Position numbers and translations under genes: made by a program
Part shown: positions 1 to 32,499 of the stretch, in pieces
How positions within the stretch are numbered: the first letter of the stretch is position 1
How the letters are laid out: each line of letters starts with the position of its first letter
Source of the DNA: an uncultured Muribaculaceae bacterium
Lineage (GTDB): Bacteria; Bacillota_I; Bacilli_A; RF39; UBA660
Direction: 5' to 3'
Length of the DNA stretch: 32,499 bases
Assembly (NCBI GenBank): GCA_964551265.1
Contig: CAZKBC010000001.1
Location: 1 to 32,499 of the forward strand
Notes under the pieces: generated by a model
Seen by the model: only the letters and a program-made list of their open reading frames with translations
Told to the model about the DNA's origin: nothing
The model's database searches: none

Positions 1-1004
1 TATTAAATAAAATAACAGCAAAAGCTGATGAAATAGGTAAAGCATATGAAACATACTTAAAAAACTCAGAAACAGAAATAGTTGCATCTCCAGTTGCTAT
101 AGCAGAACCAACAACAACTACAACAACAGGTGCAGAGCAAACAACGCCAATACCAACAGTAGTTGTACAACCTTCAACTGAACCGATATCAAGTACGAAA
201 GGACCTTTAATAACACCAAATATATCGGGATTAAAGTTTAGTTATGATAAACAAGGAAATATAAAAAAACAAGGCGATACTGATTTTTATCCAGTTACTT
301 CTTCAGATGGAACGAGATATTTGTTATATTTAGGAGGAAGAAAACCTACTGATCCTATACCTTCTAATATGCAAATTGTATTTGGTTTGCATGGGTATGG
401 AGAAAGAGCAACTGGCTCTGGAAGTGAACTAAGGAGACTATTTAATAATGGTATACCTAAATATCTAAATTCTAACAGTCAAGATGTTATTGCGATAGTT
501 CCACAAATACGAGATGGAAATTCATATGATAACTCGACTATAACAAGTCTTCATAATATATATAGTGATGTAAAAACTGCATTTGGAGCAAATAGTAAGA
601 TGGATGCAAGTGGAATTAGTATGGGAGGGCATACCCTGCTTAAATATGCTGCAGTATATCCTCAAGATTTTTCTACAATAACCATTGTTTCTGGAGCACC
701 AAGATTAGATATGGGTTTTTTCAAGTTTACTCCAGAACAACAAAAGAATCTTCAAAATTCAAACATATTAATTGTTTCTGGAAAGAATGATTGGAGTAAT
801 GGCCAAAGTGATAGAGCAAAGCAACTTTATACATATTTGACTGGAAGTACTGGTATAGACTACAGTGTGAGTAAAAATGATTCTATGCTTGAAATTGCAA
901 AACAACACAAGGAAAGCGGTGGAATTGCTTTTGTTCAAGTAGAGGACGCTGGACACAATACCTGGGACTATGCAACGCCTGGAATTATTGCAAAATACAA
1001 TTAA
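1..1004 (+). CDS. 5'-truncated ORF: helical and Thr/Pro-rich linker region fused to a C-terminal alpha/beta-hydrolase (esterase/lipase-like) domain; candidate T7SS-exported effector
   Basis: Frame 3 is open from nt 3 with no stop, so the TTG at 321 in the ORF track is not the real start. The upstream translation reads ...AKADEIGKAYETYLKNSE...EPTTTTTTGAEQTTPIPTVVVQPSTEP...DGTRYLLYLGG. The domain shows FGLHGYGE, a nucleophile elbow G-I-S-M-G-G (612-629), a later Asp (GKNDW) and His (DAGHNTWD, ~950-967), which is the Ser-Asp-His order of alpha/beta hydrolases. It lies directly upstream of essC. Confidence 0.6.
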   Translation, partial: LNKITAKADEIGKAYETYLKNSETEIVASPVAIAEPTTTTTTGAEQTTPIPTVVVQPSTEPISSTKGPLITPNISGLKFSYDKQGNIKKQGDTDFYPVTSSDGTRYLLYLGGRKPTDPIPSNMQIVFGLHGYGERATGSGSELRRLFNNGIPKYLNSNSQDVIAIVPQIRDGNSYDNSTITSLHNIYSDVKTAFGANSKMDASGISMGGHTLLKYAAVYPQDFSTITIVSGAPRLDMGFFKFTPEQQKNLQNSNILIVSGKNDWSNGQSDRAKQLYTYLTGSTGIDYSVSKNDSMLEIAKQHKESGGIAFVQVEDAGHNTWDYATPGIIAKYN

Positions 1005-1009
1005 TTTGT

Positions 1010-1038
1010 TTGCTATTTAACTATGAATAATGTATAAT
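1010..1038 (+). promoter_or_regulatory. sigma-A-type promoter in front of essC
   Basis: TTGCTA (1010-1015), a 17 nt spacer, then TATAAT (1033-1038) with TG immediately upstream. An AAGGA RBS sits at 1063-1067, 9 nt before the ATG at 1077. Confidence 0.5.
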
Positions 1039-1076
1039 TAAACAAGATAATAGGGGTTATTTAAGGATGTGATGCT

Positions 1077-4000
1077 ATGCAATTGCTATTAATTAAAAAA
1101 GATAAAATTGATACTATTAAATTGCCCTCAAACATATTTGGGAGTTATTGGATTGTAGATAGAATAAACTCTAAAAGAAACAATAATCTTATTAATGTAT
1201 TTGAAGAAAATGGCAAATGGAAGATAGTAAGTAATGAAGAAACAAAAATATTAGAAAGCAGCGGAATGGTTGTTGAATCAGCTATATTGACAGAATATAG
1301 TTTTTATTATATTCAAACTAAGGAAAAAACTATATATATTCTTTACTCTTGTCCTGTATATGATAAGAGTACTATTCAATTATCTTTTGCGAATGTTTCA
1401 GAAATCAATATAGGTAGTGAAAATACAAATGAAATAGTATATAATCTTCAAGTTATTGGAAAACAAAATACTAAGTTATTATATAAAGATAATATATGGA
1501 AAATTATTGACTTAGATAGTAAATTTGGGACATATTTAAACGGAATATCTATCAGAGAAACAATATTAAATAACGGAGATGTAATATTTATAATGGGTTT
1601 AAAAATTACTTTATTAGGTAATACTTTATTAATTAACAATCCTTTTAATGCTGTTTCTTATAATCAAAATATATTTACTATAGCTAAACCAATTACTATG
1701 GAATATGTTGAAATTAATGAAGAGGATGAACTTGTAGAGTTGTATAAAGAAGAAGATTATTTTTTAAGATCACCAAGATTTAAAACAATGATTGAAAAAG
1801 AAGTCTTAGTTATTGATCCACCCCCATCAAAGGAAAATACTGAAGAATTGCCTTTAATGTTCGTAGTTGGACCTATGCTTTCAATGAGCATGATGTCTTT
1901 AATGACTGTTTTTACTTCTTTGAATAGATTTTTATCTGGTGAAGCAGAGTTTAAAACTGTATTACCCTCTTTAATAGTGGCTTTTGCAATGATGCTTAGT
2001 ATGATATTATGGCCTTTATTAAATAAAAAATATCAAAAAAAGAAAAAGCAAGAATATGAAAGAGAAAGACAAAAAAAATATGGAGGATATATTGATTCTA
2101 GAAGAGAACAACTAGAAGCAATATCAAGGAAACAAAAGCAAATATTAATTGAGAATTATTTGCCAGCTCCTACTTGTGAGAATATAATTATTAATAGAAA
2201 TAGACAATTATGGGAAAGAAAAATAGATCAACCGGATTTCTTAGCAACCAGATTAGGAATAGGTAATACCCCATTAGAAGTTGATATAAGGTATCCTGAG
2301 ACTCATTTTGCTATGGATGAAGATAATTTAAAAGATGAATTAAATAGAATGGTTAATGTATCAAAAGATTTAAAAGATGTTCCAATAAGTATTTCTTTTT
2401 TAGAAAAGAACTATTCGGCAATAGTTGGTAAAAGAAATCTAACAAACGAATTTATGAAAGAAATATTATTACAATTTGTAACTTTTCATAGTTTTGAAGA
2501 TTTAAAATTAGTATTCTTAATGGATAAAGAATACGAAGATGATTGGGAATTTTTGAAACCTATACCTCATATTTGGTCAGATGATAAAACTATTAGGTAT
2601 TTTGCAACCGGTTATGAAGAAATGAAAGAATTATCTTCTGTTTTAGAACAAGAATTACAAGAAAGAACAAGTTCTGAGGGATCTTCCTCAAAAGATTATA
2701 AATCCTTTTACCCATATTATATAATTATTACAAACAACTATACGATTTCAAAAAACATTAAAATATTAAATGATGTTTTAAAGCAAAAAGTTAACTATGG
2801 ATATAGCGTTATAGTAATAAATGAAACTTTATCTAGTTTACCTAATGAGTGTACAACATTTATTAGTATAGATAGTAGTAAGGGCGGAGTATTTGAAAGT
2901 GAATTAATATCTACAAAACAAAAAGAATTCTTTTTAGATAAACCTTCTTTAGCAAATATGAAAGATAGTGTTTATACATTGGCAAATACGCCTCTAAAGT
3001 TAACAAAAGAGATGTATTCTTTACCGAAAGTATATTCATTTTTAGAAATGTTTGAAGTTGGTAAAGTAGAACAATTAAATGCTCTGTATAGATGGAAAAC
3101 AAATAATTCAATTATGTCATTACAAACACCTATTGGTATAGATAGTCATGGAATGATTTCAAGATTAGATGTGCATGAAAAAGCACATGGGCCTCATGGA
3201 CTTATTGCGGGAATGACTGGTTCTGGAAAGAGTGAATTGATAATTACTTATATTGTATCTTTAGCTGTTAATTATCATCCAGATGATGTGTCTTTTGTAT
3301 TAATAGATTATAAAGGTGGTTTTTTAGTAGGAGCTTTACAAAATAATGAAACTGGAATAAAATTACCACACTTAGCGGGGTCAATTACTAACCTTGATAC
3401 TGTAGAAATGAATAGATCTTTACTTTCAATTCAAAGTGAATTAAAAAGAAGACAAAGATTATTTAATGAAGTAAGAGAAGAATTAAATGAAAGTACAATG
3501 GATATTTATAAATATCAAAAGCTATATCATGAAGGGTTAATTAAAGAACCTATACCTCATTTGTTAATAATATCAGATGAGTTTGCAGAGTTAAAAACAC
3601 AACAAGCTGAGTTTATGGATCAATTAATAAGTACTGCTCGTATAGGCCGTAGTTTGGGAGTTCATTTAATATTAGCAACTCAAAAACCTTCTGGAGTAGT
3701 TAACGATCAAATTTGGAGTAATAGTAGATTTAAAATATGTTTAAAAGTACAAGAAAAATCAGATAGTATGGATGTAATTAAGTCTCCAGATGCAGCTAGT
3801 TTAACTCATGTTGGAAGATATTACTTGCAAGTTGGATATAATGAATATTTTTCTTTAGGACAATCTGCTTGGACCGGTGCACAATATATACCATCAGATA
3901 AAATAAAAAAAGAAGTTGATACCTCAATAGATTTTATTAATAATATAGGAGAAATAATTAAAGAAGTTGAAGAACAAAAAAAGAATCAAAAAGCATCTGA

Positions 4001-5687
4001 GGGAGATCAATTAACTTCTGTAGTTAAATATTTATCTAATTTAGCAAAAAAAGAAAACATAAAAATAAAACAATTATGGTTAGATAGAATACCAGAGAAA
4101 ATATTTGTAGATAAATTAACTCAAAAATATGATTATAAAACTTCTACGGGTATAATTAATCCAATAATTGGAGAGTTTGATGATCCATTTAATCAAAGTC
4201 AAGGATTATTAACTTTACCATTATCAACTGAAGGAAACGTAATTATTTATGGTGCTGCTGACAGTGGAAAAGAGTTATTACTAAATAGTTTAATATATTC
4301 TACTATAATAAGTCATACGGTAAATGAAGTAAATTTTTACATAATGGATTTTGGAACAGAATCATTAAGAATATTTTCTGAAGCTCCACATGTAGGAGAT
4401 GTGTTATTCTCAGATGATGTTGAAAAAATAAATAATATATTTAAGATGATTAGAAAAGAGATAAATTCTAGAAAGAAAATATTTGCGGATTATTATGGTG
4501 ACTATCAATATTTTATAAAAAATAGTGGAAAAATGTTGCCAACAATTGTAATAATAATTAATAACTTTGAAGCATTTCAAGAAACTTATGTTAATTTTGA
4601 AGAAGAAATTCTTCAACTTACAAGAGAAGGTTTAAAATATGGAATAGTATTTGTATTAACAGTTACAACTTCAAATGCTATAAGATATAAACTAGCAAAG
4701 AACTTTAGACAAAAATTATCTTTACAATTAAATGATGATAATGATTATTCTAATATATTTGATAGAGTAAAAGATAAACTTCCTTCTAAAGTATATGGAA
4801 GAGGATTAATAGAATTATCTGCTCTACATGAATTTCAAACTGCTTTTGTTAAGGATGTTGAGAATGTTAACGAATATATTATTAACGAATGTAAAGAGTT
4901 AAAAAATAAATCAAAAATAGTGGCAGATAAAGTTATGGTTTTACCTGAAAGAGTAACATTAAAGATGATTTCTCAAGATTTCAAGGGTATTACATCTGTT
5001 CCAATAGGAATTGAAAAAGAGAATTTAGAAATTTCAAGCTATAATTTTGGAAGCAGTATAGCAACCATTATGTCATCTCAAGATTTTGCGGCATCATCTA
5101 AGTTTATAAATTCATTTATTGCGCAATTATGCAAACAAGATGTAGCAGACTTAGTAGTGGTTGATAATGATGAATTATTGGAAACTAACGATATACAAGG
5201 TATGAAATACTATAAGTCGGATGCAAATCAATTTTTTGAAGATTTTAAGACAATAATAAATGAACAATATGAATTATATAAAACAAATAATTACAGTAAA
5301 AAAATATTAGATACATACAAGAATAAAATTGTGGTAATTATAGGGTTAGAAAAGTTTAAAACTAGATTAAAAGATGAAAATCAAAAGGGCCTAGAAGAAT
5401 TTTTTACAAAGTCACAAGAAATGATGAAGCAAGTGTATATATTTGTAGAAAATGTTGACAAACTTAAGAAATTAGAATACGATAATTGGTATAGGAGTAT
5501 AATTAATTCAAACCAAGGAATTTGGTTGGGAAATGGAATAGCAGATCAATTTGCTATTAAGTTAGTTAAAGTTGGAAAAGAACTTTATCAAGATATTGGA
5601 AGTGGATTTGGTTACAATGTAATAAGAGGTGTACCAACACTTGTAAAACTTGTTGAAGATGAAGATGGATATGGTGAAGTATTATGA
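1077..5687 (+). CDS. essC: T7SSb FtsK/SpoIIIE-family translocase ATPase EssC (YukB-like)
   Basis: 1536 aa. The N-terminal ~200 aa has the FHA-like character of EssC (…GTYLNGISIRETILNNGDVIFIMGLKITL…). Two hydrophobic TM segments follow (LPLMFVVGPMLSMSMMSLMTVF, LPSLIVAFAMMLSMILWPLL). Three P-loop modules follow: D1 Walker A GMTGSGKSE (3210-3236) with Walker B LLIISDEFAEL, D2 GAADSGKE (4251-4274), and a degenerate D3. The ATGA stop/start overlaps the yukD-like gene. Confidence 0.93.
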   Translation: MQLLLIKKDKIDTIKLPSNIFGSYWIVDRINSKRNNNLINVFEENGKWKIVSNEETKILESSGMVVESAILTEYSFYYIQTKEKTIYILYSCPVYDKSTIQLSFANVSEINIGSENTNEIVYNLQVIGKQNTKLLYKDNIWKIIDLDSKFGTYLNGISIRETILNNGDVIFIMGLKITLLGNTLLINNPFNAVSYNQNIFTIAKPITMEYVEINEEDELVELYKEEDYFLRSPRFKTMIEKEVLVIDPPPSKENTEELPLMFVVGPMLSMSMMSLMTVFTSLNRFLSGEAEFKTVLPSLIVAFAMMLSMILWPLLNKKYQKKKKQEYERERQKKYGGYIDSRREQLEAISRKQKQILIENYLPAPTCENIIINRNRQLWERKIDQPDFLATRLGIGNTPLEVDIRYPETHFAMDEDNLKDELNRMVNVSKDLKDVPISISFLEKNYSAIVGKRNLTNEFMKEILLQFVTFHSFEDLKLVFLMDKEYEDDWEFLKPIPHIWSDDKTIRYFATGYEEMKELSSVLEQELQERTSSEGSSSKDYKSFYPYYIIITNNYTISKNIKILNDVLKQKVNYGYSVIVINETLSSLPNECTTFISIDSSKGGVFESELISTKQKEFFLDKPSLANMKDSVYTLANTPLKLTKEMYSLPKVYSFLEMFEVGKVEQLNALYRWKTNNSIMSLQTPIGIDSHGMISRLDVHEKAHGPHGLIAGMTGSGKSELIITYIVSLAVNYHPDDVSFVLIDYKGGFLVGALQNNETGIKLPHLAGSITNLDTVEMNRSLLSIQSELKRRQRLFNEVREELNESTMDIYKYQKLYHEGLIKEPIPHLLIISDEFAELKTQQAEFMDQLISTARIGRSLGVHLILATQKPSGVVNDQIWSNSRFKICLKVQEKSDSMDVIKSPDAASLTHVGRYYLQVGYNEYFSLGQSAWTGAQYIPSDKIKKEVDTSIDFINNIGEIIKEVEEQKKNQKASEGDQLTSVVKYLSNLAKKENIKIKQLWLDRIPEKIFVDKLTQKYDYKTSTGIINPIIGEFDDPFNQSQGLLTLPLSTEGNVIIYGAADSGKELLLNSLIYSTIISHTVNEVNFYIMDFGTESLRIFSEAPHVGDVLFSDDVEKINNIFKMIRKEINSRKKIFADYYGDYQYFIKNSGKMLPTIVIIINNFEAFQETYVNFEEEILQLTREGLKYGIVFVLTVTTSNAIRYKLAKNFRQKLSLQLNDDNDYSNIFDRVKDKLPSKVYGRGLIELSALHEFQTAFVKDVENVNEYIINECKELKNKSKIVADKVMVLPERVTLKMISQDFKGITSVPIGIEKENLEISSYNFGSSIATIMSSQDFAASSKFINSFIAQLCKQDVADLVVVDNDELLETNDIQGMKYYKSDANQFFEDFKTIINEQYELYKTNNYSKKILDTYKNKIVVIIGLEKFKTRLKDENQKGLEEFFTKSQEMMKQVYIFVENVDKLKKLEYDNWYRSIINSNQGIWLGNGIADQFAIKLVKVGKELYQDIGSGFGYNVIRGVPTLVKLVEDEDGYGEVL

Positions 5688-5932
5688 ATAAAATCTTTGT
5701 AATCTTATATGTTCCATCGATTGGTGAAAAATATGAAATGTTTCTACCAATTAGTAAGAAAATAGGAACTATAGCAAAACTATTAACTAAATCGGTAAAC
5801 GAATTATCTGATGGAACATTTCCAATTAAAGAATCTCTCCTATACGATAAAAAAGATGGCAAAATATACGATTTAAACATCACAGTTAAAGAATCAAACA
5901 TAAGGAACGGTTCTGAAATAATATTAATTTAA
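5684..5932 (+). CDS. esaB: YukD/EsaB-like small ubiquitin-fold T7SS protein
   Basis: 82 aa, with a 4-nt ATGA overlap with essC. The C-terminus …NIRNGSEIILI resembles the …GITNGDxLxIL ending of EsaB/YukD. Size and position are typical. Confidence 0.7.
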   Translation: MNKIFVILYVPSIGEKYEMFLPISKKIGTIAKLLTKSVNELSDGTFPIKESLLYDKKDGKIYDLNITVKESNIRNGSEIILI

Positions 5933-5950
5933 GTAAGGAGGTGAAGAAAG

Positions 5951-6253
5951 ATGAATACAAATATTATGTTAAATCCTGCAGCTCTTGGAGATGAAATTAA
6001 TGCAATAAATGCACTTAAAGAAAGCGCATTAACAGTAATAACTGAAACTCAAAAAGCAATAGTTGAGTTAACTGGACCAAGTGGTGGACTATCAAGTCCA
6101 GAAGGAGGAAAGTTAGCAACTACTTATACTGAAAAAGCTAATAAAATGTTAAACGATTTAGATTCTTTCGTACAAGAATATACTACTGCATTAAATAACG
6201 CTGCACAAAACTTAATTAATGCTAGTGCTACTAACTTTAGTAATATAGGTTAA
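5951..6253 (+). CDS. WXG100-like ~100 aa helical hairpin protein (degenerate W-x-G: P-E-G at the turn)
   Basis: Strong RBS AAGGAGGTG 8 nt upstream. 100 aa with two predicted helices separated by a Gly/Pro turn (GPSGGLSSPEGGK). It sits next to essC/esaB. There is no literal WXG. Confidence 0.55.
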   Translation: MNTNIMLNPAALGDEINAINALKESALTVITETQKAIVELTGPSGGLSSPEGGKLATTYTEKANKMLNDLDSFVQEYTTALNNAAQNLINASATNFSNIG

Positions 6254-6273
6254 AAAAAGGAGGGAATAATTAT

Positions 6274-6540
6274 ATGTTAGATATTAATATAGGCGCAATT
6301 GAAGCTAAAATAACTGCTTTAAATGCTAAGAACGATGAATTAATGAGATTATTAGAACAAATTAATACAAAGTTTGAAGGTGTTCAAGGGATTGCAAGCC
6401 GTGACGTACTTAAAATAAAAGATAAATATACTGCTGCAAAAGCATCTCAAGTTAACTTGAGAGAAGCTCTAGCATCGATTGTGGCATATTTAGGAAAAGT
6501 AAAAACAAATTACGAAGAATCAACAAATACAGTAAGATAG
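6274..6540 (+). CDS. Small helical T7SS-associated protein (WXG100-like or Lap-like; F-E-G at the mid-point)
   Basis: RBS AAGGAGGG. 88 aa, all-helical composition, with FEGVQG at aa 34-39 where WXG normally sits. It is paired with the preceding 100-aa gene. Confidence 0.45.
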   Translation: MLDINIGAIEAKITALNAKNDELMRLLEQINTKFEGVQGIASRDVLKIKDKYTAAKASQVNLREALASIVAYLGKVKTNYEESTNTVR

Positions 6541-6559
6541 TTCTCTATTTATAGAGACT

Positions 6560-6602
6560 ATTTCTAATTAAATAGTCTATATTTAATTAGAAATGGTTTT
6601 TA
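6560..6602 (+). terminator. Intrinsic terminator/attenuator-like hairpin between the small esx-like genes and the giant gene
   Basis: Perfect 14-bp stem ATTTCTAATTAAAT (6560-6573) / ATTTAATTAGAAAT (6581-6594) with a 7-nt loop, followed by GGTTTTTA. The stem is almost all A-T, so it is weak. Confidence 0.45.
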
Positions 6603-6611
6603 TAAGAAAGA

Positions 6612-9600
6612 GTGGTGCGAATGAAAAAGGGTTTGATGAAAGTAGATTTTGTAAGTGTAAAAGCTTACTCAGACAAGTTGAAAGCAAAGGCTGAAGAAAT
6701 AAATGTTAGCTTTGTTGCTCCAACAAGTATGCCAATAATAAGTGTGGGATTAGTTCCTACATATTTTACTGATTTCTCAGATGCTATTAAGAGATTTAAT
6801 TTATATTTAACAAACCTTTCTGACGCAGTTGCTAAGTATCATGATGGTTTGGCTTCAATTGAAGGATATGCAACGGAACAAGGACCTGCGGTTGGAGATG
6901 ATCCTGGTTATTCACCAGGAGGCAATAATCCACCAGGAGAAGGAACCCCACCAGGAGTAGTAGTTCCACCAGGAGGATCAGTTCCTCCACCAACAGTACC
7001 TATTGAAATTCCACCTGGACTAATGCAATTATCTGGATATGCAGCATTAGGCCCTAATGCTTCTATGAGCGATATAATGGCCTCTATAGGAGCAATTGCA
7101 GCTGGGCTTGGCATTTCTGTATCAGACTTATTTTCGGGCGAATATAACCACTTAATAAGCCAAATACTTGGTGCTGCTACAAACAATGCAGTATTTATAG
7201 CAACTATAACTCAATTAGGAGAATCTGCATTACAAGCTTATTTAAAACAATTAATGAGTGCTTCAAGTCAACCTACATTTATGGTACCTATTGCAGAATT
7301 CCTTAAGTATTTAGCAAAATTTAAAGATTCTAAATTAAGTACAATAATGAATGATCCAAAATATGCAATTGATATTAAAACAGCTCTTCAAGATCATAGA
7401 GTATCTTTAGTCAACTTAAATGATTTAGGAAGTAAAGGTGCTATAGATGTTCAAGGAGAATTAAAAAATATAATTACTGGTAATAATCAAGGATCTGTAA
7501 AAGTAGATCCAATTACTACTGAAATATTAAAAGATTATCTAACAGGTGTTGCTCAAAAGAATAATATTACACTTGATCAATTATTAAATGATGCAAAATA
7601 TGCAGATTTAGCAAAGACTGCTCTAAATGAATTTTTAAAATTCTGGTTATATGGTGATCAATCCGGATTATTATTTGCTGGGTTAGCTATTGTAAACGGA
7701 AATATGGTAAGTACGCTTGCCCCAATTCAAATATCTAAAGAAGATTTAGAAAAATCAGGATATACTGAGTTAAGAGTTGGTGCATCAAGAGAAGATGTTA
7801 ATGCATCTTTAGCGGCTATTTTAGCAAAATTAGGACTTACTACTGAAGATTTATATTCTGGAAAATATAATAATTTATTAACTCAAATACTAAATAATTC
7901 TTCATCAACGTCAACTTTTATATATACAGTAAATCAACTTGATGAACAAAATCTACAAGCATATTTAAATGAGTTATATAAAGCAGAATCTACTCCAAAA
8001 CATTTTGTTCCTGTTTCATCTTATTTAAGTTACCTAGCAAAAGAACAAGGAACAGATATGAATGGTTTATTAACAGATGATAAATATGCTAGTTTAATAA
8101 AAGGATCTTTAGATTTACATAGAAATTCTCTTGTTAATCTAAATGGATTGAATCAACAAGAAATTACTACTATTCAAAAAGAATTAAATCAAATTATGTT
8201 ACCTGAGGGAACTGAAGAATATAATGTTGATAATGTTACTAAAAAAATGTTAGAAGACTTCTTAAAATCAGTTGCTGATAAAAATAAAATTTCATTGAAC
8301 GATATGTTAACTCAAGACAAATATGCACAGTTAACTAAAGATTCTTTAAATGAATTTTTAAAGTTCCAATTACATGGTGATGATAATAGTTTACCAACTG
8401 CCGGATTAATTCAAGAGTTAAATAATGTAGCAGTAGAAAATAATACTACAACTGAAAACATATTAAATGGTAACAATAATGATGCATTATCAAACTACAT
8501 ATCAAATACAGATAATAATACTAATGTATCAGAAGTAATTAATAATATGGATGATAAAGGATTACAAAATTTTGTTGGAGAAATAGTAAATGAAAATAAG
8601 CATCCAGAAGTGGTTGCTAATCCGGTAATACAAAAGGTTGTTCAAACCATTTATAGAAATACTGAATATATAAAAGGAAATACAAATGAAATGGTAACTC
8701 TTCCAAAAGAAGAGATTGTAGAAGAAATAAAAATAGAAGAACTTCCAAAAGAAGAGATTAAAGAAATATTAACTAAAGAAGAATATGCCCCTAAAATAAA
8801 AGAGGTAGTTCAAACAACTAACTCGTTTAATTGGGCTGGTTTGTTTCCTCTTGCTGGATTAGGATTGATTCCATTAATAGTAGCTTTGAAAAAAAGAGAT
8901 AAGGGTAATGGAGAAGAAATAGCGTATGTAAGCGATGCAAAAAAAGGCTTAATAGACGCTAATTTTACTTATTTTGCTGATTCAAATATAGTTAGTGAAG
9001 AATCATTATTAGATGGAAGTAATTTCGAATTATTATCTATATATTTAAGTCAATTAGATAGTTTAAGTGCTGTATTAAATGTACTTGCTAATATGAAAGA
9101 TGATAATTTACAAAAATATTTATTACAATTATATAATTTAAAATTTGAACATGTTTGGAGTGGTAATTCATTAATAATTAAGATATTATTTAATGATTTA
9201 TCAAGAATTGCTTCAAAACAAGGTATCGATTTATCCACATTATTATCTAATTCAAACTATGTTGTATGGGTTAAAACATCAATTGTAGATATAGCAAAGA
9301 TGTATACAAAATATGAAGAAGATATAAATACAAGTGGTGGTTTTAAATTATTCTTAAGCAGTGTTTTAGGAAAATCAATAATAGTAAATCAAGAAAACTA
9401 TCAAATATTAAATACATTCTTAGAATTAAGTGCTAAGAATTTAGGAATAAATATTGAAGCTTTATTAAATCAAATATCAGAATTTAATAATAAACTTACA
9501 ATATTTGCAATTATTAGATATGGAGAAGGAGTAAAACCTTATTTATTTGGTTTTATTAACTCTTTATATCAAGAAATTCCAAATGATAAAGAATATGATA

Positions 9601-11609
9601 ATCTAAGTAAAACTGAATTTGATGAAAGAGTTTTAACTGATTTAGGATATCTATCTTTATTATTTAATTCAACAGATGAGCAAATAGAAAAAACTATAGA
9701 TAAAGTTTTAGAAAAATATAAGATTTCAAAAAGCGATCTATATGGTGGTAATAAAGAAAACTTTTTTAATAATTTAATTAATAAATCTAACAATTTAACT
9801 TTAACATTATATCTATTAACTAAAATGGATGCATTTAAATTACAATTTTATTTACATACATTGCAAACAACTTCAAATGATAACAAATTAATATTAATTA
9901 CAATGAAATTTTTAGAATATTTAGCAAAATCAGAAAATACGAATATTGATAGTCTATTGACTGATATTAAATACGCAAATATTATTAAAGATGCATTAAC
10001 AAACTTTAAAAAATCAGTTTTAGGTATTTATTCATTAAGCAAAAAAGATGATATGTCGCTTAATGAACAAATAAACAATTTATTCTTTATGGAAGATATT
10101 AGTCCATATGGAATGGATAAGATAACAGTTGAAATGCTAAAAGAAATGTTATCAAATTTAGCAAAAACTAAAGAAATAGGTTTTAATTCTTTACTTGATA
10201 TAAAAAATATTACAACCCTTAGAGAATTTATAGAAAAGATTATTGGAATAATAATGTTTATAAGTAAAGTTCAAAATAAAGATTCCTCTTCAAATAATCT
10301 TTCAAAATTACCAGACCAAACTATAAAACAAGATTCGACTCCTAAACCTATAGAAGATAAATTAGGTGGTTTTGCTAATGTAAGTAGAGTAAGTAAAGAA
10401 TCACTATTAGATGGATCTAATTTAGGACTACTTACTGTTTATTTACAAAAACTTGATAATATAAATGCTGTAATTGATGTATTAGTAGAAATGAAAGATA
10501 ATGTTCTTCAAGTATATTTAAAAGAACTATATTCTAAATCATTTAATAATAAATTCATTCAAATGATATTAAAATTTTTAGGATATTATGCAACTTCTGA
10601 GAATACAAACTTAGAATCATTATTATCTGATCCTAAATATGCATCAAGTATTAAAGCGGCTCTTAAGGATTTTGGAAAATCTATATTAAATTTTAATTCA
10701 TTAAGTAAGATAGATCACAATGAATTAAATAAAGAAATAAATAATTTGTTTATCTCTGAAAATACCTCTATATATGGAATTGATAAAGTTACTCGAGAAA
10801 TGGTTAAATTAATGTTATCAGAGTCAACAAATACTGATAATGTGGATATCAATTCATTATTAGACCCAAAAAATTCAAATGTATTGAAGAAATTATTACA
10901 AAGAGTTATTAATAATATTATGTTTCTTAATGTAGAAACTAAAGAAAACCTTAATGTAAATATTTCTCCAAATAATATGAGTACAAATAAAGAAGATATT
11001 ATAAAATCATTGCAATTAGCATTTAGAAACGAATCGGTTGGAGACCCTATATTAAAGACTAAACTAAAGAATTATATGACTATAATGAATATTGATTCAG
11101 GTTTAACATTTGAAGAATATTTATATGCACAAGAGTTTAATAATTTTATAAAAATTAATTTTGATAATTCAAATATATTAACTTTAATATATACTTATTT
11201 AGGATCAGGAATTAATTACAATTTTGATATTAGTAGGAAGTTTGAAGAAATAGCTAGTAAAAATAGTCTTAATTTAAGTGAATTAAAATCTGTTAATGGA
11301 GTAAGTTTCATAGTAGAAAACATAATAAAAGAAAACAATATATTATTCACTTTAGAATCTATTCTTAATACAGATAAAGAAGTATCTTATGCTACAATAA
11401 AAAATTTATATAATATAAAAGAAAACTCAAATATTAATAAATTATTTGAATATATCGATGAAAACTTAAAAAGGCCAAAAAACAAATTGTTAGAAGAATT
11501 TTTAGAAGAAGAACAAAACTTAAAAGCAATAGTTCAATTCTTATTAAAAATATTAGTAATATTATTAATGTTAATGTTACTCTCTAACAAAAAAGAAGAG
11601 GTGAAATAA
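6612..11609 (+). CDS. Giant (1665 aa) modular T7SS-associated protein: WXG/LXG-like helical N-terminus, PPG linker, five copies of a ~180-225 aa module, two TM-plus-basic-tail segments
   Basis: A single uninterrupted ORF. The track start is GTG 6612, but ATG 6621 (MKKGLMKVDF…), preceded by GAGTGGTG, is the more likely start. See the repeat features for internal structure. Hydrophobic segments lie at 8832-8888 (WAGLFPLAGLGLIPLIVAL, then KKRDKG) and 11529-11585 (IVQFLLKILVILLMLMLLS, then NKKEEVK). The stop shares one nt with the next ATG. Confidence 0.8.
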   Translation: MVRMKKGLMKVDFVSVKAYSDKLKAKAEEINVSFVAPTSMPIISVGLVPTYFTDFSDAIKRFNLYLTNLSDAVAKYHDGLASIEGYATEQGPAVGDDPGYSPGGNNPPGEGTPPGVVVPPGGSVPPPTVPIEIPPGLMQLSGYAALGPNASMSDIMASIGAIAAGLGISVSDLFSGEYNHLISQILGAATNNAVFIATITQLGESALQAYLKQLMSASSQPTFMVPIAEFLKYLAKFKDSKLSTIMNDPKYAIDIKTALQDHRVSLVNLNDLGSKGAIDVQGELKNIITGNNQGSVKVDPITTEILKDYLTGVAQKNNITLDQLLNDAKYADLAKTALNEFLKFWLYGDQSGLLFAGLAIVNGNMVSTLAPIQISKEDLEKSGYTELRVGASREDVNASLAAILAKLGLTTEDLYSGKYNNLLTQILNNSSSTSTFIYTVNQLDEQNLQAYLNELYKAESTPKHFVPVSSYLSYLAKEQGTDMNGLLTDDKYASLIKGSLDLHRNSLVNLNGLNQQEITTIQKELNQIMLPEGTEEYNVDNVTKKMLEDFLKSVADKNKISLNDMLTQDKYAQLTKDSLNEFLKFQLHGDDNSLPTAGLIQELNNVAVENNTTTENILNGNNNDALSNYISNTDNNTNVSEVINNMDDKGLQNFVGEIVNENKHPEVVANPVIQKVVQTIYRNTEYIKGNTNEMVTLPKEEIVEEIKIEELPKEEIKEILTKEEYAPKIKEVVQTTNSFNWAGLFPLAGLGLIPLIVALKKRDKGNGEEIAYVSDAKKGLIDANFTYFADSNIVSEESLLDGSNFELLSIYLSQLDSLSAVLNVLANMKDDNLQKYLLQLYNLKFEHVWSGNSLIIKILFNDLSRIASKQGIDLSTLLSNSNYVVWVKTSIVDIAKMYTKYEEDINTSGGFKLFLSSVLGKSIIVNQENYQILNTFLELSAKNLGINIEALLNQISEFNNKLTIFAIIRYGEGVKPYLFGFINSLYQEIPNDKEYDNLSKTEFDERVLTDLGYLSLLFNSTDEQIEKTIDKVLEKYKISKSDLYGGNKENFFNNLINKSNNLTLTLYLLTKMDAFKLQFYLHTLQTTSNDNKLILITMKFLEYLAKSENTNIDSLLTDIKYANIIKDALTNFKKSVLGIYSLSKKDDMSLNEQINNLFFMEDISPYGMDKITVEMLKEMLSNLAKTKEIGFNSLLDIKNITTLREFIEKIIGIIMFISKVQNKDSSSNNLSKLPDQTIKQDSTPKPIEDKLGGFANVSRVSKESLLDGSNLGLLTVYLQKLDNINAVIDVLVEMKDNVLQVYLKELYSKSFNNKFIQMILKFLGYYATSENTNLESLLSDPKYASSIKAALKDFGKSILNFNSLSKIDHNELNKEINNLFISENTSIYGIDKVTREMVKLMLSESTNTDNVDINSLLDPKNSNVLKKLLQRVINNIMFLNVETKENLNVNISPNNMSTNKEDIIKSLQLAFRNESVGDPILKTKLKNYMTIMNIDSGLTFEEYLYAQEFNNFIKINFDNSNILTLIYTYLGSGINYNFDISRKFEEIASKNSLNLSELKSVNGVSFIVENIIKENNILFTLESILNTDKEVSYATIKNLYNIKENSNINKLFEYIDENLKRPKNKLLEEFLEEEQNLKAIVQFLLKILVILLMLMLLSNKKEEVK
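6912..7001 (+). repeat. 18-nt (hexapeptide) tandem repeat encoding SPGGNN-PPGEGT-PPGVVV-PPGGSV-PPPTVP
   Basis: CCACCAGGAG recurs at 6930, 6948 and 6966, with TCACCAGGAG at 6912, giving a period of 18 nt. This is a locally GC-rich island inside AT-rich DNA. Confidence 0.85.
7020..8408 (+). repeat. Two tandem copies (7020-7686, 7731-8408) of a ~225-aa protein module (A1/A2)
   Basis: The copies align by eye over their full length. Matching blocks include SDLFSGEYNHLISQIL / EDLYSGKYNNLLTQIL, LQAYLKQL / LQAYLNEL, FLKYLAK / YLSYLAK, NDPKYAIDIKTAL / TDDKYASLIKGSL, HRVSLVNLNDL / HRNSLVNLNGL, DAKYADLAKTALNEFLKFWLYGD / QDKYAQLTKDSLNEFLKFQLHGD and LLFAGL / LPTAGL. Confidence 0.9.
8700..8783 (+). repeat. 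Two 42-nt units encoding LPKEEIVEEIKIEE / LPKEEIKEILTKEE
   Basis: The 18-nt string CTTCCAAAAGAAGAGATT occurs at 8700-8717 and 8742-8759, just upstream of the internal TM segment. Confidence 0.85.
8991..10943 (+). repeat. Three further diverged copies of the same module family (B1 8991-~9530, B2 9723-~10283, B3 10387-10943)
   Basis: B1 and B3 open with VSEESLLDGSNFELLSIYLSQLDSLSAVLNVLANMKDDNLQKYL / VSKESLLDGSNLGLLTVYLQKLDNINAVIDVLVEMKDNVLQVYL. B2 and B3 share MKFLEYLAKSENTNIDSLLTDIKYANIIKDAL / LKFLGYYATSENTNLESLLSDPKYASSIKAAL and LNEQINNLFFMEDISPYGMDKITVEMLKEML / LNKEINNLFISENTSIYGIDKVTREMVKLML. B2 starts with SDLYGGNKENFFNNLIN, matching the A-module SDLFSGEYNHLISQIL. Confidence 0.8.
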
Positions 11610-11917
11610 TGGAATCTGTTTATGTAAATTTTGATGCAATTGATTCTAGTAATCTTGCTTTAATAAAGGATTATAACAGCGTAGTAGAACAAGCTGAAAG
11701 ATTAAAACAAATAGTTGATTCTGTCGATGTAAGTTGGGTAGATAAAATAGTTAGTTCATCCGAAAAATATAAAGATTATACATTGTTGATGATAAATGAT
11801 ATTATTATGAATTTAGATGAATTAAAAAACCTAATGACTAATGTTGGAATAGCAATGGAAGAATATACTAATAATGAAACGACAGGGGAAACAAATATAA
11901 ATAGTGTAAGTTTTTAA
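11609..11917 (+). CDS. WXG100-like ~100 aa helical protein (W-V-D at the hairpin position)
   Basis: 102 aa. RBS GAGGTG, and the ATG shares one nt with the stop of the giant gene. SWVDK at aa 42-46 sits where WXG is expected. Composition is helical. Confidence 0.5.
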   Translation: MESVYVNFDAIDSSNLALIKDYNSVVEQAERLKQIVDSVDVSWVDKIVSSSEKYKDYTLLMINDIIMNLDELKNLMTNVGIAMEEYTNNETTGETNINSVSF

Positions 11918-11928
11918 TAGGAGGCTTT

Positions 11929-13341
11929 ATGCAATATACTGATTATGACAAATACAAAACAGCTATTGAGAGTACTGATTTTAATCAATTAAATACTCTT
12001 TTAGCAAATATAAACTCAATAGAAAGTGATTTTGTTAATAAAATTGATGTTGATGCTAGTTGGGAAAGTAGTGTTAAAGTAGCTTTAATTGATAAAATTA
12101 ATAGTTTTAAAACTGAGTTTAGAAAGCTGTCTTTAGAATCAACAAATTTAAACAACATTGTTACATTATCAGACGAATTAAAAACTAAAATTATTGAATA
12201 TAAGAGATTAAATACTGAAATAAACAGACTAAACGGAGAATTAAGCACTGCAGAAAGCCATAATAAAAAAGTTAATGATGCAAATAATAGCACATCGTCA
12301 TTTTCTTCAACTGGAGGTACTCAATATGGTGGAAGAGGTGGGAGTCTTGATAACTTGATTCCTGATTCTACAATTAATTCTTTAAAAACTCAAATTAAAA
12401 CAAATACTAGCAATTATAATTCTATTCAACAAGAAATAGAATCATTAATTAAAAAATTACAAGCAATTGAATTTGGAAAGGCTGGAATTGCTCAAACAGC
12501 TTCTTCTACAGGAACTACTGCTCAAGTAGGACCAAGCGGGCAAACAATTGGTAACTTAGATGCAGCTACATTAGTTGCTACTGGAAGTGGTGATTACAAC
12601 GCTATATTTGCTAAACAATTTGAACAACCAATACAATCTAATATTGAAGCTCTTCACTTAAGTCAATTAAGTATAAGTGGAAGTGCCGGATTAGCAAGCG
12701 TTGTTATTACAAATATGCCAGGAACAACAGATAAAAATCAAATGGTAGCAATAGATTTAGCAACTTTAGTATTACCTAAATTGAACGCTCAAAGAGAACT
12801 TGCTGATGAAGCTTTACAACAACAAAAGGATTTATTACAAAGAACAAAAGATCAAAATTTCAATAAGTTTTGGCCCGGACAAAATGATGGAGATATAAGA
12901 GAATTAGCGGTTGCTAGAGATAATGAAACTGATCCGGTTATAATTGCAGAATACAATAAGAAAATTGAAGCAGCTGTTGAAAAGTTTAATAAAGAAAATG
13001 CTAACTTAATACCTATTGAAAATGTATTGGAGCCAGTATTAACTACAACTGTTGCTGGAAATATTCCAATTCCACCAGCAGTTAAAGAGACTCAAGTATT
13101 GTCTTTATTTACAGAGAGCCTATATAATAGTCCTCCACCTGATACAACTATGAGAACTCTTACTGATTCAAGTGGAAATATTACAGGATACGAAATAGTC
13201 GATAATAGAGTCGAAAATTCTTCTCAAACTTATACATTAAATATAGCAAATGATGGATATCAATTATCAACAGGAGATCAAGGAACATATTTTTATCCTA
13301 AAAGTAATACTATCAACGATTTAAGTTCACCAAAAAATTAA
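11929..13341 (+). CDS. 470-aa putative T7SS substrate: WXG/LXG-like helical N-terminal ~110 aa (…DASWESSVKVAL…), Gly/Ser-rich linker, C-terminal domain of unknown function
   Basis: RBS TAGGAGG. It has no signal peptide and no TM. The N-terminal coiled-coil-like region has W-E-S at aa 44-46. No toxin or enzyme motif was recognised in the C-terminal ~300 aa. Confidence 0.5.
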   Translation: MQYTDYDKYKTAIESTDFNQLNTLLANINSIESDFVNKIDVDASWESSVKVALIDKINSFKTEFRKLSLESTNLNNIVTLSDELKTKIIEYKRLNTEINRLNGELSTAESHNKKVNDANNSTSSFSSTGGTQYGGRGGSLDNLIPDSTINSLKTQIKTNTSNYNSIQQEIESLIKKLQAIEFGKAGIAQTASSTGTTAQVGPSGQTIGNLDAATLVATGSGDYNAIFAKQFEQPIQSNIEALHLSQLSISGSAGLASVVITNMPGTTDKNQMVAIDLATLVLPKLNAQRELADEALQQQKDLLQRTKDQNFNKFWPGQNDGDIRELAVARDNETDPVIIAEYNKKIEAAVEKFNKENANLIPIENVLEPVLTTTVAGNIPIPPAVKETQVLSLFTESLYNSPPPDTTMRTLTDSSGNITGYEIVDNRVENSSQTYTLNIANDGYQLSTGDQGTYFYPKSNTINDLSSPKN

Positions 13342-13386
13342 AATTCAAATGATGAAATTAATTAATAATATAATAAGAATTTTTAT

Positions 13387-13417
13387 AAACAATTTTCTTT
13401 TTGAAAATTGTTTTTTT
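13387..13417 (+). terminator. Rho-independent terminator closing the T7SS gene string
   Basis: AAACAATTTTC (13387-13397), a TTTTT loop, then GAAAATTGTTT (13403-13413), followed by TTTT. Confidence 0.8.
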
Positions 13418-13432
13418 GTGCTACAATTCCAA

Positions 13433-13461
13433 TTGTATTAAGTATTAATTTATGATAAAAT
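13433..13461 (+). promoter_or_regulatory. sigma-A-type promoter with extended -10
   Basis: TTGTAT (13433-13438), a 17 nt spacer, then TAAAAT (13456-13461), preceded by TGa. Confidence 0.5.
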
Positions 13462-13482
13462 TATAGTAGGAGGATGTGTGAT

Positions 13483-14103
13483 ATGGCAAAAATACTAGAC
13501 TATTTAGTGGAAAATTATATATATGTTGCGGCAATATCTGGTTTTTTTATAATAGTGTTAATTGGCTTTTTAGTAAAAGATAGAAAAAAGGGAAAAAATA
13601 AAAAAGATAAAGAAGAAAAAAATGAAAGTAATATAAATATTGTTGATAATAAACCAATAGATATACAAAATACTGAGACTAATGAGAGTATTGTTACAAA
13701 AATTGAAGAAAGTGCTGGTACAGAACCAAAGATGGATTTTGTAAAAACAATTGAAGAGAATGTAGGATCCCCTGTTGTAGAAGTAAAGGAAATTGAAGTT
13801 CCAACTGAACCAACTCTTTCAGTTGTAGAATCCTCAAGTTTTGAGATTAATAATCAAACTTATAGTATCAATGATGTTGAACCATCTAACAATAAATTTC
13901 AAGTTGTATTAGATGCAAAAGAAACAGTAAGCGAAGTTGAACCAACAGTAGTTGATAATAAAGTCGAAGTTTTCGATTTAGATGATACAGTTGTATTAAA
14001 TAAGAAAAAATTGGATGATGAAGTAGATATTATTGACTTTAGTGATATAAATAAATTTGAATCTCACGATGATATTCCTAACCCAATTATTAAAGATAAT
14101 TAG
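13483..14103 (+). CDS. N-terminally membrane-anchored, highly acidic low-complexity protein of unknown function
   Basis: The ORF track starts at 13474, but that ATG abuts the AGGAGG (13468-13473). The in-frame ATG at 13483 has 9-nt spacing. One TM (YIYVAAISGFFIIVLIGFLV) is followed by a KDRKKGKNKKDKEEK stop-transfer stretch and an E/D/V/N-rich tail. Confidence 0.6.
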   Translation: MAKILDYLVENYIYVAAISGFFIIVLIGFLVKDRKKGKNKKDKEEKNESNINIVDNKPIDIQNTETNESIVTKIEESAGTEPKMDFVKTIEENVGSPVVEVKEIEVPTEPTLSVVESSSFEINNQTYSINDVEPSNNKFQVVLDAKETVSEVEPTVVDNKVEVFDLDDTVVLNKKKLDDEVDIIDFSDINKFESHDDIPNPIIKDN

Positions 14104-14114
14104 AATGAATGTAA

Positions 14115-14151
14115 AAAAAGACAAAATTCGTTGACAATTATTGTCTTTTTT
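14115..14151 (+). terminator. Hairpin terminator downstream of the 13483-14103 gene, overlapping the rplM promoter
   Basis: AAAAAGACAA (14115-14124) pairs with TTGTCTTTTT (14141-14150) around a 16-nt loop. The U-tract is partly inside the stem. Confidence 0.45.
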
Positions 14152-14159
14152 AGTAAAAT
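14131..14159 (+). promoter_or_regulatory. Consensus sigma-A promoter of rplM-rpsI
   Basis: TTGACA (14131-14136), exactly 17 nt, then TAAAAT (14154-14159). It leaves a ~70-nt leader before the rplM ATG. Confidence 0.75.
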
Positions 14160-14232
14160 CATAATCGGTACATTTAAATCCCAATTTAAGTTTTCCGAAG
14201 AAACTTTAAATATTATAAGAAAGGGAAAAAAT

Positions 14233-14673
14233 ATGAATACATTTATGCAAAGAAAAGAAGACGTTAAAAGAGAATGGTATGTAATAGATGCTAGTGATAT
14301 TCCTCTTGGAAGATTGTCTACAAAAGTAGCAATGCTTTTAACTGGAAAAAATAAAGCAACTTATACACCACATGTTGATTGTGGAGATAATGTTATAGTA
14401 ATTAATGCTTCTAAAGTGGAATTAACAGGAAACAAACTAGAAGATAAGAAATATTATAATCATAGTCAATATCCTGGAGGTTTAAGAGTAAGAACAGCAA
14501 GAACTATGAGAGAATCATATCCAACAGAAATGATTGAATTAGCGGTTAAAGGAATGCTTCCAAAGGGCATACTAGGAAGACAAATGATTAAGAAATTATT
14601 TGTATATGCTGATGAAAATCATACTCATACAGCTCAAAAACCAATTGAATTGAAAGTTAATAAGGAGAATTAA
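14233..14673 (+). CDS. rplM: 50S ribosomal protein L13
   Basis: From [20 protein letters not shown]… the protein aligns along its whole length with Bacillus L13 (…[17 protein letters not shown]…GMLPKG.LGRQM.KKL.VY…). The upstream part of the track ORF (14131-14232) covers the promoter and leader and is not coding. Confidence 0.96.
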
Positions 14674-14674
14674 T

Positions 14675-15094
14675 ATGGCAGAGAAAAAAGTATATATTGG
14701 AACTGGTCATCGTAAATCTTCTATAGCAAGAGTTAGAATGACATCAGGAAAAGGAAAAATCACTATAAATGGAAAAGATATGAATGAATACTTACCTTTC
14801 CCAACATTAGTGTTAGACCTATGCCAACCACTAGAAGCTACAAATACAAGAGATAAATTTGACATCGAAGTAAGTACATATGGTGGTGGATTTTCTGGTC
14901 AAACTGGCGCAATTCGTTTAGGAATAACAAGAGCATTGTTAGAATATGATATTAATACAGATCCTAAAAGTGAAACATCATTTAGAAGAATATTAAAAGC
15001 TAGCGGTTTTATTACAAGAGATTCTAGGAAAAAAGAACGTAAAAAATATGGACTTAAAAAAGCTCGTAGAGCACCACAATTTAGTAAACGTTAA
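14675..15094 (+). CDS. rpsI: 30S ribosomal protein S9
   Basis: [14 protein letters not shown]…[20 protein letters not shown]…[25 protein letters not shown]. It begins 1 nt after the rplM stop. It carries an ~8-aa insertion (…[13 protein letters not shown]…) relative to Bacillus S9 as I recall it. Confidence 0.96.
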
Positions 15095-15155
15095 TAAAAA
15101 GAACATTAGAACTGCATTGAATAATTTCTACATGAAATAAAAAGTTTTTAACTAT

Positions 15156-15187
15156 AACAGCGTCGATAATTCATCGATGTTGTTTTT
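15156..15187 (+). terminator. Rho-independent terminator after rpsI
   Basis: AACAGCGTCGAT (15156-15167) pairs with ATCGATGTTG (15173-15182), including two G-U pairs, and is followed by TTTTT. Confidence 0.6.
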
Positions 15188-15261
15188 AATTTTTATGTTA
15201 TTGTTATAGTATACAAATTGATCTAATGCAATTTTTAATTCTTTTATATCTTTTGGTTTAT

Positions 15262-16233
15262 TTATTTTTCAAAATATTTATTATATAATTTTAAATTACA
15301 ATCTTTACCAGTTACATATGAAAGGTTAGTAAATATTTCTTTTATATATTCAATATTTTTGTTGTCATATAATATTTTGTTTGTTTCTTCTATTAAATAT
15401 ATTGCTTTATTAATTGCAATATGATATAAATCGTCAAATGAATGATTATATTTTTCTTCTATAATGCATGGATGATTCCATGTTTTATGTTCATTATTTA
15501 AATAATCTTCTTTATTTATATATTCTTTAGCATACGATAATACTTCTACATTTATTTTGAGAAAAGGAAATAATTTATTTATTGCTTTATATATATGCTT
15601 TTTTATTGAATAAGGATCGTATCTAAGAAGATAATAAGATAAGTTCATAATTCTTAGACTTATATAATAATATTTAGATACCTTATCAACATTAAAGGTA
15701 TTGATGAAAGTATAATCTATTGCTTTATTAAGTTTTTCATCAAATCTTTTTAAGTCGAATATATATTTATGAATTTTAAATTTACTGGGTTTAATCTTTT
15801 CATTTTTATTTATCATATAATTATCTAGATATTTCTCCATCTCATCATGTTTATTTTTATATTTTAATGTTTCCTTTTTTCTTTTATTATATACTCCGGT
15901 TTTATAAAACACATATGGATGAACAGTTGAATCTAAAGAGTAATGAAGAATAAAGCCATATAAAAAATTAATAACATCTGTGTTATTTTCTAGATTATTT
16001 TCAACAATATATTTAATTAGATTATAAAAAAATAATTGAGTATTTATTCTTTGTACTTTTTTACCTAGTTTTCTAATATCTTTAGCTATATTTATATTAA
16101 AAGAATGATAAAAAAATAATATATCGGGTCCCTGAGAAAATGTTTTTAATCTATTTATATCAATATTCTTCTTACTCTTCAATTTATTATAAACATCAGT
16201 AGCAAAGTATCCATGTGTTATTGAACTTGGCAT
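15262..16233 (-). CDS. Zinc-dependent phospholipase C family protein (intracellular, no signal peptide)
   Basis: The likely start is ATG 16233 (MPSSITHGYFA…), 4 nt after the GAGGTG RBS; the track start, GTG 16245, lies immediately upstream of and overlapping that RBS. Family hallmarks recalled from clostridial homologs: N-terminal MP..ITH, QGPDILFFY, and HYSLDSTVHPYVFY. Confidence 0.55.
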   Translation of the reverse strand: MPSSITHGYFATDVYNKLKSKKNIDINRLKTFSQGPDILFFYHSFNINIAKDIRKLGKKVQRINTQLFFYNLIKYIVENNLENNTDVINFLYGFILHYSLDSTVHPYVFYKTGVYNKRKKETLKYKNKHDEMEKYLDNYMINKNEKIKPSKFKIHKYIFDLKRFDEKLNKAIDYTFINTFNVDKVSKYYYISLRIMNLSYYLLRYDPYSIKKHIYKAINKLFPFLKINVEVLSYAKEYINKEDYLNNEHKTWNHPCIIEEKYNHSFDDLYHIAINKAIYLIEETNKILYDNKNIEYIKEIFTNLSYVTGKDCNLKLYNKYFEK

Positions 16234-16286
16234 ATTACACCTCACTACTATATTAGAGTTTTTTTATTAAAAAATCAACAATTTTA

Positions 16287-16295
16287 TGTTATAAT
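16287..16295 (+). promoter_or_regulatory. Extended -10 element (TGtTATAAT) upstream of the Abi_2 gene
   Basis: TG at 16287-16288 and TATAAT at 16290-16295. There is no good -35. It lies in a 65-nt divergent intergenic region shared with the phospholipase-C-family gene. Confidence 0.4.
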
Positions 16296-16310
16296 TTTAA
16301 TGGTGATAAT

Positions 16311-17240
16311 ATGGCATTTAAAAAAGAATTTAAAACTCTCGATCAACAAATTGATATATTGAAGAGTAAAGGTTTGATAATAGATAGTGATGAAAAAGTA
16401 AAAAAGATATTATTTAGAGAAAATTACTTTTTTATAAACGGATATAGATATATATTTTATAAATCTCAAAATGAAAGAGAATTCATTGAGGGTTCTACAT
16501 TTGATGAGTTATATGCTTTTTTTCTATTCGATAGAAATGTAAGAAATATAATGTTTAAAAATATATTAATAATTGAAAATAATATTAAGTCAGTTATGAG
16601 TTACGTCTTATCAAAAAAATATGGTATAAAAGAAAAAGATTACTTGAAAGTATCTAATTTTACTAAAGATTTTTCAAAATCAAGAAGAGTATCTGATGTT
16701 ATAAGTAAAATTAGAAGACAAATTAAAATTAATAGTAAACAGCATAGTGCAACACTCCATTACATAACAAACTATGGATATGTTCCAATGTGGATAATGG
16801 TAAAAGTATTATCATTTGGAATAATAAGTGAACTATATTCTATTCTTAAAGATGAAGACAAAAAAGAAATTGCGGATTATTATGGTGTTCCATTTGAAAA
16901 CTTAGAGATATTCTTGGCAGTAACTGCTAATTATAGAAATTTATGTGCTCATGAGGATATATTGTTTGATCATAAGACACAAAGAGAAATACCAAACACA
17001 ATTTATCACGAAAAATTAAATATTCCAAAAGTAAGTGATGAATTTGTTTATGGAAAAAACGATTTCTTTTCAGTAATTATTATTATGAAACATATGTTAA
17101 CAGAAGAAGAATTTAGATTGTTGCTTTATGAAATAGGTTATGAAATAGATTTATTAGATGGAAAAGTTTCTTCAATTCCTTTATCAAAGATATTACATAG
17201 GTTAGGATTTGTAGATAACTGGAGAGATATATTAGAATAG
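16311..17240 (+). CDS. Abi_2 family (AbiD/AbiF-like) abortive-infection protein
   Basis: The N-terminus FKTLDQQIDILKSKGLIIDSDEKVKKILFRENYFFINGYRY matches the K.f.t.eeQi.lL..rGl.i.d…i.YYrlsgY opening of the family. The C-terminal YRNLCAHEDILFD matches the R-N-x-x-A-H signature. Confidence 0.8.
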   Translation: MAFKKEFKTLDQQIDILKSKGLIIDSDEKVKKILFRENYFFINGYRYIFYKSQNEREFIEGSTFDELYAFFLFDRNVRNIMFKNILIIENNIKSVMSYVLSKKYGIKEKDYLKVSNFTKDFSKSRRVSDVISKIRRQIKINSKQHSATLHYITNYGYVPMWIMVKVLSFGIISELYSILKDEDKKEIADYYGVPFENLEIFLAVTANYRNLCAHEDILFDHKTQREIPNTIYHEKLNIPKVSDEFVYGKNDFFSVIIIMKHMLTEEEFRLLLYEIGYEIDLLDGKVSSIPLSKILHRLGFVDNWRDILE

Positions 17241-17248
17241 GAGGATTT

Positions 17249-18340
17249 ATGAAAAAAAGTAAGAATTATATTTTAGTATCAATATTAATGTTTTTCCTAG
17301 GATGTTTAGGAATGTATTTGTTAATAAGTTTTGTACCACTTAAGACTAAAACAATAAAAGAAACTATGAATCAATATAAAATTGAGGATACTGCGATTGA
17401 AACTGCAATAGATAAAGTATATGATGCAGTTGTTGTTGTAGAATCGTTTTTAGATACAAGAAAAGCTGGAACTGGAACTGGATTCATATATAAGAAAGAT
17501 TCTAAATATGGATATATTATGACTAATGCTCATGTACTTGGAACGGGCAATAAAGCAAAGATTATTCTATCTGATAATAAAGAAGTAGACGCTAAAATAT
17601 TAGGTAAAGATGTTTTATCTGATATTGCGGTATTATCAATAGATTTAAAATATGTAAAAAATGTAGTAGAAATAGGAGATAATAGTAAGACTAAATTAGG
17701 AAATACTGTAATTACTATAGGAGCTCCTATGGGTAGTGAATATAGTGGAACCGTTACTAAAGGAATAATATCAGGTAAGGATAGGATGTTATCCGTTAGT
17801 TTAAGCAGTTATGGATCTAGTGATTTAATGATAAGGGTACTACAAACAGATGCTGCTATCAACCCAGGAAACAGCGGAGGACCACTATTAAATGTAGCGG
17901 GTCAAGTAATTGGAATAACTTCTTTAAAATTAGTGCAAAGTGAAGTTGAAGGTATGGGATTTGCCATTCCTATTGAAGATGCTATGAGATATGTAGAGGA
18001 CTTAGAAAATGGTAGAGAAATATCAAGACCATTTATTGGAATAGAAATGATAGATGTTAATGAAGTTTACTCTCTTTTCCTAGAAGGCATTATGATAAAT
18101 GAAAAGATTGAAAAAGGAGTAGTAATTACTGGTGTATCTAAAGATTCTCCTGCAGAAAAAGCGGGTTTAAAAAGAGGAGATGTTATACTAAAAATAGGTA
18201 ATGAAGAAATAGATAATAAAGCTGAACTTAGATATGAGTTATATAAACATAAAGTAGGAGATAAAATTAATGTATTTGTATACAGAGATGATAAGATAAA
18301 AGAATACAGCTTAACATTGGTAAGTAGTAACAATAAATAG
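17249..18340 (+). CDS. htrA: Membrane-anchored HtrA/DegP-type S1C serine protease with one PDZ domain
   Basis: N-terminal TM (ILVSILMFFLGCLGMYLLISF). Catalytic His (MTNAHVL), Asp (LSDIAVL) and Ser (GNSGGPLLN). PDZ region GVVITGVSKDSPAEKAGLKRGDVILKIGNEEI. Its AGGAGG RBS overlaps the stop of the Abi_2 gene. Confidence 0.9.
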   Translation: MKKSKNYILVSILMFFLGCLGMYLLISFVPLKTKTIKETMNQYKIEDTAIETAIDKVYDAVVVVESFLDTRKAGTGTGFIYKKDSKYGYIMTNAHVLGTGNKAKIILSDNKEVDAKILGKDVLSDIAVLSIDLKYVKNVVEIGDNSKTKLGNTVITIGAPMGSEYSGTVTKGIISGKDRMLSVSLSSYGSSDLMIRVLQTDAAINPGNSGGPLLNVAGQVIGITSLKLVQSEVEGMGFAIPIEDAMRYVEDLENGREISRPFIGIEMIDVNEVYSLFLEGIMINEKIEKGVVITGVSKDSPAEKAGLKRGDVILKIGNEEIDNKAELRYELYKHKVGDKINVFVYRDDKIKEYSLTLVSSNNK

Positions 18341-18358
18341 TATTCTTGGAGGTATATT

Positions 18359-20365
18359 ATGTATGAAGATTTAAAGGTATTAAAGAGAGATAACAAAAAG
18401 GCTGATTTTAATGGTGAGAAAATAGCAATTGCAATAAAGAAATCTTTTGATAGCAGAGAAGAATTCATAGATAAGTATACTGATGAAGATATCAATAAAG
18501 TATATAAAGCTGTACTAGATGATATATTTGATAATTATTTTGAAAAACCATATATTAAAGTTGAAGACATACAAGATGTAATAGAAAAGATTCTCATTAA
18601 ACTAGATTATAAGGATGTTTATGAGTCTTTTTCTAACTATAGAGATAAGAGAGCAGAATCAAGAAAAATGTTCTTATCTGAGCCTAAACAACACAAATTA
18701 TTAAAAGCAATAGAAAAGATAACATTAAAACAGGATTGGGTTAAAAAAACTAATACTACACCAAATGATGTTATATTTAATTATGGGAATATTATTTCTG
18801 AAGAATTTGCAAATGCATATTTATTAAATAGTAAATATACTCAGATGCAAGAAAGTGGACAAGTATATATAGATAATATAGAATCTATTTCTATAGGAAC
18901 AACAGAGTCATGCATTATAGATATTAACAAAATATTAGAAAAAGGATTTAGTATAGAAAATATTCACTATAAAGAGCCAAACGACATGTTGTCATATTTA
19001 GACTTAATGTCCTTGATAATAAAGAGAAATTCTGAAGATCAACATGGAGATCAAGGTATTCAAAGTTTAGATTTTATGATGAAACAAATTGTTATTAATA
19101 CATTCAAAGAAATATTTAATGATAAGTTATATGAACATCTAGATGTAAATGGATATTTAAATTTTGTAGATTTTGATTCTATTTCAAAAGATATTTCAAA
19201 ATTAAATTCTATTAATATAGATATAAGTTTATTTTATAAATATTCTAAAGAAGTACCTCAAATAAAAAACATATTAGAGAAATCATACAATAAATCTTTA
19301 GAATCAACTGATAAAATTGTTTATAAAGCATTATATAAATTCTTACATAATTCGTACTATAAGGTAAATGATAAATGTAGAATAGTTACTATTTCTTTAG
19401 GAATTGACACTTCATATGAAGGAAGAATGATTACTAGAAATTATTTATTATCTTTAGATGATAAAGTAGTAACTAAGACAGTATTTAAAATAAAAAAAGG
19501 TATAAACTATAATGTGACAGATATTAATTACGATTTATTTAAATTAGCGATATCCATAATATTTAAAGGCAATAATATAGGATTTTCTTTTATGGATTTT
19601 AAACCAAATTTTAAAGAATATAATGGTTCTTTGGAATCAGAAGTATTTTATTTTAATAATGGTTTAAGAGTAATGGAAAACATATTAAACGAAAAAGTTA
19701 ATGTTTTAGGAAGGGGATTATTATCAAAAACATATATTAATCTTGCTAGAATTGGATTAAAGAATACTAATCAAGAAGAAAATAAAGAAGAATTATTCTC
19801 AGAAATTGATAATACTTTGAATACCGTTATAGAACAATTATACGATAGATATTTAATACAAGCAGAAAGGAAAGCTTCTGAATTTCAATTTTTAATGGGT
19901 GAGAATGTTTACTTTGAATCTAAAGGTCTAAAACAAGGGGAAAAAGTAAAGAAATCTATTAGAAATGGTTTACTTGGTATTGGCATTATTGGTCTTAATG
20001 AATGTATAAAGGTATTAAAGTTTAAAATAACTAGTGATGAGATTATAGATTATATTTATAAAAAAATACATAAATATAAAAATGAGTATAACCTAAATTA
20101 TGTACTTATTGGACCAGATAAAGATTTATCAAAAGAATTCATAGATATCGATAGAGCTATATATGGAGATATTAAAGATGTAACAGATAAAGAATACTAT
20201 GATTTATATTTTAATAATATATTTGAAGATAAGAATATTACTAAATTTAATGGCGGATATTTGATTGAAAAAGAAAATACATTTAAATCGGAGGAAGAAT
20301 TAATAAAGTTTATTAAAGATCAAGATATTGGATATATAAGTATAATAAAAAAAATTGAAGATTAA
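18359..20365 (+). CDS. ATP-cone-containing NrdD (class III ribonucleotide reductase)-like protein lacking catalytic Cys and the glycyl-radical C-terminus (probable pseudoenzyme)
   Basis: ATP-cone: VLKRDNKKADFNGEKIAIAIKKS…VEDIQDVIEKILIKLDYKDVYESFSNYRDKR. NrdD-core blocks: ESCIIDINKILEKGF, VTISLGIDTSYEGRMI, GRGLLSKTYINLARIGL, VTDKEYY. The G-C-R thiyl position reads G-L-R (19661-19669). The protein ends at …DIGYISIIKKIED with no CxxC…CxxC and no RVCGY. It has only 3 Cys in total. Confidence 0.7.
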   Translation: MYEDLKVLKRDNKKADFNGEKIAIAIKKSFDSREEFIDKYTDEDINKVYKAVLDDIFDNYFEKPYIKVEDIQDVIEKILIKLDYKDVYESFSNYRDKRAESRKMFLSEPKQHKLLKAIEKITLKQDWVKKTNTTPNDVIFNYGNIISEEFANAYLLNSKYTQMQESGQVYIDNIESISIGTTESCIIDINKILEKGFSIENIHYKEPNDMLSYLDLMSLIIKRNSEDQHGDQGIQSLDFMMKQIVINTFKEIFNDKLYEHLDVNGYLNFVDFDSISKDISKLNSINIDISLFYKYSKEVPQIKNILEKSYNKSLESTDKIVYKALYKFLHNSYYKVNDKCRIVTISLGIDTSYEGRMITRNYLLSLDDKVVTKTVFKIKKGINYNVTDINYDLFKLAISIIFKGNNIGFSFMDFKPNFKEYNGSLESEVFYFNNGLRVMENILNEKVNVLGRGLLSKTYINLARIGLKNTNQEENKEELFSEIDNTLNTVIEQLYDRYLIQAERKASEFQFLMGENVYFESKGLKQGEKVKKSIRNGLLGIGIIGLNECIKVLKFKITSDEIIDYIYKKIHKYKNEYNLNYVLIGPDKDLSKEFIDIDRAIYGDIKDVTDKEYYDLYFNNIFEDKNITKFNGGYLIEKENTFKSEEELIKFIKDQDIGYISIIKKIED

Positions 20366-20375
20366 TTCAATTTTT

Positions 20376-21272
20376 TTATTTAAATAATTTTTTAGGATAT
20401 ATTCCTTTTGTTATAAGATTCTTTATTTCATTTACTACTATTTCTTTATCCTCTTTATATGTTATACCTATCCATTTAGCAGGTGTTTTTATTACTGCGA
20501 TATTAACCAATTTTTTTTGTAACATTTCATTCATTACTTCTGGTATTAAATATTCAATCTTATCAATCTTATCAATATTATTATTGAAATAATCAAATAT
20601 ATTATTTTCTAAATATTCAAATAACTTAGGAGTAAATGTAATCATATTCATTGATACTAATGTATCAAAATCAACTTCAACTTTTCTTTCATCTACAAGA
20701 GCTTTTGCTACATATCCAGTATCATTTTTTTCAATATTACTTTCAACTAACTCTATTAGTTTGTTTTTATCTCTAATACAAACTCCTCTTTTAACTGAAC
20801 CGCTCTCTGTTACAGTGTTTCCTAAAATATAACCCGCTATAGCAAAATCATTCTTTGATTTATCTATGAAATTACTTAGTAGTTCAAATGATTCTTTTCC
20901 ATAAAAGTCATCAGCATTTATTATTGTAAAATTCTCTTTTATTACATCTTTACTACAATATATTGCGTGTGCAGTACCTAGTGGTTTTGTTCTATCCTTT
21001 GGAATAGATACTTTTTTTGATATATTATCATTCTTTTGAAATACATAATGAACTTCTACTATTTTTTCAATGTCCTTACCAACTTTTTCTTTAAATAATT
21101 CAAAGTTCTCTTCTTTAATAATAAAAACGATTTTATTATATCCCGCTTTTATAGCGTCGTATATTGAATAATGAATAATAAACTCTCCATTAGGTCCAAC
21201 AGGTTCTATTTGTTTTAAACCGCCAAACCTACTGCCCATTCCAGCAGCTAATATAAGTAATGTTTTTTTCAT
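20376..21272 (-). CDS. Sugar-phosphate nucleotidyltransferase (NTP_transferase fold)
   Basis: The N-terminal LILAAGMGSRFGG.KQ is the G-x-G-[ST]-R pyrophosphorylase signature. RBS AAAGGAGG. It converges on the NrdD-like gene with only 10 nt between the stop codons. Confidence 0.7.
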   Translation of the reverse strand: MKKTLLILAAGMGSRFGGLKQIEPVGPNGEFIIHYSIYDAIKAGYNKIVFIIKEENFELFKEKVGKDIEKIVEVHYVFQKNDNISKKVSIPKDRTKPLGTAHAIYCSKDVIKENFTIINADDFYGKESFELLSNFIDKSKNDFAIAGYILGNTVTESGSVKRGVCIRDKNKLIELVESNIEKNDTGYVAKALVDERKVEVDFDTLVSMNMITFTPKLFEYLENNIFDYFNNNIDKIDKIEYLIPEVMNEMLQKKLVNIAVIKTPAKWIGITYKEDKEIVVNEIKNLITKGIYPKKLFK

Positions 21273-21326
21273 ATGTCCTCCTTTAATTATGATATCACAA
21301 ATATATTAAATGTCTACAATCAAATC

Positions 21327-21347
21327 TTTTTAACAAATTGTTAAAAA
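21327..21347. promoter_or_regulatory. Perfect 21-bp palindrome (10-1-10), candidate operator
   Basis: TTTTTAACAA-A-TTGTTAAAAA, ending 4 nt upstream of the -35 hexamer of the NAD operon promoter. Confidence 0.5.
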
Positions 21348-21351
21348 CATA

Positions 21352-21380
21352 TTGACAAATTGATGTGTTATTAATATAAT
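21352..21380 (+). promoter_or_regulatory. Consensus sigma-A promoter of the NAD salvage operon
   Basis: TTGACA (21352-21357), exactly 17 nt, then TATAAT (21375-21380). An AAGGAGG RBS precedes the pncA ATG at 21422. Confidence 0.8.
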
Positions 21381-21390
21381 GTTAATAACA
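21366..21390. promoter_or_regulatory. Perfect 9-7-9 inverted repeat straddling the -10 box, candidate operator
   Basis: TGTTATTAA (21366-21374), TATAATG, then TTAATAACA (21382-21390). It shares the TGTTA/TAACA core with the upstream palindrome. Confidence 0.5.
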
Positions 21391-21421
21391 GAAAGAAAAT
21401 TATTCTAAAAAAGGAGGATAT

Positions 21422-22021
21422 ATGAAAAAGAATTTAGAAGAATTTAAGAAATTGCTTATTATTGTAGACATGGTTAATGGTTTTGTAAGGGAAGGAAAAA
21501 TGTCTGATAAAAAAATTGAAGAAATTATTCCAGAACAACTTAGACTAATCGATCAATTTTTATTAGATAAAGAAGGAATAGCTTTTATTAAAGATACTCA
21601 TAATAATGGATGCAAAGAGTTTGATAGATATCCAGAACATTGTGTTAATGGAACATCTGAATCAGAATTAGTAGACGAATTAAAAGAGTATGAAGATAAC
21701 TCGTTTGTATATACAAAAAATTCAACAAGTACTATGTATGCCCCTAAGTTTATTGATGATATTAATAAGATGAAATCTCTTAGGGAAATAATTATTGCGG
21801 GATGTTGTACAGATATATGTGTCTTAAATCTTGCAATACCTCTTCAAAATTATTTTGATCAAGAAGATAGAAGAGTAGATATAATCGTTCCTACTAATGC
21901 AGTTGAAACTTATGGAGCAGATTATCATAATAGGGATGAATACAATGATATGGCATTTAAATTGATGAATCAAGCAGGAATTAAATTAGTTAAAAGATAT
22001 GGAGGAAATAATGGAAAATAA
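21422..22021 (+). CDS. pncA: Nicotinamidase (isochorismatase/cysteine-hydrolase family)
   Basis: LLIIVDMVNGF (catalytic Asp region) and IIIAGCCTDICVLN (catalytic Cys in the G..TD.CV motif). First gene of the NAD operon. Confidence 0.8.
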   Translation: MKKNLEEFKKLLIIVDMVNGFVREGKMSDKKIEEIIPEQLRLIDQFLLDKEGIAFIKDTHNNGCKEFDRYPEHCVNGTSESELVDELKEYEDNSFVYTKNSTSTMYAPKFIDDINKMKSLREIIIAGCCTDICVLNLAIPLQNYFDQEDRRVDIIVPTNAVETYGADYHNRDEYNDMAFKLMNQAGIKLVKRYGGNNGK

Positions 22022-23462
22022 TACAATGATGACAGATTTTTATGAGCTTACTATGGCACAAACATATTTTGATAAAGGAGAAAAAGATAGAAAGGTTTAC
22101 TTTGATGTATTTTATAGGTCTAACCCCTTTAATGGAGGATATGCAATATCTGGAGGATTAGATAACATTGTTGAATATATAAATAATTTCAAAATCTCAG
22201 AAGATAATATAAAATACTTAAGAAACTTAGGAATATTCAAAGAAGACTTTTTAACATATTTAAAAGATTTAAAATTTAATGGAGATATTTTTGCAATACC
22301 TGATGGTACTCCAATATTTCCAAATGAACCAATTATAACTGTAAGAGCAAATGTTATAGAAGCTCAAATAATAGAAACTGCACTTCTAACAAATTTTAAT
22401 CACGGAACTTTAGTAACTACAGCTTCAAAAAGAATTACTGAAGCAGCTAAAGGTATTCCTGTTATGGAATTTGGAGCAAGAAGAGCAAGGGGAATAGAAT
22501 CCGCAATTGAAGCTAGTAAATATGCATATATTGGTGGGTGTACAGGAACAAGTAATGTATTAAGTGGAATGAAATATAATATACCAGTAATGGGAACAAT
22601 GGCACACAGTATTGTAAGTGATGCAGATACTGAATATGAAGCGTTCTTAGATTATGCTAAGAGCAATCCCAATAATTGTTTATTTTTAGTGGATACATAC
22701 GATACATTAAAAAGTGGAGTCCCTAACGCTATTAAAGTTGCAAAAGATTATTTAATACCCAATGGTTTAAAATTTAAAGGTATAAGAATAGATAGTGGAG
22801 ACTTAGCTTATCTTTCTAAAGAGGCAAGAAAAATGTTGGATGAAGCTGGTTTTTTAGATACCAAGATTACTTTATCAAATAGTTTAAATGAAGAAGTAAT
22901 CAAATCATTAATTGACCAAGATGCAAAATTTGACTCTTTAGGAGTTGGAGATAATATATCTGCCTCTAAAGAAAGAGTTGGAGGAGTATATAAATTAGTG
23001 GCAATTGAAAAAGATAACACAATAGTGCCAAGAATAAAAGTAAGCGATGACACAATAAAAACAACCAATCCTGGATATAAAAAAGTAATTAGGTTTTTTG
23101 ATAAAGAATCAGGATATGCTCTTGGAGATGTAATTGCATTACATAATGAAACTATTCCTACTGATCAATATACTTTAATTAATCCTATTGAAGAATGGAA
23201 ACAAAAAACAATTAACAACTATGATGCTAAAAATATGATGATACCTATTTATATAAATGGAAAACAAGTATATAATGTTCCTAGTGTTAAAGATAGAAAA
23301 TCTTACTGTAATCAACAATTTGATACAATATATCCAGAGATAAAAAGAAGTTCTAATCCTCATGAATATTATGTAGACTTATCTAAAGACTTATTAGAGT
23401 TAAAGAAAAGATTAATACAAGAGAGTATTAGTTCTAGACCAAAAATAAAGGAATTAAAATGA
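22011..23462 (+). CDS. pncB: Nicotinate phosphoribosyltransferase
   Basis: MMTDFYELTMAQTYF…, …VMEFGARRARG…, and GTMAHS (phospho-His region). The likely start is ATG 22011, 5 nt after GGAGG (22001-22005). The track start 21999 is an alternative. Confidence 0.9.
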   Translation: MENNTMMTDFYELTMAQTYFDKGEKDRKVYFDVFYRSNPFNGGYAISGGLDNIVEYINNFKISEDNIKYLRNLGIFKEDFLTYLKDLKFNGDIFAIPDGTPIFPNEPIITVRANVIEAQIIETALLTNFNHGTLVTTASKRITEAAKGIPVMEFGARRARGIESAIEASKYAYIGGCTGTSNVLSGMKYNIPVMGTMAHSIVSDADTEYEAFLDYAKSNPNNCLFLVDTYDTLKSGVPNAIKVAKDYLIPNGLKFKGIRIDSGDLAYLSKEARKMLDEAGFLDTKITLSNSLNEEVIKSLIDQDAKFDSLGVGDNISASKERVGGVYKLVAIEKDNTIVPRIKVSDDTIKTTNPGYKKVIRFFDKESGYALGDVIALHNETIPTDQYTLINPIEEWKQKTINNYDAKNMMIPIYINGKQVYNVPSVKDRKSYCNQQFDTIYPEIKRSSNPHEYYVDLSKDLLELKKRLIQESISSRPKIKELK

Positions 23463-24058
23463 TTAGAAAAGAAAAGTTAGAATTAATCAAATTGTTTTAT
23501 GAAGAATTAAAAACAAAAGAAATAACGAGAGTAAATAATACAAGTTTTATTACAAGCGAAAAATATAAAATTACTTTAAATAATGGTAAAATCATTTATA
23601 GAGAGAAAATATTTAAAAGTAACAAAGATGGAAGTGCTTCTATAATTCTTCCAGTAACAAAAGAGGGAGAAATAGTTACTGTTGTTGAACCTAGAGTGTT
23701 TACTAAAGATACAGTAGCGGTAGGGTTTCCATCTGGATATATAGAAGAAAATGAAGAACCACTTAAAGGTGCTATAAGAGAACTTAAAGAAGAAACTGGT
23801 TATGTATCTGATAAATGGATAAATATAGATTCTTATTATCAAGATGAAGGATGTAGTGGTGCATATAATTATAGCTTTATAGCGTTTGATTCAGAAAAGA
23901 AATTTGAACAGAAGTTAGATCAAGATGAACTAGTTAGATATATTCTATTAAATTATGATGAATTATTTGAACTAGAAAGAATAGGATATATATCAGGAGC
24001 TAATTCAAAATTAACACTTAATAAATCTATTCCATATATGAAAGGGAGGAAAATATGA
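23459..24058 (+). CDS. Nudix hydrolase, probable ADP-ribose pyrophosphatase
   Basis: Intact Nudix box GYIEENEEPLKGAIRELKEETGY (23735-23803) = G-x5-E-x7-R-E-x-x-E-E-x-G. ATGA overlaps occur at both ends, with pncB and with nadE. Confidence 0.75.
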   Translation: MIRKEKLELIKLFYEELKTKEITRVNNTSFITSEKYKITLNNGKIIYREKIFKSNKDGSASIILPVTKEGEIVTVVEPRVFTKDTVAVGFPSGYIEENEEPLKGAIRELKEETGYVSDKWINIDSYYQDEGCSGAYNYSFIAFDSEKKFEQKLDQDELVRYILLNYDELFELERIGYISGANSKLTLNKSIPYMKGRKI

Positions 24059-24810
24059 AATTTGATGCAATGAAAGAAAAAAATAATGTAGTAAACTTTA
24101 TCAAGGACTATTATAACAAACACAACTTAGGTGGAGCTGTAATAGGTATTAGTGGAGGTAAAGATTCTGGAGTTGTTGCAGGATTATTTGTAGAAGCTTT
24201 AGGAAAAGAGAATGTAATAGGATTTACATTACCATGTCATTCAAAAGATGAAGATAGAAAACACGCTAAGTTAGTAAGTGATTACTATGGATTTAAATTA
24301 TATAACTTTGACTTAACAAATGTATTTGATTCATTTAAAGAAGAATTAACCGATATGATTGAAGTTGATTCAAAAGATACATTAAATAGTGATATTAATT
24401 TAAAACCAAGACTAAGAATGTCTACTATGTACTATATGGCAGCATTATTCTCTAGTATTAATAAAAAAACATATTTAGTAGCGGGTACTTCTAACAAGAG
24501 TGAATTATTTGTTGGATATTTCACAAAAGGAGGAGACTCAGTATATGACATATCACCTCTAGCCGACTTTACTGTTGATGAAGTAATAGAAATTGGAAAA
24601 GTATTAAACGTTCCAAAAGAAGTATTATTTAAAACTCCATCTGATGGATTATCTTCTTTATCTGATGAAGATAAGTTAGGAGTTAAATATAAAGATATAG
24701 CAAGTTATATGGAAGATCCTTTTTCAGTTGATGAAGAAATAGGTAAAAAAATTCAAAAATTACACGATAATAATGCACATAAGTTTAACCTACCAACTTA
24801 TAGGAGGTAA
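24055..24810 (+). CDS. nadE: NH3-dependent NAD+ synthetase
   Basis: PP-loop GISGGKDSGVVA. ~250 aa with no glutaminase domain. …GTSNKSELFVGYFTKGGD…. Confidence 0.9.
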   Translation: MKFDAMKEKNNVVNFIKDYYNKHNLGGAVIGISGGKDSGVVAGLFVEALGKENVIGFTLPCHSKDEDRKHAKLVSDYYGFKLYNFDLTNVFDSFKEELTDMIEVDSKDTLNSDINLKPRLRMSTMYYMAALFSSINKKTYLVAGTSNKSELFVGYFTKGGDSVYDISPLADFTVDEVIEIGKVLNVPKEVLFKTPSDGLSSLSDEDKLGVKYKDIASYMEDPFSVDEEIGKKIQKLHDNNAHKFNLPTYRR

Positions 24811-24811
24811 T

Positions 24812-25375
24812 ATGAAAACGGGAGTTTATGTAGGAAGTTTTAATCCAGTACATAAAGGACACATAAAAGTAATAAACCATTTATTAATTAATAATATAGT
24901 AGATAAAGTAATTGTAATACCAACTAAAAACTATTGGGATAAGAACAACTTAATAGATATAAATGATCGGATCAATATGTTAAAGATATATGAAAATAAT
25001 AAAATAATTATAAATACTAATTTAAATGAATTACAATATACTTACCAAGTATTAGATGAATTAAAAAAAGAATATAAAGATCTATATTTAATAATTGGAG
25101 ATGACAATCTAATTAGTTTTGATAAGTGGAAAAATGTAGATGAAATATTAAAAAACAAAGTTATTGTAATGAAAAGAAACAATATAAATTTAAATCAATA
25201 CATAGAAAAGTTTACTAATAAAGATAGTTTTATTATAGTAAATGATTATGTACCGTTAGACATTTCCTCAACTCAAATTAGAAAATTAATTACTAATTGT
25301 GAAACAAAAGACTTAGAAAATTATTTGGATAAAAAGGTGTTAGATTATATATTGAAAAACAATCTTTATCAATAA
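24812..25375 (+). CDS. nadD: Nicotinate-nucleotide adenylyltransferase
   Basis: The real start is ATG 24812 (MKTGVYVGSFNPVHKGH), 5 nt after the AGGAGG at 24802-24807. It has the (H/T)xGH motif and a C-terminal ISSTQIR motif. Confidence 0.9.
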   Translation: MKTGVYVGSFNPVHKGHIKVINHLLINNIVDKVIVIPTKNYWDKNNLIDINDRINMLKIYENNKIIINTNLNELQYTYQVLDELKKEYKDLYLIIGDDNLISFDKWKNVDEILKNKVIVMKRNNINLNQYIEKFTNKDSFIIVNDYVPLDISSTQIRKLITNCETKDLENYLDKKVLDYILKNNLYQ

Positions 25376-25378
25376 AGT

Positions 25379-26065
25379 ATGGATATAATGAAGAAGATAA
25401 TAAAAGACTTTAAGCTAATTGAATGGATTATGATACTTTCTGTAATAATATTTACAATATACTTTGCTATTACTGATAAAACTAGTCCTACTTGGTATTT
25501 GATAATAAACTCTATCGCAGCTATATCTGGAATATTCTGTGTAGTACTATGTGCAAAAGGAAGAAAAAGCCAATATATATGGGGACTACTAAATATAGTT
25601 GGTTATGTAATAATAGCGTATATAAATAAATACTATGGAGAAGTAATGTTAAATGCATTATATTATTTACCTTCTCAGTTCATAGGTTATTATTTATGGA
25701 ACAAAAACATGAGTAAAGATAAAAAGACAGTAAGTAGCAAGAAACTTAATTTTAAGCAAACAATATTATTCTTAGTAGTGTGTGTAATAGGTATATATCT
25801 ATATAAGTTATCCTTAGACTTACTTGGGGGAAAAAATACAATTCTTGATAGTGAATCAACATTTATTTCATTATTTGCAAATATATTAATGTTAGCAAGA
25901 TATAGAGAACAGTGGTTATTATGGATAATTATTGATATAATAACAGTAGTAATGTGGTTATTAGTTAATGACTTAATAATGGTTACTATGTGGTCAGTAT
26001 ATTTAATAAATGCTTTCTATGGATATTATAATTGGAGTAAAATGTATGAAAGATCAAATGTTTAA
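25379..26065 (+). CDS. pnuC: Nicotinamide riboside transporter PnuC
   Basis: ~225 aa polytopic membrane protein with Trp-rich TM helices (…QYIWGLLNIVGYVIIAY…, …WLLWIIIDIITVVMWLL…). It sits directly upstream of nadR, as is typical for pnuC. Confidence 0.8.
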   Translation: MDIMKKIIKDFKLIEWIMILSVIIFTIYFAITDKTSPTWYLIINSIAAISGIFCVVLCAKGRKSQYIWGLLNIVGYVIIAYINKYYGEVMLNALYYLPSQFIGYYLWNKNMSKDKKTVSSKKLNFKQTILFLVVCVIGIYLYKLSLDLLGGKNTILDSESTFISLFANILMLARYREQWLLWIIIDIITVVMWLLVNDLIMVTMWSVYLINAFYGYYNWSKMYERSNV

Positions 26066-27083
26066 AGTTGGTATGTATGGAGGATCTTTTGATCCTCCTC
26101 ACATGGGCCATTTTCACGACATAATAAGAGCTTCATCTATGTGTGAAGAATTATTTGTAGTAATTAGCTGGTCAGAAAAAAGAGAATCTACAACAAAAGA
26201 ATTAAGATATAGATGGATAAATAATGCTTTCAAACATTTAGATAATATTAAAATATTATTATTACAAGATACCGCTAATAGTAAAGAAGAATATAATGAT
26301 AACTATTGGGAAAAAGGGGCTCTTGAAATTAAAAAAATGATTGGAAAGAAAATCGATGTAGTATTTTGTGGATCTGATTATCGCAAAACAAAAAGATTTG
26401 AAAATCTATATGGTGAAGACAGTGAAATAATATATTTTGAAAGAGAAGAAATACCTATTAGTTCAACAGACATAAGAACTAATGTTTTTAAGCATTGGAA
26501 TTACTTACCTCAAGTATGTAGACCATACTATGTAAAAAAAGTATTGATAGTCGGAGGAGAAAGCACTGGCAAGTCAACTTTAGTAAGAAATTTAGCGATA
26601 GCATACAACACCAATTATGTTAGAGAAGTTGGTAGAGAAACTTGTGATATAGCGGGCAAAGAAGAGTTTATGAATAAAGATGATTTGGTAGAAAACTTAT
26701 TAAGACAAAAAACACTAGAACTTGAAGCATTATATAATAGTAATAAAATATTATTTATTGATACAGACTCTATTACTACTAAGTTCTATTCAAAATTTTT
26801 ATTAAACAATTCTAATGATATAAAAGAATGCAGTAATCTTGCAGATTCTATTACAGCAATTAATAATTTTGATTTAGTTATATTATTAGAACCTACTGTT
26901 AAATTCATTCAAGATGGAACTAGAAACGAAAAGATTAGAAATAATAGAGATAAATATAGTGAGCAATTAAAACAATTATTAATTGAAAGTAAAAAAGAGT
27001 ATATTTCATTATCAGGAACATATTTAGAAAGATTTAATAAAACTAAACAGATAATAAAAGATAAATTTGATATAGATGTATAG
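26046..27083 (+). CDS. nadR: Bifunctional NMN adenylyltransferase / ribosylnicotinamide kinase (NadR type, no HTH domain)
   Basis: The likely start is ATG 26046 (GGAG 8 nt upstream), which overlaps the pnuC 3' end. GGSFDPPHMGH is the nucleotidyltransferase motif. The Walker A GGESTGKSTLVRNLA marks the kinase half. Confidence 0.85.
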   Translation: MKDQMFKVGMYGGSFDPPHMGHFHDIIRASSMCEELFVVISWSEKRESTTKELRYRWINNAFKHLDNIKILLLQDTANSKEEYNDNYWEKGALEIKKMIGKKIDVVFCGSDYRKTKRFENLYGEDSEIIYFEREEIPISSTDIRTNVFKHWNYLPQVCRPYYVKKVLIVGGESTGKSTLVRNLAIAYNTNYVREVGRETCDIAGKEEFMNKDDLVENLLRQKTLELEALYNSNKILFIDTDSITTKFYSKFLLNNSNDIKECSNLADSITAINNFDLVILLEPTVKFIQDGTRNEKIRNNRDKYSEQLKQLLIESKKEYISLSGTYLERFNKTKQIIKDKFDIDV

Positions 27084-27091
27084 GAGTATAT

Positions 27092-27565
27092 ATGAAAGAA
27101 ATAATTGATTATTTAAAAAAGAACAATTTAAGAATATCAACTATGGAATCATGTACTGGAGGATTTATTGCTAATTCTATCACTAATAATGAAGGTTCAA
27201 GTGAAGTTTTTTATTTTGGTGCGGTAACATATTCAAATGAATATAAAATAAAATTAGGTGTTTCAAAAGATATAATAGATAAGTTTACTGTATATAGTAT
27301 TGAAACAGCTAAAGAAATGTCTAAAGCAATATCTATATATACAAATTCTAATTATGGTGTTGGTGTTACTGGTAAAATTAATAAAGTAGATAAGAATAAT
27401 CTTTTTGGAAATAATAATGAAATATATATTAGTATCTATGATACTATTAATAAATCTTTTTATACAAAATCATTATTAACTAAATATAAAGATAGAGAAA
27501 AAAACAAAGAGTATATTTTAGAAAATTTGATTGTTCTGTTTAAAGAGAATATAATGATATCCTAG
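27092..27565 (+). CDS. pncC: CinA C-terminal-domain / PncC nicotinamide-mononucleotide amidohydrolase
   Basis: ISTMESCTGGFIANSIT matches the …T.ESCTGG.la… signature of CinA/PncC. ~157 aa stand-alone domain. Confidence 0.8.
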   Translation: MKEIIDYLKKNNLRISTMESCTGGFIANSITNNEGSSEVFYFGAVTYSNEYKIKLGVSKDIIDKFTVYSIETAKEMSKAISIYTNSNYGVGVTGKINKVDKNNLFGNNNEIYISIYDTINKSFYTKSLLTKYKDREKNKEYILENLIVLFKENIMIS

Positions 27566-27578
27566 GAAAGAGGTATAT

Positions 27579-29573
27579 ATGAAAGAACTTGAAGCCTTAA
27601 AAAATAGAACTAATGAAAATTGGATTAATTACTTAGTTAAAACAAAAGAGAAAAACTTTAATTATGAAAGAATAAATTCATTAACTGAATTATCAAACAA
27701 ATTAGTATATAACTATGTATTAAATTCTTTTGAAGTATTAGAAACAAATAAAGTAGATGAAAAAGTATATTATTATGTTTCTGAAACTTTAAAGTGGATG
27801 GAAGTAGCAAAAGCTGGTTCTAGTAAGGATAGAAAAAAATGGACTGTAAATAATTATGATTTATATGTTCATAATATAGGTTCTTCAGAAATATATTGCT
27901 CTGAAAATGAGAACTATGATGAAGTTGTAAGGGTATTAATTAAAACTCATGGACTAATAGGTCAATATATAAGAGGGGAAGTCAACTTAAATAAAAATAA
28001 AGAATTATATGATTTAATAGAAAAAAAATTAATTACAAAAGAATTGCTTAAAGAAGTATTAATAGTATTAAATGAATGTGTTGTAAAACCAGTATCAGAT
28101 GATTTATATGAATCTATAAAAAAAGAAATAGTAATTGCAATTGAGAAAATTATTAACAATGATTTTGAAGAGGATATAGATTTATTAGATAGATTAAAAA
28201 AAATTAATAAACATTTAAACGAAGAAGATTTAATATTGATAGAAGACAATAATATTAAAAAGGCATTAAAAAAAGTATTTGATAATCTTGAACTTTGGTA
28301 TTATGAAGGAGCTTTAAAGAATTTCAGTTTTGAAGAAAGAATTAAAGTATTATTATATATTTCTAATAGTATTAGTTTTAATGATAACCATTTAACATTT
28401 GAAAAATTAATGAAAAGTATATATTTTGATTACAAAGGTAAAAAAATTGTTAATATATATAAAAAAAGAATTATAGAAAGTATGCTAAGTGAATTAAGTT
28501 TTGAAGATATAATTAATAATAATATTAAAACTAATCCTCATATAAGATTTAATTTAAAAAGAACATCAAATACGATGTTGTTTAATTTTGTCTTTTCTAT
28601 TCAAGCTACTAAATTAATAGAGTTTTGTGAAGTAGCGTACACTAGTAATTCCCTATATAATAAAGCTGTTTATATGTTATATGACTTATTTGGTTTTAGA
28701 AGAGATAGATATGATAGATTTTATAATGAAGTAAATTACTTAAATACAATGAATGCATCTACTCACAATAAAAAAATATTGATAGATTTTATAGTAGGAA
28801 AAAACGTATTAGATGTTGGACCTGGTGGAGGAGCATTATTAAACTTAATTGAAGAATCTAATAATAAATATAATGTATTTGGAATTGATATATCAGAGAA
28901 TGTAATAGAAGAATTAGCTAGGAAAAAAGAAATAGAAAATAGGAAATGGAAAATAGTAAAAGGTGATGCTTTATATTTAGAAAAACATTTTGAAAAAGAT
29001 AGCATAGATACCATTATCTATTCATCTATAATACATGAATTATATTCATATACAAATTATAATGGTAAGAAATTTAATATAGATACAGTAATAAAAACAC
29101 TTCAATCTGCATATAATATAATTCCAAAGGGTGGAAGAATTATTATTAGAGATGGTATTATGACTGAACCTATAGATCAATATAGAATTATTGAATTTAA
29201 TAATATAAAAGATTTAGAAATATTAGATAATTATTGTAATGATTTTAAAGGTAGAAAAATATCATATGAAAAAATAGATGAAAACAAAGTAAAGATGCTT
29301 ATAAATGACGCTATGGAATTTCTTTATACTTATACTTGGGGAGAAAATTCATATTCGCTTGAAGTACAAGAACAATTTGGATATTTAACCCCAACTGAAT
29401 ACATTGAATTAATTGAAACCAATTTAAAAGACTCAAGAGTAATAGAAATAAAGGCATTCTTACAAAGTGGATATGAAGAAAACTTATTAAATAAAATTTC
29501 AATATATAATGAAGATATGAAAGTAGTAAAATTACCAAATAGTACTTGTATAATAGTTATAGAAAGGAATTAA
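27579..29573 (+). CDS. 664-aa fusion: unrecognised ~390-aa N-terminal domain + class I SAM-dependent methyltransferase
   Basis: Motif I is VLDVGPGGGALL (28806-28841). Further motifs are an acidic residue after beta-2 (VFGIDISE), GDAL, DTIIYSSIIHELYSY and GGRIIIRDG. The N-terminal half contains …YVHNIGSSEIY…LIKTHGLIGQYIRGE…, which is faintly HDIG-like but not assignable. Confidence 0.55.
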   Translation: MKELEALKNRTNENWINYLVKTKEKNFNYERINSLTELSNKLVYNYVLNSFEVLETNKVDEKVYYYVSETLKWMEVAKAGSSKDRKKWTVNNYDLYVHNIGSSEIYCSENENYDEVVRVLIKTHGLIGQYIRGEVNLNKNKELYDLIEKKLITKELLKEVLIVLNECVVKPVSDDLYESIKKEIVIAIEKIINNDFEEDIDLLDRLKKINKHLNEEDLILIEDNNIKKALKKVFDNLELWYYEGALKNFSFEERIKVLLYISNSISFNDNHLTFEKLMKSIYFDYKGKKIVNIYKKRIIESMLSELSFEDIINNNIKTNPHIRFNLKRTSNTMLFNFVFSIQATKLIEFCEVAYTSNSLYNKAVYMLYDLFGFRRDRYDRFYNEVNYLNTMNASTHNKKILIDFIVGKNVLDVGPGGGALLNLIEESNNKYNVFGIDISENVIEELARKKEIENRKWKIVKGDALYLEKHFEKDSIDTIIYSSIIHELYSYTNYNGKKFNIDTVIKTLQSAYNIIPKGGRIIIRDGIMTEPIDQYRIIEFNNIKDLEILDNYCNDFKGRKISYEKIDENKVKMLINDAMEFLYTYTWGENSYSLEVQEQFGYLTPTEYIELIETNLKDSRVIEIKAFLQSGYEENLLNKISIYNEDMKVVKLPNSTCIIVIERN

Positions 29574-29574
29574 T

Positions 29575-30390
29575 ATGAAGTATAAAAATGAAAAAGAATT
29601 TTTAAAAGCATATAATCCAAATGAATATGAAAAATTGTCAATGACAGTAGATATTGTTATTTTTAGTGTTTCAAGTGGAGAAAAAGAAAATTATAGAAAA
29701 CTTAATAATAAATATTTCTCTGTGCTATTGGTTAAAAGAGATGATTATCCTTTTAAAGATAAATGGTGCTTACCAGGTGGATTTATAAAAATTGATGAGA
29801 ACTTAGATGAAGCTCCAAAAAGAATATTGAAAAATGAAACGAATCTAAAAGATATATATATGGAACAACTATATACATTTGGAGAAATAAATAGAGATCC
29901 TAGAATGAGAATAGTAAGTACATCATATTTAGCGTTAATAGATAAAAAAGAATTAAAGGAAGAATTAGTTAATAATGCATCTTGGTTTAATATTAATTTT
30001 AAAGAAGATGAAAAAAGAATTATAATTACATTAAATAACGAGAAAGAAAACTTTACAATAAAAATTAAAAAAACACTATATGAAAGAACTACTGATAGAT
30101 ATAAGTATACTATAGAAGAAGACAATAATTTAGCGTTTGATCACGCTATAGTAATAGCTTCTGGTATATCTAGATTAAAGAATAAATTAGAATATACTGA
30201 TATTGTGTTTAATATGATGCCTGATGAATTTACCTTAGGAGAATTACAACAAGTATATGAAGTTATATTAGGAAGAAAATTATTGGATCCTGCATTTAGA
30301 AGAATCATTGCTAATAAAGTTGAAAAAACTGGTAATATGAAAACAGGTGGAGGACATAGACCATCAGTCTTATTTAGATACAAGAGATAA
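29575..30390 (+). CDS. nrtR: NrtR-family Nudix-related transcriptional regulator of NAD metabolism
   Basis: The N-terminal Nudix fold has a degenerate box (GGFIKIDENLDEAPKRILKNETNL; the REx2EE glutamates are partly lost). The C-terminal winged-helix segment FTLGELQQVYEVILGRKLLDPAFRRII (30229-30309) matches the NrtR F-T-L..LQ..YE.ILG…FRR signature. It starts 1 nt after the previous stop. Confidence 0.8.
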   Translation: MKYKNEKEFLKAYNPNEYEKLSMTVDIVIFSVSSGEKENYRKLNNKYFSVLLVKRDDYPFKDKWCLPGGFIKIDENLDEAPKRILKNETNLKDIYMEQLYTFGEINRDPRMRIVSTSYLALIDKKELKEELVNNASWFNINFKEDEKRIIITLNNEKENFTIKIKKTLYERTTDRYKYTIEEDNNLAFDHAIVIASGISRLKNKLEYTDIVFNMMPDEFTLGELQQVYEVILGRKLLDPAFRRIIANKVEKTGNMKTGGGHRPSVLFRYKR

Positions 30391-30413
30391 AGTTTAGTTA
30401 TATTAAGTGAATC

Positions 30414-30447
30414 CAAAAAAACAAACTTATTTAAGTTTGTTCTCTTC
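30414..30447. terminator. Hairpin terminator between convergent nrtR and the 191-aa gene
   Basis: AACAAACTT (30420-30428), an ATTT loop, then AAGTTTGTT (30433-30441). The A6 run on the left gives a clean U-tract for the minus-strand transcript. The right flank, CTCTTCTATT, is only T-rich. Confidence 0.65.
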
Positions 30448-30470
30448 TATTAATTATATTTTTTTGTTTT

Positions 30471-31046
30471 CTATGCAATTACTTTCTTTAGAGTTTTAAC
30501 CAATTTTTCTTGTAAAACCGGTCTTGCAAACTTATCTTCTAAGCTTAATATACTATTCATGTATCTATCATAGGCTTTATCATATTCTTGATTTTCTATT
30601 GCAACAACACAATAATCAACAACATTATCATATATATAATCATATACTATATTTTTATATTCATTATTATCTATTGCTTCTACTATAAGGGGAGCAGTTA
30701 CATAGTAATGTTCTACATTATTTTTTGAAACAAAATTATCTCTAAACCATCTAAGAACTTTTAGTTCATAGCAATTATCATCAAAATTATTTGAATAATG
30801 TTTCATACATGCAGATGTTATATAACAACCCCCAGATGATTTCTCGTTTTCTCCATTAACATTATCAATTGAATCCCAAGTTCCCTTTTCGTAGTCAACT
30901 TTTACATGAATTGATTTGTGATCTTTTTCTGAAGGATCTTTGTCATAAAAATCTATTTTGCTTCCTTTATCGCCATCATATCCATTTATTTTGATAAACA
31001 TTCCCTTTTCGTTTTCATATCCTTTACCACGAGGACCATTTCCCAT
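30471..31046 (-). CDS. 191-aa protein: Gly/Asp/Lys-rich N-terminal ~70 aa + conserved Cys-motif domain of unknown function
   Basis: The motif C-Y-I-T-S-A-C-x11-C-Y-E-L-x2-L-R-W-F-R-D (aa 74-103; nt 30738-30827) is followed by YYVTAPLIVEAI. It resembles a widespread uncharacterised C[FY]I[TA]TA…C.EL..LR.FRD module that I recognise but cannot name. Confidence 0.5.
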   Translation of the reverse strand: MGNGPRGKGYENEKGMFIKINGYDGDKGSKIDFYDKDPSEKDHKSIHVKVDYEKGTWDSIDNVNGENEKSSGGCYITSACMKHYSNNFDDNCYELKVLRWFRDNFVSKNNVEHYYVTAPLIVEAIDNNEYKNIVYDYIYDNVVDYCVVAIENQEYDKAYDRYMNSILSLEDKFARPVLQEKLVKTLKKVIA

Positions 31047-31053
31047 ATTATTT

Positions 31054-31425
31054 TTATCCTTTCATTTCTAGTTGTGTTTTTCTTAAATACATTATTATTT
31101 CATACCATATAACTATTTCATCAGCTAATTCGCTTTCTTCTCCCATTTTTAAATCAAATAAACATTTTTCTTTTAGTTTATCTAATTTGTAGTAAACATC
31201 AAGAAGAGGGACCTGGTTTATTAATGACAAATCTTTTTTAATTTCGTATTCTGCAGCCCAATTAAGGATAATAGAAAACAATTCTATATATTCCGAACGA
31301 ATCTCTTTATAGGAGTCTAATACTGTTACAATTGAGAGCGGACCAAGTAAACGAGTAAAAGCCAAGGATATGTTGTGTTTTGATAGATTATTTGTATCAA
31401 ACCCTATATCTTTTTCTTTTTTCAT
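31054..31425 (-). CDS. 123-aa hypothetical protein, co-transcribed upstream partner of the Cys-motif protein
   Basis: Strong RBS AAGGTGGTGAGG. It ends 7 nt before the next start. Predicted helical, with no motifs recognised. Confidence 0.5.
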   Translation of the reverse strand: MKKEKDIGFDTNNLSKHNISLAFTRLLGPLSIVTVLDSYKEIRSEYIELFSIILNWAAEYEIKKDLSLINQVPLLDVYYKLDKLKEKCLFDLKMGEESELADEIVIWYEIIMYLRKTQLEMKG

Positions 31426-31558
31426 TATAACCTCACCACCTTATTTTTGCTATTAATCATATTACTTATTATATTACTCTAAATATTAATATTAGCAAGA
31501 TATATTTATTAAAAGACAATATTTTAAATATAAGAATAGATAGTAATTTTATAAAGTT

Positions 31559-31918
31559 TTAGTTTCGACTATTTATTATTAGAGCTCCTATAGAAGCAAT
31601 TGTAAAGTCAATTCCTTCAATATATAATTCATCTATAAGAGAACACTCTCCAATTAAGTATGATGATTCTTTGGAAACCAAATCATATTCTTTTAAGTCA
31701 ATATTGTATATATCATTAGTTTTAACATATATTTTCTTCCAAGATGTAACTTTTTCCAATATTAATGATAAATTGTTTTTTAATTCATCTATAGTAATTT
31801 TTGAATTCCAATGTATTAATTCGTTGATAATTTTGTTGGGATCATTTTTAATAACTGATAAGGCTAAATTCAAATGCTTAATAAGAAAATTAAAGTTTTT
31901 TAATAACTCATTTTTCAT
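31559..31918 (-). CDS. ~119-aa hypothetical protein
   Basis: The track ORF starts at 31945, but the AAGGAG RBS (31930-31925) is placed 6 nt upstream of the internal ATG at 31918 (MKNELLKNF…). No motifs recognised. Confidence 0.45.
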   Translation of the reverse strand: MKNELLKNFNFLIKHLNLALSVIKNDPNKIINELIHWNSKITIDELKNNLSLILEKVTSWKKIYVKTNDIYNIDLKEYDLVSKESSYLIGECSLIDELYIEGIDFTIASIGALIINSRN

Positions 31919-32037
31919 AAATTTCTCCTTAACATATATAATCACATTATATATCTAATATACTACTAATAATAAAAATATCAAGTAATGCTAGGAGTAT
32001 TTACCAACAAAGTATTAATATAATAATAACAGTGAAT

Positions 32038-32065
32038 TTGACATTTAATAAAATGGTGATATTAT
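32038..32065 (+). promoter_or_regulatory. sigma-A-type promoter with extended -10
   Basis: TTGACA (32038-32043), a 16 nt spacer, then TATTAT (32060-32065), preceded by TGa. Confidence 0.5.
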
Positions 32066-32092
32066 ATTAATCGATTTATTTATGGAGGCAAT

Positions 32093-32410
32093 ATGAAAGA
32101 AAAATTAATCAAATGTTCAAAAATTAGTGTTGATTTTATTGAGAATGATCCAGTAGATGTTAAATGTGGAGGGCCAAAATATTTAGGATTTGATTTCTTC
32201 GTTAAAAATGAGGAAGATGAGAATATGATAAAGTTTATTGACGGAACTTTAACAGAACTTAAAGTGCCTTGTTATAGAATCTATGTTAATGGAATTTTTG
32301 ATTTAAATCCAAACAAAGTATGGAGCAAAGAAAAAATAATTACTACAATAAAAAATGACGCAGATGAATTAATACAAGAATCACATCGCAGCTATAGTAA
32401 AAGAAGATAA
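32093..32410 (+). CDS. 105-aa hypothetical protein
   Basis: RBS GGAGG 5 nt upstream and a clean terminator downstream. No motifs recognised. Confidence 0.5.
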   Translation: MKEKLIKCSKISVDFIENDPVDVKCGGPKYLGFDFFVKNEEDENMIKFIDGTLTELKVPCYRIYVNGIFDLNPNKVWSKEKIITTIKNDADELIQESHRSYSKRR

Positions 32411-32414
32411 GAAA

Positions 32415-32446
32415 AAAACTCAGAGTAATCTGAGTTTTGCTTTTTT
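32415..32446 (+). terminator. Rho-independent terminator
   Basis: AAAACTCAGA (32415-32424), a GTAA loop, then TCTGAGTTTT (32429-32438), then GCTTTTTT. Confidence 0.85.
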
Positions 32447-32499
32447 ATGGAGCGGGTGATGAGTGTATTTACAACTCTAATAGTGAATTGATAAAATAT

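What the first reader, a model, noticed from the sequence alone, without database searches (positions are those of the whole stretch)
6612..11609. 1665-aa giant T7SS-associated protein built from five copies of an unrecognised module
The protein has no signal peptide. It opens with a ~95-aa helical WXG/LXG-like region, followed by a PPGxxx hexapeptide linker and then five copies of a ~180-225-aa module. The module has a recurring core: L-Q-x-Y-L-x2-L … [FY]-L-x-Y-L-A-K … L-L-x-D-x-K-Y-A-x2-[IL]-K-x-[AS]-L … (I/V)-[DT]-x2-T-x-E-M-L-K. The copies lie at 7020-7686, 7731-8408, 8991-~9530, 9723-~10283 and 10387-10943. I recognise no toxin, enzyme or adhesin domain in it. It is translationally coupled to the next esx-like gene, and two small helical proteins precede it. 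That layout matches LXG effectors with their Lap/targeting partners, but the size, repeat architecture and two TM segments are unlike known T7SSb toxins. It could be a new class of T7SS cargo that ends up anchored on the surface or in a target membrane. It could equally be a structural appendage of the apparatus.
Basis: partly seen in the sequence, partly recalled or inferred. Interest (0 to 1): 0.7.

Follow-up and report, generated by a model that had tools for sequence, protein, structure and literature searches.

The report
Giant membrane-anchored helical-repeat T7SS protein
This 1662-residue gene is real and is the giant, membrane-anchored form of an unannotated protein family that always sits beside the type VII secretion ATPase in a group of uncultured low-GC gut Bacilli; its fold matches no solved structure and its job is still unknown.

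Summary
It has an about 90-aa helical hairpin, a P/G linker, five about 220-aa modules plus two partial copies, and two conserved hydrophobic helices.

The ORF is not an assembly artefact. DNA repeats are at most 42 nt, and four orthologous lineages keep the same layout.

Each module is three copies of an about 70-aa unit with the motif YLxxxAxxNxIxxxxLLxDxKYA. AlphaFold2 folds one module confidently (pLDDT 90.5, pTM 0.88, all-alpha). Foldseek, Pfam, NCBIfam and PDB sequence searches find nothing. Tandem modules are joined by disordered linkers, like beads on a string.

An exhaustive HMM search finds 115 clusters. Most are soluble 350-520-aa proteins with the same hairpin, linker and repeats. 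In 16 of 16 loci of the giant and about 500-aa classes that have upstream DNA, the gene directly follows essC and an 82-aa gene. Small WXG100-like genes flank it.

The N-domain aligns end to end with WXG100 (hhalign 72 %) but is not an LXG domain.

Best reading: a T7SS-exported, surface-tethered appendage or cargo. This is inferred, not shown. An apparatus role is the main rival. I rate it a new variant of a known kind.

The parts
3..1004 (+). 3' part of a gene cut by the window start. It encodes an alpha/beta-hydrolase (esterase-like) domain. The full-length orthologue (L001, 401 aa) has a WXG-like helical N-terminus. Candidate T7SS substrate.
   Evidence: Pfam Esterase 1.7e-5. The reading frame is open to the window edge. 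The L001 orthologue is 37 % identical and has the N-terminus ...SSWSSS.... 0 Cys.
1077..5687 (+). EssC, the T7SSb-type FtsK/SpoIIIE ATPase with an N-terminal FHA domain.
   Evidence: TIGR03928 1015.9 bits (cut-off 778.4), PF01580, PF00498. It is 82 % identical to L001 EssC and 53-54 % to the EssC of the ~500-aa-class loci.
5684..5932 (+). 82-aa protein in the EsaB/YukD position. Its start overlaps the essC stop. Identity as a ubiquitin-like protein is inferred, not shown.
   Evidence: It follows EssC in every related locus with enough upstream DNA and is 50-84 % identical there. No Pfam or PDB hit.
5951..6253 (+). 100-aa helical protein. Candidate WXG100-superfamily partner (Lap-like).
   Evidence: DUF5344 E 0.001. 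Orthologues hit PE at 0.0012 and WXG100 at 1.5e-4 to 0.03. It is among the four best WXG100-HMM hits of all window ORFs.
6274..6540 (+). 88-aa helical protein. Candidate WXG100-superfamily partner.
   Evidence: WXG100 E 0.018. Orthologues score 3.8e-5 to 0.065.
6541..6620 (+). Conserved intergenic element: palindrome GTCTCTAT-tt-ATAGAGAC, then a 12-14-bp AT-rich hairpin, a T-run and the RBS. Possible leaky terminator/attenuator or operator in front of the giant gene.
   Evidence: RNA fold z -4.0 to -6.7 in all five giant-class loci. The alignment keeps the stems while the loops vary.
6621..6896 (+). N-domain of the giant protein (aa 4-95 of the 1665-aa translation): a helix-turn-helix hairpin, WXG100-like, with a GL turn in place of WxG.
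   Evidence: The family N-domain HMM scores E 2e-18 and is found in 88 of 114 family representatives. hhalign against bona fide WXG100 gives 72 %, P 3.4e-5, over 81 columns; reversed decoys give P 0.03-0.04. No LXG hit.
6897..7028 (+). Pro/Gly-rich low-complexity linker (aa 96-139).
   Evidence: Sequence. It is 20-23 % identical between orthologues. G/P/S/T linkers occupy the same position across the family.
7029..7697 (+). Module 1 (aa 140-362).
   Evidence: HMM E 3.7e-93 (seed member); self-BLAST against m2 gives E 1e-29.
7752..8414 (+). Module 2 (aa 381-601), the one modelled.
   Evidence: AF2 pLDDT 90.5, pTM 0.88, 13 helices. No Foldseek match in PDB or BFVD.
8415..8612 (+). Partial module (aa 602-667): the first sub-repeat only.
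   Evidence: HMM E 1.6e-9. It is also present in both orthologues.
8826..8891 (+). Hydrophobic helix 1 (aa 739-760, WAGLFPLAGLGLIPLIVAL), followed by KKRDK. The helix is near-invariant; its region is among the best conserved (73 % over aa 736-765).
   Evidence: KD hydropathy. The region aa 736-765 is 73 % identical to the orthologues and the helix itself is near-invariant. A basic cluster of 4-6 K/R follows in all five two-TM giants.
8949..9515 (+). Module 3 (aa 780-968). It is a divergent module but the most conserved between orthologues.
   Evidence: HMM E 5e-15. It is 72-73 % identical between orthologues, against 43-55 % for the other modules.
9666..10328 (+). Module 4 (aa 1019-1239).
   Evidence: AF2 pLDDT 80-95 within the two-module model.
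10332..11006 (+). Module 5 (aa 1241-1465).
11007..11513 (+). C-terminal region (aa 1466-1634). Probably a degenerate module.
   Evidence: Weak HMM matches at 1539-1632 (E 0.28 in the window, 0.0024 in P0003). A DNA/peptide echo of the module start is seen (D6).
11520..11585 (+). Hydrophobic helix 2 (aa 1637-1658), followed by NKKEEVK at the C-terminus.
   Evidence: KD hydropathy up to 2.8. It is conserved in P0002, P0003, P0017 and P0018. P0020 has only this one.
11609..11917 (+). 102-aa helical protein. Its start overlaps the giant's stop (TAATG). WXG100-like.
   Evidence: Sequence. WXG100-HMM E 0.002 within the window. The L010 orthologue hits WXG100 at 0.0011.
11929..13341 (+). 470-aa protein with a helical N-terminus, a G/S-rich linker and an unknown C-terminal domain. 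Candidate further substrate.
   Evidence: It is the best WXG100-HMM hit among all window ORFs (E 1.8e-4). 0 Cys. Conserved in L001 and L005. No Pfam or PDB match.
13474..14103 (+). 209-aa protein with one N-terminal TM helix and an acidic low-complexity tail. It is the last gene of the locus before rplM-rpsI.
   Evidence: TM at residue ~10; 41 % identical to the L001 222-aa protein.

Best explanation
The gene encodes the giant, membrane-anchored form of an unannotated protein family that belongs to a distinct lineage of EssC-based type VII secretion loci in uncultured low-GC Bacilli.

**Architecture (shown).**
- An about 90-aa WXG100-like helical hairpin.
- A flexible Gly/Pro-rich linker.
- A variable number of about 70-aa three-helix sub-repeats (YLxxxAxxNxIxxxxLLxDxKYA). 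In this protein they form five independently folding about 220-aa all-alpha modules, plus two partial ones, joined by disordered linkers.
- Only in the giant subclass: one or two strongly conserved hydrophobic helices followed by basic residues.

**Mechanism (inferred).**
- The N-terminal hairpin bundles with the adjacent small WXG100-like proteins (100, 88 and 102 aa) into a composite targeting signal that EssC recognises.
- The chain of helical beads is exported.
- The hydrophobic helix at aa 739-760 acts as a stop or anchor, with its basic cluster on the cytoplasmic side. At least the N-terminal half is then displayed on the producer's surface as a flexible tethered appendage, for binding or recognition of cell envelope, neighbouring cells or host.
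- The location of the second half (modules 3-5) is unresolved.
For: **Locus.**
- EssC is of T7SSb type.
- Gene order is identical in five giant-class loci: EssC, 82 aa, two about 90-100-aa genes, giant, about 100-aa gene.
- All 11 loci of the about 500-aa class that have upstream DNA place the family gene directly after essC and the 82-aa gene, followed by true WXG100 pairs.

**Targeting domain.**
- The N-domain HMM is shared by 88 of 114 family representatives.
- It aligns end to end with WXG100.
- All described T7SS substrates have such a helical domain that pairs with small helical partners (PMC10730906 abstract; PMC11217815).

**Effector-like behaviour of the family.**
- Copies occur outside the essC locus with their own small partner genes (L012, L013).
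- Repeat number varies from 2 to about 13.
- Some members carry enzyme fusions: Phage_lysozyme2 in P0101 (4.7e-25) and a C39-like peptidase in P0093.

**Evolutionary rate.** The giant is 51 % identical between the window and L001. That resembles the other putative substrates (37-64 %) rather than EssC and the 82-aa protein (82-84 %).

**Cysteine content.** There are 0 Cys in 1662 aa, against 0.78 % in the window's housekeeping ORFs. This fits the cysteine exclusion seen in Gram-positive exoproteins (my own knowledge).

**Anchor.** A basic cluster follows helix 1 immediately in all five two-TM giants.

**Shape.** Modules fold independently with disordered linkers.
Against: - Nothing here shows secretion.
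- The N-domain fails the Pfam WXG100 and LXG thresholds, and hhalign probability is only 72 %.
- In the about 500-aa class the gene is invariably present in the core locus, as a machine component would be.
- No EssB, EsaA or EssA is recognisable in any of these loci, so something must fill their roles.
- Helix 1 and module 3 are the most conserved parts (72-73 %). That suggests a specific partner rather than a passive anchor.
- Two 'N-out/C-in'-looking helices cannot both hold in one chain, so the topology is unresolved.
- The Cys-free second half is not independent evidence, because its modules are paralogues of the first half.
- No function is known for the repeat.
Confidence: 0.5

Rival explanations
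1. It is a structural component of a non-canonical T7SS. It would be a membrane-embedded scaffold or envelope-spanning stalk standing in for EsaA/EssB, or for TsdI of T7SSd/e/j. It would contact EssC through helix 1 and module 3, rather than being a cargo.
For: - The family gene is invariably syntenic with essC and the 82-aa gene.
- No EssB, EsaA or EssA is detectable in the loci.
- Helix 1 and module 3 are the most conserved segments.
- There is precedent for a giant (1654-aa), C-terminally anchored component predicted to span the envelope: TsdI (PMC11217815).
Against: - Most family members, including those in the same locus slot, have no TM segment.
- The gene evolves at substrate-like, not EssC-like, rates.
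- The family also occurs away from essC and fused to enzymes.
- Repeat number is highly variable.
- Missing core genes could lie elsewhere in these incomplete MAGs.
Confidence: 0.25
2. It is a cytoplasmic, membrane-tethered adaptor or chaperone scaffold. It would dock on EssC through a substrate-like hairpin and organise or hold other substrates without being exported.
For: - There is no Sec signal.
- The second half would be cytoplasmic if helix 1 obeys the positive-inside rule.
- Helical repeat arrays are common interaction scaffolds (general knowledge).
Against: - There are 0 Cys in 1662 aa against 0.78 % in cytoplasmic ORFs of the same contig.
- The Pro/Gly linkers are typical of exported T7 substrates.
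- Lysozyme and C39-like peptidase fusions in relatives imply an extracytoplasmic site of action.
Confidence: 0.12
3. It is an antibacterial membrane-targeting toxin of the TspA/TelE type. The hydrophobic helices would insert into a competitor's membrane, and the 209-aa TM protein would serve as immunity.
For: - The LXG-like gene layout with small partner proteins.
- Helix 1 is rich in small residues (AGLFPLAGLGL) and strongly conserved.
- T7SSb membrane toxins with glycine-zipper helices exist (PMC10434224).
- A single-TM protein is encoded downstream.
Against: - There is no i,i+4 glycine zipper.
- The hydrophobic helices are not in a polymorphic C-terminal domain.
- The whole protein is collinear across lineages instead of polymorphic.
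- The related about 500-aa proteins in the same slot lack any hydrophobic helix.
- There are no arrays of immunity genes.
Confidence: 0.08
4. It is an assembly artefact or a decaying pseudogene made of collapsed repeats.
For: The gene is long, repetitive and low in GC, and it sits on a MAG contig.
Against: - DNA repeats are at most 42 nt, and the modules are only 18-54 % identical as protein.
- The identical protein occurs in an independent assembly.
- Four further lineages keep an intact ORF with the same order of parts.
- AF2 folds the modules with pLDDT about 90.
Confidence: 0.02

Closest known systems
LXG polymorphic toxins with Lap1/Lap2 partner proteins (T7SSb effectors; Pfam PF04740)
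   Same: - A large protein with an N-terminal helical domain.
- It is encoded next to essC and to one to three small WXG100-related genes, which are thought to form a composite export signal (PMC10730906 and PMC11217815).
   Different: - The N-domain is about 90 aa, not about 200 aa, and gives no PF04740 hit in any relative.
- The body is a conserved helical repeat array, not a polymorphic toxin domain.
- There is no obvious immunity gene.
- It has two hydrophobic helices.
WXG100/EsxA helical hairpins (PF06013)
   Same: The N-domain has the same size and helix-turn-helix layout and aligns end to end by profile-profile comparison. Its GL turn sits on the WxG position.
   Different: There is no Trp in the turn, the match is below the Pfam threshold, and the hairpin is fused to about 1570 further residues.
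TsdI/TseI/TsjI of T7SSd/e/j, and EsaA of T7SSb
   Same: These are very large proteins encoded in T7SS loci (TsdI is 1654 aa) with a C-terminal TM anchor. They are predicted to extend through the envelope (PMC11217815).
   Different: - TsdI has a Sec signal peptide and Ig-like beta domains. This protein has no signal peptide, a WXG-like N-domain and an all-alpha body.
- There is no TIGR/NCBIfam EsaA hit, and only 2 hydrophobic helices.
- Its closest relatives in sister loci are soluble.
Membrane-depolarising T7SSb toxins (TspA, TelE)
   Same: T7SS-linked proteins that contain hydrophobic, small-residue-rich helices (PMC10434224).
   Different: The helices here are conserved and embedded in a collinear, non-polymorphic giant protein. 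There is no GxxxGxxxG zipper.
GerD central core (PF17898) and other 'LLxDPxF/Y' helical proteins
   Same: Motif-level resemblance. Six of 91 relatives hit GerD, best E 1.7e-6, and P0019 gives sub-threshold NCBIfam GerD and SAG1386/EF1546 hits. GerD is an extracytoplasmic, membrane-tethered helical scaffold (my own knowledge).
   Different: The window protein itself does not hit GerD. The modelled module is a globular 13-helix domain, not a trimeric rope. No PDB match was found.

Membership tests
LXG T7SSb effector (PF04740) | N-terminal LXG domain detectable with the family profile | tested here: not met
   No PF04740 hit for the protein, for its N-terminal 100 aa (E up to 10), or for 91 relatives.
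LXG T7SSb effector (PF04740) | Encoded beside small helical Lap/WXG100-like partner genes and linked to essC | tested here: met
   Two small helical genes lie upstream and one overlaps downstream. They give repeated weak WXG100, PE and DUF5344 hits. EssC lies about 0.9 kb upstream of the giant.
LXG T7SSb effector (PF04740) | Polymorphic C-terminal toxin domain with a cognate immunity gene downstream | tested here: not met
   No toxin domain was found. The body is collinear and 43-73 % conserved between lineages. There is no recognisable immunity gene.
LXG T7SSb effector (PF04740) | EssC-dependent secretion | not testable with these tools
   This needs genetics or proteomics in an uncultured organism, or a heterologous system.
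WXG100 superfamily (PF06013) | An about 100-aa helix-turn-helix hairpin matching the family profile | tested here: inconclusive
   There is no Pfam hit. hhalign of 42 N-domains against 12 bona fide WXG100 proteins gives 72 %, P 3.4e-5, over 81 columns, while decoys give P 0.03-0.04. The N-domain HMM weakly hits true WXG100 proteins (E 6e-4 to 0.015).
WXG100 superfamily (PF06013) | W-x-G motif in the turn | tested here: not met
   The turn reads ...ISVGLVPTYF... It has no Trp, and GL aligns at the WxG position.
EsaA/YueB (T7SSb core membrane protein) | Family profile match and a polytopic topology (1 N-terminal plus 5 C-terminal TM helices) | tested here: not met
   No NCBIfam or Pfam hit. There are only two hydrophobic segments and none at the N-terminus. 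The topology criterion rests on my own knowledge of EsaA.
TsdI-type giant T7SS component (PMC11217815) | N-terminal Sec signal peptide, Ig-like domains and a C-terminal TM helix | tested here: not met
   There is no hydrophobic N-terminus. The models are all-alpha. Only the C-terminal TM is shared.
Sortase-type cell-wall-anchored surface protein | Sec signal, plus LPXTG before a hydrophobic segment and a basic tail | tested here: not met
   There is no signal peptide. The residues before helix 1 are ...VVQTTNSFNW and before helix 2 ...EEQNLK, with no LPXTG. Only the hydrophobic-plus-basic layout is shared.
New hairpin-linker-'DxKYA repeat' family (operational, defined here) | N-domain HMM match, at least 2 sub-repeats, and (for the giant and ~500-aa classes) a position directly after essC and the 82-aa gene | tested here: met
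   N-domain E 2e-18. About 15 sub-repeats were found with an HMM built only from distant relatives. Synteny is shown.

The most novel reading that the evidence does not exclude
The hairpin-linker-repeat family is a new core element of a previously undescribed minimal T7SS subtype that would comprise EssC, an 82-aa TsxB-like protein and this family, with no EssB, EsaA or EssA. The system would export part of its own extracellular apparatus. In the giant form, one polypeptide would bridge the cytoplasmic face of EssC (helix 1 plus the highly conserved module 3) and a long, flexible extracellular tether of novel all-alpha beads. It would thus combine the roles of EssB and EsaA in one self-exported protein.
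Probability: 0.15. Interest if true: 0.8.

Novelty: new variant of a known kind. Interest (0 to 1): 0.58.

Why it matters
- **A new T7SS-linked family.** It adds a conserved, structurally new protein family to the components and cargo of type VII secretion. It occurs in a lineage of gut and rumen Bacilli known only from metagenomes.
- **A gap in the locus.** None of the usual T7SSb membrane partners of EssC can be recognised in these loci. Either these bacteria run a much simpler machine, or this family supplies the missing functions.
- **A new fold.** The about 220-aa module is predicted with high confidence yet has no counterpart in the PDB, which makes it a clean target for structure determination.
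- **A tractable question.** The natural series runs from soluble forms with two repeats to a 1662-aa double-anchored giant. This makes it experimentally approachable to ask what a T7SS-linked helical repeat array does.

Tried and rejected
**Searches that found nothing.**
- Pfam and NCBIfam on the whole protein, its N-terminal 100 aa and single modules gave only noise. The weak hits were Cas9_C, ATP-grasp_3, and DUF7307 at 4e-4, below its cut-off.
- PDB sequence search with the protein and with profiles A2 and A6 found nothing.
- Foldseek against PDB (twice) and BFVD gave a best E of 0.16 and TM below 0.3.
- Rfam found nothing in the window.
- Two scans of viral contigs found no relative, so a phage origin was rejected.
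- The promoter/terminator scan gave counts no higher than in shuffled sequence. It also missed the AT-only hairpin.
- The 82-aa protein could not be confirmed as YukD/EsaB by Pfam or PDB sequence search.

**Searches that underperformed.**
- A word-indexed homologue search with the whole protein returned only 3 proteins.
- The same search with a diverse sub-repeat alignment returned only 2, and so was wasted.
- The exhaustive HMM search was needed to find the family.
A narrower alignment gave 9 loci.

**Organism.**
- Exact-sequence cluster look-ups carry no names.
- One related MAG is labelled 'uncultured Muribaculaceae'. I regard that as a binning or label error, given 25 % GC and a Firmicute-type EssC.
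- Another related MAG is labelled 'Bacilli bacterium'.
- A paper search for the SRA study found nothing.

**Other points.**
- Code 4 (Mycoplasma-type) was rejected: TGA ends 3 genes and no in-frame TGA occurs.
- A rigid-rod model of tandem modules was rejected: pTM is 0.48 and the linker pLDDT is 22-33.
- The literature searches found no description of this family. The nearest framework is the T7SSc-j survey.
Full report
**1. The observation**

The ORF listing gives one ORF, 6612..11609 (+), of 1665 aa. The sequence upstream reads GAAAGAGTGGTGCGAATG. The GTG at 6612 therefore lies inside the ribosome-binding site, and the ATG at 6621 is the likely start. The resulting 1662-aa protein is found at 100 % identity in an independent assembly (P0001).

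The N-terminus, MKKGLMKVDFVSVKAYSDKL, has no hydrophobic core, so there is no Sec signal.

Self-BLAST of 120-aa fragments confirms the repeats:
- aa 122-359 match 363-599 at 43-46 % identity (E 1e-29 to 1e-31).
- aa 1019-1240 match 1241-1465 at 45-54 % (E to 2e-35).
- The two pairs match each other at about 30 % (E 1e-15 to 1e-21).
- The region from aa 788 matches module 5 at 37-43 % over its first 100 residues.

A module HMM places five full copies at aa 149-362, 391-601, 780-968, 1019-1239 and 1241-1465. It also finds a partial copy at 602-667 (E 1.6e-9) and a weak degenerate one near 1539-1632.

Kyte-Doolittle windows give two hydrophobic segments, aa 739-760 and 1637-1658. The stop overlaps the next ATG (TAATG).

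The artefact test is negative:
- The longest DNA repeat in the ORF is 42 nt.
- The modules are only 18-54 % identical as protein.
- Orthologues at 50-51 % identity keep the same order of parts.

**2. Anatomy**

An HMM for the about 50-aa core of the sub-repeat was built only from distant relatives. It finds about 15 units in the protein, three per module. Two of each three are canonical (…YLxxxAxxNxIxxxxLLxDxKYAxxxKxxL…) and one is degenerate (…LGLTxEDLYSGxYNxLL…) (internal offsets also).

AlphaFold2 on module 2, with an alignment of the 15 modules of three orthologues, gives pLDDT 90.5 and pTM 0.88, with 13 helices and no strands. Foldseek finds nothing in the PDB (best E 1.3, TM at most 0.26) or in BFVD. 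PDB sequence searches with the protein and with family profiles are empty.

A two-module construct (m4-m5) gives pLDDT 80-95 inside each module. The 30-residue connector scores only 22-33, and pTM is 0.48. The modules are therefore independently folded beads on a flexible string, not a rod. That model also has no PDB neighbour.

Conservation between orthologues is uneven:

| Region | Identity to orthologues |
|---|---|
| P/G linker | 20-23 % |
| N-domain | 38-42 % |
| Modules 1, 2, 4, 5 | 43-55 % |
| First hydrophobic helix region (aa 736-765) | 73 % |
| Module 3 | 72-73 % |

The first helix is followed at once by 4-6 Lys/Arg in all five two-helix giants. The C-terminal helix ends in a short mixed-charge tail. 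The protein has no cysteine in 1662 residues. The housekeeping ORFs of the same window have 0.78 % Cys (44 of 5611) and EssC has 6.

**3. Surroundings**

Upstream lie:
- An esterase-like gene cut by the window edge. Its full-length orthologue carries a WXG-like N-terminus.
- EssC (TIGR03928, 1016 bits against a cut-off of 778, plus an FHA domain).
- An 82-aa gene overlapping the essC stop.
- Two small helical genes of 100 and 88 aa.

Downstream lie:
- An overlapping 102-aa gene.
- A 470-aa gene.
- A 209-aa single-TM gene.
- Then rplM-rpsI and housekeeping genes.

No EssB, EsaA or EssA is detectable.

The small proteins give only sub-threshold hits, but the hits are consistent. They match WXG100 at 3.8e-5 to 0.07, PE at 0.0012 and DUF5344 at 0.001 across orthologues. 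The four best matches of a WXG100 HMM among all six-frame ORFs of the window are the 470-, 102-, 88- and 100-aa genes of this locus.

An 80-nt intergenic element directly upstream of the giant gene is conserved in all five giant-class loci. It consists of a palindrome and an AT-rich hairpin followed by a T-run.

**4. Relatives**

The word-indexed search found only the protein itself and two orthologues. The exhaustive profile search of 1.84 billion cluster representatives found more:
- 115 proteins at E ≤ 1e-3.
- 53 of these at E ≤ 1e-10.

Three of them (P0017, P0018, P0020; 992-1376 aa) share the giant architecture, including the conserved helices. P0020 has only the C-terminal helix.

Most of the rest are soluble proteins of 350-520 aa with the same plan: an about 90-aa N-domain, a G/P/S/T-rich linker and 2-5 sub-repeats. 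One member has about 13 tandem units.

An N-domain HMM matches 88 of the 114 representatives, 75 of them at the extreme N-terminus.

Pfam has no family for 91 of the relatives. The exceptions are weak GerD hits (6 of 91), one Phage_lysozyme2 fusion (P0101, 4.7e-25) and one C39-like peptidase fusion (P0093). NCBIfam has none either.

Genomic context was read for 17 further loci:
- All five giant-class loci show EssC, 82 aa, two small genes, giant, small gene.
- All 11 loci of the about 500-aa class that have upstream DNA show EssC (52-57 % identical to the window's), the 82-aa gene, the family gene, and then bona fide WXG100 pairs. Most of those with enough downstream DNA also show a DUF4176 gene.
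- Other classes lie elsewhere but sit next to small helical or WXG100 genes.
- No relative occurs in viral contigs.

**5. The N-domain**

It gives no LXG or WXG100 Pfam hit. A profile of 42 N-domains aligns end to end (81 columns) with a profile of 12 bona fide WXG100 proteins from the related loci. Probability is 72 % and P is 3.4e-5, and the conserved GL turn falls on the WxG position. Reversed decoys give P 0.03-0.04.

This is moderate, specific support for a WXG100-type hairpin. It is not proof.

**6. Mechanism**

Shown:
- The architecture.
- The family.
- The tight linkage to essC.
- The partner-like small genes.
- The independent folding of the modules.
- The lack of any known fold.

Inferred: the hairpin joins the neighbouring small helical proteins to form the composite signal that EssC recognises, as described for all known T7SS substrates (PMC10730906; PMC11217815). 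The bead chain is then exported and held at the membrane by the conserved helix or helices.

Arguments for cargo or appendage rather than machine part:
- It evolves at a substrate-like rate: 51 % identity between the window and L001, against 82-84 % for EssC and the 82-aa protein.
- The family has variable repeat number, copies away from essC, and enzyme fusions.
- It lacks cysteine.

Arguments for an apparatus role:
- Synteny is invariant.
- EssB, EsaA and EssA are absent from the loci.
- Helix 1 and module 3 are strongly conserved.
- TsdI is a precedent: a 1654-aa anchored component of T7SSd (PMC11217815).

The topology is unresolved. The basic cluster after helix 1 suggests that the N-terminal half is outside and modules 3-5 are inside. 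This would make the protein a bridge between the cytoplasmic face and the surface.

A toxin role is unlikely. The protein is collinear and non-polymorphic, and its small relatives lack hydrophobic helices.

**7. Comparison and novelty**

The protein works most like an LXG-type T7SSb substrate with Lap partners, but it fails the defining LXG-domain and toxin/immunity tests. It resembles TsdI and EsaA only in being a giant anchored protein in a T7SS locus.

The locus does not match the component sets given for T7SSc-j in PMC11217815. The EssC itself scores as T7SSb-type.

I found no description of the family in Pfam, NCBIfam, the PDB or the searchable literature. I rate it a new variant of a known kind, with moderate to high interest. 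The family and the fold are new and well supported. The function remains inference.

Noticed in passing
window 6541-6620 (also L001 9889-10000, L005 1090-1207, L010 3108-3193, L011 5644-5727): A conserved intergenic element lies just upstream of the giant gene. It has the palindrome GTCTCTAT-tt-ATAGAGAC, then a 12-14-bp AT-only hairpin (ATTTCTAATTA…TAATTAGAAAT) with variable loops, then a T-run and the RBS. RNA fold z-scores are -4.0 to -6.7. It could be a leaky terminator/attenuator or an operator. The terminator scan missed it because the stem has no G-C pairs.
   Followed up: partly
window 3-1004 (orthologue L001 3125-4330): The first gene is cut by the window edge. Its 401-aa orthologue combines a WXG-like helical N-terminus (…SSWSSS…) with an alpha/beta-hydrolase (esterase/lipase-like) domain and has 0 Cys. 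It is a likely T7SS-exported hydrolase encoded directly upstream of essC.
   Followed up: partly
window 1077-14103; L001, L007-L009: The T7SS loci of this lineage contain EssC and an 82-aa gene but no recognisable EssB, EsaA or EssA. In L001 the locus is bounded by tex upstream and rplM-rpsI downstream. This may be a minimal or undescribed T7SS subtype, or the missing genes may lie elsewhere in the genome.
   Followed up: partly
window 11929-13341 and 13474-14103: The 470-aa protein has a helical N-terminus that is the best WXG100-HMM hit in the window. It also has a G/S-rich linker, an unknown C-terminal domain and 0 Cys. The 209-aa protein has one N-terminal TM helix and an acidic repetitive tail. 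Both are conserved in L001, and the 470-aa protein also in L005. Neither has an identified function.
   Followed up: partly
window 8689-8772: A 42-nt tandem duplication encodes …LPKEEIVEEIK / …LPKEEIKEILT in the acidic spacer just before hydrophobic helix 1. The spacer length varies between orthologues.
   Followed up: no
window 8925-8963 (aa 772-784) versus 6621-6662: The segment just after helix 1 reads KKGLIDANFTYFA. It resembles the protein's own N-terminus, KKGLMKVDFVSVKA, and the pattern recurs in P0017. It may be a scar of an in-frame fusion of two tandem paralogous genes, each ending in a hydrophobic helix. The stretch is too short to test statistically.
   Followed up: no
L006/L001 (GCA_964428195.1) and L009 (GCA_017477845.1): The MAG that carries the closest orthologue is labelled 'uncultured Muribaculaceae bacterium'. 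That label is inconsistent with a Firmicute-type EssC and about 25 % GC, so it is probably a binning or label error. Another relative's MAG is labelled 'Bacilli bacterium'.
   Followed up: no
relatives P0101, P0093, P0129, P0019 (L013, L014): The hairpin-linker-repeat cassette also occurs in other architectures: behind an N-terminal phage-tail-lysozyme domain (P0101), in front of a C39-like peptidase (P0093), at the C-terminus of a 2338-aa protein (P0129), and as about 13 tandem units flanked by two WXG100 pairs (P0019). These fusions hint at an extracytoplasmic, possibly envelope-directed role.
   Followed up: partly
window 16311-17240 (L001 20073-20999): An Abi_2 (abortive-infection-like) gene sits between rpsI and an htrA-like protease gene. 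It is conserved at the same place in the related MAG.
   Followed up: no

Follow-up and report, generated by a model that had tools for sequence, protein, structure and literature searches.

A predicted non-catalytic paralogue of the anaerobic ribonucleotide reductase NrdD with a strongly constrained ATP-cone

The nrdD* locus

The 32,499-nucleotide stretch of DNA analysed here (the window) carries, on its forward strand, three close co-directional genes that encode an AbiD/Abi_2-family protein, an HtrA-like serine protease and a 668-residue homologue of NrdD, the catalytic subunit of class III (anaerobic) ribonucleotide reductase (RNR), which we term NrdD* (Table 1). The gaps within the abiD–htrA–nrdD* trio are 8 and 18 nt, and htrA and nrdD* are probably co-transcribed. 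A preliminary description of this locus, made from the sequence alone, had noted a convergent gene 10 nt beyond nrdD* and no nrdG activase gene nearby; the former is an NTP_transferase gene, and nrdG is indeed absent from the window. Moreover, none of nrdG, nrdD and trxB occurs in ~230 kb of loci from the window's clade. The Abi_2–HtrA–nrdD* order is kept across this clade and in a further locus, L042, and the trio adjoins rplM–rpsI, indicating core synteny and not a mobile defence island. Membership of NrdD* in a defence system was considered and rejected, since PADLOC gave it no match and the association with its strong AbiD neighbour is limited to one lineage.

Table 1 Features of the nrdD* locus, with positions in the window
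Feature	Position	Strand	Basis
AbiD/Abi_2-family gene, first of three close co-directional genes	16311..17240	+	PADLOC AbiD E 2.5e-58; synteny in clade and L042
HtrA-like serine protease gene (Trypsin and PDZ), stop 18 nt before nrdD*	17249..18340	+	Pfam annotation of loci; spacing
Shine–Dalgarno sequence GGAGG, 6 nt before the nrdD* ATG	18348..18352	+	Read from sequence
nrdD* ORF, predicted 668-aa non-catalytic NrdD paralogue	18359..20365 (including stop)	+	ORF list, ATG start; Pfam ATP-cone and NRDD; AF2/PDB matches; dN/dS 0.107
ATP-cone, residues 6–99, predicted ATP/dATP-binding a-site	18374..18655	+	Pfam PF03477 E 2e-14; residues 1–124 dN/dS 0.015
Linker helix, residues 100–133, with invariant 'FLSEPKQHKLLKAIE'	18656..18757	+	Alignments
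NrdD α/β-barrel core, residues 134–618, kept as scaffold	18758..20212	+	Pfam NRDD; Foldseek; dN/dS residues 125–end 0.127
S184, column of first-strand catalytic Cys (PcNrdD Cys171/T4 Cys79)	18908..18910	+	Cys in at least 95% of 50 live; Ser in 13/13 clade
N434, column of thiyl-radical Cys (PcNrdD Cys416/T4 Cys290)	19658..19660	+	HMMER against 8p23; column analysis
L454, column of active-site Asn (PcNrdD Asn435, 'GRGNLS')	19718..19720	+	Asn in live; L/F/I/M/V in 13/13 clade
K588, column of PcNrdD Glu581 ('TPAEGLS')	20120..20122	+	Alignment to 8p23; column analysis
C-terminal end 'GYISIIKKIED' and stop codon	20330..20365	+	Alignment; live NrdDs run on into Zn-ribbon and glycyl-radical domain
NTP_transferase gene, convergent, ends 10 nt past the nrdD* stop	20376..21272	-	ORF list; locus annotation; compare L042

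Homology to NrdD and the ATP-cone

Pfam, PDB sequence and structure comparisons agree that NrdD* is an NrdD homologue, as the preliminary description had recognized, and its top profile matches fall within the NrdD family; the five peptide strings quoted in that description are all present at the expected coordinates. The Pfam NRDD profile matched residues 134–618 (E 1e-51) through profile positions 8–443 of 562 alone, leaving positions 444–562 unmatched. All scores against the NCBIfam NrdD equivalogs fell far under their cutoffs (best NF005497, with 336.9 of the 764 bits required; TIGR02487, with 150.6 of 326). The best PDB sequence match is Prevotella copri NrdD (PcNrdD; PDB 8p23, E 3e-39), and the AF2 model of NrdD* (pLDDT 84.9) found only NrdD structures as its top PDB matches, with a Foldseek target-normalised TM-score of at most 0.82 to the P. 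copri NrdD core chains and a best fold match of E 3e-36. PcNrdD, a formate-type enzyme with an ATP-cone (PDB 8p23/8p28; PMC11226230), has the same order of ATP-cone, linker and ten-stranded α/β barrel.

The ATP-cone scored 54.2 bits against PF03477, for which the gathering threshold is 25.8. The PcNrdD ligand residues K7, R8, D9, Y83, R87 and R91 are shared by NrdD*, where they correspond to K9, R10, D11, Y94, R98 and R102, and all six are invariant in the window's clade. Of the ~40 columns in residues 1–124 that are invariant in live NrdDs, all persist (retention of at least 85%) save for a conservative leucine-to-isoleucine change at residue 121. The intact ATP-cone of the preliminary description is thus borne out, with every named ligand residue kept and the cone strongly constrained, and we infer from these residues that ATP or dATP would be bound there.

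Loss of the catalytic features

A column analysis of 13 clade members and 50 live NrdD relatives revealed that the NxN flap, Cys171, the specificity site, loop 2, Cys416, Asn435, Glu581 and the glycyl-radical domain (GRD) are lost in 13/13 clade members. At the column of the thiyl-radical cysteine, which in live NrdDs sits on the finger-loop tip, the clade has aspartate in 12 of 13 members and asparagine in one. Ungapped HMMER and MAFFT alignments set 'YMGCRTRV' over 'YFNNGLRV', assigning this column to N434, which lies within the family motif YFx(D/N)GxR(I/V); the same motif occurs across ~90 dead cluster representatives. The preliminary description had placed a leucine of a G-L-R triplet (19661–19669) at this position: the absence of cysteine holds, as residues 425–445 contain none, and the register was 1–2 residues off. 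It had also reported that GRNNLG reads GRGLLS, in agreement with L454 in the Asn435 column; neither the sixth-strand asparagine of formate-type enzymes nor the third cysteine of thioredoxin-type enzymes is present in NrdD*.

The sites for substrate and effector are affected as well. The NxN substrate flap (as defined in PMC11226230), which comes next after the linker in live NrdDs, is deleted, leaving a 5-residue gap after residue 132, and the residue that in PcNrdD bridges substrate and flap, Glu581 (PMC11226230), is replaced by K588. The specificity-site motif QAMEAFxHN is lost, with the s-site glutamine and glutamate replaced; loop 2 has its arginine and glutamine replaced and a 3-residue deletion; and the phosphate-binding loop is lost. 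Less is therefore kept than had been supposed: the ATP-cone and the barrel survive, as described, but the substrate and specificity sites do not.

At the C terminus, the Zn-ribbon and RVCGY loop are absent as reported, the protein ending with 'GYISIIKKIED' at the place where live NrdDs run on into these elements, and all 19 clade members terminate at the same point. A frameshift near 20365 or a hidden C-terminal domain was rejected, given the convergent gene 10 nt downstream, the absence of GRD-like sequence in any frame downstream of nrdD* and the end point shared by the homologues. The translation contains three cysteines (residues 185, 340 and 549) and no CxxC, matching the earlier count; the column of C185 is not conserved, and most clade members lack this cysteine. 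None of the catalytic Cys, Asn and Gly columns is occupied by a catalytic residue. Compared with PcNrdD, NrdD* is without the flap, Cys171, Cys416, Asn435, the specificity site, loop 2, Glu581, the Zn-ribbon, the glycyl-radical loop and, in the window, an adjoining NrdG. Judged by these residues, this paralogue of the class III RNR catalytic subunit is predicted to be non-catalytic: radical chemistry is impossible in it, and it cannot itself serve as an RNR.

Purifying selection on NrdD*

We took dN/dS values from pairs with dS of ~0.2–0.8 alone and discarded the distant main-family pairs, which were saturated. The best unsaturated pair of the window's clade gave 0.107 for NrdD* overall, 0.015 for residues 1–124 (cone and linker) and 0.127 for residues 125 to the end; the neighbouring AbiD and HtrA gave 0.033 and 0.046. 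The main-family values are 0.13 for NrdD*, 0.06 for NrdG, 0.03 for NrdD2 and 0.08 for TrxB. Purifying selection is very strong on the cone and linker and moderate on the barrel. Furthermore, NrdD* has lineage-specific invariant replacements, including S184, F432, G435 and K664, which indicate that it is under a constraint of its own.

A family of dead NrdD proteins and its operon

In an exhaustive HMMER search with 1448 hits, of which the best 150 matches were examined, ~90 of ~105 full-length representatives of 50%-identity clusters are dead and lack a GRD. Their hosts are uncultured low-GC Bacilli/Mycoplasmatota from gut, rumen and digesters. These proteins combine an ATP-cone with an NrdD barrel, carry YFx(D/N)GxR where the thiyl loop would be, have no NxN flap and end a few residues past 'IGY', and the window protein fits this pattern. 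Partly decayed members form a graded series: the flap survives in some, the specificity site in some and the Zn-ribbon in one. In neighbour-joining trees with Poisson correction, built from core and full-length sequences, the window protein is nested within the dead assemblage in 60/60 bootstraps, a placement to which long-branch attraction may contribute.

The neighbourhoods of the homologues revealed that, in the largest branch, nrdD* opens a conserved operon, nrdD*–nrdG–nrdD–trxB, whose second NrdD is complete, thioredoxin-fused and equipped with an ATP-cone of its own. Among main-branch loci with enough downstream sequence, nrdG is present in 27/27 (at −47 to +7 nt), an intact second NrdD in 22/22 and TrxB in 18 of 19. 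The live NrdD of the operon is Thermotoga maritima-like (~25% identity), whereas the dead protein derives from a P. copri-like (formate-type) NrdD.

The nrdD* of the window lies outside such an operon, and the convergent NTP_transferase gene occupies the slot of the main family's nrdG–nrdD–trxB. L042 has both the operon and the window's upstream order Abi_2–HtrA–nrdD*, with 760 nt between htrA and nrdD*. Because this bridging locus joins the synteny of the window with the operon, the window's clade appears to be an orphaned branch, and since the main-branch operon contains nrdG, the lack of nrdG nearby is a derived peculiarity of this clade rather than a trait of the family. Three further dead subgroups likewise have no adjacent nrd genes and are orphans. 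Upstream of nrdD*, NrdR boxes were found at 0/33 loci at 13/16 or more matches, as against 9/660 background windows, a weak negative for the consensus used, and a search for a conserved riboswitch or leader gave one PGK-RNA match, in L042, that did not recur in 18 other loci.

Comparison with known systems

Several proteins share individual traits with NrdD*. Yeast Rnr4, the β′ subunit of class Ia RNR, is a dead paralogue that partners an active enzyme, and the AdoMetDC prozyme of Trypanosoma brucei is a dead paralogue kept through enabling or regulating its active enzyme (PMC5201418). These two may provide the best functional analogy for an nrdD* that shares an operon with a live nrdD, but they involve other proteins and another RNR class, the link of NrdD* to a live enzyme is genomic and found in the main branch, and that live partner is of another NrdD subclass. 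NrdR likewise uses an ATP-cone as an ATP/dATP sensor that changes oligomerisation and output, and is linked to RNR regulation; however, it is a protein of ~150 residues with an N-terminal Zn-ribbon DNA-binding domain that represses nrd operons, whereas NrdD* has 668 residues, a cone from residue 6, no CxxC, no DNA-binding domain and a barrel of ~540 residues.

Inactive herpesvirus R1 homologues, such as MCMV M45, have the fold of the RNR large subunit, have lost its catalytic residues and are repurposed. M45 differs from NrdD* in being a class I protein of a eukaryotic virus that acts in host cell-death signalling, with no constraint centred on an ATP-cone. GrcA/YfiD, the 'spare-part' glycyl-radical protein of pyruvate formate-lyase, is a Gly domain without a barrel. 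It resembles NrdD* in that the two parts of a glycyl-radical enzyme, barrel and Gly domain, are carried by different polypeptides. NrdD* is the reverse, a barrel without a Gly domain, and trans-complementation cannot restore its catalysis because the thiyl cysteine is also missing.

Function of NrdD*

Most members of the family are encoded directly before a working reductase, and the family therefore probably regulates or assists DNA-precursor synthesis. The likeliest function of NrdD*, at about even chances, is that of a non-catalytic subunit linked with class III RNR that would respond to ATP/dATP and have an accessory or regulatory role, a reading that draws on residue conservation and gene order. 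ATP or dATP would bind at the cone, nucleotide-dependent oligomerisation or cone–cone contacts would exert an accessory or regulatory effect on the class III RNR system, and NrdD* would partner the enzyme as a pseudoenzyme, much as Rnr4 and the prozyme do. In the window's clade, nrdD* would have split from the nrd genes to its present place behind abiD and htrA, and its product may still act in trans, on an RNR whose genes lie elsewhere, or may have been co-opted as a free-standing ATP/dATP sensor. The preliminary description had suggested a repurposed sensor or regulator of the (d)NTP pool; this is plausible from the sequence and fits the constraint pattern of the cone, and the family context makes class III RNR a likelier target of such sensing or regulation than a free-standing role. 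Against the accessory-subunit reading, the survival of nrdD* without an adjacent RNR in the window's clade and three subgroups weakens an obligate role as RNR partner, and the live NrdD, having an ATP-cone of its own, needs none in trans; the dead and live proteins also come from different NrdD types, P. copri-like and T. maritima-like, and the search for NrdR boxes upstream of nrdD* was negative. More tentatively, and with odds we would place well short of even, NrdD* may be a trans-acting ATP/dATP-sensing subunit of the Trx-dependent class III RNR that works via cone-driven hetero-oligomerisation, the orphan lineages having a stand-alone dATP/ATP sensor that, once released from the nrd operon, was rewired to another pathway, possibly the AbiD-like protein and HtrA.

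A free-standing (d)ATP/ATP sensor whose output is unrelated to RNR, for example control of the AbiD-like protein and the HtrA protease in stress or abortive infection, would be the literal form of the preliminary suggestion and is unlikely. The tight spacing of the trio, the strong Shine–Dalgarno sequence, the retention of the trio across the clade and in L042 with so clear an AbiD match, and the persistence under selection of a clade that, like three other subgroups, has no adjacent nrd genes would all suit such a sensor. In a metagenome scan, however, L042 was alone in having Abi_2 and HtrA upstream, the other 35 dead main-family loci having neither there, and this absence, together with the 760-nt gap in L042, makes the association look like inherited gene order; the core synteny by rplM–rpsI and the lack of a PADLOC match for NrdD* also argue against this role.

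Somewhat more doubtful is a structural heterodimer, in which NrdD* would pair 1:1 with the live NrdD through half-of-sites behaviour, serving folding, stability or activation and not sensing. The operon and its apparent translational coupling with nrdG–nrdD favour this arrangement, as do the purifying selection on the barrel and the asymmetry of PcNrdD dimers, which consist of one active and one inactive monomer (PMC11226230). However, constraint is strongest on the cone and not on the barrel, conservation is missing from the dimer-interface residues of the specificity site and loop 2, and orphan clades exist; moreover, a classical heterodimer is not obviously favoured when the dead protein is P. 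copri-like and its live partner T. maritima-like.

A neo-functionalised enzyme, whose barrel would perform a different, non-radical reaction on nucleotides, is improbable: the barrel is kept under selection and the YFx(D/N)GxR motif, with an acidic or amide residue for cysteine, is retained family-wide at the former thiyl loop, but the invariant columns of the main family lie nearly all in the cone and linker, the ~6 in the core are conserved in live NrdDs too, and the phosphate-binding loop, NxN flap and Glu581 are gone. Finally, a decaying relic of a once-functional nrdD, whether a pseudogene or a sequencing or assembly truncation, could account for the loss of every catalytic feature, for the faster evolution of NrdD* than of the live enzyme and for the dead member P0128, which adjoins a divergent HTH_26 gene as live nrdD–nrdG loci do, suggesting in-situ decay, but this reading is effectively refuted by 19 proteins of 52–61% identity, from independent assemblies, whose ORFs are intact and equal in length, by the dN/dS values (0.11, and 0.015 for the cone) and conservation that rule out a pseudogene, by the lineage-specific invariant residues, the ~90 divergent clusters and the strong Shine–Dalgarno sequence, and by the convergent gene 10 nt downstream, which excludes a hidden C-terminal domain.

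Implications

The allosteric control of anaerobic RNRs has been structurally described only in 2024–2025. A literature search on pseudoenzyme, truncated, non-catalytic or inactive NrdD returned nothing relevant, so that the earlier statement that no function is described for such a protein extends to the family, of which we found no published description; no such sequences come up in the searched passages of Burnim et al. 2022. Public records list at least one dead member, P0125, as an 'anaerobic ribonucleoside-triphosphate reductase', and no other name occurs among the dead members checked. Given this naming, uncultured Bacilli/Mycoplasmatota of gut, rumen and digesters may be credited, in metabolic reconstructions, with dNTP synthesis for which this gene cannot account. 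The graded decay series constitutes a natural experiment on the loss of RNR function. If our reading is true, no pseudoenzyme (subunit) of the glycyl-radical enzyme superfamily would have been described before NrdD*, and the dead NrdDs encoded before the live enzyme would represent a new layer of RNR regulation, exerted by a separate regulatory subunit.

Fold and domain organization of the window protein

In NrdD*, the product of the open reading frame under study, Pfam detects an ATP-cone (residues 6 to 99, E = 2e-14) and an NRDD domain matched over profile positions 8–443 of 562 only, and the NCBIfam NrdD equivalogs all fall far under their cutoffs (best 337 bits versus 764). Among solved structures, the nearest in sequence is that of Prevotella copri NrdD (PcNrdD; 8p23, E = 3e-39). 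An AlphaFold2 model, for which 64 sequences were used, has high confidence (mean pLDDT 84.9, pTM 0.77), and every one of its top PDB matches is an NrdD (from P. copri, S. thermophilus, T4 or T. maritima), with target-normalized TM-scores of ≤0.82 that are highest for core-only chains. The Pfam and structure matches support the NrdD homology proposed in a preliminary description, whose quoted peptides were all found where it had placed them, and whose count of three cysteines without a CxxC motif is exact (residues 185, 340 and 549).

Features of the window, and the state of PcNrdD landmarks in the window protein and its clade
Feature	Position	Strand	Remarks
Upstream cluster	1077–13341		Resembles a type VII secretion locus
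FHA and FtsK/SpoIIIE protein	1077–5687		EssC-like, 1536 aa
100-aa ORF	5951–6253		In putative type VII secretion cluster
1665-aa protein	6612–11609		No Pfam match
Zn-dependent phospholipase C gene	15262–16245	−	In rpsI–abiD slot
AbiD/Abi_2-family gene	16311–17240		PADLOC E = 2.5e-58
nrdD*	18359–20365	+	668 aa; ATG start; GGAGG 6 nt upstream
NxN flap			Deleted in window protein and clade
Cys171			S184; Ser in 13/13 clade members
Specificity-site motif QAMEAFxHN			Replaced in window protein and clade
Loop 2 (R305, Q309)			Replaced, plus 3-residue deletion, in window protein and clade
Thiyl Cys416	19658–19660		N434; Asp in 12/13 clade members
Asn435			L454; hydrophobic in 13/13 clade members
Glu581			K588
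Zn-ribbon and glycyl-radical domain			Absent; protein terminates a few residues past 'IGY'
NAD salvage cluster	21422–27565, 29575–30390		Complete
664-aa protein	27579–29573		Class I SAM-methyltransferase domains

Loss of catalytic and regulatory sites

Using the functional landmarks of PcNrdD as reference (PMC11226230), we compared 13 members of the window's clade (the window protein and its closest dead, that is, non-catalytic, relatives) column by column with 50 live (intact) relatives. The thiyl-radical cysteine is indeed missing, as previously described, but the replacement had been assigned to the leucine of G-L-R; because 'YMGCRTRV' and 'YFNNGLRV' align without gaps, the cysteine column is instead that of N434. 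The reported loss of the Zn-ribbon and glycyl-radical loop is borne out, as the NRDD profile is unmatched after position 443 and CxxC is absent. A frameshift hiding a C-terminal domain is excluded, because the next gene is convergent and ends 10 nt past the nrdD* stop, as had been noted, no sequence resembling the glycyl-radical domain (GRD) occurs in any frame downstream of that stop, and the C-terminal end point is the same in 19/19 clade members.

Selection on the ATP-cone and linker

NrdD* is a non-catalytic NrdD paralogue under selection, and its strongest constraint lies on the ATP-cone and linker. Eighteen more short homologues (635–668 aa, 52–61% identity to the window protein) come from independent assemblies, and the relatives beyond them are full-length NrdDs (~788 aa, 43% identity). 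Within residues 1 to 124, the ~40 columns that are ≥95% conserved in live relatives are all kept in the clade (≥85% retained), with a conservative L-to-I change at residue 121 as the lone exception, and the residues corresponding to K7, R8, D9, Y83, R87 and R91, which are ligands of the PcNrdD cone, are retained. Past residue 124, many live-invariant columns hold different, clade-invariant residues (Q125, E175, S184, L219, G233, T344, F432, G435, E515, E528, F630 and K664), a pattern that is a signature of the clade's own constraint. For the best unsaturated pair of the clade (L015 versus L016, dS 0.78), the dN/dS of NrdD* is 0.107 overall, 0.015 for residues 1 to 124 and 0.127 for the remainder, and that of the neighbouring HtrA is 0.046. 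Unsaturated pairs of the main family, in which the dead gene lies in an nrd operon, give 0.13 for NrdD*, 0.06 for NrdG, 0.03 for live NrdD and 0.08 for TrxB.

A pseudogene is ruled out by the intact homologues of the same length, the kept cone columns, the clade-invariant residues and the overall dN/dS. The value for the neighbouring AbiD/Abi_2 gene, 0.033, indicates strong purifying selection, which is unusual in an abortive-infection gene.

Genomic context of the window's clade

Clade members, assigned by a genome scan to uncultured Mycoplasmatota/Bacilli MAGs, keep the gene order rplM–rpsI, a variable slot, Abi_2 (a strong AbiD match in the window), an HtrA-like protease gene, nrdD* and a convergent NTP_transferase gene. 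The closest live NrdDs are located elsewhere, in uvrC–HTH–nrdD–nrdG loci, and no nrdG, second nrdD or trxB was found in ~230 kb of window-clade loci.

The AbiD/Abi_2-family gene lies in conserved core synteny by ribosomal protein genes. The rpsI–abiD slot, which holds the opposite-strand phospholipase C gene in the window and a DUF6884 and GIY-YIG gene in the P0019 lineage (L004, 3170–4192) and is empty in L001, may be a small integration hotspot. The upstream cluster of the window also contains 102-aa and 470-aa ORFs without Pfam matches, and its 1665-aa protein may be an effector or toxin destined for secretion. Several clade members keep the NAD salvage genes (nicotinamidase, NAPRTase, NUDIX, NAD synthase, NadD-like, PnuC transporter, NadR-like and CinA) downstream of nrdD*; in the closely syntenic L041, a NUDIX and NrtR-type winged-helix regulator gene occupies the position of window ORF 29575–30390. 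The position of the methyltransferase-domain protein is likewise conserved in clade relatives. Many TPA MAG records (L014, L016–L018, L021, L022 and others; ~25% G+C, Mollicutes-like) are titled 'uncultured Muribaculaceae bacterium', which looks like a default or mistaken label from bulk submission.

A large family of dead NrdDs

NrdD* is one member of a large family. When 1.84 billion cluster representatives were searched exhaustively with HMMER, 1448 hits were obtained; the full-length representatives (560–870 aa) among the best 150 of these were aligned with a live reference. The complete catalytic signature is present in only ~12 of them, and ~90 clusters at 50% identity (600–715 aa) are dead and GRD-less. 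Dead members have the characteristic cone 'VVVKRSGQRVxFNGxKIAIAIK…RKTINVEDIQDIIE' and a conserved (I/V)EYFS(D/N)GxR(I/V) at the former thiyl-loop site; the sole member whose record names a source bears the annotation 'anaerobic ribonucleoside-triphosphate reductase [Bacilli bacterium]'. Intermediates retain the C-terminal Zn-ribbon without the Gly motif (P0127), the NxN flap and first Cys (P0070), the specificity-site Gln and Glu and loop 2 residues (P0128), or the NxN flap, specificity site and Asn, with both Cys and the GRD gone (P0180), a graded series that points to function having been lost stepwise or repeatedly. A Mollicutes MAG locus (L008, 10001–15958) has two tandem nrdD–nrdG pairs, encoding NrdDs of 787 and 697 aa with an activase each; Paralogous NrdDs are therefore common in the lineage from which the dead family arose.

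Operon linkage to a live class III RNR

In the main branch, nrdD* shares an operon with the genes of a live class III RNR. The homologue P0134 (36% identity to the window protein) lies in locus L042, which shares the window's upstream synteny (rplM–rpsI…Abi_2–HtrA–nrdD*) and continues, where the window's clade has the convergent NTP_transferase gene, with nrdG, an nrdD gene for a 772-aa protein and a gene resembling thioredoxin reductase. This second NrdD, closest among solved structures to T. maritima NrdD, is complete (Pfam NRDD 1–562 of 562, E = 2e-193): it has an ATP-cone of its own and a Zn-ribbon, its finger loop reads 'CCRLRL' and its glycyl motif 'SRITGYYRPV'.

A metagenome scan of human gut, rumen, biogas and sludge yielded 80 loci from 257 relatives, giving 81 with L042 (36 dead, 45 live). 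The nrdG gene lies directly downstream, at a gap of −47 to +7 nt, in 27/27 dead loci with ≥650 nt downstream; a second intact NrdD follows in 22/22 with ≥3.2 kb, and TrxB in 18/19 with ≥4.3 kb. Live loci are plain nrdD–nrdG pairs in 44/45 cases. Upstream neighbours vary and the intergenic region spans 114–760 nt, so the conserved unit begins with nrdD*.

In L042 (12686–15004) and in 22 further loci, the operon's live NrdD bears a thioredoxin/glutaredoxin domain C-terminal to the GRD, and a thioredoxin-reductase-like gene comes next; the enzyme thus appears to have a built-in reductant relay. The Rfam 'PGK RNA' motif (RF03040) is found at full length in L042 (9527–9619, + strand, 88.6 bits), in the 760-nt htrA–nrdD* gap that forms the operon leader, and is absent from 18 other loci scanned.

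Discussion

Neighbour-joining on core or all columns nests the window's clade in the dead assemblage (60/60 bootstraps); the cone of the clade clusters with live relatives (59/60). Long-branch attraction could lie behind the tree placement. We favour a single origin of the dead forms with a slowly evolving cone, because the locus (in L042), the truncation point, the deletions and the thiyl-loop motif are all shared. Three other dead subgroups are orphans too, and P0128 adjoins a divergent HTH_26 gene, like live nrdD–nrdG loci.

The NrdD* cone would bind ATP/dATP, and NrdD* would serve the RNR system as an accessory or regulatory subunit that responds to nucleotides. Orphan clades argue against an obligate partner role, as do the different NrdD subclass of the live operon enzyme and that enzyme's own cone. 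For the window, the main rival is a free-standing sensor with another target, possibly the AbiD-like and HtrA-like proteins, whose genes are probably co-transcribed with nrdD*, but the Abi_2–HtrA–nrdD* order is limited to one lineage.

No account of dead or GRD-less NrdDs turned up in the literature searched, an absence that is not proof. The general kind is already known, because dead RNR paralogues exist in other classes, such as yeast Rnr4 and the herpesvirus R1 homologues. What is new is a cone-bearing dead class III subunit that is widespread and operon-linked to a live enzyme.

What the first reader, a model, noticed from the sequence alone, without database searches (positions are those of the whole stretch)
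27579..29573. Uncharacterised 664-aa protein (unknown domain + SAM methyltransferase) embedded in the NrtR-controlled NAD operon
Nine of the ten operon genes have textbook NAD salvage or regulatory roles. The gaps on either side of this gene are 13 nt and 1 nt, so it is co-expressed with them. Its C-terminal half is a clear class I methyltransferase (VLDVGPGGGALL, 28806-28841). The ~390-aa N-terminal half matches nothing I recognise beyond a faint HDIG-like stretch (YVHNIGSS…THGLIGQ). Guilt by association predicts a pyridine-nucleotide-related activity not yet assigned in bacteria. Examples would be N-methylation of nicotinamide or nicotinate (trigonelline-type detoxification or overflow), or modification of an NAD-derived metabolite.
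Basis: partly seen in the sequence, partly recalled or inferred. Interest (0 to 1): 0.65.

Follow-up and report, generated by a model that had tools for sequence, protein, structure and literature searches.

The report
Uncharacterised methyltransferase in NAD operons
A real 664-residue enzyme joins a protein domain of unknown fold to a methyl-transfer domain; it sits inside NAD (vitamin B3 cofactor) operons in many bacteria, which points to a methylation step in bacterial NAD or ADP-ribose metabolism that nobody has described.

Summary
ORF 27579-29573 (+) encodes 664 aa. It is the ninth gene of a ten-gene operon (pncA-pncB-nudix-nadE-nadD-pnuC-nadR-pncC-X-nrtR) behind one perfect promoter with an overlapping palindrome.

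The protein is catalogued but unstudied. It matches NCBIfam NF005379/PRK06922 over its full length, and that model carries only the name 'class I SAM-dependent methyltransferase'.

Residues 1-345 give a confident model (pLDDT 93) with no Pfam, PDB-sequence or Foldseek relative. The 'HDIG-like' hint is not supported. In 1.84 billion representative proteins this domain has only 231 hits. In every full-length hit examined it precedes this methyltransferase.

The NAD link is strong:
- 57 of 80 genome loci carry NAD or ADP-ribose genes within 10 kb, in about ten different gene orders.
- A distant candidate-phyla relative lies inside a nadCAB-nadE-pncBA-nrtR-nadD cluster.
- Fusions exist to NadD, to an ADP-ribose-type Nudix, and to HAD plus NAPRTase.

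The link is not universal. Paenibacillus copies and Bacillus cereus-group plasmid copies lie elsewhere.

The best reading is a SAM-dependent methyltransferase acting on a small NAD-related metabolite. The substrate is unknown, and nicotinate/nicotinamide N-methylation is only one option. The finding is interesting and directly testable.

The parts
21352..21380 (+). Operon promoter, TTGACA-17 nt-TATAAT (12 of 12 matches)
   Evidence: It is the only perfect match in 20300-31200. It lies 42 nt upstream of the pncA start.
21366..21390 (.). 25-bp palindrome TGTTATTAATAT-A-ATGTTAATAACA overlapping the -10 box. Candidate NrtR operator. It contains the 11-bp palindrome TGTTAATAACA at 21380-21390.
   Evidence: TGTTAnTAACA occurs 21 times in 1.43 Mb of related loci against 4.4 expected, mostly 20-85 nt upstream of the first gene of MT-containing NAD operons. 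Binding by NrtR is inferred, not tested.
21422..22021 (+). pncA-like nicotinamidase (isochorismatase family)
   Evidence: PF00857, E 6.5e-22.
21999..23462 (+). pncB, nicotinate phosphoribosyltransferase
   Evidence: NF006695, 620 bits, above the cut-off of 469.
23459..24058 (+). Nudix hydrolase, NudE/ADP-ribose-pyrophosphatase-like
   Evidence: PF00293; best NCBIfam match is NudE, E 5.7e-12, below the cut-off.
24055..24810 (+). nadE, NAD synthetase
   Evidence: TIGR00552, 175 bits, above the cut-off of 63.65.
24773..25375 (+). nadD, nicotinate-mononucleotide adenylyltransferase
   Evidence: TIGR00482, 116.8 bits, above the cut-off of 112.45.
25379..26065 (+). pnuC, nicotinamide riboside transporter
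   Evidence: TIGR01528, 138 bits, above the cut-off of 42.45.
26010..27083 (+). nadR-type NMN adenylyltransferase plus ribosylnicotinamide kinase, without the HTH domain
   Evidence: CTP_transf_like plus AAA_28; TIGR01526 216 bits, below its cut-off of 341.
27092..27565 (+). pncC/CinA-domain NMN deamidase-like gene
   Evidence: TIGR00199, 80.5 bits, above the cut-off of 68.9.
27579..29573 (+). The 664-aa protein, member of NCBIfam NF005379/PRK06922
   Evidence: 698 bits against a cut-off of 602; residues 12-663 match positions 19-676 of the 677-position model.
27579..28613 (+). N-terminal domain of unrecognised fold, residues 1-345. Residues 1-236 are helical and residues 237-345 form a small alpha/beta subdomain. 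Residues K78, R85, W88, H98, N99, H124, G125, G128, Q129, R132, G133, E134, W240, E243 and K256 are invariant across the superfamily.
   Evidence: AF2 model pLDDT 93.1, pTM 0.91. No Pfam hit in any of 33 members. No PDB relative by sequence profile. Foldseek best E is 1.2 against PDB and 0.09 against BFVD.
28614..28790 (+). Helical linker, residues 346-404, with conserved FGFRRD.YDRFYNE..YL..MN. This is the least confident part of the full-length model.
   Evidence: pLDDT 45-69 at residues 350-400; D379, Y387, M391 and K398 invariant.
28791..29573 (+). Class I SAM methyltransferase core plus conserved C-terminal lid, residues 405-664. Conserved elements: motif I VLDVGPGGG (nt 28806-28841), D437, GDA 462-464, SxxHE 483-487, RD 524-525, and lid NDAMEFLYTYTWGE...E..EQFGY.
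   Evidence: Pfam; Foldseek probability 1.0 to YcgJ, NovO/CouO, DnrK, PhzM and others; invariant residues.
29575..30390 (+). nrtR, Nudix-related ADP-ribose-responsive repressor. Last gene of the operon.
   Evidence: PF21906 NrtR_WHD, E 8.4e-18, plus NUDIX. NF050029, E 6.5e-48 (below its cut-off). The genes downstream are on the opposite strand.

Best explanation
The gene encodes a two-module enzyme of the uncharacterised NF005379/PRK06922 family. A ~345-residue N-terminal domain of unrecognised fold is joined by a helical linker to an intact class I SAM-dependent methyltransferase with its own conserved C-terminal lid. It is transcribed with the NAD salvage and synthesis genes from one promoter, probably repressed by NrtR and released when ADP-ribose signals NAD consumption. 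I propose that it methylates a small NAD-related metabolite. Candidates are a pyridine carboxylate or amide (nicotinate, nicotinamide), a deamidated pyridine nucleotide (NaMN, NaAD), NAD(P) itself, or an ADP-ribose derivative. The N-terminal domain would supply substrate or nucleotide binding through its invariant Lys/Arg/His/Asn/Gln/Glu/Trp cluster. Shown here: the architecture, the intact SAM-binding motifs, operon membership, recurrent synteny and gene fusions with NAD enzymes, and the obligate pairing of the two modules in every full-length hit examined. Inferred: catalytic activity, the class of substrate, the role of the N-domain, and NrtR control.
For: The protein is a full-length member of a strongly conserved family: 875 or more close homologues and 64% mean column identity. 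SAM-binding residues are invariant down to 21% identity: G416, G418, D437, S483, H486, E487, R524, D525. Nearest structures to the MT module are small-molecule O-, N- and C-methyltransferases. Both modules are neutral to acidic, with median pI 6.3 and 5.3, which is unlike most nucleic-acid MTases. For synteny, 52 of 80 loci have an NAD-related gene within four genes and 57 of 80 within 10 kb. NrtR is present in 40, pncB in 23, pncA in 21, NAD-kinase-like in 21, nadD in 17, pncC in 16, nadE in 15 and nadK in 12, across about ten gene orders in Bacilli, Clostridia and Acholeplasmataceae. In an independent phylum, Gottesmanbacteria P0273 (~26% identity) lies in nadC-nadA-nadB-x-[MT]-nadE-...-NAPRTase-like-pncA-nrtR-nadD. 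Fusions: NadD-MT as a single 848-aa ORF in L037; NadM-type ADPR Nudix plus N-domain plus MT, seen in two samples (P0245); HAD plus N-domain plus MT plus NAPRTase N-terminus (P0258). A Nudix gene lies directly upstream of P0255 and of the B. mycoides plasmid copy. A perfect promoter with an overlapping palindrome heads the window's operon, and the core motif is 5-fold enriched at the heads of homologous operons. The N-domain gave only 231 hits in 1.84e9 representatives. In all 20 long hits checked, MT motifs follow it or the protein is cut short.
Against: No assay, no metabolite data and no expression data exist; only DNA runs hold this sequence. At 664 aa with a 345-aa accessory domain, the protein is large for an enzyme acting on a small pyridine. 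23 of 80 loci, mostly Paenibacillus, show no NAD gene within 10 kb. Bacillus cereus-group copies lie on megaplasmids among cas3, Fic, Cas6, RtcB and HNH genes. Three of the distant relatives examined sit among housekeeping genes. Methylating a salvage intermediate while NrtR derepression calls for more NAD is not obviously useful. The L037 fusion rests on one metagenome-assembled contig.
Confidence: 0.55

Rival explanations
1. It is specifically a nicotinate or nicotinamide N-methyltransferase, making trigonelline or 1-methylnicotinamide as overflow or detoxification.
For: pncA and pncB, which produce and consume nicotinate, are among the commonest neighbours. An NAPRTase fusion exists (P0258). 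Clostridial loci add NAD-consuming ART-type genes that release nicotinamide, namely KptA and DUF4291. PhzM, an N-methyltransferase of an aromatic N-heterocyclic carboxylate, is among the structural neighbours.
Against: There is no similarity to the NNMT/PNMT family. The match to the plant-type O-MT family PF00891 is below threshold at 18.8 bits against 22.3. The protein is far larger than known pyridine N-MTases. The associations with nadD, nadE, nadK, Nudix and Macro do not single out the free bases. PncA in the same operon already removes nicotinamide. Diverting nicotinate while the regulon is derepressed to make NAD looks counter-productive. [quoted passage not shown]
Confidence: 0.15
2. 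It methylates a macromolecule: an RNA end, an NAD- or ADP-ribose-modified RNA, or a protein. It would be part of NAD-consuming repair or conflict modules. The NAD genes would be neighbours only because those modules drain NAD.
For: The large accessory domain is typical of macromolecule recognition. KptA/Tpt1 RNA 2'-phosphotransferase, Macro, the ART-like DUF4291 and a domain annotated 'ADP-ribosylation/crystallin J1' lie next to it or are fused to it in Clostridia (DUF4291 as ART-like: PMC12522546). The Bt407 megaplasmid copy lies among cas3, Fic, Cas6 and RtcB. Weak, recurring Foldseek hits link the N-domain to class II CCA-adding and poly(A) polymerase proteins.
Against: Those fold hits are not significant (E >= 0.09, TM <= 0.33). 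Both modules are neutral to acidic. No PADLOC defence model matches the window protein or its Clostridial partners. No phage record carries it. Fusions to NadD, NAPRTase and an ADPR Nudix, and the position between nadB and nadE in a candidate-phyla bacterium, are hard to explain for an RNA or protein methyltransferase. The Hen1 model scores 15 bits against a cut-off of 340.
Confidence: 0.2
3. It is a regulator or sensor and not a metabolic enzyme. The N-domain would bind an NAD-related ligand and the MT fold would bind SAM, and the protein would tune NadD, NadE, NadK or NrtR through contact.
For: It is tightly coupled to nrtR (1-nt gap here; adjacent in many loci). The inter-domain geometry is uncertain: pTM is 0.64 for the whole protein against 0.91 for the N-domain alone.
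Against: All SAM-binding positions and the post-motif-IV and post-motif-V positions that usually line the active site are invariant across phyla. That pattern is expected of a working enzyme. No DNA-binding or known interaction domain is present.
Confidence: 0.05

Closest known systems
NCBIfam NF005379 (PRK06922), 'class I SAM-dependent methyltransferase'
   Same: Full-length match above the curated cut-off: 698 bits against 602, residues 12-663. Bacillus thuringiensis, B. mycoides and B. toyonensis plasmid proteins named by this model are 40-42% identical over 98% of the length.
   Different: The model carries no function. Nothing about the family was found in the searchable literature. The Bacillus cereus-group members are not in NAD operons, whereas this one is.
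Small-molecule class I methyltransferases with solved structures (YcgJ 1xxl, NovO/CouO, DnrK, PhzM, MrsA)
   Same: Rossmann-like SAM-binding core, Foldseek probability 1.0, TM 0.45-0.65 on the target. Pfam Methyltransf_11/12/25/31 motifs are present.
   Different: Sequence identity is only 10-17%. None of them has the 345-aa N-domain or the conserved NDAMEFLYTYTWGE lid, and none is linked to NAD genes.
NrtR regulons of NAD metabolism (Rodionov et al. 2008, PMC2330246)
   Same: The operon ends in an NrtR gene and contains the classic targets pncA, pncB, nadD, nadE, pnuC and nadR. A palindrome overlaps the promoter.
   Different: That study lists no methyltransferase among NrtR targets (0 occurrences of the word). 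The palindrome core here is TGTTAnTAACA (GT-N5-AC), not the published GT-N7-AC core.
Eukaryotic pyridine N-methyltransferases (NNMT; plant nicotinate N-methyltransferase NANMT)
   Same: They are SAM-dependent enzymes acting at the edge of NAD salvage, which is the kind of role proposed here.
   Different: No detectable family relationship: no NNMT_PNMT_TEMT hit, and PF00891 is below threshold. Their size is about 260-360 aa and they are single-module.
HD/HDIG phosphohydrolases such as YqeK, which follows nadD in Bacillus
   Same: They are helical domains with conserved His residues, and YqeK has a nadD-adjacent position. The N-domain here is likewise helical, carries conserved His residues, and its gene often follows nadD.
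   Different: The motif here is H98-N99, not HD. No HD Pfam hit appears in 33 members. hhalign probability to an HD protein is 0.1%. Foldseek E to HD proteins is above 1.

Membership tests
NCBIfam NF005379 / PRK06922 | Whole-protein HMM score at or above the curated cut-off (602 bits) with end-to-end coverage | tested here: met
   698 bits, E 1.3e-209; residues 12-663 match model positions 19-676 of 677.
Class I SAM-dependent methyltransferase | Motif I GxGxG in a Rossmann-like beta1-loop-alphaA | tested here: met
   VLDVGPGGG at residues 410-418. G416 and G418 are invariant across 16 sequences down to 21% identity.
Class I SAM-dependent methyltransferase | Acidic residue at the end of beta2 that binds the SAM ribose, and the seven-strand alpha/beta fold | tested here: met
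   D437 is invariant. The AF2 model has alternating strands and helices over residues 409-540. Foldseek probability is 1.0 to more than 700 solved MTase chains.
Class I SAM-dependent methyltransferase | Methyl transfer from SAM to a substrate | not testable with these tools
   This needs an enzyme assay.
HD / HDIG metal-dependent phosphohydrolase (N-domain) | H...HD...D metal-binding motif and the HD fold | tested here: not met
   The sequence has H98-N99 in place of HD. No HD-family Pfam hit at E <= 5 in any of 33 members. The PDB profile search found nothing. hhalign probability is 0.1%. The best Foldseek HD-type hits have E above 1.
NNMT/PNMT/TEMT nicotinamide N-methyltransferase family (PF01234) | Match to the family profile | tested here: not met
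   The family is absent from the Pfam hits at E <= 0.01.
Plant-type O-/N-methyltransferase family that includes nicotinate N-methyltransferase (PF00891) | Match above the gathering score | tested here: not met
   18.8 bits against a cut-off of 22.3, E 0.0011.
Bacterial Hen1 RNA 3'-terminal 2'-O-methyltransferase (TIGR04074) | Match above the curated cut-off | tested here: not met
   15.4 bits against a cut-off of 340.
NrtR regulon member | Co-location with nrtR and NAD genes, conserved across lineages | tested here: met
   nrtR lies within 10 kb in 40 of 80 loci and in the Gottesmanbacteria locus.
NrtR regulon member | An NrtR operator upstream that binds NrtR and is released by ADP-ribose | tested here: inconclusive
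   A palindrome overlaps the -10 box. Its core is enriched 21 observed against 4.4 expected at homologous operon heads. Its spacing differs from the published GT-N7-AC core. Binding was not tested.
Known anti-phage defence systems (PADLOC-DB 2.0) | Match to any defence-protein model | tested here: not met
   No hit for P0001, the SPFH protein, the NAD-kinase-like protein, the 'LYRPVG' protein or the DUF4291 protein. Only a generic MTase-domain hit (mad2) for the distant P0273.

The most novel reading that the evidence does not exclude
The family catalyses a so far unknown SAM-dependent methylation of a pyridine nucleotide (NaMN, NaAD, NAD or NADP) or of ADP-ribose. This would be a new NrtR-controlled branch or checkpoint of bacterial NAD turnover, conserved from Firmicutes to candidate-phyla bacteria. 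Its N-terminal 345 residues would be a new nucleotide-binding fold dedicated to that substrate.
Probability: 0.3. Interest if true: 0.8.

Novelty: new variant of a known kind. Interest (0 to 1): 0.62.

Why it matters
Bacterial NAD biosynthesis and salvage are regarded as essentially fully mapped, and no methylation step belongs to them. Here a large, strongly conserved enzyme with intact SAM-binding residues sits inside NAD operons in Bacilli, Clostridia and a candidate-phyla bacterium. In separate lineages it is fused to NadD, to an ADP-ribose Nudix and to NAPRTase. That suggests either a missing reaction (modification, inactivation, export form or repair of an NAD-related metabolite) or a missing control layer. 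Cultured carriers exist: Anaerocolumna jejuensis, Anaerotaenia torta, Paenibacillus spp. and Bacillus thuringiensis Bt407. The question can therefore be tested directly with a recombinant enzyme and a panel of about a dozen commercial metabolites. The N-terminal domain also appears to be an undescribed fold.

Tried and rejected
1. HD/HDIG identity of the N-domain: rejected.
2. Any solved-structure relative of the N-domain, by sequence profile or by Foldseek against PDB and BFVD: none significant. The best hits are class II CCA/poly(A) polymerase-like and HD-like, at E 0.09-2.
3. Foldseek with the full-length model: it returned only generic methyltransferases and could not name a substrate class.
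4. Known defence system: no PADLOC hit. No phage copy.
5. Literature on this family, on PRK06922, on bacterial nicotinate methylation and on a methyltransferase in NrtR regulons: nothing relevant.
6. Transcript evidence: only DNA metagenome runs (bioreactor, digester, wastewater) hold the sequence.
9. Identity of the ~120-aa 'LYRPVG' partner domain: no Pfam, NCBIfam or PDB match. Only the source label 'ADP-ribosylation/crystallin J1' was found.
10. The idea that the protein replaces the B. subtilis nadD-yqeK...yqeM pair (HD plus MTase): the HD half is not supported, and the yqeM half was not tested.
Full report

Yes. The ORF at 27579-29573 (+) starts with ATG and gives 664 residues. The upstream pncC-like gene ends at 27565, leaving 13 nt that hold a GAAAGAGG ribosome-binding site. 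nrtR starts at 29575, one base after the TAA stop. The cited motif VLDVGPGGGALL is residues 410-421 (nt 28806-28841), and YVHNIGSS / THGLIGQ are residues 96-103 / 123-129.

Pfam and NCBIfam confirm the nine neighbours as PncA-like isochorismatase, NAPRTase (620 bits), a NudE-like Nudix, NadE, NadD, PnuC, an HTH-less NadR, a PncC domain, and NrtR (Nudix plus NrtR winged helix). The operon is bounded by a divergent nucleotidyltransferase gene upstream and by opposite-strand genes downstream.

The only perfect sigma-70 promoter of the region (TTGACA-17-TATAAT, 21352-21380) lies upstream of pncA. A 25-bp palindrome (21366-21390) overlaps its -10 box. Co-transcription is inferred from this layout. 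No RNA run holds the sequence; the holders are bioreactor, digester and wastewater DNA metagenomes.

**2. What is the protein?**

It is not an orphan. It matches NCBIfam NF005379 (PRK06922) end to end at 698 bits, above the curated 602-bit cut-off. That model is named only 'class I SAM-dependent methyltransferase'. A word-indexed search found 875 homologues among the 8,000 candidates scored, and the best 120 are all 650-700 aa with 56-76% identity. An alignment of 23 of them has 64% mean column identity over the whole length, so all parts are under strong constraint.

AlphaFold2 with that alignment gives pLDDT 87.6 and three parts:
- An N-terminal domain, residues 1-345. Helices run to about residue 236, followed by a small alpha/beta subdomain.
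- A helical linker, residues 346-404, with the lowest confidence.
- A methyltransferase core with a conserved C-terminal lid, residues 405-664.

Foldseek with the whole model returns only small-molecule class I methyltransferases at probability 1.0: YcgJ, NovO/CouO, DnrK, PhzM, MrsA and others.

**3. The N-terminal domain**

Modelled alone from 33 sequences, it reaches pLDDT 93.1 and pTM 0.91. Despite that confidence it has no relative:
- Foldseek's best E is 1.2 in PDB and 0.09 in BFVD.
- No Pfam family is shared among the 33 members even at E <= 5.
- A profile search of all PDB sequences finds nothing.

The motif is H98-N99, not HD, and hhalign against an HD protein gives 0.1% probability.

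A profile search of 1.84 billion representative proteins finds only 231 hits. Most are full-length family members or fragments. In all 20 longer, more distant hits that I scanned, either a methyltransferase domain follows the N-domain or the protein is cut short. The two modules therefore form an obligate unit in every full-length hit examined.

Across an alignment reaching 21% identity, the invariant N-domain residues are K78, R85, W88, H98, N99, H124, G125, G128, Q129, R132, G133, E134, W240, E243 and K256. This basic-plus-aromatic constellation would suit a phosphorylated or aromatic ligand, but that is inference. In the same alignment the SAM-binding and active-site-lining positions are also invariant: G416, G418, D437, S483, H486, E487, R524, D525, E580, W587, E595 and E598. 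That argues for a working enzyme.

**4. Is the NAD link more than this one operon?**

I fetched the 80 best of 340 matching loci from one-genome-per-species contigs. I searched them with the window's NAD proteins and clustered all neighbours.

- 52 of 80 loci have an NAD-related gene within four genes, and 57 of 80 within 10 kb.
- Counts by gene: nrtR in 40, pncB 23, pncA 21, a divergent NAD-kinase-like protein 21, nadD 17, pncC 16, nadE 15, bona fide nadK 12, Macro 8.
- With roughly a dozen NAD genes per genome, chance adjacency would be a few per cent. This is a reasoned estimate, not a computed one.

The gene orders differ widely. Examples:
- pncC-[MT]-nrtR
- nadD-[MT]-pncC-nadK-nrtR
- nadE-nadD-[MT]-nrtR
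- [MT]-nadD-nrtR
- nrtR-[MT]-SPFH-NADK-like
- nrtR-pncA-pncB-Macro-[MT]
- nrtR-pncA-[MT]-recQ
- [MT]-nrtR-pncA-nadE-pncB in one Paenibacillus

This variety speaks for selection on the linkage and against simple inheritance of one operon.

The strongest independent case is a Gottesmanbacteria relative (P0273, 806 aa, ~26% identity). It lies in nadC-nadA-nadB-x-[MT]-nadE-x-x-NAPRTase-like-pncA-nrtR-nadD.

Gene fusions point the same way:
- In L037, NadD runs without a stop codon into the methyltransferase as one 848-aa ORF. This rests on a single MAG.
- P0245, seen in two samples, is a NadM-type ADP-ribose Nudix plus N-domain plus MT.
- P0258 (Omnitrophota, partial) is HAD phosphatase plus N-domain plus MT plus the NAPRTase N-terminus.
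- P0255 and a B. mycoides plasmid copy each have a Nudix gene directly upstream.

The 11-bp palindrome TGTTAnTAACA inside the window's operator-like element occurs 21 times in the loci against 4.4 expected. Most copies lie 20-85 nt upstream of the first gene of MT-containing operons. Its spacing (GT-N5-AC) differs from the published NrtR core GT-N7-AC, so its assignment to NrtR remains an inference.

**5. A second theme: ADP-ribose**

In Clostridia-type loci the gene is flanked by other ADP-ribose-linked genes:
- KptA/Tpt1 RNA 2'-phosphotransferase, DUF4291 and Macro. DUF4291 is predicted to be ART-like in PMC12522546.
- A ~120-aa protein that is either a separate upstream gene or fused to the N-terminus of the methyltransferase. 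This family has at least 7,900 members and no Pfam model. Its sources label it 'ADP-ribosylation/crystallin J1'.
- Directly downstream, in 18 loci, an SPFH/Band-7 protein and a divergent NAD-kinase-like protein.

The family therefore belongs to the wider NAD/ADP-ribose network, not only to pyridine salvage.

**6. Counter-evidence**

- 23 of 80 loci, chiefly Paenibacillus, have no NAD gene within 10 kb.
- Three distant relatives sit among housekeeping genes, and one lies next to a LOG/SLOG-type protein.
- Bacillus cereus-group copies (40-42% identity) are on megaplasmids. In Bt407 the gene lies between cas3' and Fic, near Cas6, DevR and RtcB. In B. mycoides it lies after a MutT-like Nudix and an HNH gene.
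- Bacillus velezensis plasmids carry only the MT-plus-lid half.

These contexts keep a macromolecular or conflict-related role alive. Several results argue against that role: the neutral-to-acidic pI of both modules (medians 6.3 and 5.3), the lack of any PADLOC hit, the absence from 50,697 phage records, and the fusions to NAD enzymes.

**7. Most likely mechanism**

I commit to a SAM-dependent methyltransferase acting on a small NAD-related metabolite. It would be expressed with the NAD regulon when NrtR is released by ADP-ribose, and the N-domain would bind the substrate or a nucleotide (confidence 0.55). Enzymes of the deamidated branch are frequent partners: PncA, PncB, PncC, NadD and NadE handle nicotinate, NaMN and NaAD. 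ADP-ribose-handling proteins are frequent too. I cannot choose among nicotinate or nicotinamide, a pyridine nucleotide, and an ADP-ribose derivative.

It does not explain the size of the protein, the nadK, Nudix and Macro links, or the redundancy with PncA.
- A macromolecular substrate gets 0.2.
- A non-catalytic regulator gets 0.05.

**8. Novelty**

The methyltransferase fold is ordinary and the family is catalogued. The N-domain has no recognisable relative. No function is assigned. The held literature, including the founding NrtR regulon paper, which never mentions a methyltransferase, says nothing about it.

Earlier notes of this scan on other genomes reached the same reading; I used them only as leads. 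I rate the finding a new variant of a known kind, with interest 0.62. It would surprise an NAD-metabolism specialist and it is directly testable.

Noticed in passing
L034 9568-9936 (standalone); N-terminal extensions of the MT gene in L031, L035, L038, L054, L060, L065, L066: A ~120-aa domain (LYRPVGIRELELIKQSGM..FPPRLPEQPIFYPVLN..YA.QIA.EWN) has at least 7,900 homologues and no Pfam, NCBIfam or PDB match. Its sources label it 'ADP-ribosylation/crystallin J1'. It is either the gene just upstream of the methyltransferase or fused to its N-terminus.
   Followed up: partly
18 loci, e.g. L052 7102-8118 and L068 13032-13973: A fixed pair lies directly downstream of the methyltransferase in Clostridia-type loci: an SPFH/Band-7 protein and a divergent NAD-kinase-like protein. 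The second has only weak NCBIfam NAD kinase hits (E ~1e-5) and no Pfam hit. Their function is unknown.
   Followed up: partly
window 21366-21390 and 21324-21350; heads of operons in L002, L004, L005, L008, L013, L015, L018, L020, L051, L067: The 11-bp palindrome TGTTAnTAACA is about 5-fold enriched and sits just upstream of NAD operons. Its spacing is GT-N5-AC, not the published NrtR core GT-N7-AC. The window has a second palindrome, ATCTTTTTAACAA/TTGTTAAAAACAT, 30 nt further upstream.
   Followed up: partly
L082 9933-11748; L084 1085-2895: A radical-SAM protein (292 aa) and a 311-aa aminotransferase-like protein form a pair. The pair lies next to the Nudix-N-domain-MT fusion, and again upstream of nadC in the Gottesmanbacteria NAD cluster.
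   Followed up: no
L001, L002, L017, L018, L067 (titled Muribaculaceae); L003 (Dojkabacteria); L027 (Bacteroides helcogenes): Contigs with Firmicute-type NAD operons closely related to the window carry Bacteroidota or candidate-phyla MAG titles. These are probably mis-binned contigs or mislabelled records.
   Followed up: no
window 26010-26065: pnuC (25379-26065) and nadR, as called from its first ATG (26010), overlap by 56 nt. The true nadR start may be further downstream.
   Followed up: no
L091 5968-6792 (Bacillus velezensis plasmid): A stand-alone 274-aa protein corresponds to residues ~387-663 only (MT core plus lid, 41% identity). It lies on a plasmid among hypothetical genes. The catalytic half therefore also exists without the N-domain.
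   Followed up: no
L090 (B. thuringiensis Bt407 plasmid BTB_502p, record 440810-442846): A full-length homologue in a cultured, tractable strain lies between cas3' and a Fic gene, near Cas6, DevR and RtcB. This context is quite unlike the NAD operons.
   Followed up: partly
L017 1346-1900, L018 9381-9926; L009 4387-4890, L023 7745-8236: Further small conserved neighbours appear in some Bacilli-type loci: a DUF5662 protein directly upstream of the MT, and a small PRTase-like protein between pncC and nadK.
   Followed up: no
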